DNA from: a virus | Lineage: Duplodnaviria > Heunggongvirae > Uroviricota > Caudoviricetes | Length of the DNA stretch: 35,359 nucleotides | Virus record (IMG/VR): IMGVR_UViG_2545824719_000022 | Location: 1 to 35,359 of that record | Reading direction: 5' to 3' (one strand) | In this document: one piece after another, positions 1 through 35,359 of the stretch | How the letters are laid out: every line of letters begins with the position of its first letter | Numbering within the stretch: position 1 is the stretch's first letter | Notes under the pieces: model-generated | Told to the model about the DNA's origin: nothing | The model's database searches: none | The model's input: the letters and a program-made list of their open reading frames with translations, nothing else | Position numbers and translations under genes: made by a program

Positions 1-1362
1 ATGTTTAAACCGGAACTCCTTTCCCCGGCGGGAACGCTGAAAAATATGCGTTACGCTTTCGCTTATGGCGCAGATGCTGTTTATGCGGGCCAGCCGCGTT
101 ATTCCCTGCGTGTGCGCAACAACGAATTCAACCACGAAAATCTTCAGCTCGGCATCAATGAAGCCCACGCGCTGGGGAAAAAGTTTTATGTCGTGGTCAA
201 CATTGCACCGCACAACGCCAAGCTGAAAACCTTTATCCGTGACCTGAAACCGGTGGTGGAAATGGGGCCGGATGCGCTGATTATGTCCGATCCAGGGCTG
301 ATTATGCTGGTGCGTGAGCACTTCCCTGAAATGCCGATCCACCTTTCGGTGCAGGCTAACGCCGTGAACTGGGCGACGGTGAAATTCTGGCAGCAAATGG
401 GCCTGACCCGCGTGATCCTCTCTCGCGAGCTGTCGCTGGAAGAGATTGAAGAGATCCGCAATCAGGTGCCGGATATGGAGATCGAGATCTTCGTTCACGG
501 CGCGCTGTGCATGGCCTACTCCGGTCGCTGCCTGCTCTCTGGCTATATCAACAAGCGCGACCCGAACCAGGGCACCTGCACCAACGCCTGCCGCTGGGAG
601 TACAACGTCCAGGAAGGGAAAGAAGATGATGTTGGCAACATCGTACACAAGTACGAGCCGATTCCGGTGCAAAATGTTGAGCCGACGCTGGGTATCGGCG
701 CACCAACCGACAAAGTGTTTATGATCGAAGAGGCCCAGCGTCCGGGCGAGTATATGACCGCGTTTGAAGATGAGCACGGCACTTACATCATGAACTCGAA
801 AGATCTGCGCGCCATCGCCCATGTAGAACGCCTGACCAAAATGGGCGTGCATTCGCTGAAAATCGAAGGTCGTACCAAATCTTTCTACTATTGTGCACGC
901 ACCGCACAGGTTTACCGCAAAGCTATCGATGACGCCGCTGCGGGAAAACCGTTCGATACCAGCCTGCTGGAAACTCTGGAAGGTCTGGCGCATCGTGGCT
1001 ATACCGAAGGTTTCCTGCGTCGTCATACTCACGACGATTATCAGAACTACGAATACGGTTATTCAGTTTCTGACCGCCAGCAGTTTGTTGGTGAGTTTAC
1101 CGGTGAGCGCAAGGGGGACCTCGCGGCGGTAGCGGTGAAAAATAAATTCTCCGTTGGCGACAGCCTTGAGCTGATGACGCCGCAAGGCAACATTAATTTT
1201 ACCCTTGAGCACATGGAAAACGCCAAAGGCGAAGCTATGCCGATAGCACCAGGCGATGGTTATACTGTGTGGCTCCCGGTCCCGCAGGATCTTGAGCTCA
1301 ATTACGCGCTGCTGATGCGTAATTTCTCCGGGGAAACCACGCGTAATCCCCACGGTAAGTGA
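1..1362 (+). CDS. yegQ: Host gene: U32-family peptidase-like protein YegQ (tRNA hydroxylation protein TrhP)
   Basis: Full-length 453-aa ORF starting at ATG base 1 with TGA at 1360-1362; translation recognised as E. coli YegQ from memory. GC-rich host-like composition. Only non-phage protein gene in the window. Confidence 0.88.
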   Translation: MFKPELLSPAGTLKNMRYAFAYGADAVYAGQPRYSLRVRNNEFNHENLQLGINEAHALGKKFYVVVNIAPHNAKLKTFIRDLKPVVEMGPDALIMSDPGLIMLVREHFPEMPIHLSVQANAVNWATVKFWQQMGLTRVILSRELSLEEIEEIRNQVPDMEIEIFVHGALCMAYSGRCLLSGYINKRDPNQGTCTNACRWEYNVQEGKEDDVGNIVHKYEPIPVQNVEPTLGIGAPTDKVFMIEEAQRPGEYMTAFEDEHGTYIMNSKDLRAIAHVERLTKMGVHSLKIEGRTKSFYYCARTAQVYRKAIDDAAAGKPFDTSLLETLEGLAHRGYTEGFLRRHTHDDYQNYEYGYSVSDRQQFVGEFTGERKGDLAAVAVKNKFSVGDSLELMTPQGNINFTLEHMENAKGEAMPIAPGDGYTVWLPVPQDLELNYALLMRNFSGETTRNPHGK

Positions 1363-1396
1363 TTAATTTCGATTATTTTTCCCGGATGGAAAATTC

Positions 1397-1439
1397 TTAG
1401 AAACCGATCACATACAGCTGTATTTATTAAGGTTATCAT
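1397..1439 (+). promoter_or_regulatory. Putative cyaR promoter: CRP-like site TTAGA-N6-TCACA (1397-1412) and -10 TATCAT (~1434-1439)
   Basis: Half-site TCACA read directly at 1408-1412 with a weaker upstream half. Spacing places the site about 42 bp upstream of the inferred cyaR 5' end, consistent with the known CRP activation of CyaR. Confidence 0.4.
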
Positions 1440-1446
1440 CCGTTTC

Positions 1447-1533
1447 GCTGAAAAACATAACCCATAAAATGCTAGCTGTACCAGGAACCACCTCCTTAGC
1501 CTGTGTAATCTCCCTTACACGGGCTTATTTTTT
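1447..1533 (+). ncRNA. cyaR: CyaR (RyeE) Hfq-dependent sRNA
   Basis: Sequence GCTGAAAAACATAACCCATAAAATGCTAGCTGTACCAGGAACCACCTCCTTAGCC... matches my recollection of CyaR, including the CCUCCUU anti-SD-like stretch. Ends in hairpin GTGTAA..TTACAC + GGGC + T-run (1501-1533). In K-12, cyaR lies between yegQ and the cryptic P2 remnant gene ogrK. Confidence 0.75.
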
Positions 1534-1595
1534 ACGTACAACAAATTGAAATAAAAGGATTTATTTCTGGTCACGTCCATATATTGACCACATCG

Positions 1596-1621
1596 ACAAA
1601 AAAGCCCCTCGACTGAGGGGC
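1596..1621 (-). terminator. Rho-independent terminator downstream of ogr (also usable from the + strand)
   Basis: GCCCCTC-GACT-GAGGGGC hairpin (1604-1621) followed on the minus strand by TTTTTTGT (1596-1603); sits just 3' of the ogr stop. Confidence 0.6.
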
Positions 1622-1634
1622 TTCCTGTTTGTAA

Positions 1635-1853
1635 TTACATCCACATAATTTGCTGCCCTGACGGCAACGGGTGCGGCCTTACGGCGTGGACTTCTCCCGG
1701 CTTCACGATGTATCGCTGTACCGACTCATAAGTGATGAACGTGGCGCTGCAATTCACGTTCTGGCACTGGTGATAACGCTCTTTTGTCGTGTCAGTGATA
1801 TAGCGACTTGTACGCGCATGTGCGGCATGCTGGCATAAAGGACAATGAAACAT
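1635..1853 (-). CDS. ogr: Late-gene transcriptional activator Ogr (C4 zinc finger)
   Basis: 72-aa product from internal ATG at 1853: MFHCPLCQHAAHARTSRYITDTTKERYHQCQNVNC... with CPLC/CQNVNC zinc-finger cysteines; matches P2 Ogr as I recall it. The longer 93-aa ORF in the track is probably an over-extension. Confidence 0.9.
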   Translation of the reverse strand: MFHCPLCQHAAHARTSRYITDTTKERYHQCQNVNCSATFITYESVQRYIVKPGEVHAVRPHPLPSGQQIMWM

Positions 1854-1934
1854 CGCGAGCACCTCTTCCGGTTTTGTTGATGGTGCCATTTTAGTTAATT
1901 TAACCTTATAAAACAAACAGATAAAATAAAAACA

Positions 1935-3098
1935 TCACTCATCATCTTCTGTTTCGTACTCCACATCAGAAAGCCTGACCTCAAGCTCCAGGGACGTCGT
2001 GAAGCCGCTATTATTCAGAAAATGTGTCACCTTAGTGATTGTCCAGTCCTGCTCGTCTATGACGCGCTTAAAGCCTGATACTTTGACCGGCGTTTCCGTG
2101 TAAATATCTGCCCGACCAGTAGCCAGACTGATGGAGAACTCCGCAACGCCCCGTTGCAGCTTATCCCACTTCGCCTGAGCGGCGCGCATGGCCTGCGCTT
2201 TCGTGGCATATACCGTGGTCAGGGCAAAAACGTTGTCAGCCTCACCGGCCATGTATTCACCTTCACGCGCTTCCGGTACTTTAGGCGCTTTCTTCTGCCT
2301 GACCGGTTTCGCTTTCGGGTGCTCCAGTGCGCGCAGGTGTTTCTCTTTCTTTTTACGTTTCAGTTTTACCTTCTGCTTTTGAGGCTTCGGGTCTTTGGTG
2401 TGTAGCCATTTTGCCGTTACACCGGTGTAGGCTCCACGGTCAGCAATCGCAAAATGATGACGGTCGCCGTCGCTGCGGGTGATGGTAATCTGCGGGATTT
2501 TTTTACCGCTGGCCGTCCCCCCCTGCCCCGCCTTAAGAAACAACAGTTTTCCCATTTTTACCGACACCTCACCGCCGTTGCGTTCAGCAAGACGGATCAG
2601 GAATTTCGCATCAGACTCCTGCGACTGGTCGATGTGCGGGATTTTAATTCCGGCCAGTGACGGAGCGACACTGGCTTCCAGCTTGTTACGGGAGGCTATC
2701 GCCTCAACAATCGCACCGAGTGTGGTGTCATGCCAGGAGCCTTCCCGGCGGGAATTAAGCGTCCCGCGGAAATCTGCACTCCGGGCGCGGATGGTAACCA
2801 CATCCGGCGCGCCCCGGTGTTCAACCTCATCAACGGTAAATTTCCCTTTGCATACCAGGGCAAAACCTTTCCAGCCGATATACACCGTCAGGACAGCGCC
2901 ACGAATCGGCAGCCCGACCTGCCCGTCGGCATCGTTCAGTTCAATATCAAGCTGGTCAGCCTCAAAGCCCCGGTTATCCGTCAGGGTCATGCTCATCAGA
3001 CGGTCGCTGATATTGCCGGTAATATCCCTGCTGTCGAGCATCAGCATGTAATCCGGCGTCAGCGTACTGCCTGCATCAAATGTCAGTGCATCCAGCAT
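1935..3098 (-). CDS. D: Tail protein gpD
   Basis: 387-aa ORF with ATG start; sequence and position (between ogr and U) match P2 gpD. Confidence 0.88.
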   Translation of the reverse strand: MLDALTFDAGSTLTPDYMLMLDSRDITGNISDRLMSMTLTDNRGFEADQLDIELNDADGQVGLPIRGAVLTVYIGWKGFALVCKGKFTVDEVEHRGAPDVVTIRARSADFRGTLNSRREGSWHDTTLGAIVEAIASRNKLEASVAPSLAGIKIPHIDQSQESDAKFLIRLAERNGGEVSVKMGKLLFLKAGQGGTASGKKIPQITITRSDGDRHHFAIADRGAYTGVTAKWLHTKDPKPQKQKVKLKRKKKEKHLRALEHPKAKPVRQKKAPKVPEAREGEYMAGEADNVFALTTVYATKAQAMRAAQAKWDKLQRGVAEFSISLATGRADIYTETPVKVSGFKRVIDEQDWTITKVTHFLNNSGFTTSLELEVRLSDVEYETEDDE

Positions 3099-3577
3099 TA
3101 TCCCGCCCCCGTCATACCCGTGAATTTAGTCGCCATACTGCCAGCCTTACCGATGAGCGATTCCGCCTGTTTACCGATATCGCCATAAAGCGCGGCCAGT
3201 GATTCATCAACGCGGGTGAGCGACAGCGTAAAATCAATTTTCCGGGGTGTGCCGTCTGCAAAGAAAATACTCCCTGTTTCACTCACCTTGCTGATGACAT
3301 ACATGCCGTAAATCATGCCGGTGCCATCCAGCAACGGCCACGCCCGCCCCTCCTCTGCCATCAGCCTGAGCGTGGTCATCGTCAGCTTGCCGCCGGTCAG
3401 TTCGGGATAAAGCACACCGGCAAGCGTGATGTTTTCCTCACCCACACCGAGAAACTGAAAAGCGTCCCGTTTACCGATACGGGAATTTGACGGCCAGCGA
3501 TAATCTGATTCACGCTGCATGGTCTGGTGTGGCAGCGTCTGGCGCATAAAAACAAACATACCTAACGCGAGCATCAT
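3098..3577 (-). CDS. U: Tail protein gpU
   Basis: 159-aa ORF with ATG start; stop overlaps the D start (TAATG); P2 gpU-like, in synteny. Confidence 0.88.
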   Translation of the reverse strand: MMLALGMFVFMRQTLPHQTMQRESDYRWPSNSRIGKRDAFQFLGVGEENITLAGVLYPELTGGKLTMTTLRLMAEEGRAWPLLDGTGMIYGMYVISKVSETGSIFFADGTPRKIDFTLSLTRVDESLAALYGDIGKQAESLIGKAGSMATKFTGMTGAG

Positions 3578-3591
3578 TTTTCGTCACCTCC

Positions 3592-6039
3592 TTAACCGTC
3601 ATGCATCATGCTGGCACGGGCGCGCGCACGTTTATCCCGCTCGTATTTTTCGAGTGCATCCTGTAACTGGCGGTCGAGCTGTATCCCCGGCGTAGTACCG
3701 CCCGTCAGGTTGATGTGATATTCGTTTTTACTCTGGTCCACATAAGAGCGGCCAGCCGGTGCCGTGACCGGCTGATAAGCCTGATAACCTGCATAAGAGC
3801 TGGCCGCCGGAATATAACCACCGGTGCCATACGTGGCGGCATGAGTTCTGGCGGCGGTCTGGTCAAGCGTGCCTGACTCTTTGTTGATGACGCCGAGTTT
3901 TTCCAGTACCCAGTCAATACCGCCGCGCAGTTTGTTGAACGCATTAAGCGGCAGCATCAGCGCGTCAGCCAGTGCCTGCCCGAACATGACGCCCGTGTCA
4001 CGGCAACGGTTCAGGGTGTCCTGGGTGGCTTTGACCGGGGCAATCAGGTTTTTAAACCACTGCCACGCGGCCTGTAACTTTTCGCCCAGCCAGTCAAACA
4101 CCGGTTTAAGTGGCGTGAACAGTTCCCCCACCGGCGCAAATGCCGCTTTCAGCCCTTCCACCACACCGCCAAAGAATGCGCTGACAGGCTCCCAGTATTT
4201 ACGGATAAGCAACGCCCCGGCGACAATGGCGGCCACCACGGCCACAACCGGCCAGCTAATCGCCCCGATGGCCGTCATAACAGCACTGCCAACCGTCGTG
4301 AAGATTGCCCCCATTGCGCCTGCTGCCGCGATGATGGCATTGATGCCGGTGATAACCGGCCAGGCTACGAGGCCAATGGCACCGATGACACCAATCAGTG
4401 CCAGTGCACCACCGACAATGATGCCGATGGTTGACGCCAGTGATTTGTTTTTCTGGATCCAGCCGTCGAGTTTTAACACATACTTTGTGGCCGTCTGCGT
4501 GAGCTTACGCAGTGCGCCTTCCTGCTGGTCAAACAGGTCTGTCCCCACCGCCTCATAAGCGGACTGAAACTCCTTAAAGTCACCGCCGAGGTTGTCCTGC
4601 ATGATTTTAACCAGCTCTGCGGTCTTTCCGTCTGAGGCTTTAAACGCAGCGGTCAGTTTGTCCAGCTTTCCGGTTGAGGCGGCAGTCATCAGCACGGCGG
4701 CGGCTGAGCTGGCCTCCTCCCCGAAAATGGTTTTCATATATTCAGCCTGCTGGGCAGTACCGAGCCGGTTTTTCTCAAAACTGGCCTGCATTTCTTTCAG
4801 AATGGTAAATACTGGTCGGGTGTTTCCCTTACTGTCTGAGGTTTTCACTCCAAGCTCTTTGAGTGCATCCCATGCTTTTCCCGTCGGTGCCTGCAGGCGG
4901 CTTAACACGGCACGGCTTCCCGTCCCCGCCATTGAACCGGTAATTTTTGCATCATGCAGCGCCCCGACCATTGCGGCGGTTTCTTCAATGCTGACACCGG
5001 CATTTTTTGCCACAGGTGCGGCATAGGTCAGCGCATCGCTCATGCCGTCAAAATCGGCGGCGGTTTTGTTCATCGTCATGGAGAGAACATCCCCGATATG
5101 AGCGACCTTATCGTTTGAAAGCTGAAAGGCGGATTTCATCCCCATCAGCAGGGCGGCGTTTTCTTCCATCGTGCGGCGGTTCGCCAGCGCCATGTTCAGC
5201 GTGACCGGCGTTGCCGCCTGAATGGCATCAACATCCCCACCGGCTTTCGCAATAATAATCTGCGCACCGGCTGCATCATCTGCCGAGGCGGCGGTATTGT
5301 CGCCGAGCTGGCGCGCCTGTTTGCGTAATGCGGCCATTTCGGCGGAGTCTTTTGCCACACCGAGCACGGCCTGCAATTCTGAGTTTTTCTGCGCAAACTC
5401 ATAACCGGGCATCAGCAGCTTAACACCGACCATCGTTCCCGCAGCAGCAATCCCCACACCGGCAGCGCCCACTGAGGCCATATTTCCGGCCAGTTCTTTT
5501 CCGGCCTGATAACGCTGTTTGACTGCGTTAAGTTTTGCCTGTTGTGCACTGACACGCGCCAGTGCGTCGCGCTGACGGTTAAGCTGTGCGGTGGTTTCAC
5601 TGATACGGTTTTTCAGCCCCTGCTCATCATGTGCAAGATTGCGGGTATTAATTCCCACAGCGGCCAGTTCCCGCTGCTGGCGTTTAACGGAATCCGTCAG
5701 GCGGTTATATTTCGCCTGTAAGTCCTCCGCCGCTCGCTTTGCTGATTCCAGCACTTTCGCCTGAGCACGTGTCGGACGTTCGGTGTTTTTAAACTGTGTG
5801 GCAAGGGCTTCGGCCTCCTGCCGTGCCTTTTCAAGTGCATGACCAGTCACGGCGAGCTGTGCGCTGGTCTTGCGGAATCCCTCAATACGGGATGCGTGAC
5901 CGTTCAGCTCGCGCAGTGATTTTTGTGTTTCCCGGATATCCCCCGACAGCGACTTACTCGCTGTGCGGATGGATTTAAACGGGCGGGACGCCTGGTCAAC
6001 AGCCCTGAGCAATACCTGTAATTTTACATTGTTACTCAT
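3592..6039 (-). CDS. T: Tail tape measure protein gpT
   Basis: 815-aa ORF with ATG start; coiled-coil-rich N-terminus, hydrophobic central segment, Gly/Ala-rich stretches typical of tape measure proteins; position between E/E' and U. Confidence 0.9.
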   Translation of the reverse strand: MSNNVKLQVLLRAVDQASRPFKSIRTASKSLSGDIRETQKSLRELNGHASRIEGFRKTSAQLAVTGHALEKARQEAEALATQFKNTERPTRAQAKVLESAKRAAEDLQAKYNRLTDSVKRQQRELAAVGINTRNLAHDEQGLKNRISETTAQLNRQRDALARVSAQQAKLNAVKQRYQAGKELAGNMASVGAAGVGIAAAGTMVGVKLLMPGYEFAQKNSELQAVLGVAKDSAEMAALRKQARQLGDNTAASADDAAGAQIIIAKAGGDVDAIQAATPVTLNMALANRRTMEENAALLMGMKSAFQLSNDKVAHIGDVLSMTMNKTAADFDGMSDALTYAAPVAKNAGVSIEETAAMVGALHDAKITGSMAGTGSRAVLSRLQAPTGKAWDALKELGVKTSDSKGNTRPVFTILKEMQASFEKNRLGTAQQAEYMKTIFGEEASSAAAVLMTAASTGKLDKLTAAFKASDGKTAELVKIMQDNLGGDFKEFQSAYEAVGTDLFDQQEGALRKLTQTATKYVLKLDGWIQKNKSLASTIGIIVGGALALIGVIGAIGLVAWPVITGINAIIAAAGAMGAIFTTVGSAVMTAIGAISWPVVAVVAAIVAGALLIRKYWEPVSAFFGGVVEGLKAAFAPVGELFTPLKPVFDWLGEKLQAAWQWFKNLIAPVKATQDTLNRCRDTGVMFGQALADALMLPLNAFNKLRGGIDWVLEKLGVINKESGTLDQTAARTHAATYGTGGYIPAASSYAGYQAYQPVTAPAGRSYVDQSKNEYHINLTGGTTPGIQLDRQLQDALEKYERDKRARARASMMHDG

Positions 6040-6459
6040 TCGTGTTTCCGCTTCGCCGGAGCGCCTTTTCGCGCCATGTGATGAGTTCGGTCAGGCTCAT
6101 GGGATACAGTTCTGATGGCGGCCAGTGAAATATCACTGCCACATCCGCCATCAGGTCATCGACCGAGAGATTTTTCGGAAACGTCACTGCACCGAGTTCG
6201 GCGACAAAAAACCGACCACCTTACCGGCCAGCGCCACAAGGTCAGGCAGTTCCAGTGCGGCGACTTCCTGCTCGGTCAGCATCGGTGCAGTCATGCGCGG
6301 CAGCACCTTAATCAGTGCATCGACTTCGGAGTTTGCGACCGCTGCCAGACTGACACCGCGCAGCGTCCCGGCACTGGGTTTCATCAGCGTGACCTGTTCG
6401 ATAACCTGCTCACCACGTTTGACCGGATTTTCCAGGGTAATGACATTTTCTTTGTCCAT
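6032..6459 (-). CDS. E+E': Tail assembly chaperone fusion gpE+E' (142 aa) made by programmed -1 ribosomal frameshift
   Basis: I translated the -1 frame by hand from the slippery heptamer T-TTT-TTG (minus strand, 6205-6211): ...GFF/VAELGAVTFPKNLSVDDLMADVAVIFHWPPSELYPMSLTELITWREKALRRSGNTNE, with TAA at 6032-6034 overlapping the T start. Total 142 aa, the size I recall for P2 E+E'. Confidence 0.75.
6184..6459 (-). CDS. E: Tail protein gpE (in-frame product, 91 aa)
   Basis: 91-aa ORF with ATG start ending ...GFLSPNSVQ; the slippery site lies 7 codons before the stop. Confidence 0.85.
   Translation of the reverse strand: MDKENVITLENPVKRGEQVIEQVTLMKPSAGTLRGVSLAAVANSEVDALIKVLPRMTAPMLTEQEVAALELPDLVALAGKVVGFLSPNSVQ
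6205..6211 (-). other. Slippery heptamer TTTTTTG for the E/E' -1 frameshift
   Basis: CAAAAAA on the + strand at 6205-6211, i.e. TTTTTTG in the E reading direction, positioned so that a -1 slip opens the 57-codon E' extension. Confidence 0.7.
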
Positions 6460-6515
6460 GGTTTTCTCACTTCTGAATCGGGGTTAACCGGTCAGCCTGG
6501 CTGACCGGATGAAAA

Positions 6516-7034
6516 TCACAGGCCGATATTGCGGCGGTGTTGCTCCAGCCGGTCGACGCCGTTCACCTTCTCAATCATGTTGATGGTGTCGATTTCGACC
6601 AGCTCCTTACCGTCCATCGTCAGCCGGAAATAGGTGCAGACCACGGAGATTTTCGACTCGGTGTCTTCTCCCTGTTTCCCCTCGCCGGTGTCGATTTCTT
6701 TCTGACGTCCACGCATGACCACCTCGACGGCCACCGTTTCGCCGGTATCGTCACGCTGGTAAGAGCCTGCAAAACGAATCGGGACGGCATCCACGCCGGT
6801 TGCGGCGTAAAGCTCCCAGATAACCGAATCCGGGAAGCCACCGAGCGACCACTCCATTGACAGCGCATCGTCATCAAGGCCGAGGTCTACCGGTGCGCTG
6901 CCGTTCATCCCCGCACCGCGATAGTTTTCAAGCTTACGGGTCAGTTTTGGCAGCGTGACGGACTTTGCAACGCCCTGATAGCTGTAGCCGTTCAGAAAGA
7001 CGTTCATTAACTTGAGTTTGCGCGGCATTGCCAT
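6516..7034 (-). CDS. FII: Tail tube protein gpFII
   Basis: 172-aa ORF with ATG start; P2 FII-like sequence; immediately downstream of FI. Confidence 0.9.
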   Translation of the reverse strand: MAMPRKLKLMNVFLNGYSYQGVAKSVTLPKLTRKLENYRGAGMNGSAPVDLGLDDDALSMEWSLGGFPDSVIWELYAATGVDAVPIRFAGSYQRDDTGETVAVEVVMRGRQKEIDTGEGKQGEDTESKISVVCTYFRLTMDGKELVEIDTINMIEKVNGVDRLEQHRRNIGL

Positions 7035-7046
7035 CGGTCAGGCTCC

Positions 7047-8237
7047 TTAATTGCTGTTAACCGAAGTGACCAGATTTGCCAGGTATTTATCGGTAATACG
7101 CTGGCGCAGGGTCAGGTTTTCAAGAGGAGGCACCGGTGTATAGTCGTAGTCGATATACAGTTTTCCGGCCTTGAGGGTTTCCGCATCGTTGGATTCTTCG
7201 CTGAACCAGCAGGTCGCATCCACGATATAGCCGTTTGTTTTCAGCTCACGGAATTTGGCATTGATGCCGTCAACGATGTCGCGAATCAGCGTTGCGGTGA
7301 TGGGCTTGTCCACCGCCCACATGTGCGCCTCAGCCATCGTGTCGGCCAGCACCTGCGCGGTGCGGGTATAGTTTTCAAAGAGGAACAGCGGGTCATCAGA
7401 GCAGGTACGGTTACCCCAGAAGCGGAAACCGTCGCGGCGAATCAGCGTAGTGACGCCTGACTCGTTAAGCAGGTCAGCATCGGTGCCGAACTCCTGCAAA
7501 TCCCAGAATACAGATGCGCTGATGCCGGTAACACCATTTACCCCGACGTTGGACAACGTTTTATGCCAGCCCTGCTCCTGGTCGATTTTAGCACGCAGCC
7601 CCAGCGCACGGGCGGTGGCATACGCGGTGGCGGTGGTGCTGCTGACCGTATCCCATGCGAGGAAATCCGGCCAGATGACCATCAGCTCACGCTGGCTGAA
7701 ATTCTGGCGGTAGGCTTTCACCTCGGAAATGGTTTTACAGCCCCATGCGCTGATATACCCGAAAGCGCGCAGCTTCTGACAGACTGATGCCAGTGCAACA
7801 GCCACCTCTTTGGTGTCCAGTCCCGGCACGCCGAGAATACGCGGTTTAACACCGGTTACTGACTCCGCCGCCAGCAGGGCTTTCAGTCCGGTGTACTGAC
7901 CGTTTTCGTCGGTGGTGCCGATGATATTGGAAACGGTCTGCGCAAGTTTCGTTTCTTCGTCGTCGCCGGTGCCGTCTTCCACGCGCACGACAACGGTGAC
8001 CGGTTTTGACTGGTCAGCGATGGCCTGCAACGATGCCGCCAGCGTGCCTTTTTTACCGGCCTTTGCAATTGCGCTCTGCACATTGGTAATCAGCACAGGT
8101 TTATTGAGGGGGAAGGTTTCCGCATCCGCATCGCTGGCCGTGCAGACCATGCCGACAATGGCAGTGGATACAGTGGAAATGACGCGGGTGCCGTCGTTAA
8201 TCTCCAGCACCTGCACGCCGTGATGATAGTCACTCAT
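7047..8237 (-). CDS. FI: Contractile tail sheath protein gpFI
   Basis: 396-aa ORF with ATG start; P2 FI-like; first gene of the FI-FII-E-T-U-D block. Confidence 0.9.
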   Translation of the reverse strand: MSDYHHGVQVLEINDGTRVISTVSTAIVGMVCTASDADAETFPLNKPVLITNVQSAIAKAGKKGTLAASLQAIADQSKPVTVVVRVEDGTGDDEETKLAQTVSNIIGTTDENGQYTGLKALLAAESVTGVKPRILGVPGLDTKEVAVALASVCQKLRAFGYISAWGCKTISEVKAYRQNFSQRELMVIWPDFLAWDTVSSTTATAYATARALGLRAKIDQEQGWHKTLSNVGVNGVTGISASVFWDLQEFGTDADLLNESGVTTLIRRDGFRFWGNRTCSDDPLFLFENYTRTAQVLADTMAEAHMWAVDKPITATLIRDIVDGINAKFRELKTNGYIVDATCWFSEESNDAETLKAGKLYIDYDYTPVPPLENLTLRQRITDKYLANLVTSVNSN

Positions 8238-8723
8238 CCGTTTAACTCCGTGGTTAATGGGTGCAACTATTTTCTGTTGGGCAGTGCATGAGACGCTATT
8301 TGACCTGGCTGGTCAGTGGATGAAACAACAGATAAAGAAAATGCGGGCAATTCCCCCCGCCAGTCCTGATTTGCACTCACTCATTCTCCAACTGGCTACT
8401 TACATAGCCCAAACGCTATCAAATCTGACAGTCTGCTTTGAGCGATCTGCGGACATTACTAACAGCATTCTGTATGAATAACGGGGGGTAGATCATTCCT
8501 GTCCTCACGACGACGCCTATCTATCATACAGTCGTTCTTTGGATCAAGACGCGTTCTGAAATGGTGTTTTTATGTATGTGCTGAATTCTGGGGCATAGAG
8601 TAAACCTTTCAAATTGCCAGAAACAGAAATGTGCGATTTAGTTGTCAAGTAATACCGGATAATTCAGCGATTCATCAAGAAATCATCGACCAGGCTGCTG
8701 TACATTCTCATCGGACGATTTTA

Positions 8724-9590
8724 CTATTCCTCAAGATCGCAGTTACTGCAATGACCTTCCATCCGGAATGCACCACATTCACAAGGCTCCATAGGAACAA
8801 AACCATCCATCTTGCTGTATTCACATTTATACCAGAGACAGACACCGACCCTTTGTTCCGGTAAATAAATTACGGATGGGACACTACATTCAGGACATTC
8901 CTGAAAATCCCAAGTTTGCAGATTATTCAGGCTGAAACCACAACAGATACAGTGAGTCCGTGCCGGAAAGCTTTCACTTTGGTAAAGGATAAAATGTGAA
9001 AAACTCTCACAAACGGGACAAAGTGCAAGGGTGTATTCCTGGTTAACAGTTATATCAAGGAATTGTTGCTCAAGAGCGATGATGTCTTGACGTAAATCAG
9101 AGTTCCATGAATTTTCGGTCTCATCTGACTGAATTATGACGAATGCGGGACGAAAAATTTGTTGGTACAGTTCACTCAGTTGCATTGCCAGTTCTTGCGG
9201 ACGAACCTCAAGGGCAAAATGCTGAAGGTTATTACGCAACTGACCCACCGTTTTCATCATTTGTAATGCAGATTCAGAAAATTCGGCTGGGTAATATGTC
9301 TTTAACAGCTTACAAAGCTGGTTGACGTTGACAGATTTACACTGGTGTAATTCTGACTCGGTTGGATGCGCCGGATCCACACATTTTTCTTGAAGCGATG
9401 CTGGATTAAAAATCGCTCCAGACCCATTGCGCGAAACTACGGCCTTCAACAATAGCTCAGCGGCCTGAAAGAGGTTAAGCAGGCACTGTTTGTAGTCACG
9501 TCGATCATGCCCTTCTAGCGCTTTGTTAAAGTAGTCCAGCCCGGTTTCCACTGAATCCAACGCATTTTCTAGTAAGTTAAAACGGACCAT
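8724..9590 (-). CDS. Cargo protein: HEPN-like N-terminal domain (Rx4H motif RNNLQH) plus C-terminal cysteine-rich multi-zinc-ribbon region; candidate defence/abortive-infection effector
   Basis: 288-aa ORF with ATG start in an AT-rich insert. N-terminal 130 aa are helical-looking, with R119-x4-H124. C-terminal 100 aa carry CPVC, HCICC, CPEC, CLWYKC, CEC and CSNC motifs. No P2 backbone counterpart. Confidence 0.55.
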   Translation of the reverse strand: MVRFNLLENALDSVETGLDYFNKALEGHDRRDYKQCLLNLFQAAELLLKAVVSRNGSGAIFNPASLQEKCVDPAHPTESELHQCKSVNVNQLCKLLKTYYPAEFSESALQMMKTVGQLRNNLQHFALEVRPQELAMQLSELYQQIFRPAFVIIQSDETENSWNSDLRQDIIALEQQFLDITVNQEYTLALCPVCESFSHFILYQSESFPARTHCICCGFSLNNLQTWDFQECPECSVPSVIYLPEQRVGVCLWYKCEYSKMDGFVPMEPCECGAFRMEGHCSNCDLEE

Positions 9591-9753
9591 ATTAAAGCCC
9601 CCCGAATAGGCATCGTCGTTATGCCAGCGCTTCCGCCAGTTACACAGATAGTGATTGTACCCACGAATATTGGGAACCTATTTTAGCATGTTTAACTTTA
9701 GTAGTACTGACACAACATTCATGGAGCGGACTGATTGACTTTTGGGGCGTGTA

Positions 9754-9782
9754 TTTACAAACTCACTACAATGCTGTATAAT
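9754..9782 (+). promoter_or_regulatory. Near-consensus sigma70 promoter TTTACA-N17-TATAAT reading + (opposite to flanking genes)
   Basis: TTTACA at 9754-9759, a 17-bp spacer, then perfect TATAAT at 9777-9782; lies about 140 bp upstream of the small ORF at 9921. Confidence 0.5.
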
Positions 9783-9920
9783 TCGTGAAGAGTGAATTTA
9801 GCTAGTGCATCCATAGGTTCGATTCCTATGCCTACAATTCTCATCACAGCTCTCCCAATAGTCGCATTTATCCGTTACCTCAACGTGTTACTTAACGATT
9901 ACGTCAGTAAGGAGAAGCCT

Positions 9921-10097
9921 ATGAGTAAATTATTCCGCCATGTAGTACTACTATATGTATCTTGTTTCATTGAAACTTTTTGGGCTGGGGTGATAAGTGT
10001 AGTAGCGGGTCTGATGACGGGCGGTGTCCAAATTATTTTGGCACTAGCTAAATCTTCTCAATTTTTGTTTTTTTATTCAAAGCACTTACCCCCATAA
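9921..10097 (+). CDS. Small hydrophobic protein (58 aa), probable membrane peptide
   Basis: ATG preceded by a strong SD AAGGAG with 6-nt spacing. Product MSKLFRHVVLLYVSCFIETFWAGVISVVAGLMTGGVQIILALAKSSQFLFFYSKHLPP is largely hydrophobic (1-2 predicted TM helices). The track's longer 101-aa version starts at GTG 9792, right at the predicted transcription start. Confidence 0.45.
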   Translation: MSKLFRHVVLLYVSCFIETFWAGVISVVAGLMTGGVQIILALAKSSQFLFFYSKHLPP

Positions 10098-10374
10098 ATA
10101 TTATTTAAATCAATAAACTAAGTCACTCTACGCATATTTTCCTTATCATGGTCTTTCGTGTTTTTTGTACTCAACATGATCGTTTCTCCTTTCTTTAATA
10201 CACAGTATGATTAGCTACGCCTTCTGTTGGAGCGAAGTGGACGAGTTAATTGAGCTGAATGTCAGCTATGAGCGAGGAACGGACTTCAAGAAAGTACCTA
10301 ACTGCGTATCGATTGCAAAATATGACAGTCTAACGGTGTTAAGGGCCATGAGTGCAGCCCTTAAGAAAAAAGTA

Positions 10375-11310
10375 TTAATAATATTTCCTGGCTTGCGCGC
10401 TCGTTTCGGTTAAGTTTATTTCATGGTAGTGATTATTTATAAAGTCACAAAAAGTACTAATTTTATCTTTGAGATTACTCATGCTATGCGTGATTTCGTC
10501 GTATAAATCGCTTTCCTCCTGATTTCGACAGTGGTCACCGGGATTTATAAAACTAAAAGTATCATTTGGTGCTGAATAATTATATGGAGCTTTTCTAAAC
10601 AAGATAATTAGATCACGCCAGGCCGTTGCAAAATCAATTGTAACATTCTTTAAAGCTGTATCATTCAGTTGAAAAACAGGTGAGTTTAAAATGTTCAAAA
10701 TATTATCGTATTCTTCAATAATTAATGAATGAATGTATTTTGCGCCCCACTGCAAATGTTCTATTGTTGAATGAAAATCAATAACATTCAACAATGTCGA
10801 CAAATTTGAGATATCTCTCTTGCGCAAAAATTCTTCCCTCGTCGGTTGGTGTCGTTCGAACATTTGCGGGTAGTACATTTTGAGTACAGCTGGGTCTTTG
10901 CTTAAATCAAAGCTAATATCCTCCCAGAAAACCACATCGACAGGAAACAGGCCTTTTAATTGTCTGGCATCATTGAGTGTTCTTACATAGCGCTGAATGC
11001 TAACATCCCTGGGCGCTGTCGTAGCGATGTAAAGAACCGTAATTTTTGGGCGAAATTTTTCAGCCTTGAGTAATTCATCATCGATTGTCGCCGTACTGAT
11101 TCCTGATACTGTATTTTTACACTGAATTCCAACGAAACGCCCAAGAGAGTAATCACCATATACATCAACTCCATCCTGCCGCTGCCCTGACCGTCCATGT
11201 CTGTTCAGATTAGGATTGGACCATCGCAGTTGGAATGAACTTTTGCACATATCCTCAAATTCGTCCCAAGATTTAGGGGGGGGTAACAACATTGAATTAT
11301 ATGTAACCAC
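10375..11310 (-). CDS. Cargo protein: Mrr-like PD-(D/E)xK restriction-endonuclease-fold N-terminal domain plus uncharacterised C-terminal domain; candidate defence nuclease
   Basis: 311-aa ORF with GTG start 7 nt after SD AAGGA (alternative ATG at 11292). N-terminus shows W..FE..C....F, then DGVDVYG, then GIQCK, then hydrophobic beta-strand-like segments (ITVLYIATT, VDVVFWEDIS): the typical Mrr catalytic-domain layout. AT-rich. Confidence 0.6.
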   Translation of the reverse strand: MVTYNSMLLPPPKSWDEFEDMCKSSFQLRWSNPNLNRHGRSGQRQDGVDVYGDYSLGRFVGIQCKNTVSGISTATIDDELLKAEKFRPKITVLYIATTAPRDVSIQRYVRTLNDARQLKGLFPVDVVFWEDISFDLSKDPAVLKMYYPQMFERHQPTREEFLRKRDISNLSTLLNVIDFHSTIEHLQWGAKYIHSLIIEEYDNILNILNSPVFQLNDTALKNVTIDFATAWRDLIILFRKAPYNYSAPNDTFSFINPGDHCRNQEESDLYDEITHSMSNLKDKISTFCDFINNHYHEINLTETSAQARKYY

Positions 11311-11785
11311 TTACTAATCCTTTATCTAAGATTCTTCATTTTTGTAATCACTATCATAATCATGCTTGATGTGCAATATCTTATTTGCCATGGTTATATG
11401 ACGTGAACATAATATATGCTGTAAGTATAAGCAGAATTTATTAATGGTGTTCGCCACTCAACGTAATGGTTTCACACTCTAAGGCTCTTTTTTAATAAAT
11501 CAAAACATTATGGACAGTGAATCATATCGGAAATGGTTCCTTTTAAATTGAATAACGGCCATAGTACACAGGTGTATGTGTTAATCGATTTTTCAGACGT
11601 TTTTTTCGCCTAACATGAGATTTCGTTCGATTAAGCACCAGACCCAATTACCACTATTTAATGAGTACAATTGCTTTACTTTAGGTCGAGTAGTAGTAAC
11701 GTCCGCTCTTGGCACAGAGCGGACTGTCAGATTAGGCTTTACTCTGTGCCATAGATATGTAATCTCACACCAGAGCTTATACAAC

Positions 11786-12313
11786 TTATTGCGGCATTTC
11801 CGGCCATTCAGGATTTGCAGGATCCACACGGCTGACCAGAACACTGTAGCGTTCCCATGCTTCCAGTCGGCTACGCTCCTCATCTGTTGCCATGTTCAGC
11901 CTGACAGCGCGCTCCAGTGGCAAAATCACGGATTCAGCATCTGCAAGAAGTCTGGCTTTCCGGTTTTCTGCCTGCTGCTGCAATTCCTCTGCCGTATAAA
12001 TGCGTTTAATCACTTTGCCGTCCTTAAACATCCAGTTCCCTGAAATGTCCGCCCGTCGGTTAGCAGTAATATCCGCCACTTCAACCACACTTAATCCATC
12101 TGGTCTGATAGCTGTCACATCCTTTTCCACATAGCGGATAATATTATCTTTGTCGTACGCTATTTTTATCGTGTCATCAGCAAAATACTTTTGTTCTTCG
12201 TACCAGTTCTTACCATCTTCTGAAAAAAACCAGACAACATCAAAGTCCTTTGTCAATTGATATTGTTCAACCGTTTTTGGATTACCCACCGTTATATTTA
12301 TCAAATGCTGCAT
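11786..12313 (-). CDS. G: Tail fibre assembly protein gpG
   Basis: 175-aa ORF with ATG start directly downstream of H; P2 G/Tfa-like sequence. Confidence 0.85.
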
Positions 12314-12316
12314 AAA

Positions 12317-14899
12317 TTATACCTGCGCCACGTTATACCATGTCCCGTTAATGTATTTCTGCACCGGTCTGTAATATATGCCACCAATGTTATCGGCAGA
12401 GTTTGAGCCGGTATCCTGAACAATAATGCCGGAATATACACACCCGGACGGTGCCTGATGTGTCCATGTCATGCCATTGTTCGCAGGTTTGTATGTGGCA
12501 GCACCACCAAGCCGGATATCCCGGACATAGCGTGAATCAAAGTTGCCATAGTTAGATGGTGATACCTGCCCGTTAACAGCAAAAGTGATGCTGTTATCTG
12601 TATTTCTCTGACTGTAAAAATGCCAGCCTGCATCATCACCTAATTCAGCCACCACCGGACGACTTGAGTTTCCCCACAAATTGAATGCGGCTTCCTTCGT
12701 GGATGTATTACTGCTGCTGACCGTGAATTTTTTCCCGCTACCGGCACGTACTTTGGTACTTGAGACAATATCACCAGTAACATTCAGGCCATGCCCCATT
12801 GATACAGCACCCGTGGCATCATTTATAATCAGCGGTCTTAAATTATTATAACTGCCTAATCTGTCACCTGATTTAGTCAACATAAAATAAGTGCTGCTGC
12901 CATCATTCCTGATAAAGAAACCATAATTGCCATAAGCAATGCGCAGACCATTAGCACTGAGTGATGTAATCTCACCTCTTGAACGGAGACCATAAGCGGA
13001 GCTGAGTGATAATTCTTCCTGAGCATCAGTATTACCAGTCGCCCAGCGAACTACCCCGCCCTGTACTGTTTCATGCCAGATAGTGTCTCCTTCTCCACCA
13101 CGAAACTTTCTGAGATATTTTTTGCCGCCTCTGGTGCCTGAACATAAGGCCGTAGACATATAGGCATTCTGGCTTCCGCCATCCTGATTAATCGTTCCGG
13201 TCATTGCGTCGCCCTGACGATTCCAGTCACGACGCCAGCCGGGGGAGTAGCCGTCCCCATGATTTATGTAAGTGAATTGCGCGCTGGTTGTACCGCCACC
13301 ACTTGATGTTGTCGGCGTGGTCACTCGAATAGTGATTGCAGATTTAGTTCCCATGACCTCGACGACACAACCAGCCAGGTGGATATCACCACATCCGGTA
13401 TCCGTAATGATTTTGTTATTTGCATATGACCAGGAGCCTTTGCACATCCAGTACGGATGATTAAATGCACCACGGGAATCCAGCCATTCAATAAACTGAG
13501 CGGTTGTCCAGTTTCCGGCTTCAGTGCTCAAAGCGCCGCTATAAGCACGACAGGCACCGATATTTTTCGTGAAGGTATCCTTTCCCGGAATATCCGCACC
13601 GTTCTGATCTTTCTGAAGACGTTTTTCAGCATTGTCATAGGCAGACTTCACCGCTTTTGATGTTGCAGCCAGCGTTTCAGAATCGCTGTTGGTGGCGCTA
13701 CTGAGCTGGACAAGACCTTTCCGCGCCGTGGTGGCGTCCTGTGCAGTGTATTTCCCGTTAGCAAGGTCATACGCTGTCTTAACCGCCTTTGGCGTTGCCG
13801 CAAGCGTTTCAGAATCGCTGTTGGTGGCGCTACTGAGCTGGACAAGACCTTTTCGCGCTGTGGTGGCATCCTGTGCAGTGTATTTCCCGTTAGCAAGGTC
13901 ATACGCTGTCTTAACCGCCTTTGGCGTTGCCGCAAGCGTTTCAGAATCGCTGTTGGTGGCGCTACTGAGCTGGACAAGACCTTTTCGCGCTGTGGTGGCA
14001 TCCTGTGCAGTGTATTTCCCGTTAGCAAGGTCATACGCTGTCTTAACCGCCTTTGGCGTTGCCGCAAGCGTTTCAGAATCGCTGTTGGTGACGCTACTGA
14101 GCTGGACAAGACCTTTTCGCGCGGTGGTGGCATCCTGTGCGGTATATTTCCCGTTAGCAAGGTCATATGCTGCCTTTACCGCTTTTGGTGTTGCGGCGAG
14201 CGTTTCAGACGTGCTGTTGGTGGCACTACTGAGCTGGACAAGGCCTTTTCGCGCTATGGTGGCGTCCTGTGCGGTATATTTCCCGTTAGCAAGGTCATAC
14301 GCGGCCTTTACCGCTTTCGGCGTTGCGGCCAGTGTTTCAGACGTGCTGTTGGTCGCACTGCTTAACTGAGTAAAACCTTTTGCGGTCAGCGAGGCGTCAG
14401 GGTGACGTCGTGACTGTTCATGTTCTGCAATTTTGTCATCAACGTAATCCTGCGTTGCCATCACCGTTGTGGTGTCAATGGTCAGCTCCACTGAGGCCAC
14501 ACTGCTGACGATGATGACCATGCGGCAGGTCTGCGAACGCCCTGAGCCTTCGGCAAGGGCTGGCTTATAACTTTCGGCCATGTTCGCCACGGCAATTAGC
14601 GTTCCCGCATCATCGTACAGGCCAAGTTCACGCATCCAGAAACCGCCCACCTCCGGCGGAATAACCAGCTCTGCGATAATATAATTACTGTTTCGTTTGT
14701 CCTGGCTGATTTTGTTCAGCGCATGTCGCCAGACTTCGTGGATAAGCCCGGTCTGTCCGGCATCCGGGACAGGCAATTTACCCCCGCCATCCCCGACGGC
14801 CATCGTGGTAATATTGACCTTCCGCCCTCCCGGTGCGGTTGCCGCTGCCAGCTTTGCTGCACCGGCAGTGGTGATAACGGTTCTGAATTTTGTGCTCAT
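12317..14899 (-). CDS. H: Tail fibre protein gpH (receptor-binding), with internal tandem repeats
   Basis: 860-aa ORF with ATG start; conserved P2 H-like N-terminus (MSTKFRTVITTAGAAKLAAATAPGG...), about 5.5 copies of a 44-aa repeat, and a distal receptor-binding-type region. Confidence 0.9.
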   Translation of the reverse strand: MSTKFRTVITTAGAAKLAAATAPGGRKVNITTMAVGDGGGKLPVPDAGQTGLIHEVWRHALNKISQDKRNSNYIIAELVIPPEVGGFWMRELGLYDDAGTLIAVANMAESYKPALAEGSGRSQTCRMVIIVSSVASVELTIDTTTVMATQDYVDDKIAEHEQSRRHPDASLTAKGFTQLSSATNSTSETLAATPKAVKAAYDLANGKYTAQDATIARKGLVQLSSATNSTSETLAATPKAVKAAYDLANGKYTAQDATTARKGLVQLSSVTNSDSETLAATPKAVKTAYDLANGKYTAQDATTARKGLVQLSSATNSDSETLAATPKAVKTAYDLANGKYTAQDATTARKGLVQLSSATNSDSETLAATPKAVKTAYDLANGKYTAQDATTARKGLVQLSSATNSDSETLAATSKAVKSAYDNAEKRLQKDQNGADIPGKDTFTKNIGACRAYSGALSTEAGNWTTAQFIEWLDSRGAFNHPYWMCKGSWSYANNKIITDTGCGDIHLAGCVVEVMGTKSAITIRVTTPTTSSGGGTTSAQFTYINHGDGYSPGWRRDWNRQGDAMTGTINQDGGSQNAYMSTALCSGTRGGKKYLRKFRGGEGDTIWHETVQGGVVRWATGNTDAQEELSLSSAYGLRSRGEITSLSANGLRIAYGNYGFFIRNDGSSTYFMLTKSGDRLGSYNNLRPLIINDATGAVSMGHGLNVTGDIVSSTKVRAGSGKKFTVSSSNTSTKEAAFNLWGNSSRPVVAELGDDAGWHFYSQRNTDNSITFAVNGQVSPSNYGNFDSRYVRDIRLGGAATYKPANNGMTWTHQAPSGCVYSGIIVQDTGSNSADNIGGIYYRPVQKYINGTWYNVAQV
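13620..14390. repeat. About 5.5 near-identical tandem copies of a 132-bp unit inside H (phage tail fibre repeat)
   Basis: Period measured directly: the GCGTTTCAG motif recurs at 13672, 13804 and 13936 (132 bp apart). Protein unit is GLVQLSSATNS(D/T)SETLAATPKAVK(A/T)AYDLANGKYTAQDATTARK. Boundaries approximate. Confidence 0.85.
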
Positions 14900-14909
14900 T
14901 ATTCCTCAC

Positions 14910-15440
14910 TTATCCGGGGTAAACCGTAATTACATCGCCGTCGTAAGCCACACCACCGGCGAACAGGTAGCCGGGAATGTCCCGGGTAATGTTCAGGCCA
15001 ATAAGGTGGCGGCTTGCAGGTTTGGCATCAGCAATCAGCCGTTCCATTTCCTGATACATTGCCTCTGTGATGCCACTTTCCAGTACACCAATATCAAGCC
15101 GGAAGGTGCCGGGCGGGTCACTGTTTTCCCACCACTCCGTCACGTTGATGAGATAGCCGAGCGGCTCCACCACACGCCGGATTGCACCTATAGTGCCTTT
15201 ATGACAGTGGATGAAATACGCATCGCGGATAACGGCGCGTTTTGTCGCTTCCGGCCACTTCTCATCCCACCTGTCGACCGAAAACGCCCACGCCAGCCAC
15301 GGCAGCAAATTTGCCGGACAGGTATCCGGGTTCCACAGCTCACGAATACTGACCGGCGTTTTTTCAATTTCCGCACAGGCTTTTGCGGCGGCGACCTCAA
15401 GCGGTGATGAGCCGGTCGGCAGCAGTCGCGAATCACTCAT
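14910..15440 (-). CDS. I: Baseplate assembly protein gpI
   Basis: 176-aa ORF with ATG start; P2 I-like; overlaps J by 8 nt. Confidence 0.85.
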   Translation of the reverse strand: MSDSRLLPTGSSPLEVAAAKACAEIEKTPVSIRELWNPDTCPANLLPWLAWAFSVDRWDEKWPEATKRAVIRDAYFIHCHKGTIGAIRRVVEPLGYLINVTEWWENSDPPGTFRLDIGVLESGITEAMYQEMERLIADAKPASRHLIGLNITRDIPGYLFAGGVAYDGDVITVYPG

Positions 15441-16341
15441 CCGAGCCTCCGGTCACGACGCGGTATTCGGTACAGAAAGACGCCTGCGTACTGTTGAGCA
15501 CGATGTCGGCCAGTGGTGCAGCCAGTTCGACACGCTGCACGCCTTCCACATGCAAAGCGGCATAAATGGCAGACAGACGGATGTCGCGCCCCAGCCGGTG
15601 CTGTGCCGTGATGTATGCTTCCAGTTTTTTCACGGCGGCAGCGCGGATGGGTTCGCTTTCGGGACCAGGGTAAAGGTAAAGCGTGGCGTTTATCTGGTAT
15701 TCAACGATGGCGGCAGACTGCACGGTCACGCGGTCGGCCACCGGCCTGACGTCCTCGCCATTAAGGGCGTTACGCACCGCCGCCAGCAGATCTTCGGATG
15801 CCACACCGTTATTTTCACGTGACAGCACGGAGATGGTGACGCAGGCCGGAGACGGACTGGTTACAGAGATATCCGCGACACGCCCGTCGGCACTGCGACC
15901 ATGATACTGATAGGCTCCCACCGACCCGGCGACGCTTAAGCCCTCAAACGCCTGCTGAATACGCAGACGATAATCGGTGTCAGATTCCATCACTGCCGGT
16001 GTCGGCGGAATGGTCGAATCATCTGCCGGGGTGATAGTCAGGCGCGTGGTGTTGTAATTGGCACCAATCACATCAAGGTCATTACCGGCGGCACAGGCCA
16101 GCATCACCGCCCGTGCGGCCTCATTCACACGCTGACGCCAGATAAGCTCACGATAAGCATTTTCCTCCAGCAGTTTGGCGAGAGGCTCAGATTCCAGCGT
16201 CAGGGTACGGGCGACCGCCTCCTGCTGGTCTTCCGGGTAAAGGGAAATCAGTGTCGCCTTGCGTTCGGCAAGAATGGTTTCAAAGTCCAGCTCCTCGACC
16301 ACATCCGGTGCAGGTAGCTGGTTCAGGTCGATAATCGGCAT
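15433..16341 (-). CDS. J: Baseplate protein gpJ
   Basis: 302-aa ORF with ATG start; P2 J-like; synteny W-J-I. Confidence 0.88.
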   Translation of the reverse strand: MPIIDLNQLPAPDVVEELDFETILAERKATLISLYPEDQQEAVARTLTLESEPLAKLLEENAYRELIWRQRVNEAARAVMLACAAGNDLDVIGANYNTTRLTITPADDSTIPPTPAVMESDTDYRLRIQQAFEGLSVAGSVGAYQYHGRSADGRVADISVTSPSPACVTISVLSRENNGVASEDLLAAVRNALNGEDVRPVADRVTVQSAAIVEYQINATLYLYPGPESEPIRAAAVKKLEAYITAQHRLGRDIRLSAIYAALHVEGVQRVELAAPLADIVLNSTQASFCTEYRVVTGGSDE

Positions 16342-16345
16342 GGTT

Positions 16346-16693
16346 TCAACTCACAGGGATGGTTAACGAAAGTGGCTGGCCGGTGTCGTTGTGCTGGCCG
16401 GTTAACGTAACTGTCATTCGCCCGTCAAAACTGCGCTCAGTGGTGACGGATGACAGGGTGACGCGGGGTTCCCATTTCAGCACCGCCATGTAACAGGCGA
16501 CCTTAATCTGCAACTCAAGCGCCGGGGTCTGCGGCTGGTCAATCATTGACGCCAGCAACGAGCCGTAATCACGACGCATCACCCGTGAGCCGACCGGTGT
16601 GCGCAGGATATCGCCGATACTCTGGCTGATATGCTCAAGGTCAGTGACCGTCAGGCCATCACTGCGATTCATTCCGAGATAACGCGCTGTCAT
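16346..16693 (-). CDS. W: Baseplate wedge protein gpW
   Basis: 115-aa ORF with ATG start; P2 W-like; overlaps the V stop. Confidence 0.88.
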   Translation of the reverse strand: MTARYLGMNRSDGLTVTDLEHISQSIGDILRTPVGSRVMRRDYGSLLASMIDQPQTPALELQIKVACYMAVLKWEPRVTLSSVTTERSFDGRMTVTLTGQHNDTGQPLSLTIPVS

Positions 16694-17325
16694 AGAGGGC
16701 TCCCGGTTGTGCCGCCGCTGTCGCCGGGGTGTTTATGGGTATGCAGTACCTTACCGTTTGATGAGAGTTCACCGCCGGTGTGTTCAATGTTGCCGCGCAT
16801 CGTCCCGCCCTTCTGCACTTCCAGCGTGCCGGTAATCAGCCTGTTGGTGCAGACCACCTCCGGTGTGTCCAGGGTAACGCGGGTTGATGCTTTCACCATG
16901 ACCACCGGCACCGTGGCAGTAACAGAATCAGAAGCCGTCACGCTGGCCGTTTTAATTCCGCTTACCGTGAGTGCGCTGGTTTCGGGTTCATACTCAATCA
17001 CCGCCCCGTCAGGGAAACGGATATGCAGGGCATCCGCCGACGCAGACGGCGCGGGGTTATCGCCGGAATAAATCCCCGGCAGAACGAACGCCGTGTCAAG
17101 TTCACCGCCCACGGCCAGAATCAGCACCTGCTCCCCCACGGAAGGTGCCCACCATGTGCGCGAACGCCCGGCACGATGTGTCAGCCACTGAAGCCAGTCG
17201 GTGCACATGCCGCCGGTCTGCACACGGCAGCGACCGGCTTTAAGGTTGGTTTCGACGACAAGGCCGGTGCGGATCATGTTGCGCAGTGCGCGCGCGAGTT
17301 CCTGGATATTTGCGAGAGTGTTCAT
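16690..17325 (-). CDS. V: Baseplate spike protein gpV
   Basis: 211-aa ORF with ATG start; P2 V-like. Confidence 0.88.
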   Translation of the reverse strand: MNTLANIQELARALRNMIRTGLVVETNLKAGRCRVQTGGMCTDWLQWLTHRAGRSRTWWAPSVGEQVLILAVGGELDTAFVLPGIYSGDNPAPSASADALHIRFPDGAVIEYEPETSALTVSGIKTASVTASDSVTATVPVVMVKASTRVTLDTPEVVCTNRLITGTLEVQKGGTMRGNIEHTGGELSSNGKVLHTHKHPGDSGGTTGSPL

Positions 17326-17391
17326 AACGGGAAGGATGCCGCCGGGTCATACCGGCGGCAATGTAACGATGAGGTGTCGGGAATGGCACAA

Positions 17392-17844
17392 CTAACGGTC
17401 GAGGTGAGCCAGGATAATCTCTTCAATCATCTGCACATCCTCACCGGTAAAGCCGAGCAGAGGACGCGCCGGATAATCAATTTTCTTACCGTCTTTCCGG
17501 GTTTCTTCCGACAGACCAAACTGATGCACGCTGGCGATTTTCGGTGACTTCCCGCCGTAAAATTCCATTGATGCCTGTTCCGGGCTGGCGCGGATATGCA
17601 AAAAACGACTGGTGATAAGTTTCGCAAACATTTTTCGCTTAACGCGACCGGTCTTTTTTCTGGCGCTCTGCTGCTGGCGTGGCGCATAGGGTGTGCCATC
17701 CGGGGCTTTCTGTGCCATCACCCGACGCTGCTGACTCTGCCGCAGACGTTTCGCCAGTTCGGCACTCAGTCGCCGACGCCCTGACGGTGACAGCGACTCA
17801 ATCAGTCCGGTCAGCCGGTCTTCAAAACGCTTAAACTCATTCAT
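17392..17844 (-). CDS. S: Tail completion protein gpS
   Basis: 150-aa ORF with ATG start; P2 S-like; overlaps R. Confidence 0.85.
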   Translation of the reverse strand: MNEFKRFEDRLTGLIESLSPSGRRRLSAELAKRLRQSQQRRVMAQKAPDGTPYAPRQQQSARKKTGRVKRKMFAKLITSRFLHIRASPEQASMEFYGGKSPKIASVHQFGLSEETRKDGKKIDYPARPLLGFTGEDVQMIEEIILAHLDR

Positions 17845-18313
17845 CCCACTTGCTCACCAGTTCGCCATTGATATAAAGCTCCACCGGGCGGGTGACCGGC
17901 TCCGGCGGCGGAGGTTCCGGGATATTCTTCACATGCAGTGCGCCGTCCACCTCACTGACCAGCGTTCGCTCGGTCAGCATCAGGCTGATGCTGATATCAA
18001 AGCTGCTGTCATTGTTGATGTCTGCATAAAACGTGAAGCCCTTTTTCTGACCTGCGTCGGTGGTCATGATGTCGGGCTGATTTACCCGCAGCCACGCCAG
18101 CACCGGCACGATGAGCAGGTCAAAATCACCGGTAAAGTCGGTCACAATGACATTGAGCGTGTAACGCTTTTCGAATGACAACGACGTCGCCAGCGTGGAG
18201 GCAATACTCCCGTGATCCACGAATATCCGCAGCATCTCTGGACTGGTTTTCAGCACCGTGACGGCATCAGTCAGCGCCCTGCGCAGGCTGTCGGGTTTGA
18301 GCATCGTTTTCAT
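17837..18313 (-). CDS. R: Tail completion protein gpR
   Basis: 158-aa ORF with ATG start (alternative ATG 9 nt downstream at 18304); P2 R-like. Confidence 0.85.
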   Translation of the reverse strand: MKTMLKPDSLRRALTDAVTVLKTSPEMLRIFVDHGSIASTLATSLSFEKRYTLNVIVTDFTGDFDLLIVPVLAWLRVNQPDIMTTDAGQKKGFTFYADINNDSSFDISISLMLTERTLVSEVDGALHVKNIPEPPPPEPVTRPVELYINGELVSKWDE

Positions 18314-18557
18314 CCTGACAGTGTTTAATCATTTTTACCTGGCTGGCACAGCGTGCCAGCGCGTTCTCAAGCTGCCGGATATCGGCACTTAAATCGCCGT
18401 TCGTCTGCGGGTCACTGCCCGGCATCGGGCAAAGACTCACTTTCGGGCAGGCGTTGGCGACAATCACTGGCGTCGGTGCAGGCCGGACGCTGGTGCAACC
18501 GGCGCACAACATCAGGCAGGTCAGCACCATACCAGCGGCGGAAATCTTCGTTTTCAT
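18267..18557 (-). CDS. lysC: LysC, Rz1-like outer-membrane lipoprotein spanin, embedded out of frame in lysB and overlapping R
   Basis: Internal ATG at 18557 gives MKTKISAAGMVLTCLMLCAGC..., a signal peptide with a lipobox-like Cys, followed by a Pro-rich segment; nested in the +1 frame of lysB, the usual spanin arrangement. Confidence 0.65.
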   Translation of the reverse strand: MKTKISAAGMVLTCLMLCAGCTSVRPAPTPVIVANACPKVSLCPMPGSDPQTNGDLSADIRQLENALARCASQVKMIKHCQDENDAQTRQPAQGAD

Positions 18558-18837
18558 TGAGTAATCTCGTGATGGTTTTCTCGCGCTGAGCTTCACGCTT
18601 CGCGGCGTTTTCCAGTTCCTGACGCAGTGCCACCTGCGCCATCTCGTTTTTGTCTGCCCTGGTGAGGGCAACATGAAGCTGATTTTTCAGCATGGTGATG
18701 GTCGTCTGCTGCCCGCTGGCGACGTTGTTCGCCCTGTCCAGCGAGGCGCGCAGGCTGGCGTTTTCATGTTTCACCAGAAACAGACCGGCCACCGCCAGTG
18801 ATAACAACACAACCAGCACAATCATCAGCTTTGACAT
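18412..18837 (-). CDS. lysB: LysB, Rz-like inner-membrane spanin
   Basis: 141-aa ORF with ATG start; N-terminal TM helix (LMIVLVVLLSLAVAGLFLV) then coiled-coil; P2 LysB-like. Confidence 0.8.
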   Translation of the reverse strand: MSKLMIVLVVLLSLAVAGLFLVKHENASLRASLDRANNVASGQQTTITMLKNQLHVALTRADKNEMAQVALRQELENAAKREAQREKTITRLLNENEDFRRWYGADLPDVVRRLHQRPACTDASDCRQRLPESESLPDAGQ

Positions 18838-19250
18838 GGTTCCCGCCCCTCAAAACGCTGACAGCAGGCCGTACGTATCAGCCGGAAGAACACCGATGCC
18901 ACGAGATAAATCAGCGCGGTAAAAATCCACCCGGCAGCGACCAGCGAGATAAATGTCGCCACCATCACCACCAGAGCCGCCGCCCGTCTGCGCCACGGCA
19001 CCGGCTGCAAAAACAGCGACGTGACAATCTTCACGGCCAGCGATTCCGGTGGCAGCTCCCGCCCGTAGCGTTCCAGTACATACTCTGTGGCATACACGCC
19101 GACACCACCGGCAACCACACAGATAACCGTCACCAGAATCGCCCAGGTGGCGACAAAACTGACGGCCACGCTCTGCGGGTAAATCAGGGACAGTGCCAGC
19201 ATCAGCGCCAGCGACACGTTCAGCATCAGTGAAAGGGATAATTTCTTCAT
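18825..19250 (-). CDS. lysA: LysA, membrane protein controlling lysis timing
   Basis: 141-aa ORF with ATG start, multiple hydrophobic helices; located between K and lysB as in P2. Confidence 0.8.
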   Translation of the reverse strand: MKKLSLSLMLNVSLALMLALSLIYPQSVAVSFVATWAILVTVICVVAGGVGVYATEYVLERYGRELPPESLAVKIVTSLFLQPVPWRRRAAALVVMVATFISLVAAGWIFTALIYLVASVFFRLIRTACCQRFEGREPCQS

Positions 19251-19264
19251 GGTGTTTACTCCGT

Positions 19265-19762
19265 TTAAGCCGGTACGCCACCGGCGGTACGCCAGACGGT
19301 GACCAGTTTTTCCAGTGAATGCTCACGCTGACCGTAACCGGCACCCGGCAGGGACGCCCAGATATTGCGACAGCGTGAAATGGCGCGCTCAATGCGTCCC
19401 GCCCGGATGTCATCCAGTGCACCGCGTTCGCGGATCAACTGAATGGCGAGTCTGTCCTGTGACAACGGACTGAAATCCGGCAGGGCAAGCTGTTTGCGGT
19501 AATGCGGCCAGAACAGGTAAAGCTGCTGATAGCGACCGGAAGCCGTGGATTTTTCACCGCGACGGTTAAACACCTTCGCCGGTCGGCCATGCGCGAACGG
19601 GTGGTCACTGTAGTCGGTGAAAATTTCCGGCTTTCCGTCCAGTCCGGTGACTATCACGTCATATCCCCGGTTTTTCGTCAGCGGATGGTTCGCCGTCCCT
19701 TCGGACACCGCCAGCATGTCGAGAAAGGCGGCGATATTCTGATGCGTGTTAATTACCGGCAT
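19265..19762 (-). CDS. K: Endolysin gpK (lysozyme-like)
   Basis: 165-aa ORF with ATG start; P2 K-like; follows holin Y. Confidence 0.88.
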   Translation of the reverse strand: MPVINTHQNIAAFLDMLAVSEGTANHPLTKNRGYDVIVTGLDGKPEIFTDYSDHPFAHGRPAKVFNRRGEKSTASGRYQQLYLFWPHYRKQLALPDFSPLSQDRLAIQLIRERGALDDIRAGRIERAISRCRNIWASLPGAGYGQREHSLEKLVTVWRTAGGVPA

Positions 19763-20043
19763 TACGGTTTCCCCCTGCCCTTAAAGCGGCGCTGAATGGC
19801 AATCTCAATCACCTGATAACCGGCGATACCCAGCATGGAGCCGATACCGCACACCGCAGGCAGTGACAGGTCAGGAAACTGCACCAGAACAACACCGGCA
19901 ACCATCGAGACAAAACCACCGAGCAACATGCGCCCGATAAACAGACGCGGGGTGATGGGTTCACCACCGGCAAGCACCTTGCCGACAACAATCAGCACCC
20001 CAATCATGAAAAGCGACAGGACGCTTTTTTCTTCTGCTGTCAT
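19762..20043 (-). CDS. Y: Holin gpY
   Basis: 93-aa ORF with ATG start; hydrophobic helices and charged C-terminus (RRFKGRGKP); P2 Y-like. Confidence 0.85.
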   Translation of the reverse strand: MTAEEKSVLSLFMIGVLIVVGKVLAGGEPITPRLFIGRMLLGGFVSMVAGVVLVQFPDLSLPAVCGIGSMLGIAGYQVIEIAIQRRFKGRGKP

Positions 20044-20046
20044 GCG

Positions 20047-20250
20047 TTACTCCCACAGATTGACAGTTTCAGCCACGGGCGCGGTCTGAACGTCGGGCAG
20101 TTCGACGGCGGTGCCGTGTGGCAGCACCGCACCCAGTTCAGCCAGTCCCGGATTTGCGGCGAGCACGGTCTCAACCACGCCCTCAGTGCGCCCGTAATAC
20201 CGGACACAAATGGCGTCGAGCGTGTCGCCCTGTAGCGCAAAGGTCTTCAT
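20047..20250 (-). CDS. X: Tail protein gpX
   Basis: 67-aa product from ATG at 20250 (MKTFALQGDTLDAICVRYYGRTEG...), overlapping the L stop (TGATG); the longer track ORF is an upstream extension. Confidence 0.8.
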   Translation of the reverse strand: MKTFALQGDTLDAICVRYYGRTEGVVETVLAANPGLAELGAVLPHGTAVELPDVQTAPVAETVNLWE

Positions 20251-20759
20251 CAGATTTGACTCACGATGCAGCGCGGCTTGTCCTGGATGCGCGCCACCGC
20301 CCAGCGCATATCCCGCCACAGTTCATCAATGGTGCTGTCAATGCTGTCGGCCTTCTTGTCGCCTTTCGCACTGGCATCCACGCCGCGATAACGCTCATAA
20401 AGCGACGCGGTCGCCATCGCACACACGGCGCGCTCGTAGTAAAAAACCTTGATGCTTTCACCGTCGATATCGTCCGCCGGGACGTCAGCCAGACGCGTAA
20501 AACCGGCGGCAATTTTCTGTTCGCGGTACTCGTACAGCTCCGCATTCGTCTCCGCCATGCCTGACTTGATGGCCTCACGCAGACGGGCGGGGGCGACGGT
20601 CTGCTCAAGGCGCATACGTTCCCGGACGCGCTTCGGGTCGATATCGGGAAAAAAGAACGTGTTTTTAATCACCGGCTCGTCGCCTGCCGGTTGCGGGATG
20701 ACCACCGTACCCTCACCGGACACGGGAGCCTCCTTTCGCGGAATAATCAGCGTCATCAT
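20250..20759 (-). CDS. L: Head completion protein gpL
   Basis: 169-aa product from ATG at 20759, preceded by SD GAGGT; the track's 189-aa version starts at an upstream GTG. P2 L-like. Confidence 0.85.
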   Translation of the reverse strand: MMTLIIPRKEAPVSGEGTVVIPQPAGDEPVIKNTFFFPDIDPKRVRERMRLEQTVAPARLREAIKSGMAETNAELYEYREQKIAAGFTRLADVPADDIDGESIKVFYYERAVCAMATASLYERYRGVDASAKGDKKADSIDSTIDELWRDMRWAVARIQDKPRCIVSQI

Positions 20760-20858
20760 GACTACCTCTGAAAAGTCGGGCGGTGGACGCCGGTGCAGTG
20801 TCAGGTGATTCACCCTCACTGACCGGCGTGCCGCCCTGGCGCGGGGCGCATTCGGTTG

Positions 20859-21602
20859 TTAACTGGCTTTCTTTTTCGGGCGTCCACGTTTTGCCGGGGT
20901 CGCACTCCGGGTCTTACGCGGGGCGCGAGTGGCCGCTTTGGGCTGCGGCTCCGGCTTCGGTTTCAGCTCCCGCTCCAGTCGTTCAATCTCTTTTTTGACG
21001 CCTGCCTGACAGTCGAGCTGTGTCGCACGTTGCAGGTGAGCCAGCGCACCGGCGGCATCACCGGCGTCACGCAGAAACAGACCGGTGATTTTGTGCAGCT
21101 TTGCGCGCACTTCATCAGGCATGTCTGCCGTGGCAGTCAGTTCAAGGGTGTCCGTCAGCAGGCGGGGATCCACGGATTCACCGGCAGCGTGAGCGCGCAT
21201 GGCCGCAAGCGCCACCTCCTCGGTGAACATGTACGGCGGGGTGCGGCGGTGTTTCCCCGGCATGGTCAGACCGTACTTCAGGGCATAACGGGCAATCTCC
21301 AGCGCACCGGCAATATCGCCGGTATCCAGACGCCACAGCATGACCGTCATCAGAATGTCATCCTGTGCACCTTTGCCCTGCTCCAGCACGCCGTTCACCC
21401 ACGGCAACCAGAACGGCAGCAGTTCGCGTTTTTTCGCGGCCTTCAGCTCTTTTGAATAAATCGCTTTCAGTGTGCGCTGGTCTGCGGCGAGCTTAACCAG
21501 CATCTGCTCATAGACAGTTGCATGTCGCAACGGGGCGGCTTCCCGCTGCGCGGTCATCGCTGCCGAGACCCGCATCATGTGACGCTGTGCGGGACTCGTC
21601 AT
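20859..21602 (-). CDS. M: Terminase endonuclease (small) subunit gpM
   Basis: 247-aa ORF with ATG start; basic C-terminal tail; P2 M-like. Confidence 0.88.
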   Translation of the reverse strand: MTSPAQRHMMRVSAAMTAQREAAPLRHATVYEQMLVKLAADQRTLKAIYSKELKAAKKRELLPFWLPWVNGVLEQGKGAQDDILMTVMLWRLDTGDIAGALEIARYALKYGLTMPGKHRRTPPYMFTEEVALAAMRAHAAGESVDPRLLTDTLELTATADMPDEVRAKLHKITGLFLRDAGDAAGALAHLQRATQLDCQAGVKKEIERLERELKPKPEPQPKAATRAPRKTRSATPAKRGRPKKKAS

Positions 21603-21605
21603 CGG

Positions 21606-22679
21606 TTACGCTCCCGGCTCTGCGGTCGCTTTAGCCGGTGTGGAGAAATCACCGACCTTAATTTTTTCCACCAGACAACCGGCGGCGTAGTCCTCCACCA
21701 CGTAATCAATGTTCATTGACTCGTAGTTCTCCACGCGGTCGAGTTTCGGGTTTTCCTCAATCACGCGGCGATGGCTGTCATCCATGTAGTAGATGGACAG
21801 GTTTTCCAGCTTCGTGATGAGCATCGCATCTGCCGGGAAGTACGGGACGCGCACTGCCGGCAGGTTACCGATGCGTTTCTGGCTGATGATGACGTCAGCG
21901 GCCAGCATCTCGCTGTTGTCCTGCTCCTTGTTAACGATGGGGAAATACTTGTCCGCCAGTAGCTGACGCCCCACAATCACCACAAGGTCAGGGTCTTCCT
22001 GATACCACGGCTCAATCAGGTTGTTGGTCGCATCCATCACCAGTGCATCGAGGCTGGCATAATCACCGCCCTTACCCACGCGGATGACCTCAGAGGTCGT
22101 GTGCCCTTCCTCGTCAGTGACCTTGCTCATCACGCGCGCCGGGGCTTCATTGCGGTATTTCTGCAGCCAGCCGACCGCCACATCCTGTAGCATCGGATTG
22201 CTGCTGCGGTCAGAGGTTTCGGCACGCTTCACGCCGTTAAAACCGGCCATGATGAAATCAAGGGACTGGCGTTTGATAATGGCGTTACGGATACGGAGCT
22301 GGAAATCCTGATAACGCGCCCACAGGTCAAGCGTTTTGTAGCGGATATAAAAATCGAAGTTAATCTGGTCGCATTCGTACTTGTTTGACGCCAGCTTCGA
22401 GAAGTCCTTCGGCTGACGCTCGGTGCCACCGGCGGTGTCGGTGGTGCTGGCGATGGAGCCGGTGACACCAATACCAATTTTTTCCCCTTTCATTTCGCTG
22501 ACCGGCACAATGTTGATGCGGGTCAGAAAGTCAGAGGACTCCTGCATGGTGTTCATCAGGGTCTGGGTGACCGACGGTTCAACGGTGAATTTTTTCGACA
22601 CATCACCGGCGTCGATGCCGTTCAGTTCGGCAACACGGGACAGGTAGGCATTAAATTTAAAGCGGGTTTCCTGGCGCAT
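21606..22679 (-). CDS. N: Major capsid protein gpN
   Basis: 357-aa ORF with ATG start; P2 N-like. Confidence 0.9.
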   Translation of the reverse strand: MRQETRFKFNAYLSRVAELNGIDAGDVSKKFTVEPSVTQTLMNTMQESSDFLTRINIVPVSEMKGEKIGIGVTGSIASTTDTAGGTERQPKDFSKLASNKYECDQINFDFYIRYKTLDLWARYQDFQLRIRNAIIKRQSLDFIMAGFNGVKRAETSDRSSNPMLQDVAVGWLQKYRNEAPARVMSKVTDEEGHTTSEVIRVGKGGDYASLDALVMDATNNLIEPWYQEDPDLVVIVGRQLLADKYFPIVNKEQDNSEMLAADVIISQKRIGNLPAVRVPYFPADAMLITKLENLSIYYMDDSHRRVIEENPKLDRVENYESMNIDYVVEDYAAGCLVEKIKVGDFSTPAKATAEPGA

Positions 22680-22737
22680 AGTTTTTCCTGAAATTAAGGG
22701 TTAATCGTGAAGGTTTTCCCGGACTGACTGACGCCGG

Positions 22738-23592
22738 TCAGCAGTTCGTCATCAGGGCGTCACCGCCACCACCGGTGGCCTTGCTGCGGCGCTGCTGGGT
22801 CAGACTTTCGGTGTGGTCGAGACTGTTTTTCAGGCGGGTGAATGCCTGGCTGGTTTCATCCGCCCTGTCAGTCACATCCTGCTTAAGTGCGGAAAAAGCG
22901 GTTTCCATCTCAGCGAGGCGCTGCTCAGTGGCGCTCAGTTTTTCCTGCACATGTTCAGCAACAGCGGTCACCGCTTCATGCACGTCATTCAGACGGGCGT
23001 CATCGCTGGCCTGTTTGCGGCCAAAAATGGACTTCACCTTTTCGGTCAGGGCGGTGAACACGGTTTCAGGCAGGTCTTCAAATTCCAGCTCAACGGGCGT
23101 TGCCACTGAAATCAGGTTTTCAGGGCTTAATTTGAAGCGGTTCAGGGGGTTGTGTTTTGCCGTGCGGCAGAATTCTAGGTATTCCGTGCCGAGGCTTGCC
23201 GGGTCATCGGTGACGGCCAGCCCCACCAGATAACATTTGCCGGTGTTGGCAAAGTTCGGCTGAATTTCCATTGAGGTGTAGACCTTCTGCGCGGCCTTGT
23301 TCATCGCGATAAGGTCATCGGTCGGGGTGATTTTCGCAAACAGCGCCCATTTGCCTTTCAGCGCCGAATCATCGTCAATCTTTTCGGCCTTCAGTTCGGC
23401 CACATCGCCATAACGTTTAAAAATACCGTCAGGCAGGATGCCGCGCAGATGTTCCAGGTTAATACGGCAACCATAGACTCGCGGGTCAAAGGTTTCGGCC
23501 ATTTCCTGAATATCCTGCGCACTGATGACACGCCCGTCACAGGTGTCACCCTCAACGCCGATACGAAAGAATTTTGAGACTTTTTTTGCCAT
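22738..23592 (-). CDS. O: Capsid scaffolding protein gpO
   Basis: 284-aa product from ATG at 23592 (MAKKVSKFFRIGVEGDT...); the track ORF extends 22 codons further upstream. P2 O-like. Confidence 0.85.
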   Translation of the reverse strand: MAKKVSKFFRIGVEGDTCDGRVISAQDIQEMAETFDPRVYGCRINLEHLRGILPDGIFKRYGDVAELKAEKIDDDSALKGKWALFAKITPTDDLIAMNKAAQKVYTSMEIQPNFANTGKCYLVGLAVTDDPASLGTEYLEFCRTAKHNPLNRFKLSPENLISVATPVELEFEDLPETVFTALTEKVKSIFGRKQASDDARLNDVHEAVTAVAEHVQEKLSATEQRLAEMETAFSALKQDVTDRADETSQAFTRLKNSLDHTESLTQQRRSKATGGGGDALMTNC

Positions 23593-23765
23593 TGTCAGGA
23601 GTCCTGAATAGTGATTAGAGGAGTCACATGTCGGCATCAGTTTCCCGACGATGCGCATCCTCCGCCATCAGTCCCGGATGGCTTATCACTGACACAACAG
23701 CACCTTAGCGAATCGCGGGGCGCGACTCAGTAGCCTTGCCGTGTATTCATCACGGCGAGGTATTC
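23593..23765. promoter_or_regulatory. Divergent late promoter region between O and P (expected Ogr-dependent)
   Basis: 173-bp intergenic region between two divergently transcribed late operons, as in P2. I could not find a clean TGT-N12-ACA Ogr-type dyad by eye, so exact elements are unassigned. Confidence 0.45.
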
Positions 23766-25538
23766 ATGACCATCACCACAGACACCACTCTTTTACACGA
23801 CCCGCGTCGTCAGGCGGCGCTGCTGTACTGGCAGGGATTTTCCGTGCCGCAGATTGCCGCCATGTTGCAGATGAAGCGCCCGACGGTGCAGAGCTGGAAA
23901 CAGCGCGACGGCTGGGACAGCGTTGCTCCCATCAGCCGTGTCGAAATGAGTCTGGAAGCGCGGCTGACCCAGCTCATCATCAAACCGCAGAAAACCGGCG
24001 GTGACTTCAAGGAAATTGACCTGCTCGGACGCCAGATTGAACGACTGGCGCGGGTCAACCGTTACAGCCAGACCGGCAACGAGGCAGACCTTAATCCGAA
24101 CGTTGCTAACCGCAACAAAGGCGGGCGTCGCAAACCGAAAAAGAATTTTTTCAGTGACGAGGCCATCGAAAAGCTGGAGCAGATTTTCTTTGAGCAGTCT
24201 TTCGACTATCAGTTGCACTGGTATCGCGCCGGGCTTGAGCACCGCATCCGCGATATCCTGAAATCCCGCCAGATTGGCGCGACGTTTTATTTTTCCCGCG
24301 AGGCGCTGCTGCGCGCCCTGAAAACCGGTCATAACCAGATTTTTCTGTCGGCCAGTAAAACGCAGGCGTATGTGTTCCGTGAATACATCATCGCCTTTGC
24401 CCGGCTGGTTGACGTTGACCTGACCGGTGACCCGATTGTCCTGGGCAATAACGGCGCAAAACTGATTTTTCTCGGCACCAACTCCAACACCGCACAGAGC
24501 CATAACGGCGACCTGTACGTCGACGAGATTTTCTGGATCCCGAATTTTCAGGTACTGCGTAAGGTGGCATCAGGTATGGCCTCACAGAGTCACCTGCGCT
24601 CGACCTATTTCTCCACCCCGTCCACGCTGGCGCACGACGCCTACCCGTTCTGGTCGGGTGAACTGTTCAACCGGGGACGCGCCAGCGCCGCCGAACGTGT
24701 GGAAATCGACGTCAGTCATAACGCCCTTGCCGGTGGTCTTCTCTGTGCGGACGGCCAGTGGCGGCAGATTGTCACCATTGAGGACGCCCTGAAAGGTGGC
24801 TGCACGCTGTTCGACATTGAGCAGCTCAAACGCGAAAACAGCGCCGACGATTTTAAAAACCTGTTCATGTGTGAATTTGTTGACGACAAGGCGTCAGTGT
24901 TCCCGTTCGAGGAGCTGCAACGCTGCATGGTCGACACGCTGGAAGAATGGGAAGACTATGCGCCGTTTGCCGCCAATCCGTTCGGCTCACGTCCGGTATG
25001 GATTGGTTACGACCCGTCACACCGTGGCGACAGCGCCGGATGCGTGGTGCTGGCACCGCCGGTGGTGGCCGGTGGCAAATTCAGAATACTTGAGCGTCAC
25101 CAGTGGAAAGGCATGGATTTTGCCACTCAGGCGGAATCCATCCGCAAACTCACCGAAAAATACAACGTCGAATACATCGGTATTGATGCCACCGGCCTCG
25201 GTGTCGGCGTGTTCCAGCTCGTGCGCTCGTTCTATCCCGCCGCGCGCGATATCCGCTACACGCCGGAAATGAAAACCGCAATGGTGCTCAAGGCAAAAGA
25301 CGTTATTCGCCGTGGCTGTCTGGAATATGACGTCAGCGCCACCGACATCACCAGCTCGTTCATGGCTATCCGCAAGACCATGACCAGCAGCGGACGCAGC
25401 GCCACCTATGAGGCCAGCCGCAGCGAGGAAGCCAGCCACGCCGACCTCGCATGGGCGACCATGCACGCTCTGTTAAATGAGCCACTCACCGCCGGTATCA
25501 GCACCCCGCTGACATCCACCATTCTGGAGTTTTACTGA
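23766..25538 (+). CDS. P: Terminase ATPase (large) subunit gpP
   Basis: 590-aa product from ATG at 23766 (SD GAGGT upstream): MTITTDTTLLHDPRRQAALLYWQGFS...; P2 P-like. Stop overlaps the Q start (TGATG). Confidence 0.9.
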   Translation: MTITTDTTLLHDPRRQAALLYWQGFSVPQIAAMLQMKRPTVQSWKQRDGWDSVAPISRVEMSLEARLTQLIIKPQKTGGDFKEIDLLGRQIERLARVNRYSQTGNEADLNPNVANRNKGGRRKPKKNFFSDEAIEKLEQIFFEQSFDYQLHWYRAGLEHRIRDILKSRQIGATFYFSREALLRALKTGHNQIFLSASKTQAYVFREYIIAFARLVDVDLTGDPIVLGNNGAKLIFLGTNSNTAQSHNGDLYVDEIFWIPNFQVLRKVASGMASQSHLRSTYFSTPSTLAHDAYPFWSGELFNRGRASAAERVEIDVSHNALAGGLLCADGQWRQIVTIEDALKGGCTLFDIEQLKRENSADDFKNLFMCEFVDDKASVFPFEELQRCMVDTLEEWEDYAPFAANPFGSRPVWIGYDPSHRGDSAGCVVLAPPVVAGGKFRILERHQWKGMDFATQAESIRKLTEKYNVEYIGIDATGLGVGVFQLVRSFYPAARDIRYTPEMKTAMVLKAKDVIRRGCLEYDVSATDITSSFMAIRKTMTSSGRSATYEASRSEEASHADLAWATMHALLNEPLTAGISTPLTSTILEFY

Positions 25539-26572
25539 TGAGCAAGAAAAAAGGGAAAACACCGCAACCTGCGGCAAAAAAAATGACCGCCAGCGCCCCG
25601 AAAATGGAGACATTCACCTTTGGTGAGCCGGTGCCGGTACTCGACCGCCGTGACATTCTGGATTACGTCGAGTGCATCAGTAACGGCAGATGGTATGAGC
25701 CACCGGTCAGCTTTACCGGTCTGGCAAAAAGCCTGCGTGCTGCCGTGCATCACAGCTCACCGATTTACGTTAAACGCAATATTCTGGCCTCGACATTTAT
25801 CCCGCATCCGTGGCTTTCACAGCAGAATTTCAGCCGCTTTGTGCTGGACTTTCTGGTGTTCGGTAATGCGTTTCTGGAAAAGCGATACAGCACCACCGGT
25901 AAGGTCATCAGACTGGAAACCTCACCGGCAAAATATACCCGCCGTGGCGTGGAAGAGGATGTTTACTGGTGGGTGCCGTCCTTCAACGAGCCGACACCTT
26001 TCGCGCCCGGCTCCGTGTTTCACCTGCTGGAGCCGGATATTAATCAGGAGCTGTACGGTCTGCCGGAATATCTCAGCGCCCTTAACTCTGCCTGGCTGAA
26101 TGAGTCGGCCACGCTGTTCCGCCGCAAGTATTACGAAAACGGCGCACATGCCGGATACATCATGTACGTCACCGATGCCGTGCAGGACCGCAACGATATC
26201 GAAATGCTTCGCGAAAACATGGTCAAGTCGAAAGGCCGCAACAACTTTAAAAACCTGTTTCTCTATGCCCCACAGGGGAAAGCCGACGGCATTAAAATTA
26301 TCCCCCTCAGTGAAGTGGCGACGAAGGACGATTTTTTTAATATCAAAAAAGCCAGCGCCGCTGACCTGCTGGACGCGCACCGCATCCCCTTTCAGTTGAT
26401 GGGTGGCAAGCCGGAGAACGTCGGGTCGCTGGGTGATATTGAGAAAGTGGCAAAGGTCTTTGTCCGCAATGAACTTATCCCGTTACAGGACAGGATCCGC
26501 GAGATAAACGGCTGGCTCGGTCAGGAGGTCATCCGCTTTAAAAACTACTCACTGGACCCTGACAACGGCTGA
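25538..26572 (+). CDS. Q: Portal protein gpQ
   Basis: 344-aa ORF with ATG start; P2 Q-like; last gene before cos. Confidence 0.9.
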   Translation: MSKKKGKTPQPAAKKMTASAPKMETFTFGEPVPVLDRRDILDYVECISNGRWYEPPVSFTGLAKSLRAAVHHSSPIYVKRNILASTFIPHPWLSQQNFSRFVLDFLVFGNAFLEKRYSTTGKVIRLETSPAKYTRRGVEEDVYWWVPSFNEPTPFAPGSVFHLLEPDINQELYGLPEYLSALNSAWLNESATLFRRKYYENGAHAGYIMYVTDAVQDRNDIEMLRENMVKSKGRNNFKNLFLYAPQGKADGIKIIPLSEVATKDDFFNIKKASAADLLDAHRIPFQLMGGKPENVGSLGDIEKVAKVFVRNELIPLQDRIREINGWLGQEVIRFKNYSLDPDNG

Positions 26573-26576
26573 ACAT

Positions 26577-26599
26577 CGCCGCCTGCGGGCGGCTTTTTT
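26577..26599 (+). terminator. Rho-independent terminator after Q
   Basis: GCCGCC-TGC-GGGCGGC hairpin followed by TTTTTT, 5 nt after the Q stop. Confidence 0.65.
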
Positions 26600-26741
26600 A
26601 CACCCTGTCATCACGCCCTCACACGCTCACCACCGCACAAAACATCCCGCAGACACACCAACGCCCCGGCGAACAATCTAAACGCCATCACGACGCGCTC
26701 AGACGCTGAAAAAATAAAATCAGCACCACCGCCAGCGCGCA

Positions 26742-26760
26742 GTGCTTTCCCCGCCTCGCC
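26742..26760. other. cos site (19-nt cohesive end)
   Basis: GTGCTTTCCCCGCCTCGCC is the reverse complement of GGCGAGGCGGGGAAAGCAC, which I recall as the P2 cohesive-end sequence; it lies between Q and the right-end accessory region, as expected. Confidence 0.75.
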
Positions 26761-27075
26761 CGCCCGCTTCATGGGGCGGTTTTAATGCAGTTGCATGATG
26801 AAACTGAAATCACATCAGCACTGACCGAAACTGACAAAAAGAATAGTATCTGACACATGCAAAAACACGCACTTAATATACGCCTATCTATAGCTCCTAC
26901 AGGATTGTCAAAAAACGACCAACTCGTCATAGCGTAAACACATTTGGCTCAACGAACACTTACGTTATATGCCTCTTGCACATATCAAAGTCTTAAGGTA
27001 GATCTTTACCACTAAGTGGCTATATTAAGCTGCTTTTTTACATACAATAAAAGCTTTATCGTATGAGGCATAAAA

Positions 27076-29292
27076 ATGGAACTTAGATTAAAAAATGTTA
27101 CCAGTTATAAGAAAGACGCCTTCACAATACTGAATCTTGAAAAAAGAGTAAACATACTATACGGCCAAAATGGTTGTGGCAAATCTACCATTTCAAATTA
27201 TTTCTACGACTCTACACACACAGATTATAACGAGTGTGAATGTACCCTTCTTGACAATTACAAACCTCTTGTTTACAACACTAAATTTATTGAAGATAAT
27301 TTCTACAATGCACAGGAACAAAAAGGTGTTTTTACATTAAGTAAAGAAAATGCAGATATTGAAAAACAATTAATTAAAAAAGAAGCAATTAAACAGCAAC
27401 TTACAGAGCAATATAGACAAAAAAAAGGAGTGTTATTGAAATTAGAAGCAGAAATGGAAAAAAAAGAAAATGAATACATCGAATCGATCTGGAAAAAAAC
27501 AGAACCAATCAGAAACTCTGTACTAAAAATCTTAATGAAAGGTAAAGTTGGCTATAAAAGACCTTTTTTTGAGATGATAAAATCATCCTCACCAATCACC
27601 TTTATTAATTTAAATGATATAGCAAAAGAATACTCTATACTATTAGAAAATAGAAACAATGAAACCGCATTAATAACTCCTTTACACCCATATACCCCAT
27701 CAATTGATGATGTAAATACATTAGCAACACCTATAATAGATACAAGCAATAGCTATTTATCAGAAACCATTAATAAACTTCATAATCTTGACTGGGTAAA
27801 AAAAGGTAAAGAACATTATTTAGACGGTTCTACATGTCCGTTTTGTCAGGAAAAAACTATTAGTCGCGAATTTTTAAATGCCCTTAAATCAATATTTGAC
27901 GAAAGTTATTCAAAGAAAGTAAAACAGCTCTCAGATATAAAGTCAGTTTATGAGAAAAATACCATATATCATTTTAACGAAATACAAAACAATATATCAT
28001 CATGTGCACTAATCAATGAGAAAGATAAAGAGATCATTATTTCCAATATTAAAATATTGCAAAACATTGCAGAAAAAAATTTAATAAACATTATTGATAA
28101 GATCAACAATCCATCAACATGCGTTACATTAGAAATTGATAAAGAACTAGAAAATCATGTTCAGGAAAGCATAGACGCTGTTAACAAAAAAATAAGAGAC
28201 ATAAATGATAAGGTTAAAAAACTCAAAGAGTATGAGAATAAAATCGGAAAACAAGTTTGGGGGGCTCTCCATGCTTTTTGCAGCGATGATTTAGAGAATT
28301 TATCCAAACACAAAGAAAAATTCTTTGATATCAAAAAGAAAGTTCATGATGAATTAAATAATATTGAGCAACAAGGAAAAGAAAATAATCTCACAATAAA
28401 AGCATTGCGAGATAAAATATCTAACATTGATTCTACGATAGACTCAATAAACACCCATTTAAAAAATCTAGGGATCTCTGGTTTTTGTATTGAAAAACAT
28501 GCAGAAAGAAAAGATATGTACATTATATCTCGACCAGGGCATACAAAAAACCAAAATGTTTATAGATCTCTTAGCGAAGGTGAAAAAACACTAATAACGT
28601 TTCTTTATTTTTTAGAGTGCTGTAAAGGTAAAACCGATAAAAATGATACCGATAGCAGGGATATTTTTATTGTTATTGACGATCCAATATCTAGTCTATC
28701 GCAAAACTATGTCTACGACATCGCATCAATTATTCATCACCACATTATAAAAAATGAATTAACAAAGAAGGTATTAATCCTTACTCACAATCTTTATTTC
28801 TTTCATGAACTTATTAAGCTATCTCCTAAAAGCAGAGAAGACAAACTATTTAAGAAAAACTATTATCTAGGTAGAGTAACGAAAAATGATTTTAGTATAA
28901 TTACTGAAATACAAAAAAACAGCATACAGAATGAATATCAATCTTTGTGGCAAATATTAAAAGATGCAAAAGATGGCAAAGCAAACAAAATCATAATACC
29001 TAATATTATGAGAAACATACTAGAATATTATTTTGCATTTGTTCATAGAACAGATGCTCTACAAGATGAATTAACAAAGTTGGCACGCGACGATAGCAAC
29101 AGTGATTTCAAAGCATTCTACAGATACATTAACAGAGGTTCTCACTCTGATGCGGTAAATATTACTGATATGGGCGACATAGACCCAGATAAATACCTAA
29201 AACAATTGAGAACAATATTTTCAGCTACTGGTGACGAAATGCATTATTTAAAAATGATGGACGAACTAGAAGAGGAGAACGTTACCGCTTAG
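27076..29292 (+). CDS. Cargo protein: RloC/PrrC-family anticodon nuclease-like ABC/Rad50-type ATPase (738 aa)
   Basis: Motifs read from the translation: Walker A GQNGCGKST near the N-terminus; long Lys/Glu-rich coiled-coil with central CPFC zinc-hook-like motif; ABC signature-like LSEGEK; Walker B IFIVIDDP; H-loop LILTHN; C-terminal R-x3-E (RNILEYY) and N-x2-S-H (NRGSHSD) resembling the PrrC/RloC anticodon-nuclease catalytic motifs. Very AT-rich; ATG preceded by GAGG. Confidence 0.65.
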   Translation: MELRLKNVTSYKKDAFTILNLEKRVNILYGQNGCGKSTISNYFYDSTHTDYNECECTLLDNYKPLVYNTKFIEDNFYNAQEQKGVFTLSKENADIEKQLIKKEAIKQQLTEQYRQKKGVLLKLEAEMEKKENEYIESIWKKTEPIRNSVLKILMKGKVGYKRPFFEMIKSSSPITFINLNDIAKEYSILLENRNNETALITPLHPYTPSIDDVNTLATPIIDTSNSYLSETINKLHNLDWVKKGKEHYLDGSTCPFCQEKTISREFLNALKSIFDESYSKKVKQLSDIKSVYEKNTIYHFNEIQNNISSCALINEKDKEIIISNIKILQNIAEKNLINIIDKINNPSTCVTLEIDKELENHVQESIDAVNKKIRDINDKVKKLKEYENKIGKQVWGALHAFCSDDLENLSKHKEKFFDIKKKVHDELNNIEQQGKENNLTIKALRDKISNIDSTIDSINTHLKNLGISGFCIEKHAERKDMYIISRPGHTKNQNVYRSLSEGEKTLITFLYFLECCKGKTDKNDTDSRDIFIVIDDPISSLSQNYVYDIASIIHHHIIKNELTKKVLILTHNLYFFHELIKLSPKSREDKLFKKNYYLGRVTKNDFSIITEIQKNSIQNEYQSLWQILKDAKDGKANKIIIPNIMRNILEYYFAFVHRTDALQDELTKLARDDSNSDFKAFYRYINRGSHSDAVNITDMGDIDPDKYLKQLRTIFSATGDEMHYLKMMDELEEENVTA

Positions 29293-29541
29293 GCCGCATA
29301 TTATCGTTTTGGGTAAGAACGACGGTGCTTACGCACCGTCTCCCAACGCCCAAAGCGGTAGCGGTTGTACTGGCGTACATTCACTAGCTTTAACATGAGG
29401 CAATCTCCATGCCAGCACTATTGTTGCCAATAGCAGCCTTTATACCCTTTGTACAAAGCTAATACCAAGAGTAATGCAAAGTAGATGTCCCAAGCGGTAA
29501 CGGGGCTATTCTATGTCAAACACAGAAATAATCAAAGCGCC

Positions 29542-31806
29542 CTATGAATCCCCCCAACCATCAGCGACCGGATACGTGAATTTTTTCCCGTCATAATTTA
29601 CGGTCGCTCTACGCGCCAGCGCCTCAAGCTCCCATCGCTGCGGCCTGATACCGTTCTGAGCAAGGTCAACGCGGATACGGGTGATTTGCAATCGTTCAGA
29701 CCTGGTCAGTCTGGCAGATGGTGCAATTTCATGCGGTTTTAACGGGCTTCCGTTTCTTTGCTGACGGTTTGGCGTTCTCAGGTCGTATTTTAATGCGCCC
29801 CTGAGCGCCCTCACGACCTCCGGTTCATTCCATTCAATAACACCGTCATCAACCAGATTAAGCACTGCTGCGGCGTGCTCAGAAGGTGTGGGAGCCGGTA
29901 ACGAAGTATCACCACCGGTGAGCTTTCCACAGTTATTGACAGGACTCCGAGGCGCGGCGATGCCGCTTTTTAAAGTCAAGGGCTCAACGACCGGAACTTT
30001 CGGCACAATGCGCCAGTCCGTCGTTCTGGTGATATGAATATGACGCGCGCCGAGATGCGGCGCGTAAATGCCGACCACTCTCTCGACTTCTTCCTCGTAC
30101 TCGTTAACGTCATCCGACGGGCTACGGGCGACCCTGACAGTCTGACAATCGCGCGGGACATTTGCCCCGCCCTGCGCGCTGATATACAACGCAAAATCAC
30201 CACTGTCTGCAGCGGCGCGTGCAGCCTCGACGCGCTCGTCAAACTCATCAGCAATGCTGACGCCGCGAGGCAATTTGCGTAGTTCACGGTAAGCCCCCAT
30301 TGTCGGCAGACCAACCGTTTTAAATTGCGGAATGCGCCACGTTGACGCCCATGCGGTAACAGCCGCTGCAGTGTCTTTCAGCGGCCTGCCGGTATCGTTA
30401 TTGAGCTGACCATCCAGTGCATAGCCGTCGATATTTTTTGAGATGTATTTTGCGATATATCCCGCAGCACCGCCCCGGTTAAGGTGTTTTGCCTGAAAAC
30501 GGTTTCGCGCGGCTCCTCTTTCGTCACCATCCTCTTTGAGCGCATAGCGACGCATGATTTCGATAATCTGGTTACGCTGGCGTGGATTACAAAAAAGCAT
30601 CATATGCCAGTGCGGCGTTCCGTCGTGGTGTGGCTCGACGACACGCAAACCGTAGACCTGTAAATCATTATCCTTGAATGCCGTGCGCATCAGGCTCCAG
30701 ATGCGGCAGAGATAACGCTGCGCATCCTTTGGATTAAATGCCTCATCGTTCCAGCCGTGATTAAGCTGAACGGTTTTACTTTCGCCTTTTCTGACCTGAC
30801 GAGTCGGGTGATACTTTGACGGCGCGGTAAGCGTGATAAACATCCCCACATCACCCTCTGCGGCGGCGTAACGCTCAATACCGGCAATGGTGTTCATCAG
30901 CTCCATCCGGCGAATTTCAGGATTAGAAATACTGCCCATCACCTTACTGATAAGGTCGATGCGCTCGCCGGTTTCCCTGTTTTCAAGGTCACACGATTTA
31001 AGAAATTCCAGATTTGCCTGGCGGCGTGCACGCACATCACGAATGGCATGTTTACTGGCATAAGGAGAGCGGTCTTTATTGACCTCCCCGACAGCAATCA
31101 GTAACGCCTCATGCCAGCGCATACGCTGGCCTTTAAGCTGATGAGTCCACCACTCATCGTTAAACAGACGGGCAATGGCAGAATATGCCTGCCTCGTGGT
31201 CATCTGTCCTTTACGGTATTTTTTCCAGTAGAGCGGGGAAATATTGAAAGCTCGTGCAGCGCCAGCAACATGACCATAGAGGTGAGCCTGCGCCTCATCC
31301 GTAAACAGCGATTCTTTTTCGCCATGTGCATCAACCCAGGCATCGCAGAGTTCCTCATACATCATGAAAAGCTGCGATGAGATACGGGCAGCAAACTTTT
31401 TCAGCTCCTTGTCATTCATCCCCGGCAGGCGCGCATACTGGTCGCGCTCTGCCAGAAACAGCAACGACGCGTCGGTGTTCATTTCATGGCGCTGATTCAC
31501 ACGCTCAATGCGCGGCCATAAACGACGCTGAAAAGTGGATGTGAGGAAATAAAACCCGTGCACCGGGCTTTTATTGCGCCGGATGTAGTCATAGCGTGAA
31601 GTAAACAGCGAGCGCAAAAAGTAAGGCAGGCGGTTAATCGTGGATAAAACACCTTGCACCTGACGCATCTCGTCACGTGTAAGGGGTCTTTCGCGCCCGA
31701 GGGCCTCGCGTGGCGCGTTCCATGCATAAGCACCGGTAAACATCTTACCGGTGCCTGCGGCAAATGCTGACGGAGGGACAAAACGCCCGGAGGCTTTAAC
31801 GGCCAT
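29542..31806 (-). CDS. A: Replication initiation protein gpA (rolling-circle nickase)
   Basis: P2 A-like sequence, including the HUH-type HWHMMLF motif and paired tyrosines (YIAKYISK). Start placed at ATG 31806 (MAVKASGRF...); the track ORF begins at an upstream TTG (31848). Confidence 0.85.
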   Translation of the reverse strand: MAVKASGRFVPPSAFAAGTGKMFTGAYAWNAPREALGRERPLTRDEMRQVQGVLSTINRLPYFLRSLFTSRYDYIRRNKSPVHGFYFLTSTFQRRLWPRIERVNQRHEMNTDASLLFLAERDQYARLPGMNDKELKKFAARISSQLFMMYEELCDAWVDAHGEKESLFTDEAQAHLYGHVAGAARAFNISPLYWKKYRKGQMTTRQAYSAIARLFNDEWWTHQLKGQRMRWHEALLIAVGEVNKDRSPYASKHAIRDVRARRQANLEFLKSCDLENRETGERIDLISKVMGSISNPEIRRMELMNTIAGIERYAAAEGDVGMFITLTAPSKYHPTRQVRKGESKTVQLNHGWNDEAFNPKDAQRYLCRIWSLMRTAFKDNDLQVYGLRVVEPHHDGTPHWHMMLFCNPRQRNQIIEIMRRYALKEDGDERGAARNRFQAKHLNRGGAAGYIAKYISKNIDGYALDGQLNNDTGRPLKDTAAAVTAWASTWRIPQFKTVGLPTMGAYRELRKLPRGVSIADEFDERVEAARAAADSGDFALYISAQGGANVPRDCQTVRVARSPSDDVNEYEEEVERVVGIYAPHLGARHIHITRTTDWRIVPKVPVVEPLTLKSGIAAPRSPVNNCGKLTGGDTSLPAPTPSEHAAAVLNLVDDGVIEWNEPEVVRALRGALKYDLRTPNRQQRNGSPLKPHEIAPSARLTRSERLQITRIRVDLAQNGIRPQRWELEALARRATVNYDGKKFTYPVADGWGDS

Positions 31807-32071
31807 ATGAGCCAAAAGCCTCTGAACAACGCCTGCTGAGTTGCTCAACCTGCGCGTTTAAATCAGCAAAAGACTTTGCGCTTCCGGTCAGAATATCGTG
31901 ATGCATCAGGCCGGAAACGAGCTGGCTTAATTTCGGATAATAACCAACCACCGCCAGCCATTCCTGACCGGCGTTTTTACCGCTTTCCGCTCTCTTTTTC
32001 TCGTGGAGAATAAACTGAAAGCTGTCACTGGTAACGACATAACGTTCGCCAATTTCAATACGAATACTCAT
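31796..32071 (-). CDS. Early-operon hypothetical protein (91 aa)
   Basis: ATG start overlapping the upstream stop (ATGA); lies between the TraR-like gene and A. Confidence 0.55.
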   Translation of the reverse strand: MSIRIEIGERYVVTSDSFQFILHEKKRAESGKNAGQEWLAVVGYYPKLSQLVSGLMHHDILTGSAKSFADLNAQVEQLSRRCSEAFGSYGR

Positions 32072-32292
32072 GCCGTTCTCCGGTAATGTTTGTTTTTTGC
32101 TTCAAAGACTGACTGACAGGAAACACAACGCGTGGCTGACGGATAAGCCGCACGACGGGCAGCAGGTATTGGCGCGTCACACTCTTCGCAAACCAGTGCA
32201 GAAGCACCGCAATGTTTTACCCTTGCCGCGTTAATCTGACGCTCCAGTAATTCAGCCTGTTGTTCCTGAATAAAATCTACGTTGTCCGGCAT
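32068..32292 (-). CDS. TraR/DksA-family C4 zinc-finger protein (74 aa)
   Basis: CEEC-N17-CVSC zinc-finger spacing near the C-terminus; ATG start coupled (ATGA) to the upstream gene. Confidence 0.65.
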   Translation of the reverse strand: MPDNVDFIQEQQAELLERQINAARVKHCGASALVCEECDAPIPAARRAAYPSATRCVSCQSVFEAKNKHYRRTA

Positions 32293-32594
32293 TACCAGCT
32301 CCTTTTGTCGTTAAGTTTTTTAAATTCATCAGCGCAATAGCTGGCAATTTCTGTCGTTAATTTCGTCAGTTCATCCACGGAGGAGATTCGCTTGTGAAAT
32401 ACAGCGCGTTTAACAAGTAAATTGACCACATCAGACAGGAGGTTTAATTCATTCTGATAAATCGCGATAACAGACTCAGTTATTTCGCGTTTTTCTTTAT
32501 CAATACCAAGTTGAATAAGAGACAAATCACCATTTTTCATAACGGCGATTTTTAAGGCGTTATTCAGTAATACAACCGAACGAGAACAGGACAT
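32292..32594 (-). CDS. Early-operon hypothetical protein (100 aa)
   Basis: ATG at 32594 (second codon of the track ORF, which starts at TTG); translationally coupled to neighbours. Confidence 0.5.
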   Translation of the reverse strand: MSCSRSVVLLNNALKIAVMKNGDLSLIQLGIDKEKREITESVIAIYQNELNLLSDVVNLLVKRAVFHKRISSVDELTKLTTEIASYCADEFKKLNDKRSW

Positions 32595-32818
32595 CAAAGC
32601 ACCTCCCCGCGAGACAATCCGATATTGTGAAATTTTTCCGACTCCTGACTGAGCAGCTCGACTATCTCCACGCGGGATAACTCCGCCTTTGTGATGTGGC
32701 GAATCATGGCGTCAAGATGAGAAGAAAAGCGCGTCGCAGCGTCGGCCTGTGCTTCGGTTCTGGCCTGTTGCAGCAGTAATGCGTATATACCGCACTGATT
32801 TTCAGAAACTGTATGCAT
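32594..32818 (-). CDS. Early-operon hypothetical protein (74 aa)
   Basis: ATG at 32818 preceded by SD GGAGAAAG; the track ORF starts at an upstream TTG. Confidence 0.5.
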
Positions 32819-32881
32819 GACTTTCTCCAGGCAAAAAGAAGCCCCGCACAATTAAGTGCGTTAAAAACTCTGGTTAATTAC

Positions 32882-33388
32882 TTAATGCAGATATTGCTCT
32901 GGTTTTACCGACGTCAGAATTGTCGGCGCATACTCAAACAGGCTGAATAATTCACGTAATGCACGGAATAAAGCATCACGCCAGTAACATGACTCTTCAT
33001 TAATTCGCCAGTATGGCTGGTTGAATTCTTTTTCAGTCAATCCGGCATGCATAAATAAAGTACGGCGCTGACTGACAGTTAAAAAGCTAATATATGCATA
33101 CTCACTTGCGCCAACCTGACGGCGTTTTGAGAATGCCCCGCGCAATTCATCAATTGCACAAACCAGCCGTTCACGTTCGACGTCGTTCATTTCTTCAAAA
33201 CGCATCGTTGCGTGACGTTGTTTTAACTGCGCATGAAAGCAAACCGTTAGCCGTTCGCGCTCCATCATCTGATTATAATAATCACATGTATCCTGCCAGC
33301 GAGGGACGGCAAGATGCTTGCCAATTATCCGGCGCATAGCTGCTGGCTGTTTTTCAACGAGATTGAGCGTCATCACTGTCATTTCCAT
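32882..33388 (-). CDS. B: Replication protein gpB (helicase-loader-like)
   Basis: 168-aa ORF with ATG start; P2 B-like (…MTVMTLNLVEKQPAAMRRIIGKH…). Confidence 0.85.
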   Translation of the reverse strand: MEMTVMTLNLVEKQPAAMRRIIGKHLAVPRWQDTCDYYNQMMERERLTVCFHAQLKQRHATMRFEEMNDVERERLVCAIDELRGAFSKRRQVGASEYAYISFLTVSQRRTLFMHAGLTEKEFNQPYWRINEESCYWRDALFRALRELFSLFEYAPTILTSVKPEQYLH

Positions 33389-33576
33389 ACCCTCCGGCTT
33401 TTCAGAAAGATCAGAACCTTTTTTAACGGACTCTGTTTTTTGGTGCGGATAATGATTCCCTTACGCCCCTTACCGTGGGTGATGGTGAAGTCAATCGCCC
33501 TGGGGCTTTCGTTACGCAGTAACTGAGCAATACAACGCGGCTCATTCATAATCACAACCCCATCCACAAAAGCCAT
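33379..33576 (-). CDS. Small early-operon ORF between cox and B (hypothetical)
   Basis: 65-aa ORF overlapping both neighbours; an internal start is possible. Position matches the small ORF found between cox and B in P2-like phages. Confidence 0.4.
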   Translation of the reverse strand: MAFVDGVVIMNEPRCIAQLLRNESPRAIDFTITHGKGRKGIIIRTKKQSPLKKVLIFLKSRRVWK

Positions 33577-33824
33577 GCATCACGCTGTTCAACCGGTCGG
33601 TTATAAAACGCCTCATGCACACCGCGATTGAACTCAGGAATGAAAACCAGCTTGTCGCCTGCGCGAGCATTTGGTTTGTTTGGATCACGAAACTCAACAA
33701 CCGGCAGCTTATTAGCTTTAATCATTTCAACAACCGCAGTACGCGGTTTTCCGAGCAATTCTGCGAACTTATCAGGGTGTACCGCGTCAATCGGATACTG
33801 AATTACATAGTTGTTTGCGTCCAT
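33552..33824 (-). CDS. cox: Cox-like excisionase / developmental-switch repressor
   Basis: 90-aa product from ATG at 33824 (MDANNYVIQYPIDAVHPDKFAELLGKPRTAVVEMIKANKLPVVEF...), an HTH-like small protein, first gene of the early operon and divergent from C. Confidence 0.78.
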   Translation of the reverse strand: MDANNYVIQYPIDAVHPDKFAELLGKPRTAVVEMIKANKLPVVEFRDPNKPNARAGDKLVFIPEFNRGVHEAFYNRPVEQRDAWLLWMGL

Positions 33825-33972
33825 AAAACACACCTGTCGTGCTAATCTTATTTGTTCCAGCCCTTTCAAAACCGCTCAGGAACGCTCCTGACTGGCTGGA
33901 CTCACGCCCCAAAAGGTTTCCAAACAAGTACCTTTTGAGGGGAATATAGTCTCCATAAGGGAACCATGTCAA
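33825..33972. promoter_or_regulatory. Lysis-lysogeny switch region: divergent early (Pe) and repressor (Pc) promoters with C/Cox operators
   Basis: 148-bp intergenic region between divergent cox and C, the position of the P2 immunity switch; individual operators not resolved. Confidence 0.55.
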
Positions 33973-34266
33973 ATGAAAATATCGGAGAAACTTCGCGCAA
34001 TCCGCAAAGCTGAGGGATTAACGCAAAAAAAATTTTGCGAACTTAGCGGATTAGCACTTAGCTCATTGAAAAATTACGAAGGAGGACATAAAGAGCCTGG
34101 ACTACAAATCGTAAAGCAAGTGGTAAACACGCCTCTGTTTAAAAAATATACACTGTGGATTATGACAGATGAGGTTGCGCCAGAAGCCGGGCAGATTTCC
34201 CCGGTCGTCGCACACTCTGGGCAAGAAGAAACAACCTCGTCACACTCAGACCGCAAAACTGGCTAA
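33973..34266 (+). CDS. C: Immunity repressor C
   Basis: 97-aa ORF with ATG start; HTH-like N-terminus and the C-terminal FKKYTLWIMTDEVAPEAGQISP... segment, which resembles P2 C as I recall it. Confidence 0.85.
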   Translation: MKISEKLRAIRKAEGLTQKKFCELSGLALSSLKNYEGGHKEPGLQIVKQVVNTPLFKKYTLWIMTDEVAPEAGQISPVVAHSGQEETTSSHSDRKTG

Positions 34267-34378
34267 CTATTTACCGAAATTACATGCACATAAAATGCAT
34301 GTTACTGGTAAAAAAATATTCACCACACAACCATAAAGGGTCAAACAACAAGAAAACACGTGCTCATCGGAGGGCTTT

Positions 34379-35359
34379 ATGAGTATCAGAAAGCTCGATG
34401 ATGGACGTTATGAAGTGGATATTAGGCCTCGCGGTCGCGATGGAAAGCGCATCCGCAGGAAATTTGAAAGAAAAGCTGAAGCACTAGCATTTGAGCGATA
34501 CACAATCGCCAATGCCAGTCAGAAAGAATGGGGAGGCCAGCGAGCAGACCGCCGAACTTTGACAGAATTGCTCGACATCTGGTGGAAATACCACGGGCAA
34601 AACCACGAGCATGGGACAAAAGAGTTTAATCATCTGCTCAAAACCATCAGCGGTATAGGTGATATACCAGTGAGTCGGATGAACAAAAGGGCTTTGATGG
34701 ATTATCGCTCCATGCGACTACGTGATGGCATCAGTGCTGCAACGATAAACCGCGACATGTACCGATTATCCGGCATGTTCACAAAATTAATTCAATTAGA
34801 TGAATTTTCCGGGCAACACCCAATTCACGGACTGCCGCCACTGACGGAGGCTAACCCTGAAATGACGTTCCTAGAAAAAGCAGAAATCGAAAAACTGCTA
34901 AATGTTTTGACTGGTGATGACTTACTTGTCGCGCTTTTATGTCTGAGCACTGGAGGAAGATGGACGGAAGTTGCCACGCTAAAACCAGCACAGATTACAA
35001 GTTGCAGGGTTACCTTCCTGAAAACCAAAAACGGTAAAAAGCGAACAGTGCCGATATCTGAGGAACTGGAGAAAAAAGTTAAAGAGGAGGCCAGCGCCAA
35101 ATTGTTCAAGGTCGATTATGAGAAGTTTTGCGGGATTTTACGCAGAGTAAAACCTGACATACCTCCCAATCAGGCAACCCACATTCTGCGGCATACATTC
35201 GCAAGCCATTTCATGATGAATGGGGGCAACATAATTGCACTGCAACAGATTCTGGGGCATGCGAGCATTCAGCAGACAATGACCTATGCGCATCTTGCGC
35301 CTGACTACCTGCAGAACGCCGTCGCTCTGAATCCACTAAAAGGCGGAGTGACGTTATAA
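34379..35359 (+). CDS. int: Tyrosine integrase (P2 Int family)
   Basis: 326-aa ORF with ATG start ending with TAA at 35357-35359; conserved HILRHTFASHF and LGHASIQQTMTYAHL catalytic box (R..H-x-x-R..Y). Confidence 0.9.
   Translation: MSIRKLDDGRYEVDIRPRGRDGKRIRRKFERKAEALAFERYTIANASQKEWGGQRADRRTLTELLDIWWKYHGQNHEHGTKEFNHLLKTISGIGDIPVSRMNKRALMDYRSMRLRDGISAATINRDMYRLSGMFTKLIQLDEFSGQHPIHGLPPLTEANPEMTFLEKAEIEKLLNVLTGDDLLVALLCLSTGGRWTEVATLKPAQITSCRVTFLKTKNGKKRTVPISEELEKKVKEEASAKLFKVDYEKFCGILRRVKPDIPPNQATHILRHTFASHFMMNGGNIIALQQILGHASIQQTMTYAHLAPDYLQNAVALNPLKGGVTL

Follow-up and report, generated by a model that had tools for sequence, protein, structure and literature searches.

Where does the bacterial chromosome give way to phage DNA beside the small RNA gene cyaR, and do the two ends of the element that begins there belong to one prophage? 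We addressed this in a stretch of 35,359 nucleotides (positions 1 to 35,359 of IMG/VR record IMGVR_UViG_2545824719_000022, hereafter the window), for which an earlier note had placed the attachment junction, attR, in the approximately 100 bp between cyaR and the phage gene ogr, with an apparently complete P2-like prophage to its right.

The attachment core at the yegQ-cyaR locus

The left end of the window carries the following features, of which the IHF site and the two Int repeats are predicted sites.

1-1362, plus strand: yegQ/trhP, a chromosomal 453-aa ORF upstream of cyaR, so named in all matching genomes
1447-1533, plus strand: cyaR (ryeE), intact sRNA gene (Rfam match, exact match of the 87-nt cyaR sequence, fold with terminator hairpin)
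1498-1525, plus strand: cyaR intrinsic terminator hairpin, 11 bp stem and 6-nt loop, then TTATTTTTT (terminator scan and RNA fold)
1507-1533, strand not applicable: 27-bp P2-type att core AATCTCCCTTACACGGGCTTATTTTTT, equal to the annotated attP core of AF063097
1534-1600, minus strand: P arm of attR, phage DNA; AF063097 has protein_bind features for IHF and for Int ("P arm") at collinear positions
1539-1551, within the P arm: predicted IHF-like site (motif scan), collinear with the P2 IHF footprint
1574-1581, minus strand: predicted Int arm-type repeat TATGGACG (motif scan)
1585-1592, within the P arm: predicted Int arm-type repeat TGTGGTCA (motif scan)
1602-1623, minus strand: ogr / F operon terminator hairpin, phage DNA (annotated rho-independent terminator in P2; hairpin scan)
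1635-1853, minus strand: ogr, late-gene activator of 72 aa (ORF collinear with P2 ogr; Pfam Ogr_Delta on the source contig)
1935-3098, minus strand: gpD tail protein, the first structural gene (ORF)

The covariance model for CyaR (Rfam RF00112) matched 1445-1530 over its full length (model positions 1-85 of 85) with 100.7 bits against a gathering score of 47 (E 3.4e-19), and the 87-nt cyaR sequence matches 1447-1533 exactly. Together with the terminator hairpin, the Rfam match bears out the earlier statement that an intact cyaR ends at about 1533. The end of ogr at 1635, on the minus strand, was also correctly given, as was the remark that E. coli K-12 holds at this locus a cryptic P2 remnant only (just ogrK and a D' pseudogene). 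The flanking chromosome varies a little between strains, in that a parDE toxin-antitoxin pair lies between yegP and yegQ in the source strain, strain 120899 and UC4316 (16142-16736 in record L018 and 605-1199 in the UC4316 record L004) and is absent from K-12 (L005).

The attachment site was located by side-by-side alignment of the window with the empty locus of UC4316 (L004), the K-12 remnant (L005), P2 attP (AF063097, L003) and both ends of the prophage in strain 120899 (L001). The sole stretch common to attB, attP and both junctions of the 120899 prophage is AATCTCCCTTACACGGGCTTATTTTTT, present once in the empty site, once in P2 attP and as two perfect copies around the 120899 prophage. The window is the same as the empty yegQ-cyaR-yegR site through the end of this 27-mer and the same as P2 attP from its first base rightwards, while the 120899 prophage shows the reciprocal arrangement at its other end (P2 int-side flank, the same 27-mer, yegR-side flank). 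BLAST gave the same limits, with the similarity to E. coli chromosomes extending to 1533/1534 and that to P2 beginning at 1507, so the exchange region lies inside cyaR and 1534-1634 is purely phage DNA. An exact match to the P2 core, such as that at 1507-1533, is expected nowhere by chance. As read from these alignments, the crossover region is 1507-1533, inside cyaR and not in 1534-1634, and the junction is a real chromosome/phage boundary, on the ogr side, of a P2-family prophage at yegQ-cyaR.

The core is the last 27 nt of cyaR and the 3' half of its terminator: it begins 2 nt before the loop, at the top of the ascending stem, and runs through the loop and the descending stem to the end of the U-tract. 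The earlier placement in the spacer between cyaR and ogr was thus misplaced by one core length, although its suggestion that the junction might overlap the cyaR terminator was sound. The comparison with an unoccupied locus that had been proposed cuts both ways, as it confirms that the junction is real but puts the core in cyaR and finds 1534-1634 missing from the empty site. By the usual P2 convention the junction that carries the P arm is attR, and with the P arm as annotated in AF063097 that label was right.

In the mechanism that we propose, a P2-type tyrosine integrase with IHF would exchange strands within the 27-bp core shared by attP and the 3' end of cyaR, and 1507-1633 would be the attR (P arm - core - B') that results on the ogr side of a P2-family prophage. 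As the core brought in by the phage would rebuild the terminator hairpin and U-tract, cyaR would be left intact and unchanged by integration. The preservation of cyaR can be read directly from the window, and the recombination chemistry would be that of the P2 system.

The DNA to the right of the core (1534-1634) holds the IHF site, the two Int arm repeats and the ogr terminator. Both arm repeats fit the Int arm consensus tgTGGaCa (PMC3448106), and the arm as a whole (1534-1600) is of P2 type and not of WPhi type, differing from P2 by three substitutions, at 1542, 1580 and 1582. The substitutions at 1580 and 1582 fall in one Int arm repeat, changing TGTGGACG of P2 to TATGGACG (minus strand); they distinguish the window from both P2 and the K-12 remnant and are also found in the ETEC yegQ-locus prophage of strain 120899. 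Perfect identity of the window to the 120899 locus ends at 2246, within gpD.

Continuity of yegQ, cyaR, the arm, ogr and D is found in 1,125 of 5,426 complete E. coli genomes (approximately 21%, K-12 included). In the literature, ryeE is described as an already-known phage target in E. coli by Bobay et al., citing Wassarman 2001 (PMC3603311), and the E. coli W genome paper gives "cyaR RNA" as the site occupied by a P2-like prophage in W, by ogr-D' in K-12 and by P2*B in B (PMC3032704). The junction as such is not new because these papers had already published cyaR/ryeE as a P2 site, and as a P2 attachment target it is already known.

The integrase end and the source contig

If the element were a single P2-like prophage, its integrase should match its core. 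At the right end of the window, however, the following module is found.

33552-33824, minus strand: cox, WPhi-type, 90 aa (Pfam Phage_Cox, 79.6 bits; the module resembles WPhi)
33973-34266, plus strand: C immunity repressor, WPhi-type, 97 aa (HTH_3; position as for WPhi C)
34379-35359, plus strand: tyrosine integrase, WPhi-type, 326 aa (Pfam Int_N and Phage_integrase; the window ends at its stop codon)

The integrase has 97% amino acid identity to WPhi Int against 51% to P2 Int, and in 10 of the 10 contexts retrieved this exact protein adjoins cpxP (cpxP-cpxRA). The cognate P2-type Int, a protein of 337 aa encoded beside attL and yegR, is absent from the window element, and homology to the prophage type of strain 120899 (L001 type) ends at 33550. 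Judged on sequence, the integrase of the window is not the cognate of the core at 1507-1533.

Since the window stops at the int stop codon, attL could not lie inside it, and no further match to the 27-bp core was found in it with up to 3 mismatches allowed. The continuation was obtained from the source. Among about 15 billion proteins the gpA allele of the window occurs on a single contig, APZZ01000113.1 (GCA_000357485.2, E. coli p0305293.14), to which the exact gpD and gpT alleles are likewise unique. Strain p0305293.14 is one of a series of ETEC isolates from Bangladesh that were draft-sequenced at GSCID (PMC4309559). In the two stretches compared, 1-16039 and 19542-35359, the contig is 100.000% identical to the window, and its order is mdtC-baeSR-yegP-parDE-yegQ-cyaR-[prophage]-cpxP-cpxRA-yiiM-kdgT-sodA-rhaT.

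Directly past the window the contig carries two WPhi-type P' arm repeats (AGTGTCCACA x2), then a 47-bp WPhi core (window-equivalent 35475-35521, just outside the window) and then cpxP. Neither a second P2 core nor a copy of 1507-1634 was found in the 6.4 kb past the window on this contig, and the element has a single core of each type, P2 and WPhi, neither of them duplicated. The attL that had been predicted just past the window, with a core duplicating part of 1534-1634, is replaced by a WPhi-type attL at cpxP. The absence of a duplicated core and a chimeric make-up of the element had been named in the earlier note as observations that would count against its reading, and both are what the source contig presents. 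Its "apparently complete P2-like prophage" holds for the gene content, which is complete from ogr to int and collinear with P2, but not for the two ends, which are mismatched.

The authors of the E. coli W genome list cpxP-fieF as a further site, distinct from cyaR, at which a P2-like prophage is inserted (PMC3032704). In complete genomes the normal order of the WPhi-type prophage is fieF-core-arm-ogr...int-arm-core-cpxP. Two complete genomes with a WPhi-type int at unusual coordinates, CE2050 (L031) and KOr024 (L030), were spot-checked for a far end at yegQ, and both have the normal fieF...cpxP arrangement. In CE2050 the 47-bp core lies over the cpxP terminator hairpin and is exactly duplicated at both prophage ends (9992-10038 and 41104-41150), and the layout of KOr024 is as in CE2050. 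The int-side junction of the source contig has the same form as this normal cpxP-side attL. The WPhi and P2 cores have no similarity to each other, even with 25% mismatches allowed. The WPhi-type core covers the terminator hairpin of cpxP (CCCCCACATCATGTGGGGG) as the P2 core covers that of cyaR, and both integrase types would therefore use an intrinsic-terminator hairpin as their core.

We infer from the core-specificity of these integrases (PMC3448106) that the element as written could not excise by site-specific recombination, since its ends are non-cognate (a 27-bp P2 core and a 47-bp WPhi core) and its integrase is non-cognate also.

A single change of parentage inside gene A

The position at which the element changes from one prophage type to the other was mapped by a three-way comparison of the window with the yegQ-locus type (L001) and the cpxP-locus type (L009/L006), which gave 183 variable columns, and by bin profiles.

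29980-30097, inside gene A: parentage switch from the L001 type to the cpxP-locus type (L009/L006)

From position 1 to approximately 30 kb the window tracks the yegQ-locus ETEC prophages, which are also the best matches of its left end (99.2%). It equals L001 up to 29,980 and L009/L006 from 30,097 on, with one column matching none of the three comparators, and over 31,750-35,359 there is no difference between the window and L006. Within the switch interval itself there are no differences between the comparator types. These columns point to a single switch of parentage, inside gene A, and on this comparison the 34-kb element is not one coherent prophage, the part from approximately 30.0 kb (with cox, C and int among its genes) being derived from a WPhi-type prophage whose own site is the interval between cpxP and fieF.

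A cargo gene for a 738-aa AAA_13 ATPase (27076-29292, plus strand) sits in a variable hotspot that has the portal gene on one side and gene A on the other. The ATPase matches the PADLOC candidate defence family PDC-S06 with 843 bits and has a weak PrrC-like match at its C-terminus. This exact allele is widespread, being found in 183 index blocks. In every other context retrieved that reaches far enough, the ATPase gene is followed by a 337-aa integrase of P2 length and then by yegR-yegS.

A search of 5,426 complete E. coli genomes for the arrangement of the window found none with a high-identity match across 28000-35359.

Two other routes to a mixed element were considered and rejected. A crossover in the short ogr-D' segment between a K-12-like remnant and a cpxP prophage does not fit a window that is closest to full-length yegQ-locus prophages up to approximately 30 kb and carries their ATPase. 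Nor does a tandem double lysogen formed by a single crossover with an infecting WPhi-type genome, as int is followed by a true attL and cpxP and not by attP and ogr.

Assembly chimera or chromosomal inversion

The best explanation, to which we give a probability of about 0.75, is that a genuine P2 attR at cyaR has been joined to the far end of another prophage in an assembly chimera of two co-resident P2-like prophages. In normal genomes the prophages at the two loci lie in opposite orientations, yegQ(+)-ogr...int-yegR at the one and cpxP(+)-int...ogr-fieF at the other. The contig would enter a P2-like prophage at cyaR and leave through a second, approximately 98% identical and oppositely oriented one at cpxP-fieF, the assembler having switched within the stretch of gene A where the two prophage copies are identical. 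We infer that both prophages are co-resident in p0305293.14. An assembly chimera and a real inversion between the two prophages both predict exactly this contig, and the choice between them must come from elsewhere.

Several observations lead us to think it quite likely that the switch was made by the assembler rather than in the cell. APZZ01000113.1 is a contig of a draft (a GSCID assembly), and other drafts break inside these prophages. The authors of the E. coli W genome met over-collapse of two P2-like prophages, co-resident at cyaR and cpxP-fieF, which was the hardest part of their assembly (PMC3032704). The arrangement is found in none of the 5,426 complete genomes (0/5,426), nor in the two that were spot-checked. 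Were the inversion real, the segment turned round would be 2.167-4.106 Mb and would contain oriC. Finally, the hybrid gpA allele is known from one contig only, although at least one sibling isolate has been sequenced.

The breaks in other drafts are seen in contigs L027, L028 and L029, each with an end within a prophage of this type, either at the portal gene or shortly after gene A; a second P2-like prophage in the genome, acting as a repeat, could account for them. On the other side, an assembler would not usually be expected to carry a 192-kb contig straight through a 34-kb prophage that has a second copy, approximately 98% identical, in the genome, and this counts against a chimera. The alleles unique to the contig (gpD, gpT and gpA) fit a chimera and also fit a strain-specific phage.

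The strongest competitor, which we regard as unlikely, is a real inversion in this ETEC clinical isolate. A RecA-dependent crossover in gene A between the inverted cyaR (P2-type) and cpxP-fieF (WPhi-type) prophages would have turned round a segment of approximately 1.94 Mb and left two hybrid prophages with mismatched att ends, each locked in. The contig is the exact predicted product, with yegQ forward followed by cpxP-cpxRA-sodA-rhaT reversed; it is long and without Ns, the switch is clean and single and lies where L001 and L009/L006 are without differences, and the two loci do hold oppositely oriented prophages in normal genomes. However, the interval 2.167-4.106 Mb contains oriC (the mnmG-mioC gap, 3.926 Mb) and is very asymmetric about it. 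The dif site lies near 1.59 Mb, and simple arithmetic then gives replichores of roughly 0.76 and 3.88 Mb after such an inversion. The absence of the arrangement from complete genomes, and the single draft contig from which the hybrid gpA allele comes, speak against the inversion just as they favour the assembler.

That the element is one coherent, complete P2-like prophage at cyaR, with a core in 1534-1634 duplicated at attL just past the window, is highly improbable. The collinear gene content from ogr to int would suit it, and related strains do carry coherent prophages at this locus, but 1534-1634 is collinear with the P2 attP arm and missing from the empty site, the integrase is of WPhi type, and what follows the window is a WPhi-type attL at cpxP without a copy of 1507-1634. 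Least probable of all is that a WPhi-type phage used cyaR as a secondary site through its own integrase, for even though P2-type and WPhi-type integrases have a common arm-repeat consensus (PMC3448106) and both cores are terminator hairpins, the DNA to the right of the core (1534-1600) is of P2 type, the core is a perfect P2 core to which the WPhi core is dissimilar even at 25% mismatches, and the other end lies at cpxP and not at yegR.

Other cargo and consequences

Two further cargo ORFs, both on the minus strand, lie between the tail-fibre assembly gene and the sheath gene.

8724-9590, minus strand: cargo ORF, 288 aa
10375-11310, minus strand: cargo ORF, 311 aa

Neither protein had a match in a Pfam search, and the 288-aa protein has an N-terminal match to PADLOC PDC-S64 (73 bits). 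At 13634-14368 the tail-fibre gene has internal repeats offset by approximately 132 bp, which show as self-matches of 90-93% identity in BLAST against the related locus.

Annotations with the prophage boundary at 1534, or with the att site between cyaR and ogr, miss the true position by 27 bp. The element, which is probably an assembly chimera, joins two attachment systems and two chromosomal loci and should be neither handled as excisable nor taken as a reference for P2-like genomes. Prophage calls in draft genomes could be tested cheaply for consistency by checking the integrase type against the type of the att core. Should the contig be correct after all, the strain would carry an oriC-containing inversion of approximately 1.9 Mb with grossly unbalanced replichores, and two hybrid prophages, each with a P2 core at one end and a WPhi core at the other and for that reason permanently locked in.

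Comparison with known systems

The closest parallel to the left junction is phage P2 itself at cyaR (ryeE), its preferred site and presumably locI of E. coli C. The 27-bp core is identical and lies in the same place, between yegQ-cyaR and yegR, the P arm with its IHF site, two Int arm repeats and ogr terminator is 97-98% identical, and in both cyaR would be regenerated by the phage copy of the core. The window differs in the three substitutions of its arm, two of them in one Int arm repeat, and in being without the cognate P2 integrase and attL. The ogrK-D' remnant of K-12 has the same locus, core and attR arm (97.4% identity over 1200-2000), but it extends only to the equivalent of about position 2141 of the window and is without a second core, whereas the window has a full phage gene set. 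A different kind of defect is seen in the prophage of strain 120899 (NZ_CP025916.1, L001 7012-9985), where the P2-type integrase is split by an IS100 insertion and the prophage is probably locked in by it.

The right end resembles WPhi (Peduovirus Wphi) in its Int (97% identical), in the same cox-C-int layout, and in the 47-bp core in the cpxP terminator with the P' arm repeats directly past the window on the source contig. The cox-C-int DNA of the window is nevertheless only approximately 85% identical to that of WPhi itself, and the normal partner junction, fieF-core-WPhi P arm-ogr, is here replaced by the cyaR/P2 junction.

More broadly, the cyaR junction is like those of integrases that target tRNA and tmRNA genes, for example phage 186 at tRNA-Ile and Fels-2 at ssrA, in that insertion occurs in the 3' end of a structured RNA gene and the attP core supplies a replacement 3' end. 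This replacement logic, by which the target gene survives, has been discussed previously (PMC3448106, PMC3603311). Where the present junction departs from those systems is in its target, the terminator of an Hfq-dependent sRNA, and in the shortness of its core at 27 bp.

Follow-up and report, generated by a model that had tools for sequence, protein, structure and literature searches.

HEC-08 (Hma-embedded candidate 08) is a validated single-gene defence that combines a HEPN domain with zinc fingers and needs its HEPN histidine (Payne et al., bioRxiv 10.1101/2024.01.29.577857). The fun locus of P2 has been described as a second defence hotspot of this phage (PMC9519451; bioRxiv 10.1101/2024.10.15.618418), so that the view of this accessory slot as a defence hotspot, also expressed in a first-pass annotation of the DNA studied here, is already in the literature. 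P2 Z/fun and other cargo found between genes FI and G, such as PD systems (Vassallo et al. 2022), share with the island described below the slot, its inverted repeats and a common logic, in which short and AT-rich moron cassettes carry promoters and are expressed from the prophage.

We analysed a window of 35,359 nucleotides of a Caudoviricetes record (IMG/VR IMGVR_UViG_2545824719_000022), in which the first-pass annotation had taken three genes between FI and G for a single candidate, possibly undescribed, defence module. Our results point to a different organization: the island is probably composed of two independently mobile cassettes, stacked between the Z/fun inverted repeats in the P2 Z/fun diversity hotspot, and not of one multi-gene system. 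Cassette 1 would encode a HEPN ribonuclease of the stand-alone type, with three zinc ribbons at its C-terminus (gene A) and, divergently transcribed from a near-consensus promoter, a small putative inner-membrane protein; cassette 2 would encode a solitary Mrr/MspJI-type endonuclease (gene B, with D49 and Q63-x-K65 as predicted active-site residues).

A variable island between FI and G

The island is flanked on the left by the tail sheath gene FI (7047-8237, minus strand), which belongs to the conserved P2 backbone (Pfam Phage_sheath_1, 8.8e-34, plus sheath_1C and Gp18_domIII_N), and on the right by the tail fibre assembly gene G (11786-12313, minus strand; Pfam Caudo_TAP, 6.8e-35). RefSeq annotates the two genes in an identical prophage as 'phage tail sheath protein' and 'tail fiber assembly protein', confirming the flanking genes named in the first-pass annotation. 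The AT-rich character claimed for the DNA between them was also borne out (40% GC against 56-57% in the flanks): GC content is 0.403 over the whole island (8238-11785), 0.561 in the left flank and 0.572 in the right flank, with local values of 0.36-0.44 over 8500-11500 and 0.54-0.60 on both sides. All three open reading frames claimed for the island, genes A and B and a small plus-strand gene, are present.

Other P2-like phages match the two ends of the island only, and hold different cargo between the same inverted repeats. The slot, which lies between FI and G and is bounded by the Z-region inverted repeats, is thus variable among these phages, and the genes within it can be regarded, as proposed, as accessory cargo of a hotspot. 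The left end of the island, which shows 90-93% DNA identity to other P2-like phages, includes a 74-codon open reading frame (8257-8481, plus strand; phrog_11095, 3.2e-45, function unknown) that overlaps the left inverted repeat. Since it sits in this conserved end, we read it as backbone rather than cargo. The AT-rich island spanning 8238-11785 is therefore real but includes conserved backbone; the true cargo is what stands between the inverted repeats (8422-8461 and 11694-11733). Searches with the island proteins against PHROGs retrieved only phage families of unknown function, an Rfam search of 8000-12000 yielded no credible RNA, and we found no mention in the literature of the RefSeq protein accessions of the island.

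Two cassettes and a repeated boundary motif

The left (8422-8461) and right (11694-11733) inverted repeats have arms of 40 nt that are 80% complementary. The left arm begins with a core motif, AATCTGACAGTC, at 8422-8433, and the right arm carries this core on the minus strand at 11722-11733; in the Z-region records of P2-EC30 and P2-EC58, the repeat regions annotated at either end also contain this motif. A third, internal copy, AATATGACAGTC, is found at 10319-10330 (plus strand), at the junction between the two cassettes. Across the 35-kb window there are exactly three occurrences of the pattern AATNTGACAGTC, located at 8422(+), 10319(+) and 11722(-), all of them at cassette boundaries; the expected number is 0.54, even with one mismatch allowed. 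We considered whether the internal 14-nt repeat (10318-10331) had arisen by chance and dropped this idea, as the exact 12-nt pattern is found in the window only at these three boundaries.

The ends of the cassettes recur in other genera. Cassette 1 (8432-10286, ~1.85 kb) contains gene A and the small gene, and recurs as a block with the same ends (8418/8432/8440 to 10283-10286) and 95-99% identity in E. coli (locus L002), Serratia marcescens (L111) and Phytobacter (L112), in contexts that are unrelated. Cassette 2 (10287-11731, ~1.45 kb) contains gene B together with a conserved upstream region of 410 nt; a block running from 10256/10287 to 11720/11731 is 87% identical in S. marcescens (L096) and S. 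silvae (L003), and the region upstream of B, which takes in most of the right inverted repeat, is 90% conserved. In S. marcescens, one and the same slot between LysR and LacI genes is occupied by B in one strain and by the A cassette in a second strain. The 100-bp right end of cassette 1 is also seen alone on E. coli plasmids, among IS debris, where it is uninformative.

Gene B, a candidate Mrr-like nuclease

Gene B (10375-11310, minus strand) encodes 311 amino acids, with a predicted N-terminal Mrr-like PD-(D/E)xK domain (residues ~1-150) followed by a C-terminal helical domain of unknown function (~158-311). The N-terminal domain shows the alpha-beta-beta-beta-alpha-beta core fold and the catalytic D...(E/Q)xK arrangement. 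D49, in the sequence G-V-D, and Q63-C64-K65 are invariant in the alignment of homologues, D49, Q63 and K65 being so in 32 sequences; the DGVD and QCK motifs and the nuclease-type hallmarks first noticed in B are thus upheld. Profile searches of B against Pfam, NCBIfam and PADLOC gave nothing usable, and a PDB sequence-profile search gave only a chance match. B itself has no match to Pfam Mrr_cat, and 9 of 32 relatives match this model below its threshold (best E 0.0067). In PADLOC the window copy has no match, and no model is assigned to B at the thresholds used, three of its relatives matching the candidates PDC-M58A and PDC-S02 weakly. No modification reader of the winged-helix or SRA-like kind was detected in B: residues 158-311 form a helical bundle with no domain match in Pfam or by PDB profile search, and structural matches to these residues are generic four-helix bundles only.

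In other proteins the N-terminal domain of B is joined with a NACHT-associated (NCAB2), a TIR or a TPR domain, and these fusions mark it as an immune-effector module. The domain family comprises ~4,700 clusters at 50% identity, with the full-length architecture of B in ~20 of the 150 best-scoring ones. In the mechanism that we propose for B, the helical C-terminal domain would be the regulatory or sensor part, making B a one-chain sensor and DNase directed against invading DNA. B is a worthwhile candidate for defence and comes closer to being "undescribed as defence" than its neighbour: no PADLOC model could be assigned to B at these thresholds, whereas A matches both HEC-08 and PDC-S64.

A more far-reaching reading is possible, though somewhat unlikely. 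B could be the first recognised prophage member of a family of minimal immune nucleases that is large and has no name, in which an N-terminal Mrr-like effector would be joined to a swappable C-terminal sensor; the small protein could separately be a new self-mobile exclusion or abortive-infection factor; and, taken with the three copies of AATNTGACAGTC at the island ends and the cassette junction, the slot would act as an array of cassettes put together through recombination at a defined site.

Gene A, a predicted HEPN protein with zinc ribbons

Gene A (8724-9590, minus strand) encodes 288 amino acids, with an N-terminal domain of the DUF3644/HEPN fold (residues ~1-180) and three C-terminal zinc-ribbon-like units (~186-285), seen in the AF2 model as beta-hairpin units at residues 186-277. 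In an alignment of 24 sequences R119, N120, Q123 and H124 are invariant, in agreement with the Rx4-6H motif of HEPN domains, as are 12 cysteines that form six pairs (191/194, 214/217, 232/235, 251/256, 270/272 and 281/284). The Rx4H and zinc-ribbon motifs are therefore real, and together with the predicted HEPN fold they substantiate the nuclease-type hallmarks that had been ascribed to A. The protein is also recognisable from its matches to HEC-08 and PDC-S64. Its match to the HEC-08 profile is weak (E 4.2e-6, 24 bits; residues 14-285 against positions 20-300 of the 358-position model), and the same profile, for which no curated cut-off exists, matches 23 of the 24 members of the A family. 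A stronger match was obtained to PADLOC PDC-S64, but it covers the HEPN half only.

These similarities suggest that A is a HEC-08-like relative with a predicted anti-phage role. We infer a mode of action in which the zinc-ribbon region would bind nucleic acid or sense infection, upon which the Rx4H site would cleave RNA and phage growth would be stopped. Most plasmid-borne relatives of A stand in a tight two-gene operon with a 362-residue protein that starts in a ribbon-helix-helix (RHH)-like motif, and no remnant of such a partner was found upstream of A in the window. Since the partner of most plasmid relatives is absent here, the A family may normally need a partner, and the window copy may be regulated differently or may be inactive.

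The divergent small gene

The small plus-strand gene (9792-10097) can be read as 101 codons from a GTG at 9792, while RefSeq calls only the last 58 codons, from an ATG at 9921 behind an invariant AAGGAG. The longer form is probably the real one and the RefSeq call a mis-annotation. Homologues occur in Serratia, Phytobacter, Dickeya, Hafnia and Buttiauxella, and conservation starts exactly at 9792; the segment 9829-9920 is free of stop codons, contains a 6-nt indel that preserves the frame and shows a third-codon-position bias (9/4/14, 8/5/14 and 6/3/15). The protein has hydrophobic stretches at residues ~14-34 and ~51-86, with two or three predicted helices, so that the oppositely oriented membrane-peptide gene of the first-pass annotation has its counterpart in a gene conserved across genera. 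Nothing above a usable threshold was found for it in Pfam, PADLOC or NCBIfam. Among close variants the gene shows no clear purifying selection, varying as intergenic DNA does, and one variant has a frameshifted tail. A tRNA T-loop-like sequence within it, GGTTCGATTCC, was considered as a tRNA or att remnant and rejected: according to ARAGORN, neither the window nor any of five related loci contains a tRNA, and the putative stem is not kept in Buttiauxella or in locus L115, where the changes fit coding.

Upstream of the gene lies a sigma-70-type promoter (9754-9782, plus strand; TTTACA-17-TATAAT) that agrees with the consensus at 11 of 12 positions. In five orthologous loci both the -35 and the -10 hexamer are found at the same position, although the sequence around them is only ~49% identical, and the strong promoter predicted for this gene is thus corroborated. 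As a class, promoter-like sites are not enriched in the island (7 seen, 10.1 +/- 3.2 expected). Our best guess, of low confidence, is that the small protein is an independent membrane factor of the lysogenic-conversion or exclusion type.

It is quite unlikely that A and the small membrane protein form a functional pair, either as a HEPN sensor-RNase with a membrane effector or as a toxin and a regulator linked by divergent, overlapping transcription, with B independent of both. The two genes do move as one 1.85-kb block of constant geometry (divergent, ~330 nt apart) in E. coli, Serratia and Phytobacter, and a minus-strand promoter-like site at 10061-10032 (10/12), the sole candidate source of an RNA antisense to the small gene, reads toward A. 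However, the small gene is found without A in Buttiauxella and also next to a phage tail-spike gene, and every examined relative of A below ~77% identity lacks the small gene, having the RHH partner or other neighbours instead. The pairing is confined to one clade of A with at least 97% identity, for which hitch-hiking is explanation enough.

Still less probable is that the cargo, rather than serving in defence, keeps the prophage stable as addiction or selfish modules (a toxic nuclease or a type I-like membrane toxin), or consists of decayed passengers that no longer have a function. Such a reading would agree with the absence, next to A, of the partner that is common in its family, and with the variation of the small gene among close copies. 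Against it, no cognate antitoxin (MNT or RHH) adjoins A, the catalytic residues are invariant, A is at least 97% identical across genera, and the surroundings are those of defence hotspots, with Kiwa, CBASS and AAA_15 ATPase genes and with the two P2 hotspots among them. The small protein is hydrophobic, as type I toxins are, but at 101 residues it is longer than is typical for them, and Rfam contributed no known antisense RNA.

Distribution of the genes across genomes

Other genomes show that the cassettes are separable. Among 5426 E. coli genomes, 28 contain cassette 1, and 15 of these lack cassette 2; B was found in 13 E. coli genomes and never without A there (13/13). The E. coli loci with B fall into two variant groups, ~99.9% and 97.5-98.7% identical to the window, a pattern consistent with one or two prophage lineages having been inherited. 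In a set of 80 loci with relatives of B, not one has a relative of A within ~8 kb. B stands alone in varied mobile-element and defence-island contexts: it adjoins Kiwa in one locus and Ogr_Delta in another (Pantoea), lies between LacI and LysR genes, marks the edge of an integrative element of Vibrio, and is carried by a Leclercia plasmid with genes for phage capsid and tail proteins. Conversely, A occurs without B in E. coli locus L002, in Serratia and on 266 plasmids, and also in a gpA-Q hotspot of P2-like type, where its neighbour is an AAA_15 ATPase (L087).

The cross-genome check thus speaks against an undescribed combination of three genes acting as a single module, since A and B are separable cassettes, each occurring without its counterpart in many genomes, and the small gene also occurs by itself. 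A cooperative system of all three genes, in which an RNase might act jointly with a DNase and a membrane effector, is highly improbable. The genes are adjacent in all 13 E. coli genomes and, among the IMG/VR viral contigs that the A query recovered and that carry B, in 5 of 6, but this adjacency is accounted for by two closely related variant groups of one prophage, and it is outweighed by the separate occurrences of A, B and the small gene and by discrete cassette ends that are found again elsewhere, with a copy of the boundary motif at the junction. Genes that are neighbours in a prophage hotspot do not by that fact make a system, and cassette boundaries and separability across genomes should be checked before one is named.

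Comparison with known systems

[quoted passage not shown] Both HEPN domains match the structure of the SO_3166 toxin (5yep), and both HEC-08 and the window copy of A stand alone, with no conserved partner. The relationship is distant (24 bits, E 4e-6; 288 residues in A against a 358-position model), and the settings differ, HEC-08 being embedded in an Hma system and A being located in the slot of a P2 prophage. An RHH-domain protein accompanies many relatives of A, a pairing not described for HEC-08, and the window copy can be seen as a P2-borne HEC-08 relative without the partner common among its plasmid-borne relatives. A also shares the HEPN fold and Rx4H motif with HEPN-MNT (HepT/MntA), and HEPN toxins are among its top structural matches. 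Unlike in that system, no MNT antitoxin or nucleotidyltransferase gene was found next to A, relatives of A having RHH-domain proteins or unrelated genes as neighbours, and the large zinc-ribbon extension of A is absent from HepT toxins.

B resembles the Mrr/MspJI-type nucleases of type IV restriction; in B, however, the nuclease domain comes first and a helical bundle makes up the C-terminal part, with no winged-helix or SRA-type reader of modified DNA. Its predicted effector domain is similar to the Mrr-like effector domains of Avs4 and LlaBIII. In contrast to Avs, B has no ATPase or TPR sensor, whereas other members of its family carry NACHT-associated, TIR or TPR domains. B therefore appears as a candidate Mrr-like nuclease whose effector domain recurs in immune proteins of the NLR and TIR types.

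With respect to other cargo of the FI-G slot, the genes differ, and the island has two cassettes in a stack, separated by an internal boundary-motif copy. PADLOC 2.0.0, expected to include models for PD-T4, PD-Lambda and PD-T7, returned none of these among the matches of the island proteins. The repeated motif hints at a route by which Z/fun cargo is exchanged, the same cassettes being found in a chromosomal slot of Serratia. The island is ordinary hotspot cargo that leaves current concepts unchanged, and it adds further members and one candidate to a known class.

Genomic context of the island

The GC content falls to 0.36-0.44 across positions 8500-11500, against 0.54-0.60 on either side, and averages 0.403 in the island as given (8238-11785), 0.561 in the left flank and 0.572 in the right flank. 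The flanking genes, a P2-type tail sheath gene on the left (7047-8237, minus strand) and a tail fibre assembly gene on the right (11786-12313, minus strand), were both identified by Pfam and by the RefSeq annotation of a 99.9% identical prophage in E. coli strain 120899. The GC profile and the flank genes thus bear out the AT-rich island that the first-pass annotation had placed between FI and G. Matches between the island and sequenced phages (P2, Wphi, HQ103 and related) are confined to its first and last few hundred bases, the middle of the slot holding different cargo in each phage. In the GenBank "Z-region" records of P2-EC30 and P2-EC58, left and right inverted repeats are annotated at ends matching those of the island. 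The variable middle, the conserved ends and these repeats confirm that the cargo sits in the P2 Z/fun slot.

Since the ends match those of other P2-like phages, and two 40-nt inverted-repeat arms with 80% complementarity map there (8422-8461 and 11694-11733), the true cargo spans about 8434-11721. A 74-aa ORF (8257-8481; phrog_11095) is read as backbone because of its position in the conserved left end.

The fun locus is a second defence-enriched locus of P2 and home to three of the systems of Vassallo et al. (PMC9519451). It was rediscovered in a 2024 hotspot-annotation preprint, and these two sources agree with the earlier description of the accessory slot as an anti-phage hotspot; the analysis of Rousset et al. 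was limited to the gpA-Q hotspot (PMC9122126).

A second cargo island (GC ~0.29-0.34, ~26600-29500) occupies that other P2 hotspot in the window, from portal gene Q (25538-26572) to the replication gene A (29542-31848). Its sole cargo is a 738-aa AAA_13 ATPase (27076-29292, plus strand; Pfam 6.7e-111, PADLOC PDC-S06 4.8e-254) with a C-terminal PrrC-like match (1e-12). Elsewhere, tail fibre gene H (12317-14899, minus strand) contains about six tandem units of ~44 aa (...AQDATTARKGLVQLSSATNSDSETLAATPKAVKTAYDLANGKYT...), and encodes 860 aa here versus 772 aa (2,319-nt CDS) in the RefSeq prophage, which is 99.9% identical across the island; this gap may reflect a different number of the ~44-aa repeats.

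Two cassettes meet within the island

Cassette 1, carrying gene A and a small plus-strand gene, extends from 8432/8440 to 10283/10286, with the same ends recurring in three unrelated contexts. Cassette 2, carrying gene B, extends from 10256/10287 to 11720/11731; two Serratia species have a copy of it at 87% identity, which takes in most of the right inverted repeat and 410 nt upstream of gene B. The 35-kb window contains just three copies of the 12-nt pattern AATNTGACAGTC, at both island ends and at the cassette junction (10319), against 0.54 expected even when one mismatch is allowed; the pattern is likewise present at the flanks of the P2-EC30 and P2-EC58 Z regions. In Serratia marcescens, a chromosomal slot between LysR and LacI genes is filled by the B cassette in one strain (L096, 5580-7064), and by the A cassette together with a 259-aa protein and a YaaC-like gene in another (L111, 3515-7642); this slot looks like a Serratia diversity hotspot with cargo in common with the P2 Z/fun slot. 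From these comparisons, the simplest reading we infer is that recombination at a shared boundary sequence stacked two alternative cargos.

Six E. coli records, comprising one chromosome and five plasmids of ~160-207 kb, contain the last ~100 bp of cassette 1 (10174-10275) by itself at 95% identity. In the single plasmid examined, it is surrounded by pieces of IS elements, in a stretch that has no annotation.

The three genes occur apart

The first-pass annotation proposed that gene A, gene B and the small gene form one defence module, a proposal that their distribution contradicts. Relatives of gene B had no gene A relative nearby at any of 80 loci, with ~8 kb fetched on each side. Solitary copies are flanked by LacI- and LysR-family genes in S. 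marcescens, adjoin Kiwa genes (KwaA/KwaB) in S. ureilytica, and in Vibrio occupy the edge of an integrative element. Others lie beside RepB on a Leclercia plasmid whose coding content includes phage capsid and tail proteins, and in Pantoea beside Ogr_Delta and DndB-family genes. Conversely, gene A has several locations that lack B. In E. coli it lies by integrase, IS3 and reverse transcriptase genes; another P2-like phage has it in its gpA-Q hotspot, where the neighbours are an AAA_15 ATPase gene and a 377-aa gene without a Pfam match; a Serratia island has it close to Cas1 and an AAA_15-family ATPase gene; and 266 plasmids, 253 of them conjugative, carry gene A relatives. Among 5,426 complete E. 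coli genomes, 28 carry cassette 1 (15 of them without B) and 13 carry cassette 2, each time next to cassette 1; two variant groups make up these 13, sharing ~99.9% and 97.5-98.7% identity with the window. The small gene accompanies gene A only within a clade of at least 97% identical A genes (E. coli, Serratia L111 and Phytobacter L112), and is found without A in Buttiauxella and also next to a prophage tail-spike gene. Sequence comparison therefore lends no support to a novel multi-gene system here, and the island is best described as ordinary cargo of a known hotspot.

The small plus-strand gene

Two rival start codons give the small gene either 101 codons (9792-10097) or 58 (9921-10097, RefSeq WP_231360267). 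The RefSeq form begins at ATG 9921, six bases past AAGGAG, and its residues 1-44 are conserved among homologues in Serratia, Phytobacter, Dickeya, Hafnia and Buttiauxella, with a variable tail. In a five-locus DNA alignment, conservation begins exactly at GTG 9792. Segment 9829-9920 shows a third-position bias (substitutions at codon positions 1/2/3 of 9/4/14, 8/5/14 and 6/3/15), a 6-nt indel that keeps the frame, no stop codons, and conservative, hydrophobic amino-acid replacements. This suggests that the 43 codons upstream of the RefSeq start are also coding, favouring the 101-aa ORF first annotated, although its candidate start, GTG 9792, sits only about 9 nt past the -10 hexamer. The strong promoter earlier ascribed to this gene (TTTACA-17-TATAAT, 9754-9782, plus strand) agrees with the consensus at 11 of 12 positions, and its location is unchanged in all five loci.

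Hydropathy suggests that stretches around residues 14-34 and 51-86 are membrane segments, and family searches (including Pfam, PADLOC and NCBIfam) gave no match of usable strength. Selection on the C-terminus appears weak, since the gene is as variable as intergenic DNA among near-identical copies, one of which has a frameshifted tail. Tentatively, the product might be an independently acting inner-membrane factor expressed in the lysogen.

The 5' part of the gene contains GGTTCGATTCC, the canonical tRNA T-loop sequence (~9816-9826, plus strand), invariant in the five loci. ARAGORN found no tRNA, and we rejected one since the stem around the motif lacks conservation and the substitutions are those expected of a coding sequence; the likeness is probably a coincidence. 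Inside the 3' end lies a minus-strand promoter-like sequence, TTGAGA-18-AATAAT (10/12, 10032-10061), whose RNA would be antisense to the small gene and read towards gene A.

Gene B encodes a predicted Mrr-like nuclease

The 311-aa product of gene B (10375-11310, minus strand) had no match in Pfam, NCBIfam or PADLOC, while among 32 relatives Mrr_cat matched below threshold in 9 and PADLOC candidate models weakly in 3 (PDC-M58A in two, PDC-S02 in one). Residues E19, D49, Q63-C64-K65 and E79 are invariant in the family. The AF2 model (pLDDT 89.7) has several nucleases among its structural matches, and places D49 before the second core strand and Q63-x-K65 on the third, as modelled the expected PD-(D/E)xK geometry. 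Replacement of E by Q is the Mrr/MspJI variant of this motif. The nuclease motifs of the first-pass annotation are among the invariant residues.

Residues 158-311 form a helical domain with only generic helical bundles as structural matches. An exhaustive profile search retrieved 4,713 clusters at E <= 1e-3; among the best 150, only about 20 align over the full length, the remaining best-scoring clusters having the nuclease domain N-terminal followed by unrelated C-terminal regions. Sampled fusions include a NACHT-associated domain (1,523 aa, Pfam NCAB2) and a TIR/bSEFIR domain (807 aa), and plasmid-borne relatives are annotated as TPR proteins. Because it is joined to such regions, the N-terminal nuclease domain behaves as an immune-effector module. 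Built on a known effector fold, gene B represents a variant not previously described; its product could be a metal-dependent DNase, restrained or targeted by the helical C-terminal domain.

Gene A is distantly related to HEC-08

Gene A (8724-9590, minus strand) encodes a 288-aa HEPN-type and zinc-ribbon-like protein, for which Pfam gave only sub-threshold matches (HEPN and DUF3644). PADLOC matched PDC-S64 (4.3e-21, residues 1-139) and HEC-08 (4.2e-6, residues 14-285), and across 24 homologues these models were matched by 24 and 23, respectively. The Rx4H and zinc-ribbon features noted at first are invariant in the 24-homologue alignment, as R119, N120, Q123 and H124 (RNxxQH) and as 12 cysteines in six pairs. 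Gene A may encode an infection-triggered HEPN RNase, whose zinc-ribbon region would bind nucleic acid or a phage cue.

Most of the plasmid-borne relatives of gene A (~66% identical) stand second in a tight operon, 1 nt behind a gene for a 333-362-aa protein whose N-terminus resembles a ribbon-helix-helix (RHH) motif and matches DUF6364 below threshold; in another P2-like phage, a 64-aa version precedes the gene A relative. Such two-gene operons lie at 3911-5870 in L119/L106, 2911-4870 in L120 and L121, 3915-5870 in L105 and 7804-8864 in L087 (all comparison loci). A nucleotidyltransferase and an S-4TM effector, which we read as a CBASS-type pair, adjoin the operon on plasmids of E. coli (IncF) and Salmonella. 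The gene A relative and RHH-like protein of conjugative plasmids may constitute an unnamed two-gene system.

No trace of the RHH-like partner was found in the window, and its gene A would either work alone, as HEC-08 does, or be regulated differently. In E. coli, HEC-08 by itself lowers phage plaquing, a defence that is lost when the Rx4-6H histidine is mutated (bioRxiv 10.1101/2024.01.29.577857). The PADLOC matches, the invariant motifs and this published defence together argue that gene A is a distant member, or a variant, of a kind already described and validated.

What the first reader, a model, noticed from the sequence alone, without database searches (positions are those of the whole stretch)
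8724..9590. HEPN-like (Rx4H) protein with a C-terminal cluster of about six Cys pairs
RNNLQH at residues 119-124 sits at the end of a helical N-terminal domain, as in HEPN RNases. The last ~100 residues contain CPVC, HCICC, CPEC, CLWYKC, CEC and CSNC, consistent with two or three zinc ribbons. HEPN-plus-zinc-ribbon proteins are typical of toxin/abortive-infection effectors, and I do not recognise this architecture as a named family.
Basis: inference. Interest (0 to 1): 0.75.

Follow-up and report, generated by a model that had tools for sequence, protein, structure and literature searches.

The report
Prophage HEPN RNase with zinc-ribbon sensor
This is an intact gene in the cargo slot of a P2-like prophage that encodes a predicted RNA-cutting (HEPN) domain joined to three zinc-binding ribbons; it is a distant relative of HEC-08, a single-gene anti-phage defence already shown to work, so it is a believable new member of a known kind rather than a new kind of system.

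Summary
A 288-aa ORF lies at 8724-9590, on the minus strand. RNNLQH sits at residues 119-124. Thirteen of its 17 Cys are in the last 100 residues.

Across 20 homologues (32-76% identical to the window protein; a 99% twin was left out), R119, N120, Q123, H124 and 12 Cys are invariant. Twelve Cys fit three Cys4 zinc ribbons.

The architecture is not unnamed. HEC-08 (Payne et al. 2024 preprint) is a DUF3644-type HEPN followed by zinc ribbons. It defends as a single gene, and its Rx4-6H histidine is required. The window family links to it only transitively: A1 vs an intermediate family scores E=9e-33 over the full length, and that family vs HEC-08 scores E=9e-24. The direct match is weak and covers the HEPN domain only.

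The gene sits in the P2 Z/fun hotspot between the tail-fibre assembly and tail sheath genes, inside a cassette bounded by a 24-nt palindromic repeat. The same cassette occurs in a different chromosomal island.

Most likely it is a trigger-activated defence RNase whose zinc-ribbon domain senses the invader. Activity, trigger and target are all untested.

The parts
8724..9590 (-). HEPN-zinc-ribbon gene, 288 aa plus stop (identical to RefSeq WP_000251361.1, annotated 'hypothetical protein')
   Evidence: ORF list and translation. 100% DNA identity to 8 complete E. coli genomes. RefSeq annotation. Exact full-length match to phrog_20819, function unknown.
9126..9590 (-). N-terminal HEPN domain, residues 1-155 (all-helical bundle)
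9219..9236 (-). Codons for R119-N-N-L-Q-H124, the Rx4H catalytic motif at the end of helix 106-124
   Evidence: Position confirmed. R119, N120, Q123 and H124 are invariant in 20 sequences. The motif aligns with RNKIQH/RNRIxH of the intermediate family and with RNRVVH (H128) of the tested HEC-08.
9036..9125 (-). Linker, residues 156-185 (loop plus helix 165-181); the most variable segment
   Evidence: Mean pairwise identity 41%, against 55% for the HEPN domain and 60% for the zinc-ribbon domain. Secondary structure.
8727..9035 (-). C-terminal triple zinc-ribbon domain, residues 186-288. Inferred sites: C191/C194+C214/C217, C232/C235+C251/C256, C270/C272+C281/C284
8431..8454 (+). Left copy of the 24-nt imperfect palindrome GTCnGYTnTGWGCSAnnnnCGGAC; core of inverted-repeat arm 8422-8461 and left boundary of the HEPN cassette
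   Evidence: The pattern occurs 3 times in the window with 0 expected. 40-nt inverted repeat. The same motif lies in the annotated 'left inverted repeat' of the P2-EC30 Z region. Homology with the second E. coli context begins here.
10261..10284 (+). Middle copy of the repeat; right boundary of the HEPN cassette, separating it from the 311-aa gene cassette
   Evidence: Homology with the island in strain Ec1119 ends at window position 10286.
11701..11724 (-). Right (inverted) copy of the repeat; core of inverted-repeat arm 11694-11733 and outer boundary of the Z/fun cargo
8343..8360 (-). Terminator-like hairpin downstream of the gene, in the conserved P2 flank before the tail sheath gene
   Evidence: Consensus scan only. 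Weak evidence: the number of terminator-like sites found is no higher than in shuffles.
9921..10097 (+). Small hydrophobic ORF (58 aa in RefSeq), divergent from the HEPN gene and inside the same cassette; role unknown, probably not a partner
   Evidence: Annotated as a hypothetical protein in both E. coli contexts. No family hit. Absent from the loci of more distant homologues.
10375..11310 (-). Neighbouring cargo gene, 311 aa, Mrr-like restriction-endonuclease-type N-terminus; a separate cassette, not required by the HEPN gene
   Evidence: No Pfam or PADLOC hit. phrog_8991. 173 clusters, some named 'Restriction endonuclease type IV Mrr domain' by UniRef. Present in 13 of the 28 E. coli genomes that carry the HEPN gene.

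Best explanation
The gene encodes a single-protein anti-invader defence carried as a 'moron' in the Z/fun hotspot of a P2-like prophage. The proposed mechanism has four steps.

(1) [Shown] The N-terminal 155 residues adopt a HEPN fold with an invariant R119-x4-H124 motif.

(2) [Inferred from the HEPN family] Two HEPN domains pair to form a composite RNase site that is kept inactive in uninfected cells.

(3) [Inferred by analogy with RAZR/PD-T7-4 and HepS] The C-terminal triple Cys4 zinc-ribbon module is the sensor or regulatory part. It binds a phage-made protein or nucleic acid and changes the oligomeric arrangement so that the RNase switches on.

(4) [Inferred] RNA cleavage (tRNA or bulk mRNA, unknown) stops translation and aborts the infection, which protects the lysogen population and therefore the prophage.

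The protein belongs to the same superfamily and has the same architecture as HEC-08, a validated single-gene defence whose Rx4-6H histidine is essential. It is a short (three-ribbon) and strongly diverged branch of that superfamily.

For: Catalytic motif: R119, N120, Q123, H124 and 12 Cys are invariant across homologues 32-76% identical to the window protein.

Homology to the validated family. PADLOC gives HEC-08 E=4e-6 over residues 14-285 and PDC-S64 E=4e-21. hhalign of A1 against 12 intermediate ~290-aa proteins gives prob 99.9, E=9e-33 over 261 columns, including RNxxxH and all six Cys pairs. Five of those 12 intermediates were scanned against PADLOC: four hit the HEC-08 model at 1e-17 to 1e-25 and one (P0067) at 3e-9. 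As a profile the 12 match the tested HEC-08 protein with prob 99.6, E=9e-24 over 259 columns. HEC-08 function and the H128 requirement are reported in bioRxiv 10.1101/2024.01.29.577857.

Context. The gene lies between the tail-fibre assembly and tail sheath genes of a complete P2-like prophage. Vassallo et al. describe this locus as a second P2 defence hotspot that holds fun and three of their new systems (PMC9519451). GC content drops to 0.37-0.45 in the cargo, against about 0.57 in the flanking tail genes.

Autonomy. The 1.85-kb cassette alone is also found in a chromosomal island beside a P4-like remnant with a reverse-transcriptase gene. That context accounts for 15 of the 28 E. coli genomes carrying the gene. 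Homologues in Serratia, Dickeya, Klebsiella plasmids and metagenomes sit among HEC-04-like ATPase-TOPRIM, Gabija-like, RES, type I R-M, DUF4238 and toxin-antitoxin genes.

Sensor analogy. In RAZR the Cys4 zinc-ribbon domain binds phage ring proteins and sets specificity (PMC13017515). HepS is a prophage single-HEPN Abi protein activated by tail-tip proteins (PMC13043305).
Against: No experiment exists for this protein or its close family, and a literature search for its accessions found nothing.

The direct relationship to the tested HEC-08 protein is weak and covers the HEPN domain only: BLASTP 21% identity over 112 aa, and hhalign prob 92%, E=5.5e-7 over 103 columns. HEC-08 itself is known only from a preprint, and its trigger and RNA target are unknown.

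The zinc-ribbon domain is not the most variable part in this family (60% mean identity against 55% for HEPN). In RAZR the sensor is the most variable region, so the 'specificity sensor' role is less obvious here.

In several genera a 313-362 aa gene with an RHH-like N-terminus lies just upstream. In Klebsiella it is separated from the HEPN start by one base, so some family members may work with a partner.

Zinc binding and HEPN dimerisation were not tested.
Confidence: 0.65

Rival explanations
1. It is the toxin or effector half of a two-component system (toxin-antitoxin or sensor-effector) and needs a partner. Candidates are the upstream 311-aa Mrr-like gene, the small hydrophobic divergent ORF, or, in other genera, the RHH-like X/Y proteins.
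For: Y-family genes (362 and 333 aa, 39% identical to each other, RHH/DUF6364-like N-terminus) lie directly upstream on the same strand in a Klebsiella plasmid (1-nt gap) and in locus L019 (85-nt gap). A Y remnant abuts the Dickeya gene. X-family genes lie near the homologues in L003, L011 and L020. In the window a ~311-aa gene also sits upstream on the same strand. Many HEPN toxins are neutralised by a neighbouring gene, for example HepT/MntA (one search hits).
Against: X, Y and the window's 311-aa protein are mutually unrelated. No trace of X or Y exists in the window or in the E. coli, Raoultella or L013 loci. In Dickeya, Y is reduced to a 95-aa remnant while the HEPN gene is intact. Fifteen of 28 E. 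coli genomes carry the HEPN gene without the 311-aa gene, and a repeat copy separates the two cassettes. HEC-08 works as a single gene. No MNT nucleotidyltransferase gene is adjacent.
Confidence: 0.12
2. The same kind of trigger-activated HEPN nuclease, but aimed at conjugative plasmids or other mobile elements rather than phages, as described for the Ishtar HEPN proteins.
For: Ishtar1 and Ishtar2 have an N-terminal HEPN domain (DUF4145 or DUF3644) plus a C-terminal beta-rich domain of unknown function. They cause loss of plasmid RP4 and occur in P4 satellites and integrons (bioRxiv 10.64898/2026.07.06.735840). One homologue of the window protein is plasmid-borne, beside a Rep3 gene.
Against: The Ishtar homologues listed are about 212 aa with no Cys pairs, and the window protein's accessions are absent from their homologue table. 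The closest validated relative, HEC-08, was scored against phages. A prophage tail-gene hotspot is a typical place for anti-phage morons.
Confidence: 0.1
3. A non-catalytic HEPN and zinc-ribbon protein that binds nucleic acid or nucleotides and serves the prophage itself (regulation, RNA processing) rather than defence.
Against: Non-catalytic HEPN families generally lack the Rx4-6H dyad (PMC3710099), whereas here R, N and H are invariant. The gene is not part of the P2 core: only the flanks match other P2-like phages (8-10% coverage). tblastn finds it in none of 50,697 phage records. It also occurs outside prophages.
Confidence: 0.05

Closest known systems
HEC-08 (Hma-embedded candidate 08; tested protein WP_001313577.1 from E. 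coli ECOR52; Payne et al. 2024 preprint; PADLOC model PDLC04162)
   Same: Single gene. N-terminal DUF3644-type HEPN domain with an R-N-x-x-x-H motif, followed by several C-terminal CxxC zinc-ribbon-like modules. Found in defence and mobile-element contexts. The C-terminal domain has no solved structural counterpart in either case. Transitive full-length homology through an intermediate family.
   Different: Direct similarity is only 21% identity, restricted to the HEPN domain, and the HEC-08 HMM scores only 24 bits. The window protein has 288 aa and three ribbons, whereas HEC-08 has 366 aa and roughly nine Cys pairs. The window family has an 18-residue insert with two extra invariant Cys (C70, C84) in the HEPN domain. 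It sits in the P2 Z/fun locus, not embedded in an Hma system.
PDC-S64 (PADLOC single-gene phage-defence candidate, PDLC05059)
   Same: Best PADLOC hit, E=4e-21. A true member (P0067, E=6e-141) shares the HEPN-plus-CxxC architecture.
   Different: Only profile positions 1-129 of 339 are matched well, so the C-terminal halves differ. I found no literature on PDC-S64, and to my knowledge it is an untested candidate.
RAZR / PD-T7-4 (ring-activated zinc-finger RNase)
   Same: Single protein combining a Cys4 zinc-ribbon domain and a HEPN RNase. Non-toxic until a phage protein triggers it, and it acts by abortive infection. This is the best mechanistic template for 'the zinc ribbon senses, the HEPN cuts' (PMC13017515).
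HepS (Gifsy-1 prophage single-HEPN abortive-infection protein; PDB 9oik)
   Different: HepS has no zinc-ribbon domain, belongs to a different HEPN family, and sits in a lambdoid rather than a P2-like prophage.
HepT/MntA type VII toxin-antitoxin HEPN toxins (5yep, 7ae2, 7bxo)
   Different: HepT proteins are about 130 aa with no zinc ribbons and are controlled by an adjacent MNT nucleotidyltransferase. No such gene is present here.

Membership tests
HEPN superfamily | All-helical up-and-down bundle fold | tested here: met
HEPN superfamily | Conserved Rx4-6H motif at the end of a core helix | tested here: met
   R119 and H124 (with N120 and Q123) are invariant in 20 sequences, homologues 32-76% identical to the window protein. 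The motif lies at the end of helix 106-124.
HEPN superfamily | Metal-independent RNase activity formed at a dimer interface | not testable with these tools
   Needs biochemistry.
HEC-08-like HEPN-zinc-ribbon defence proteins | N-terminal DUF3644-type HEPN domain homologous to that of the tested HEC-08 protein | tested here: met
   hhalign of A1 against WP_001313577.1 gives prob 92.3, E=5.5e-7 over 103 columns ending at the RNxxxH motif. BLASTP E=6e-4. PADLOC DUF3644 model E=7.7e-4.
HEC-08-like HEPN-zinc-ribbon defence proteins | Several C-terminal zinc-ribbon-like modules homologous to those of HEC-08 | tested here: inconclusive
   Three ribbons are present. They align with HEC-08 only transitively: A1 vs A2 E=9e-33 includes all Cys pairs, and A2 vs HEC-08 E=9e-24 includes the ribbons. 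The direct A1-HEC-08 alignment stops after the HEPN domain.
HEC-08-like HEPN-zinc-ribbon defence proteins | Confident match to the PADLOC HEC-08 HMM | tested here: inconclusive
   E=4.2e-6, 24.1 bits, residues 14-285 on profile positions 20-300 of 358. Coverage is full length but the score is low. Four of the five scanned intermediate relatives score 62-87 bits, and P0067 scores 34.5.
HEC-08-like HEPN-zinc-ribbon defence proteins | Single-gene anti-phage phenotype abolished by mutating the Rx4-6H histidine | not testable with these tools
   Shown for HEC-08 only.
PDC-S64 (PADLOC candidate) | Full-length match to the model | tested here: not met
   E=4.3e-21, but the best stretch covers only profile positions 1-129 of 339. 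A true member, P0067, covers 2-333 at E=6e-141.
Pfam DUF3644 (PF12358) | Score at or above the gathering threshold (27.6 bits) | tested here: not met
   15.7 bits, E=0.011. The tested HEC-08 protein has no Pfam hit at E<=0.01, and the intermediate P0064 reaches only 21.5 bits, so this threshold is a poor criterion for the clade.
RAZR / PD-T7-4 | N-terminal Cys4 zinc-ribbon domain followed by a C-terminal DUF4145-type HEPN domain | tested here: not met
   The order is reversed here (HEPN 1-155, ribbons 186-288). No PD-T7-4 or DUF4145 hit in PADLOC or Pfam.
HepT/MntA type VII toxin-antitoxin | Adjacent MNT nucleotidyltransferase antitoxin gene | tested here: not met
   Neither the ORF list for 7000-11500 nor the RefSeq annotation of the tail-fibre-to-tail-sheath cargo shows an MNT-type gene next to it. 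The neighbouring ORFs at 9792-10097 and 10375-11310 have no Pfam or PADLOC match of that kind.
Ishtar anti-plasmid HEPN proteins | HEPN plus a cysteine-free beta/alpha C-terminal domain; listed in the paper's homologue table | tested here: not met
   The listed homologues are about 212 aa without CxxC pairs. WP_000251361 and WP_034169311 are absent from Table S3.

The most novel reading that the evidence does not exclude
The compact triple zinc-ribbon module may be a new kind of portable sensor domain. It has no solved structural counterpart, and it also occurs on a different N-terminal domain in P0051. It could recognise a specific phage-made structure and switch on attached effectors. In addition, the HEPN-ribbon gene may be a common effector that pairs with interchangeable upstream ~310-360 aa genes (the RHH-like X and Y families, the Mrr-like gene, an S1 peptidase). 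These would be assembled by cassette exchange at the 24-nt palindromic repeats of the P2 Z locus, making that locus an integron-like workshop for two-gene defence systems.
Probability: 0.12. Interest if true: 0.7.

Novelty: new member of a known kind. Interest (0 to 1): 0.38.

Why it matters
It adds a rare branch to the HEC-08-type HEPN-zinc-ribbon defence proteins: 28 of 5,426 complete E. coli genomes and 36 clusters in the 5.8-billion-protein set. The branch reaches no curated Pfam or NCBIfam cut-off, and only weak or partial PADLOC matches were found.

The gene sits in the less-studied second defence hotspot of P2-like prophages, in a small well-delimited cassette (about 1.85 kb) that could be cloned directly.

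No trigger or RNA target is known for any member of this architecture. This minimal three-ribbon version would therefore be a convenient model for asking how a zinc-ribbon module controls a HEPN RNase, and for comparison with RAZR, where the domain order is reversed.

It is not a new principle: prophage-borne, trigger-activated single-gene HEPN defences are established.

Tried and rejected
- Foldseek against AFDB50 could not be run because the library was unavailable.
- tblastn of the protein against 50,697 phage records found nothing, even though a PHROG matches it exactly.
- The literature search for 'PDC-S64' found nothing. The search for the protein accessions and phrog_20819 found nothing.
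- The PDB sequence profile search gave only a TFIIB zinc-ribbon hit.
- Rfam on the cargo region gave nothing credible.
- The promoter scan found no more sites than in shuffles and no convincing promoter just upstream of the gene.
- I tested whether the window's 311-aa neighbour is the counterpart of the genes found near homologues elsewhere. It has no similarity to X or Y, and X and Y are unrelated to each other.
- I tested whether the small ORFs next to the Raoultella homologue resemble the window's small ORF. Judged by eye from the translations, they do not.
- I considered the Vassallo PD-systems. None of the PADLOC hits is a PD-T4, PD-T7 or PD-lambda model, and the accessions are absent from their supplement.
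- I considered Ishtar and rejected it on architecture.
- I rejected the two-gene reading with the 311-aa gene because of the E. coli census and the repeat between the two genes.

Full report
**1. What is there**

The window is an essentially complete P2-like prophage inserted next to yegQ. An E. coli genome with 99.9% identity across the cargo region shows the full gene order: ogr, D, U, T, E/E', tail tube, tail sheath, cargo, tail-fibre assembly, tail fibre, baseplate, lysis, capsid, terminase, portal, a second cargo gene, replication endonuclease, cox, repressor and integrase (PHROG matches for the tail genes).

The finding's coordinates, 8724-9590, are exactly one ORF of 288 aa, but on the minus strand. 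It lies between the tail sheath gene (7047-8237) and the tail-fibre assembly gene (11786-12313). That position is the P2 'Z/fun' variable locus. GC content falls from about 0.57 in the flanking tail genes to 0.37-0.45 across 8200-11800. Other P2-like phages match only the flanks of this interval, 8-10% coverage.

**2. Checking the observation**

RNNLQH is at residues 119-124.

An Rx4H string alone means little, because 23% of shuffles of this sequence contain one. Conservation settles it. The 5.8-billion-protein search found only 36 clusters, nearly all from Enterobacterales, plus Aeromonas and a few metagenomic sequences. In an alignment of the window protein with 19 of them (32-76% identical to it), R119, N120, Q123, H124 and exactly 12 Cys are invariant. 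Twelve Cys amount to three Cys4 sites: 191/194+214/217, 232/235+251/256 and 270/272+281/284.

**3. Structure**

AlphaFold2 on that alignment gives a confident model (pLDDT 87.5, pTM 0.82). It has a helical bundle (residues 1-155) with the motif at the end of helix 106-124, a linker helix, and a C-terminal domain made of short beta-hairpins.

**4. What family it belongs to**

Pfam and NCBIfam give nothing above threshold; HEPN and DUF3644 appear only at E around 0.01-0.03. PADLOC gives PDC-S64 at E=4e-21 on the HEPN half only, HEC-08 at E=4e-6 across the full length, and PDC-S19, DUF3644 and Csm6/Csx1 weakly.

HEC-08 is described in Payne et al. (bioRxiv 10.1101/2024.01.29.577857). [quoted passage not shown] It is one of seven embedded candidates that reduced plaquing in E. 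coli. H128 of its Rx4-6H motif is essential, and its C-terminal structure resembles nothing known.

I took the tested sequence (WP_001313577.1, 366 aa) from their Table S2. Direct comparison with the window protein is weak. BLASTP gives 21% identity over 112 aa. hhalign gives prob 92%, E=5.5e-7 over 103 columns that end at the RNxxxH motif.

An exhaustive profile search of 1.84 billion representatives found 647 relatives. Many are about 290-aa proteins aligned end to end. Twelve of these share RNxIxH and the same six Cys pairs. Five of the twelve were scanned against PADLOC: four hit the HEC-08, PDC-S64 and DUF3644 models at 1e-17 to 1e-29, and the fifth (P0067) is a true PDC-S64 member at 6e-141.

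As a profile, these twelve match the window family at prob 99.9, E=9e-33 over 261 columns. They match HEC-08 at prob 99.6, E=9e-24 over 259 columns. The window protein is therefore a diverged, minimal (three-ribbon) branch of the HEC-08/PDC-S64 superfamily. Anantharaman et al. 2013 had already noted a DUF3644-overlapping HEPN family fused to ZnR domains in R-M contexts.

**5. Does it act alone?**

Among 5,426 complete E. coli genomes, 28 carry the gene at 99% identity or more. Thirteen have it in this P2 locus together with the upstream 311-aa gene. Fifteen have it in a chromosomal island near paoD/ykgR. That island lies beside a P4-like remnant (psu, a reverse-transcriptase gene) and contains S1 peptidase, DUF4236 and DUF2971 genes, but not the 311-aa gene.

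The DNA shared by the two contexts is window 8431-10286. It begins and ends inside copies of a 24-nt imperfect palindrome, GTCnGYTnTGWGCSAnnnnCGGAC. This motif occurs exactly three times in the window, with none expected by chance: at 8431, 10261 and 11701. The outer copies are the cores of 40-nt inverted repeats. These correspond to the 'inverted repeats' annotated in the P2-EC30 Z region. The middle copy separates the HEPN cassette from the 311-aa cassette.

The 311-aa protein belongs to a broad family of its own. Some members are named Mrr-type restriction endonuclease, and the N-terminal half is shared with other architectures.

In other genera the neighbours are unrelated to the window's neighbours. 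They often include a 313-362 aa protein with an RHH-like N-terminus, in two families (X and Y) that are unrelated to each other. A HEC-04-like ABC-ATPase/TOPRIM gene is also common. Y is separated from the HEPN start by a single base in a Klebsiella plasmid, but is a 95-aa remnant in Dickeya where the HEPN gene is intact. I read this as defence-island clustering, with a possible optional partner in some lineages. The E. coli gene is autonomous.

**6. Mechanism**

Shown here: the HEPN fold, the invariant catalytic dyad, three conserved Cys4 ribbons, mobile-cassette and defence-hotspot context, and homology to a validated single-gene defence.

Inferred: the HEPN domains dimerise into a composite RNase that is silent until infection. 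The ribbon module senses a phage product and releases the activity, and RNA cleavage aborts the infection.

The templates for these inferences are two published systems. In RAZR/PD-T7-4 a Cys4 zinc-ribbon domain binds phage ring proteins and sets specificity (PMC13017515). HepS is a prophage HEPN protein activated by tail-tip proteins that cuts tRNA anticodon loops (PMC13043305).

One caveat applies. In this family the ribbon domain is not more variable than the HEPN domain (60% against 55% mean identity), and the linker is the most variable part at 41%. The target RNA and the trigger are unknown. An anti-plasmid role like that of Ishtar cannot be excluded, though Ishtar proteins lack the ribbons.

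**7. Verdict**

The claim of an unnamed architecture is not supported.

This is a new, divergent member of a known and experimentally supported kind. It is of moderate interest as a minimal, cleanly delimited example in the P2 Z/fun hotspot, which Vassallo et al. flagged as a second defence locus (PMC9519451).

Noticed in passing
window 8431-8454 (+), 10261-10284 (+), 11701-11724 (-); inverted-repeat arms 8422-8461 / 11694-11733: A 24-nt imperfect palindrome occurs exactly three times (0 expected). It brackets the Z/fun cargo and splits it into two cassettes. Homology with a second E. coli genomic context of the HEPN gene starts and stops inside these repeats. The same motif lies in the 'inverted repeat' annotated in the P2-EC30 Z region. 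This suggests cassette exchange by recombination at these sites.
   Followed up: partly
window 10375-11310 (-): A second cargo gene of 311 aa with no Pfam or PADLOC hit. Its family (173 clusters in many genera, some on plasmids) is sometimes named 'Restriction endonuclease type IV Mrr domain', and its N-terminal half recurs with other C-terminal halves. It is probably an independent, uncharacterised defence candidate.
   Followed up: partly
window 9921-10097 (+) (longer GTG-started ORF 9792-10097): A small, very hydrophobic ORF (58 aa in RefSeq), divergent from the HEPN gene and carried in the same cassette in both E. coli contexts. It has no family match and is not conserved next to distant homologues. 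A strong sigma-70-like site (11 of 12 matches) lies at 9754-9782 on the + strand.
   Followed up: partly
window 27076-29292 (+): A 738-aa AAA/ABC-type ATPase in the other P2 hotspot (the old/tin position, between the portal and replication genes). It matches the PADLOC candidate PDC-S06 at E=5e-254, with weaker PrrC and LmuB similarity.
   Followed up: no
L003 2012-4702; L011 6935-9750; L015 4911-8500; L019 3915-4916; L020 3796-4755: Homologues of the HEPN-ribbon gene in Serratia, Dickeya, Klebsiella plasmids and metagenomes repeatedly sit next to two kinds of gene. One is a 521-523 aa HEC-04-like ABC ATPase-TOPRIM gene (E about 1e-30). The other is a 313-362 aa protein with an RHH-like N-terminus, in two unrelated families (X and Y). 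Y abuts the HEPN start codon in Klebsiella and is a truncated remnant in Dickeya.
   Followed up: partly
P0051 (372 aa) and P0099 (375 aa), from the representative search: P0051 carries the same C-terminal triple-ribbon module (profile positions 161-285) on a different, Pfam-silent N-terminal domain containing a 'GNQGSHH' motif. P0099 adds an N-terminal HNH nuclease (21.8 bits against a 21.4 cut-off) in front of the HEPN-ribbon unit. Both point to modular reuse of the ribbon domain.
   Followed up: partly
window 12317-14899 (-): The tail fibre gene is 860 aa here, against 772 aa (2,319 bp) in the otherwise near-identical prophage of strain 120899. The host-range module therefore differs between prophages that carry the same cargo.
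   Followed up: no
L017 / L018 (E. coli chromosomal island near ykgR/paoD): The second home of the HEPN cassette is a mosaic island. It holds a P4-like psu gene, a reverse-transcriptase gene plus a hypothetical gene, an IS3-disrupted integrase, then the HEPN cassette, S1 peptidase, DUF4236 and DUF2971 genes and a tail-fibre-assembly remnant. This is a likely defence island built from phage and satellite debris.
   Followed up: no

What the first reader, a model, noticed from the sequence alone, without database searches (positions are those of the whole stretch)
9754..10097. Oppositely oriented small hydrophobic ORF with near-consensus promoter inside the cargo island
TTTACA-N17-TATAAT (9754-9782), then about 140 nt, then strong SD AAGGAG and a 58-aa largely hydrophobic ORF (9921-10097). 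It is the only plus-strand unit in a ~20-kb minus-strand block, divergent from the HEPN-like gene and convergent with the Mrr-like gene. It could be a small membrane toxin or effector, or a regulator or antitoxin-like partner. There is also a 19-codon minus-strand ORF with its own AAGGAG SD at 10118-10177 in the same gap.
Basis: seen in the sequence. Interest (0 to 1): 0.6.

Follow-up and report, generated by a model that had tools for sequence, protein, structure and literature searches.

The report
Folded mRNA for small membrane protein
The flagged promoter and small ORF are real, but the supposed 140-nt leader is coding, so the gene is a roughly 90-100-codon unannotated membrane protein whose mRNA is held closed by conserved long-range base-pairing, and it travels on its own beside changing anti-phage genes in mobile elements.

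Summary
The sequence features are there: the promoter TTTACA-N17-TATAAT (9754-9782), the AAGGAG/ATG at 9921, and the only plus-strand gene in a ~21.7-kb block of P2 late genes.

(1) The "leader" is coding in the ORF58 frame. pN/pS is 0.35 against 0.95 and 1.98 in the other frames, every indel is a multiple of 3, and distant homologues span both halves. The gene is 9792 (or 9828) to 10097, giving a protein with two or three membrane spans. ORF58 is its C-terminal part, possibly also made from the internal start.

(2) The mRNA carries four covariation-supported helices. One clamps the 5' end to a site about 250 nt downstream, and one buries the upstream start codon in a hairpin.

(3) The unit is autonomous. 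It occurs with and without the HEPN gene, next to Gabija, ApeA, AbiJ and other cargo, and in diverged copies at tRNA-Pro attachment-site ends.

(4) The 19-codon minus-strand ORF is not conserved.

Best reading (inferred, about 0.4): a toxin-like membrane effector whose translation is restrained by mRNA folding, resembling hok/aapA1 type I toxin mRNAs. No antisense RNA was found, and the protein is larger than any known type I toxin. The family has no annotation and no Pfam or Rfam match.

The parts
9754..9782 (+). Sigma-70-type promoter: -35 TTTACA at 9754-9759, 17-nt spacer, -10 TATAAT at 9777-9782. The predicted transcription start is about 9788-9790.
   Evidence: It matches 11 of 12 positions. 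A promoter-like site recurs at the same distance upstream of the M44 ATG (-10 hexamer end at -136 to -150) in most copies, including the diverged L039, L041, L042 and L050; the scan found none in L035-L037. Conservation rises sharply at 9790. The start site is inferred, not measured.
9792..10097 (+). Coding sequence of a small membrane protein. It is 101 codons from GTG 9792 or 89 codons from ATG 9828, and the start is unresolved. The conserved part ends at LALAK (10052), and the tail 10054-10097 is variable.
   Evidence: pN/pS is 0.35 and 0.41 in this frame and about 1 or more in the other frames, with codon periodicity. All indels are multiples of 3. Homologues at 34-53% identity span residues about 17-89. 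Hydropathy gives TM1 at about residues 10-34, a positively charged loop at 35-50 and a hydrophobic stretch at 51-86. The AF2 model has helices at 13-39 and 46-97 but low confidence.
9909..9923 (+). Internal Shine-Dalgarno AAGGAG (9909-9914) and in-frame ATG (9921-9923, M44).
   Evidence: The nucleotides are nearly invariant in all 21 copies. K40 and M44 are invariant and E41 nearly so at 35-50% protein identity. The predicted unpaired probability is moderate at 0.2-0.6. Use as a start site is inferred.
9790..9808 (+). H1 5' strand. The extreme 5' end of the predicted mRNA pairs with 10041-10059. The core is 9796-9808, ATTTAGCTAGTGC.
   Evidence: The core is a 13-nt perfect inverted repeat. All 10 third-codon positions in the arms are invariant against 21 of 68 elsewhere, p = 3.5e-5. 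Compensatory changes occur in diverged copies, and RNAalifold recovers the helix independently.
10041..10059 (+). H1 3' strand (core GCACTAGCTAAAT, 10041-10053). It overlaps the last conserved codons, A-L-A-K.
   Evidence: For H1 and H2 together, 91.7% of cells are paired against 29-42% when partners are slid. Ten pairs change on both sides against 3-4, and 0 of 500 shuffles reach the observed paired fraction or covariation score (22 of 500 for the count of doubly changed pairs). G.U to A.C cells are 32 to 9, which indicates a plus-strand RNA.
9812..9830 (+). H2 hairpin: CATAGG, loop TTCGATT, CCTATG. It has a T-loop-like heptaloop, and the upstream in-frame ATG (9828-9830) lies in its 3' strand.
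   Evidence: It covaries: CATGAG/CTCATG in the distant subfamily and xxTGGG/CCCxxx in group C. The start codon has an unpaired probability of about 0.01-0.02 in 6 of 10 copies. ARAGORN and Rfam do not call it a tRNA.
9832..9850 (+). H4 5' strand, a long-range helix with 9984-10002.
   Evidence: RNAalifold predicted it. 94.6% of cells are paired against 31-64% slid. Nine of 16 pairs change on both sides against 2-3, with 0 of 500 shuffles.
9984..10002 (+). H4 3' strand, within the codons for the W-A-G-V-I-S-V segment.
10028..10041 (+). H3 local hairpin: CCAAA, loop TTAT, TTTGG. It directly abuts the H1 3' strand.
   Evidence: It is CCAAG/CTTGG in L017 and L050 and CCGAG/CTCGG in five distant copies, so two positions covary.
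10098..10250 (.). Conserved non-coding block downstream of the ORF, found in window-family copies only. Its function is unknown. It contains the non-conserved 19-codon minus-strand ORF (10118-10177).
   Evidence: It is conserved at about 50-73% with indels that are not multiples of 3. There is no consensus fold on either strand. It is not detectably a tRNA-Pro remnant and is not predicted to act as an anti-SD.
8432..10286 (.). Extent of the 1.85-kb module (288-aa HEPN + zinc-ribbon gene 8724-9590 on the minus strand, plus the small unit) that moves together in E. coli.
   Evidence: It is 98.9% identical at a non-P2 locus next to paoABCD in 15 E. coli genomes that lack the 311-aa gene.

Best explanation
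Shown. The locus is a self-contained transcription unit. A strong promoter starts an mRNA at about 9789 that encodes a roughly 90-100-aa inner-membrane protein with two hydrophobic segments joined by a positively charged loop. The mRNA is also a conserved structured RNA. Its first ~20 nt pair with the last conserved codons about 250 nt downstream (H1). A second long-range helix (H4) zips the TM1-coding region to the TM2-coding region. A hairpin (H2) buries the upstream start codon. A small hairpin (H3) stacks next to H1.

Inferred mechanism. The transcript is made constitutively but folds into a compact, nuclease-resistant form. In that form translation of the full-length protein is blocked, and only the internal AAGGAG/ATG start (M44, the 58-aa C-terminal form) is partly accessible. 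Output of the full-length membrane protein would then depend on opening or processing of the fold. This is the logic of hok and aapA1 type I toxin mRNAs. The protein is proposed to be a membrane-active effector that benefits the mobile element carrying it, through addiction, abortive infection or exclusion. It is not a dedicated partner of the neighbouring HEPN gene.
For: Coding status of the long ORF. Membrane character. H1 and H2 covariation. H4. H3. RNA-level constraint on the arms (third positions 10 of 10 invariant, p = 3.5e-5). G.U to A.C cells 32 to 9, indicating a plus-strand RNA. Start codon occluded in H2, 5' end paired only when the 3' arm is present, and M44 start site moderately open. 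Promoter conserved in position. Autonomy and mobile or defence contexts (Gabija, ApeA, AbiJ, PDC-S31/S32/S64, ccdAB, resolvases, integrase, tRNA-Pro att ends). Pairing between 5' and 3' ends, occlusion of the start site and activation by 3' processing are described for type I toxin mRNAs (PMC8594479, PMC5416894).
Against: No antisense promoter is conserved across subfamilies, and no structured sRNA is evident in the 3' block. The full-length protein (89-101 aa) exceeds the 20-60 aa given for type I toxins (PMC8594479). H1 does not sequester the internal SD, whose accessibility does not change when the 3' arm is removed, so a strong promoter with a perfect SD could produce the short form constitutively. 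That is hard to reconcile with a potent toxin. There is one copy per genome and the unit is rare, in 28 of 5,426 E. coli genomes. Toxicity, the transcript ends and the start codons actually used have not been measured.
Confidence: 0.4

Rival explanations
1. It is an ordinary lysogenic-conversion or "moron" gene. In this view it encodes a harmless small inner-membrane protein, for example for superinfection exclusion or envelope modification, expressed from its own promoter in the lysogen. The mRNA helices would serve only to stabilise the message or tune its translation.
For: It has its own promoter and sits inside a prophage cargo site and at prophage or island ends, next to typical conversion genes such as an acyltransferase_3, Bro-N/antirepressor, and a colicin with its immunity gene. 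The internal start site is accessible. No antitoxin was found. The protein is under ordinary purifying selection.
Against: Four covariation-supported helices inside a coding region, two of them spanning 150-250 nt, are unusual for a plain moron. The changes that preserve base-pairing even alter the encoded amino acids (A to S/T in one arm matched by A to D/G in the other), so RNA structure is sometimes favoured over protein sequence. That points to tight post-transcriptional control.
Confidence: 0.3
2. The RNA itself is the main product, or a second product. In this view it is a tRNA-like or dual-function RNA. A closing helix, a hairpin with an exact T-loop (UUCRAUU closed by G-C) and a second hairpin next to the 3' strand together mimic tRNA topology. 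Such an RNA could act as a decoy, sensor or antidote for tRNA-directed nucleases such as the HEPN proteins often found beside it.
For: The T-loop sequence and its G-C closing pair are kept in 19 of 21 copies, although synonymous codons were available. HEPN-type neighbours (HEPN-ZnR, ApeA, two AbiJ types) occur in about 4 of 8 distinct contexts. Diverged copies lie directly beside tRNA-Pro 3' fragments.
Against: ARAGORN and Rfam find no tRNA-like gene. The region is clearly protein-coding. Many copies have no HEPN neighbour, such as those next to Gabija, a kinase with DUF6037, prophage ends, and Buttiauxella. On a rough estimate, assuming about 20% of contexts would carry a HEPN gene by chance, the enrichment is not significant (p about 0.06). 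The adjacent tRNA-Pro fragments look like ordinary att sites.
Confidence: 0.12
3. This is the first reader's model: a 58-aa hydrophobic peptide translated from a 140-nt 5' UTR, acting as a toxin, antitoxin or regulatory partner of the divergent HEPN-like gene.
For: The SD and ATG at 9921 are perfect and nearly invariant. PGAP calls the 57-60-aa ORF. The HEPN gene and the unit move together as one 1.85-kb module in E. coli, Serratia, Phytobacter and Mixta.
Against: The "UTR" is coding in the same frame. The unit occurs without the HEPN gene, and the HEPN gene occurs without the unit.
Confidence: 0.08
4. The inverted repeats are DNA sites, for example recombinase or integrase arm sites or an operator, and not RNA helices.
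For: Diverged copies lie next to att sites, and resolvase genes flank L021 and L024. Paired sites bound by one protein would also change in parallel.
Against: G.U cells outnumber A.C cells 32 to 9, an asymmetry that DNA sites would not show. Four separate helices covary, including irregular ones with internal loops. The arms stay invariant in contexts that have no recombinase, such as the P2 cargo site.
Confidence: 0.05

Closest known systems
hok/sok-type type I toxin mRNAs (hok of plasmid R1; Hok/Gef family)
   Same: Both are autonomous small genes on mobile elements that encode a hydrophobic membrane protein. In both, the mRNA 5' end pairs with a distant 3' segment, and covariation supports the fold. 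In both, an upstream reading frame precedes the strong internal start, as with mok and hok. What I say about hok comes from established knowledge and from PMC5416894 and PMC8594479.
   Different: There is no sequence or Pfam relationship. The protein is 89-101 aa, or 58 aa from the internal start, against about 50 aa for Hok. The upstream frame is in frame, not overlapping out of frame. The 3' arm lies inside the ORF, not at the 3' end of the mRNA. No Sok-like antisense promoter is conserved.
aapA1/IsoA1 of Helicobacter pylori (type I toxin-antitoxin)
   Same: The full-length mRNA is locked by a long-distance interaction between its 5' and 3' ends, which makes it stable and poorly translated (PMC5416894).
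   Different: In aapA1 the interaction sequesters the SD and is released by 3' trimming. Here the long-range helix does not cover the internal SD, and the occluded element is the upstream start codon in a local hairpin. The toxin there is 30 aa and has a defined antisense RNA.
Dual-start holin/antiholin genes of phages (e.g. lambda S105/S107)
   Same: One small membrane-protein gene in a prophage has two in-frame starts, and RNA structure could set the ratio between them. This comparison rests on my own knowledge.
   Different: The two forms here would differ by a whole transmembrane segment (43 or 31 residues), not by 2 residues. There is no charged C-terminal tail and no adjacent endolysin. 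The P2 lysis genes lie elsewhere in the window (about 18-20 kb).
P2 Z/fun-site cargo ("hotspot") genes described by Rousset et al. 2022 (PMC9122126)
   Same: The genomic position is the same, between tail-fibre assembly gene G and sheath gene FI of a P2-like prophage, and the unit is flanked by candidate defence genes.
   Different: Neither that paper nor the 2026 follow-up (10.64898/2026.02.27.708500) mentions this small gene or its RNA. The unit is not specific to P2.

Membership tests
Type I toxin-antitoxin system | Small toxic protein of 20-60 aa (PMC8594479) | tested here: inconclusive
   The long form is 89-101 aa, outside the range. The form from the internal start is 58 aa, inside the range. 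Which form is made is unknown.
Type I toxin-antitoxin system | Hydrophobic, membrane-targeted product | tested here: met
   Hydropathy and the predicted helices at 13-39 and 46-97 (low confidence).
Type I toxin-antitoxin system | Cognate antisense RNA antitoxin of 60-200 nt | tested here: not met
   No minus-strand promoter-like site is conserved across subfamilies. The 3' block has no consensus structure. Only sequence was examined, so an antisense RNA with a weak promoter or one encoded elsewhere is not excluded.
Type I toxin-antitoxin system | Toxin mRNA fold that restrains translation, with 5'-3' long-distance pairing in some families | tested here: met
   H1 and H4 are supported by covariation. 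The upstream start codon is buried in H2. The internal SD, however, is not sequestered by the long-range helix.
Type I toxin-antitoxin system | Toxicity on expression | not testable with these tools
   This needs inducible expression.
Type I toxin-antitoxin system | Homology to a known toxin family (Hok, Ldr, TisB, Ibs, ShoB, Fst and others) | tested here: not met
   Pfam, NCBIfam, PADLOC and PHROGs give no significant hit. All 32 relatives are labelled hypothetical.
tRNA / tmRNA / tRNA-like gene | Cloverleaf or tmRNA fold recognised by ARAGORN or the Rfam tRNA/tmRNA models | tested here: not met
   There are no calls in the window or in 22 related loci at the unit. Only the H2 loop resembles a T-loop.
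Phage holin (dual-start) | Membrane protein with a charged C-terminal tail, next to an endolysin gene | tested here: not met
   The tail is variable and weakly charged. The neighbours are defence-type genes, not lysis genes.
Partner of the HEPN + zinc-ribbon gene (two-gene system) | Consistent co-occurrence of the two genes across homologues | tested here: not met
   They occur together only in the close lineage. They are uncoupled elsewhere.

The most novel reading that the evidence does not exclude
The unit could be a new kind of self-locking toxin switch that needs no antisense RNA. A constitutively made mRNA would be held shut by tRNA-like architecture (a closing helix, a true T-loop hairpin and a flanking hairpin). 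It would be opened, and the full-length membrane effector produced, only when infection perturbs RNA processing or tRNA-handling enzymes. The in-frame short form would act as a built-in modulator. That would make it an abortive-infection or addiction device gated by an RNA fold, one that rides along with interchangeable defence cargo.
Probability: 0.12. Interest if true: 0.85.

Novelty: new variant of a known kind. Interest (0 to 1): 0.62.

Why it matters
If the inferred mechanism holds, this is an undescribed family of structured toxin-type mRNAs in Enterobacterales and Shewanella. It has no Pfam, Rfam or PADLOC entry, and gene callers usually annotate it too short. It sits beside many different anti-phage systems, including the much-studied cargo site of P2 prophages.

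Three consequences would follow. First, it would add a case in which RNA base-pairing and protein coding are selected on the same nucleotides, sometimes at the expense of the amino-acid sequence. [quoted passage not shown] Third, it provides a marker gene for tracing how defence cargo moves between islands integrated at tRNA-Pro and phage cargo sites.

Even if the protein turns out to be harmless, the corrected gene model and the RNA structure are useful for annotation.

Tried and rejected
1. tRNA or tRNA fragment at 9812-9830. ARAGORN and Rfam were negative. The T-loop look-alike lies in coding sequence, although its loop is conserved more strictly than coding alone requires.

2. Single-sequence folding of the "leader". 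It was no better than shuffles, with z = 0.3 and -0.02. The structure became visible only with the full transcript and with comparative data.

3. The 19-codon minus-strand ORF. It is not conserved.

4. The window's 3' block (10098-10250) as a decayed tRNA-Pro fragment. Local alignment scores equal those of shuffles, so this was rejected.

5. The UCUCC motif at 10184-10194 as a long-range anti-SD for the M44 start. The pairing probability is about 0 in 10 of 11 copies, so this was rejected.

6. A conserved antisense promoter. TTGAGA-18-AATAAT inside the ORF (10061-10032) occurs only in the window's close relatives and not in other subfamilies.

7. A consensus structure in the 3' block. None was found on the plus strand and only a marginal one on the minus strand.

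8. Obligate linkage to the HEPN gene. This was rejected.

9. Structure-based function. The AF2 model is too poor (pLDDT 63) for a fold search, so none was run.

10. Literature on the P2 cargo site. It makes no mention of this gene.

11. Resemblance of the 3' arm (TTGGCAC-TAGC) to what I recall as the 5' end of tRNA-Pro (CGGCACGTAGC). I noted this from memory but it is too short to test, so I make no claim about it.
Full report
**Setting.** The window is a P2-like prophage of E. coli, found in ETEC strains. The finding lies in the variable cargo site between tail-fibre assembly gene G (11786-12313, minus strand) and sheath gene FI (7047-8237, minus strand). The cargo consists of three parts:
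- a 288-aa minus-strand gene at 8724-9590, with an N-terminal HEPN domain and C-terminal zinc ribbons. The motif R119-N-x-x-Q-H-F and twelve cysteines are invariant, and it matches PADLOC PDC-S64 at 4e-21;
- the plus-strand unit under study;
- a 311-aa minus-strand gene at 10375-11310 with no family match apart from PHROG 8991.

The minus-strand block of P2 late genes runs from about 1935 to 23658, and the unit is its only real plus-strand gene.

**Checking the observation.** The promoter TTTACA-N17-TATAAT at 9754-9782 matches 11 of 12 positions and is the best site in the region. Promoter-like sites as a class are no more frequent here than in shuffled sequence. This one, however, recurs at the same distance in most homologous copies, including diverged subfamilies. 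Sequence conservation also jumps from 0.52 to 0.91 at 9790, which is where transcription should begin. AAGGAG (9909-9914), the ATG at 9921 and the 58-codon ORF ending at 10097 are all present, and PGAP annotates them.

**The "leader" is coding.** I collected 14 and later 21 distinct copies from Serratia, Phytobacter, Dickeya, Hafnia, Buttiauxella, Mixta, metagenomes and viral contigs.
- In the ORF58 frame, pN/pS is 0.35 over 9810-9905, against 0.95 and 1.98 in the other frames. Over 9942-10037 it is 0.41, against 1.03 and 1.09. Diversity follows the order codon position 3 > 1 > 2.
- No copy has a stop codon between 9792 and 9920.
- Every indel in the coding region is a multiple of three: 9, 12, 6, 3, 3 and 12 nt.
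- An exhaustive phmmer search of 1.84 billion representative proteins found homologues of 75-115 aa at 39-53% identity. They align over residues about 17-89, so they cover both halves.

The gene is therefore the long ORF. The conserved part runs from 9792 or 9828 to LALAK at 10052. The tail at 10054-10097 shows no periodicity and varies in length.

The start codon is unresolved. GTG 9792 is present in most copies but not all. Every copy has an ATG or GTG at codon 8 or codon 13, and in the window that is ATG 9828-9830. In one diverged subfamily (L035-L038) the first in-frame start lies downstream of the 5' arm, so there the arm is untranslated.

**The protein.** Hydropathy gives a first hydrophobic segment at about residues 10-34 and a positively charged loop at 35-50. 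A long hydrophobic segment at 51-86 is broken by T-G-G. A low-confidence AlphaFold model (pLDDT 63) shows helices at 13-39 and 46-97. R28, K40, M44, E61, T62, W64 and A65 are invariant. The protein matches nothing in Pfam, NCBIfam, PADLOC or PHROGs. A profile search of 5.8 billion proteins returned 32 clusters, every named one labelled "hypothetical protein" and none with a Pfam domain, from Enterobacterales and Shewanella.

**The mRNA is a conserved structured RNA.**
- The only perfect long inverted repeat in the island joins 9796-9808 to 10041-10053.
- Both arms are identical in the 14 closest copies. All 10 third-codon positions inside them are invariant, against 21 of 68 elsewhere (Fisher p = 3.5e-5).
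- In diverged copies the pairing persists with different sequences:

| Copy | 5' arm | 3' arm | Note |
|---|---|---|---|
| Window | ATTTAGCTAGTGC | GCACTAGCTAAAT | 13 bp, perfect |
| L037 | TTAAGAGTATTTAGCCAGTA | TACTGGCTAAGTACTCTTAA | 20 bp with one G.U |
| L039 | GTTTATCCAGTA | TACTGGATAAAC | 12 bp |
| L041 | TGTGCTTAACCAGTA | TACTGGGTAAGCACA | 15 bp with one mismatch |

- These changes alter the encoded amino acids in both arms (A to S/T in one, A to D/G in the other) while keeping the base pairs.

Formal counts on the 21-sequence alignment A5:

| Helices | Cells paired | With partners slid 1-3 columns | Pairs changed on both sides (slid) | Shuffles reaching the observed paired fraction and score |
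|---|---|---|---|---|
| H1 (9790-9808 with 10041-10059) and H2 (9812-9817 with 9825-9830) | 91.7% | 29-42% | 10 (3-4) | 0 of 500 |
| H4 (9832-9850 with 9984-10002) | 94.6% | 31-64% | 9 of 16 (2-3) | 0 of 500 |

For H1 and H2, 22 of 500 shuffles reached the observed count of doubly changed pairs. For H4 none did.

RNAalifold recovered H1 without guidance and added H4. A local hairpin, H3 (10028-10032 with 10037-10041), lies directly next to the H1 3' strand and covaries at two positions. G.U cells outnumber A.C cells 32 to 9. That asymmetry fits a plus-strand RNA and does not fit DNA protein-binding sites.

H2 has the loop UUCRAUU closed by a G-C pair in 19 of 21 copies, which is the T-loop look-alike I noticed at the outset. 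Neither ARAGORN nor Rfam calls it a tRNA.

**What the fold is predicted to do.** Partition-function folding of ten diverse copies gave consistent results.
- The start codon inside H2 is almost always paired. Its unpaired probability is about 0.01-0.02 in six copies, whether or not the 3' arm is present.
- The internal SD and AUG (M44) are moderately open (0.2-0.6) and are unaffected by the 3' arm.
- In the diverged copies the 5' terminus is paired only when the 3' arm is present.

H1 therefore looks like a clamp on the 5' end, and with H4 it compacts the message. H2 restrains the upstream start. The internal start, with its near-invariant AAGGAG-N6-ATG, is probably used (K40 and M44 are invariant, and E41 nearly so, at 35-50% identity). 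The gene may thus yield two in-frame products: one of about 89-101 aa with both hydrophobic segments, and one of 58 aa that lacks the first. Each of these steps is inferred.

**Autonomy and context.** In E. coli the unit occurs in 28 of 5,426 complete genomes, once per genome and always next to the HEPN + zinc-ribbon gene. Thirteen of these are in the P2 cargo site and fifteen are next to paoABCD, where the shared module is 8432-10286.

Elsewhere the unit occurs without that gene, beside:
- DUF6037, a protein kinase and ccdAB on a conjugative-element-like contig (L018);
- an integrase and ApeA (L020);
- AbiJ, an AAA ATPase and an HNH nuclease, with a resolvase (L021);
- Gabija GajA and a resolvase (L024);
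- another AbiJ-type protein (L033);
- unrelated genes in Buttiauxella (L015).

HEPN + zinc-ribbon homologues at 52-68% identity lack the unit.

In the group C copies (L015, L017, L023, L050, L051) and in most of the distant copies, a sequence follows the ORF within tens of bases that matches the 3' part of tRNA-Pro. It covers the anticodon arm to CCA and is followed by an intrinsic terminator. It matches the annotated tRNA-Pro gene in all 5,426 E. coli genomes. In L039 the equivalent sequence is a tmRNA-like 3' end. No intact tRNA is present at these sites. These are att-site ends of integrated elements. The adjacent genes include SRAP, Bro-N/antirepressor, an acyltransferase, a colicin with its immunity gene, and PDC-S31. 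The unit is therefore a recurring edge gene next to variable cargo, much of it anti-phage, and it was probably carried into the P2 site together with its neighbour.

**Interpretation.** The combination resembles hok and aapA1 type I toxin mRNAs most closely. The shared elements are an autonomous small membrane-protein gene on mobile elements, a strong promoter, a message whose 5' end is clamped to a distant 3' segment, an occluded start codon, and an upstream frame ahead of a strong internal start. In those systems, long-distance pairing between 5' and 3' ends makes a stable, poorly translated message that processing activates (PMC5416894, PMC8594479).

Membership in that class is not established, for four reasons. 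No antisense promoter is conserved. The full-length product is larger than the stated 20-60 aa. The long-range helix does not cover the internal SD. There is no homology to any known toxin family. I give the toxin-like, fold-gated effector model a probability of about 0.4. A harmless conversion or exclusion membrane protein with a stabilising mRNA fold gets about 0.3, and an RNA-level (tRNA-mimic or dual-function) role about 0.12.

**Dead ends.**
- The 19-codon minus-strand ORF is not conserved.
- The conserved 3' block (10098-10250) is non-coding and has no consensus fold. It is not detectably a tRNA-Pro remnant and is not predicted to act as an anti-SD. Its role is unexplained.

**Verdict.** The unit is an unannotated gene-plus-RNA family, which I class as a new variant of a known kind. 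It is interesting mainly for the clear overlap of coding and RNA-structural selection and for its recurrent position beside interchangeable defence cargo.

Noticed in passing
window 8724-9590 (minus strand): The 288-aa neighbour is a HEPN protein with an invariant R-N-x-x-Q-H-F motif, fused to a C-terminal region with 12 invariant cysteines (several zinc ribbons). It matches the PADLOC candidate PDC-S64 only over its N-terminal half (4e-21) and matches PHROG 20819. It looks like an uncharacterised single-gene defence candidate.
   Followed up: partly
window 10375-11310 (minus strand): The 311-aa "Mrr-like" gene has no Pfam, NCBIfam or PADLOC match and only matches PHROG 8991 (unknown function). 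By eye, the segment DGVDVYG...GIQCK looks like a PD-(D/E)xK nuclease motif. In E. coli it is a separate module from the HEPN gene and small unit, and it is absent from the paoABCD-linked copies.
   Followed up: partly
window 8432-10286, compared with L003 5001-6854: The P2 cargo is a mosaic. A 1.85-kb block (HEPN gene plus small unit) is 98.9% identical to a block next to paoABCD in 15 other E. coli genomes. There it is followed by an S1 peptidase gene, a DUF4236 gene and a DUF2971 gene.
   Followed up: partly
L035-L037, L042, L050, L051 (just downstream of the unit); L039 3390-3440: Most of the diverged copies, and the group C copies, are followed by the 3' part of tRNA-Pro (in L039 by a tmRNA-like 3' end) and an intrinsic terminator. 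This is the signature of an att site, so the unit's ancestral home appears to be the distal end of elements integrated at tRNA-Pro.
   Followed up: yes
L039 2624-2711: Two type I-F CRISPR repeats (Rfam CRISPR-DR4, 47-50 bits) lie about 250 nt upstream of the unit in this metagenomic contig.
   Followed up: no
window 12317-14899 (minus strand): The 860-aa tail-fibre protein contains six tandem copies of a unit of about 37 aa (…ARKGLVQLSSATNS[TD]SETLAATPKAVK[AT]AYDLANGKYTAQDAT…).
   Followed up: no
L020, L021, L033 and the window: Four different HEPN-type proteins (HEPN + zinc ribbon, ApeA, AbiJ_NTD3 type, AbiJ_NTD4 type) lie near the unit in about 4 of 8 distinct contexts. On a rough estimate that assumes about 20% by chance, this is not significant (p about 0.06), but it deserves a proper census.
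   Followed up: partly
window 10038-10052, compared with the 5' end of tRNA-Pro: The 3' arm region TTGGCAC-TAGC resembles what I recall as the tRNA-Pro 5' end, CGGCACGTAGC. In L050 the spacing from this motif to the tRNA-Pro anticodon-arm fragment is tRNA-like. The match is too short to test, but it may hint at how the 3' arm arose.
   Followed up: no

Follow-up and report, generated by a model that had tools for sequence, protein, structure and literature searches.

Gene H, the tail fibre gene of a P2-like prophage of Escherichia coli, carries a tandem array of 132-bp units within its coding sequence. A preliminary description of the locus, made from the DNA itself, counted about 5.5 such units at 13620-14390, called them near-identical with only a few substitutions between copies, and took this as a sign of recent expansion or contraction. 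This raises the question of how old the array is, i.e., whether it arose recently as a whole or whether recent copies were added to an older structure, and what a change in copy number would mean for the fibre. We addressed this by analysing the units of the array, the protein they encode and the H genes of related prophages and phages. The window is the whole stretch of DNA that was analysed, 35,359 nt of IMG/VR virus record IMGVR_UViG_2545824719_000022, and all positions refer to it.

Results

The prophage and its gene content

The window starts with E. coli yegQ, which is 100% identical to many genomes, and the E. coli integration site of the prophage lies beside yegQ/ogrK; no tRNA was found in the window. 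The closest relative in a complete genome is a prophage of ETEC strain 602354, whose annotation, running from ogrK to the integrase, is that of a full P2-like prophage and which is 98.5-99% identical over most of the window. The right prophage end (33551-35359, immunity/integrase) has no match to the 602354 prophage, and the sequence comparison indicates a putatively swapped C/int module at these positions; the integrase ORF (34379-35359) runs off the window.

Cargo genes were seen at two further places. One is a 738-aa AAA_13 ATPase (27076-29292, plus strand); with the portal gene on one side and replication gene A on the other, it occupies the old/tin cargo slot of P2-like phages. It matches PDC-S06, a candidate defence family of PADLOC (E 5e-254), and its C-terminal region is PrrC-like. 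The Z/fun cargo slot, between the tail sheath gene FI and the assembly gene G, holds two hypothetical proteins (8724-9590 and 10375-11310, both minus strand), the 288-aa one with an N-terminal match to PADLOC PDC-S64 (E 4e-21) and the 311-aa one unmatched in both PADLOC and Pfam; a TIR_2 protein takes this slot in the P0001 prophage (L083). The slot is bracketed by a 40-nt inverted repeat (8422-8461 and 11694-11733) whose arms are 80% complementary and separated by 3232 nt; it begins right after G, ends upstream of FI, and could be due to chance.

Gene H and the domains of its product

Gene H, its two conserved or exchanged parts and its neighbours are as follows:

12317-14899, minus strand: tail fibre gene H, 860 aa, assigned from Pfam hits and synteny with the E. 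coli 602354 prophage
14381-14899, minus strand: N-terminal baseplate-attachment domain of H (aa 1-173), 81-100% identical to 80 P2-like loci in IMG/VR
12317-13627, minus strand: C-terminal half of H (aa 425-860), comprising a Mu S'-like module, a gp34-type trimerisation domain and a Mu S-like distal receptor-binding region
11786-12313, minus strand: tail fibre assembly chaperone gpG/Tfa, downstream of H (PF02413 Caudo_TAP, E 7e-35)
14910-15440, minus strand: baseplate protein gpI, immediately upstream of H (PF09684 Tail_P2_I, E 6e-56)

In Pfam, the N-terminal tail-collar/baseplate-binding domain PF12571 covers aa 1-151 (E 1.5e-58). It is followed by six stretches of PF03406 (Phage_fiber_2, the 'phage tail fibre repeat'), which recur every 44 aa over aa 174-424 and score 380.3 bits where the cut-off is 22 (E 1.4e-116), and by PF21446, a trimerisation domain of the T4 gp34 type, at aa 629-692. 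The C-terminal half matches the sequences of Mu S' (PDB 8ju3, E 9e-91), Mu S (5yvq, E 2e-63) and T4 gp34 chains. With gpI and Tfa on either side, the genes stand in the I-H-G order inside a P2-like late operon that is expected of a P2-type gpH, and the gene is indeed the tail fibre gene H that the preliminary description had named. By homology, its product is a P2-type (Peduovirus) tail fibre protein gpH, which would form trimers and bind the receptor. An exact look-up found the 860-aa protein to be identical to RefSeq WP_001554324.1, an entry given for several E. coli, and in one GenBank record it goes under 'phage tail fiber repeat family protein'.

Three near-identical units between older ones

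Tandem Repeats Finder returned a single tandem array at 13634-14353 with a period of 132, 5.5 copies, 93% matches, 0% indels and a score of 1139, in agreement with the position and copy number first described, and an independent repeat search of the window found six in-register copies at a spacing of exactly 132 nt. Such an array is far beyond chance. In coding phase, and numbered from the N-terminal end of the protein, the units are:

14249-14380, minus strand: U1, type a, old (aa 174-217), identical to units at position 1 in other P2-like H genes
14117-14248, minus strand: U2, type b, old (aa 218-261), nearest relatives are position-2 units elsewhere
13985-14116, minus strand: U3, type c, probable recent extra copy (aa 262-305), 1 nt from U4, with one A-to-V change
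13853-13984, minus strand: U4, type c, probable recent extra copy (aa 306-349), 3 synonymous nt from U5
13721-13852, minus strand: U5, type c, orthologue of unit 3 in four-unit alleles (aa 350-393)
13628-13720, minus strand: U6, type d, terminal partial unit (aa 394-424, also the extent of its HMM stretch), the first 31 residues of the motif
13737-13958 and, exactly repeated, 13869-14090: the longest perfect direct repeat, 222 bp at an offset of 132, from a scan for exact runs

The unit-by-unit comparison shows that near-identity holds for the centre of the array, where 1, 3 or 4 of 132 nt separate U3, U4 and U5 from one another, but not for its flanks. U2 differs from U3-U5 at 15-17 of 132 nt and U1 at 24-25 (81-89% identity), mostly in synonymous codons, and U6 shares only its first ~93 nt with the other units. 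In the array, older and diverged units thus enclose three that are near-identical. The older units have kept their peptide sequence while their DNA drifted.

The array also accounts for long open reading frames on both strands, which the preliminary description had already regarded as spurious:

13689-14369, plus strand: spurious ORF of 226 aa; there are only 2 stops in this frame across the 792-nt array
13648-14166, minus strand: spurious ORF of 172 aa in another minus-strand frame, wholly inside the H coding frame

Such frames stay open because the stop-free frame of one unit repeats throughout the array. Neither the 226-aa nor the 172-aa ORF has a Pfam match above cut-off, and we rejected both as genes on that ground.

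Copy number and unit types in related H genes

H of the 602354 prophage is 2319 bp long (772 aa), has four units and is exactly 264 nt shorter than H of the window. The C-terminal 1272 nt of the two genes show 2 differences, and unit 3 of the shorter allele has 0 differences from U5, as has unit 3 of a further locus (L042), whereas U3 and U4 are absent from the four-unit 602354 allele. When copy number was compared with the H genes of related prophages, as the preliminary description had proposed, four units emerged as the common state. Four units occur in 93 of 97 distinct proteins of the window's C-terminal type (at least 90% identity in the C-terminus); of the others, two have three, one has five and only the window protein has six. 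When 5,426 complete E. coli genomes were searched, each of the 40 best matches listed measured 2319 bp, which corresponds to four units; genomes with any H match have a median of three matching places.

Across C-terminal types, the complete H genes in IMG/VR carry one to five units, always in 44-aa steps from residue 174, with HMM counts of 7, 14, 14, 30 and 6 genes for one, two, three, four and five units, respectively. Among the sampled H proteins of the P2 type, no count higher than six was seen. We then compared the units by position in a non-redundant set of 72 P2-like H genes, taken from IMG/VR and other loci. The closest units to U1 lie at position 1 and those to U2 at position 2, U3, U4 and U5 are all closest to position 3 of four-unit arrays, and U6 is closest to terminal units. 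Since U3-U5 are all nearest to position-3 units, the window allele can be written a-b-c-c-c-d, the common one being a-b-c-d. From one P2-like H gene to another, units at the same position are orthologous, and units are not homogenised within genomes; neighbouring units in other arrays are typically 81-92% identical.

Alleles of 860, 816 and 772 aa with the same termini demonstrate that copy number varies in whole units between close relatives. The 816-aa allele, from P0001, has two identical c units with a variant signature of their own in a more diverged gene (57 C-terminal differences), so that its duplication of a c-type unit was, judging from these variants, independent of that in the window. 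Similar independent duplications of the c-type unit were found in two other loci (L047 and L019).

Records under the name P2 differ as well: NC_070905.1 (L084, labelled Peduovirus P2) has a 736-aa H protein with four units, and a 669-aa, two-unit class of H occurs in several IMG/VR loci, so records labelled 'P2' differ in repeat number. In Yersinia phage VB-YPM-4 (L085, 835-3038) H is annotated as two CDSs with a stop or frame break after residue 183, inside the first repeat unit, which reflects either faulty sequencing of the repeat or a genuine disruption.

The array at the junction of constant and variable fibre parts

P2-like H genes that carry a different C-terminus cease to resemble H of the window at about 13634, where the array has its distal edge, and U6 forms the junction to the variable C-terminal half. 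As the array lies between the conserved N-terminal part and the variable half, and similarity ends at the array, the repeat marks the constant/variable junction. The C-terminal module is 84% identical at the nucleotide level to an inverted fibre cassette beside a hin invertase in the 49-kb Yersinia phage vB_YpM_41. Neither an invertase nor an inverted fibre cassette near H was found in the window, and an invertible fibre segment or a DGR near H was rejected as an explanation, the sole inverted repeat found being the one that flanks the downstream cargo slot.

Discussion

A probable gain of two units in an old array

Taken together, the array is very probably an ancient run of PF03406 units in the shaft of gpH, with two recent extra c units in the allele of the window. 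The array as a whole would be old and under purifying selection, and recency, which had been proposed for the array without distinction, would apply to two units only: the closest prophage has two fewer, and its unit 3 is U5. The array, with its five complete units and an incomplete sixth, would lie in the proximal part of the shaft of a trimeric gpH, and it connects the conserved baseplate-binding domain with a receptor-binding half of the Mu S/S' kind that is exchanged horizontally.

The two extra c units were most likely gained in two successive one-unit steps, probably by unequal homologous recombination between misaligned units or by replication slippage, and the misaligned units may have lain within one genome or in related P2-like phages. 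We infer a repeat-mediated gain from length differences that always come to an exact multiple of 132 nt and keep the frame, from the extra units being the youngest and from the presence of a long perfect repeat; the slippage or recombination invoked in the preliminary description fits these length differences. Further slippage or unequal recombination has a substrate in the 222-bp perfect direct repeat. Other prophages carry, as alleles of unit 3, both the Ala-to-Val change of U3 and the three synonymous differences that separate U4 from U5, which makes slippage followed by mutation indistinguishable from recombination between phages, and with a median of three matching places per E. coli genome, partners for such recombination are available. 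A reading of U3 and U4 as chimeras with a c head and a b tail was dropped as a firm claim, the same tails being ordinary unit-3 alleles elsewhere.

The direction of change has also to be considered. If six units were ancestral for this fibre type, the common four-unit alleles would be products of contraction, and indeed deletions between direct repeats are generally easier than duplications and three-unit alleles of the same C-terminal type exist. However, the extra units are the youngest in the array (1-4 nt apart against 15-25 nt for the old ones), four-unit alleles are spread across diverged C-terminal types and lineages, and unit 3 of the four-unit allele equals U5 exactly. Expansion in the window is likelier than contraction in its relatives because 93 of the 97 proteins with the same C-terminus have four units, and we regard an ancestral six-unit state as highly improbable. 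An assembly artefact deserves somewhat more attention, although we still consider it unlikely. The window is a single sequence whose copy number may rest on a short-read draft assembly, and the true gene could have the usual four units or some other number. The 396 bp of 97-99% identical sequence and the 222-bp perfect repeat exceed typical short-read length; many partial proteins in the 90% cluster start inside or directly after the array, an indication that short-read assemblies often fail there, and one member has a scrambled N-terminus; the uniform 2319 bp of the best 40 matches listed from complete genomes points the same way. Against this, U3-U5 are told apart by 1-4 SNPs in a consistent order, repeats are usually collapsed rather than expanded by assemblers, the exact 860-aa protein is a RefSeq non-redundant entry for several E. 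coli, and five-unit alleles with independent duplications occur in other assemblies.

A different suggestion is that the array is a contingency-type VNTR locus in which high-frequency switching is selected to tune fibre reach to the thickness of O-antigen or capsule. Copy number is polymorphic within several C-terminal types (3/4/5/6), unit duplications recur independently and a long perfect repeat is available. Yet four units dominate strongly (93 of 97), the 81-92% identity of neighbours in most arrays is that of old, stable units, and the units are positional orthologues that have not been homogenised within genomes, so that we give this suggestion little credence. The reading that we retain is an old array with two recently added c units.

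What the extra units may mean for the fibre

With two more units, each chain gains 88 residues, which would lengthen the shaft and leave the receptor-binding tip unaltered; it is plausible that every unit adds a fixed length to the trimeric shaft. An AlphaFold2 monomer of the full 860-aa chain, built on a 20-sequence alignment, had a mean pLDDT of 36.5, which is unusable, and gave a helical tendency only. No structure of a multi-unit array was found in the PDB, where sequences with the motif are Mu S chains with one unit, and the literature on PF03406 and the P2 gpH repeats yielded no paper on the structure or length variation of the array. The one experimental hint found comes from the fibres of EHEC prophages, where the Pf2 region was read as a presumptive globular knob between stalks from rotary-shadowing EM (PMC3368898).

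A more far-reaching proposal is that the PF03406 array serves as an evolvable length ruler, the six-unit allele having been selected for the reach of the tip and the near-identical central units leaving the locus poised for rapid change. A longer shaft would then let the Mu S'-type tip reach its core-LPS receptor through thicker O-antigen or capsule. The six-unit allele is rare and the prophage lineage is ETEC-associated. We consider this proposal doubtful.

The main value of the array lies in annotation and quality control. It accounts for spurious ORFs on both strands and for breaks and mis-calls of H in draft assemblies, and it is the reason for differences in H length among otherwise near-identical P2-like prophages. 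It is also a small, clean example of how a shaft may grow by whole structural units with an unchanged receptor-binding tip. Its end is a junction of tail-fibre module exchange between P2-, Mu- and P1-type phages and is as such relevant to the engineering of P2 or tailocin fibres, although no new principle is involved.

Comparison with known systems

The array of the window is of the kind found in other P2-type gpH proteins, which share the 44-aa motif KGxVQLSSATNSxSETLAATPKAVKxAYDLANGKYTAQDATTAR, the start of the array at residue 174 after PF12571 and the I-H-G gene order. It differs from them in having six units against one to five (mode four) in 72 other P2-like H genes sampled, and in that three of its units are near-identical at the DNA level. 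The unit type itself is widespread: a profile of the window units found 4093 representative clusters at E 0.001 or better among 1.84 billion proteins, and the longest PF03406-type arrays have 11-12 stretches in fibres of 780-850 aa (12 in 846 aa) and 23 in a protein of 3377 aa. Six copies are thus unremarkable for the family, and the window allele is an ordinary length variant and no new kind of element. Prophage fibres such as those represented by P0136, P0137 and P0138 also carry PF03406-type units in tandem but differ from the window protein in their N-terminal domains and in the alternation of 44-aa units with longer ones of ~63 aa.

The adenovirus fibre is trimeric, as gpH would be, and the number of its shaft repeats sets the distance between attachment domain and knob. 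However, it is unrelated in sequence and fold, has a 15-residue beta-spiral repeat and belongs to a eukaryotic virus. Phage Mu is closer: its S protein (PDB 5yvq, 8ju3 and 9ki1, Mu S/S') has a single unit, at residues 117-160, just before the variable part; U6 of the window aligns to this unit, and the C-terminal half of the window protein is homologous to the Mu S' and S modules. In Mu, the C-terminus behind the single unit is switched by an invertible segment, whereas no invertase or inverted cassette was seen near H in the window. Both the repeat family and the protein are already known and deposited, and the particularity of the window is the recent expansion by two units.
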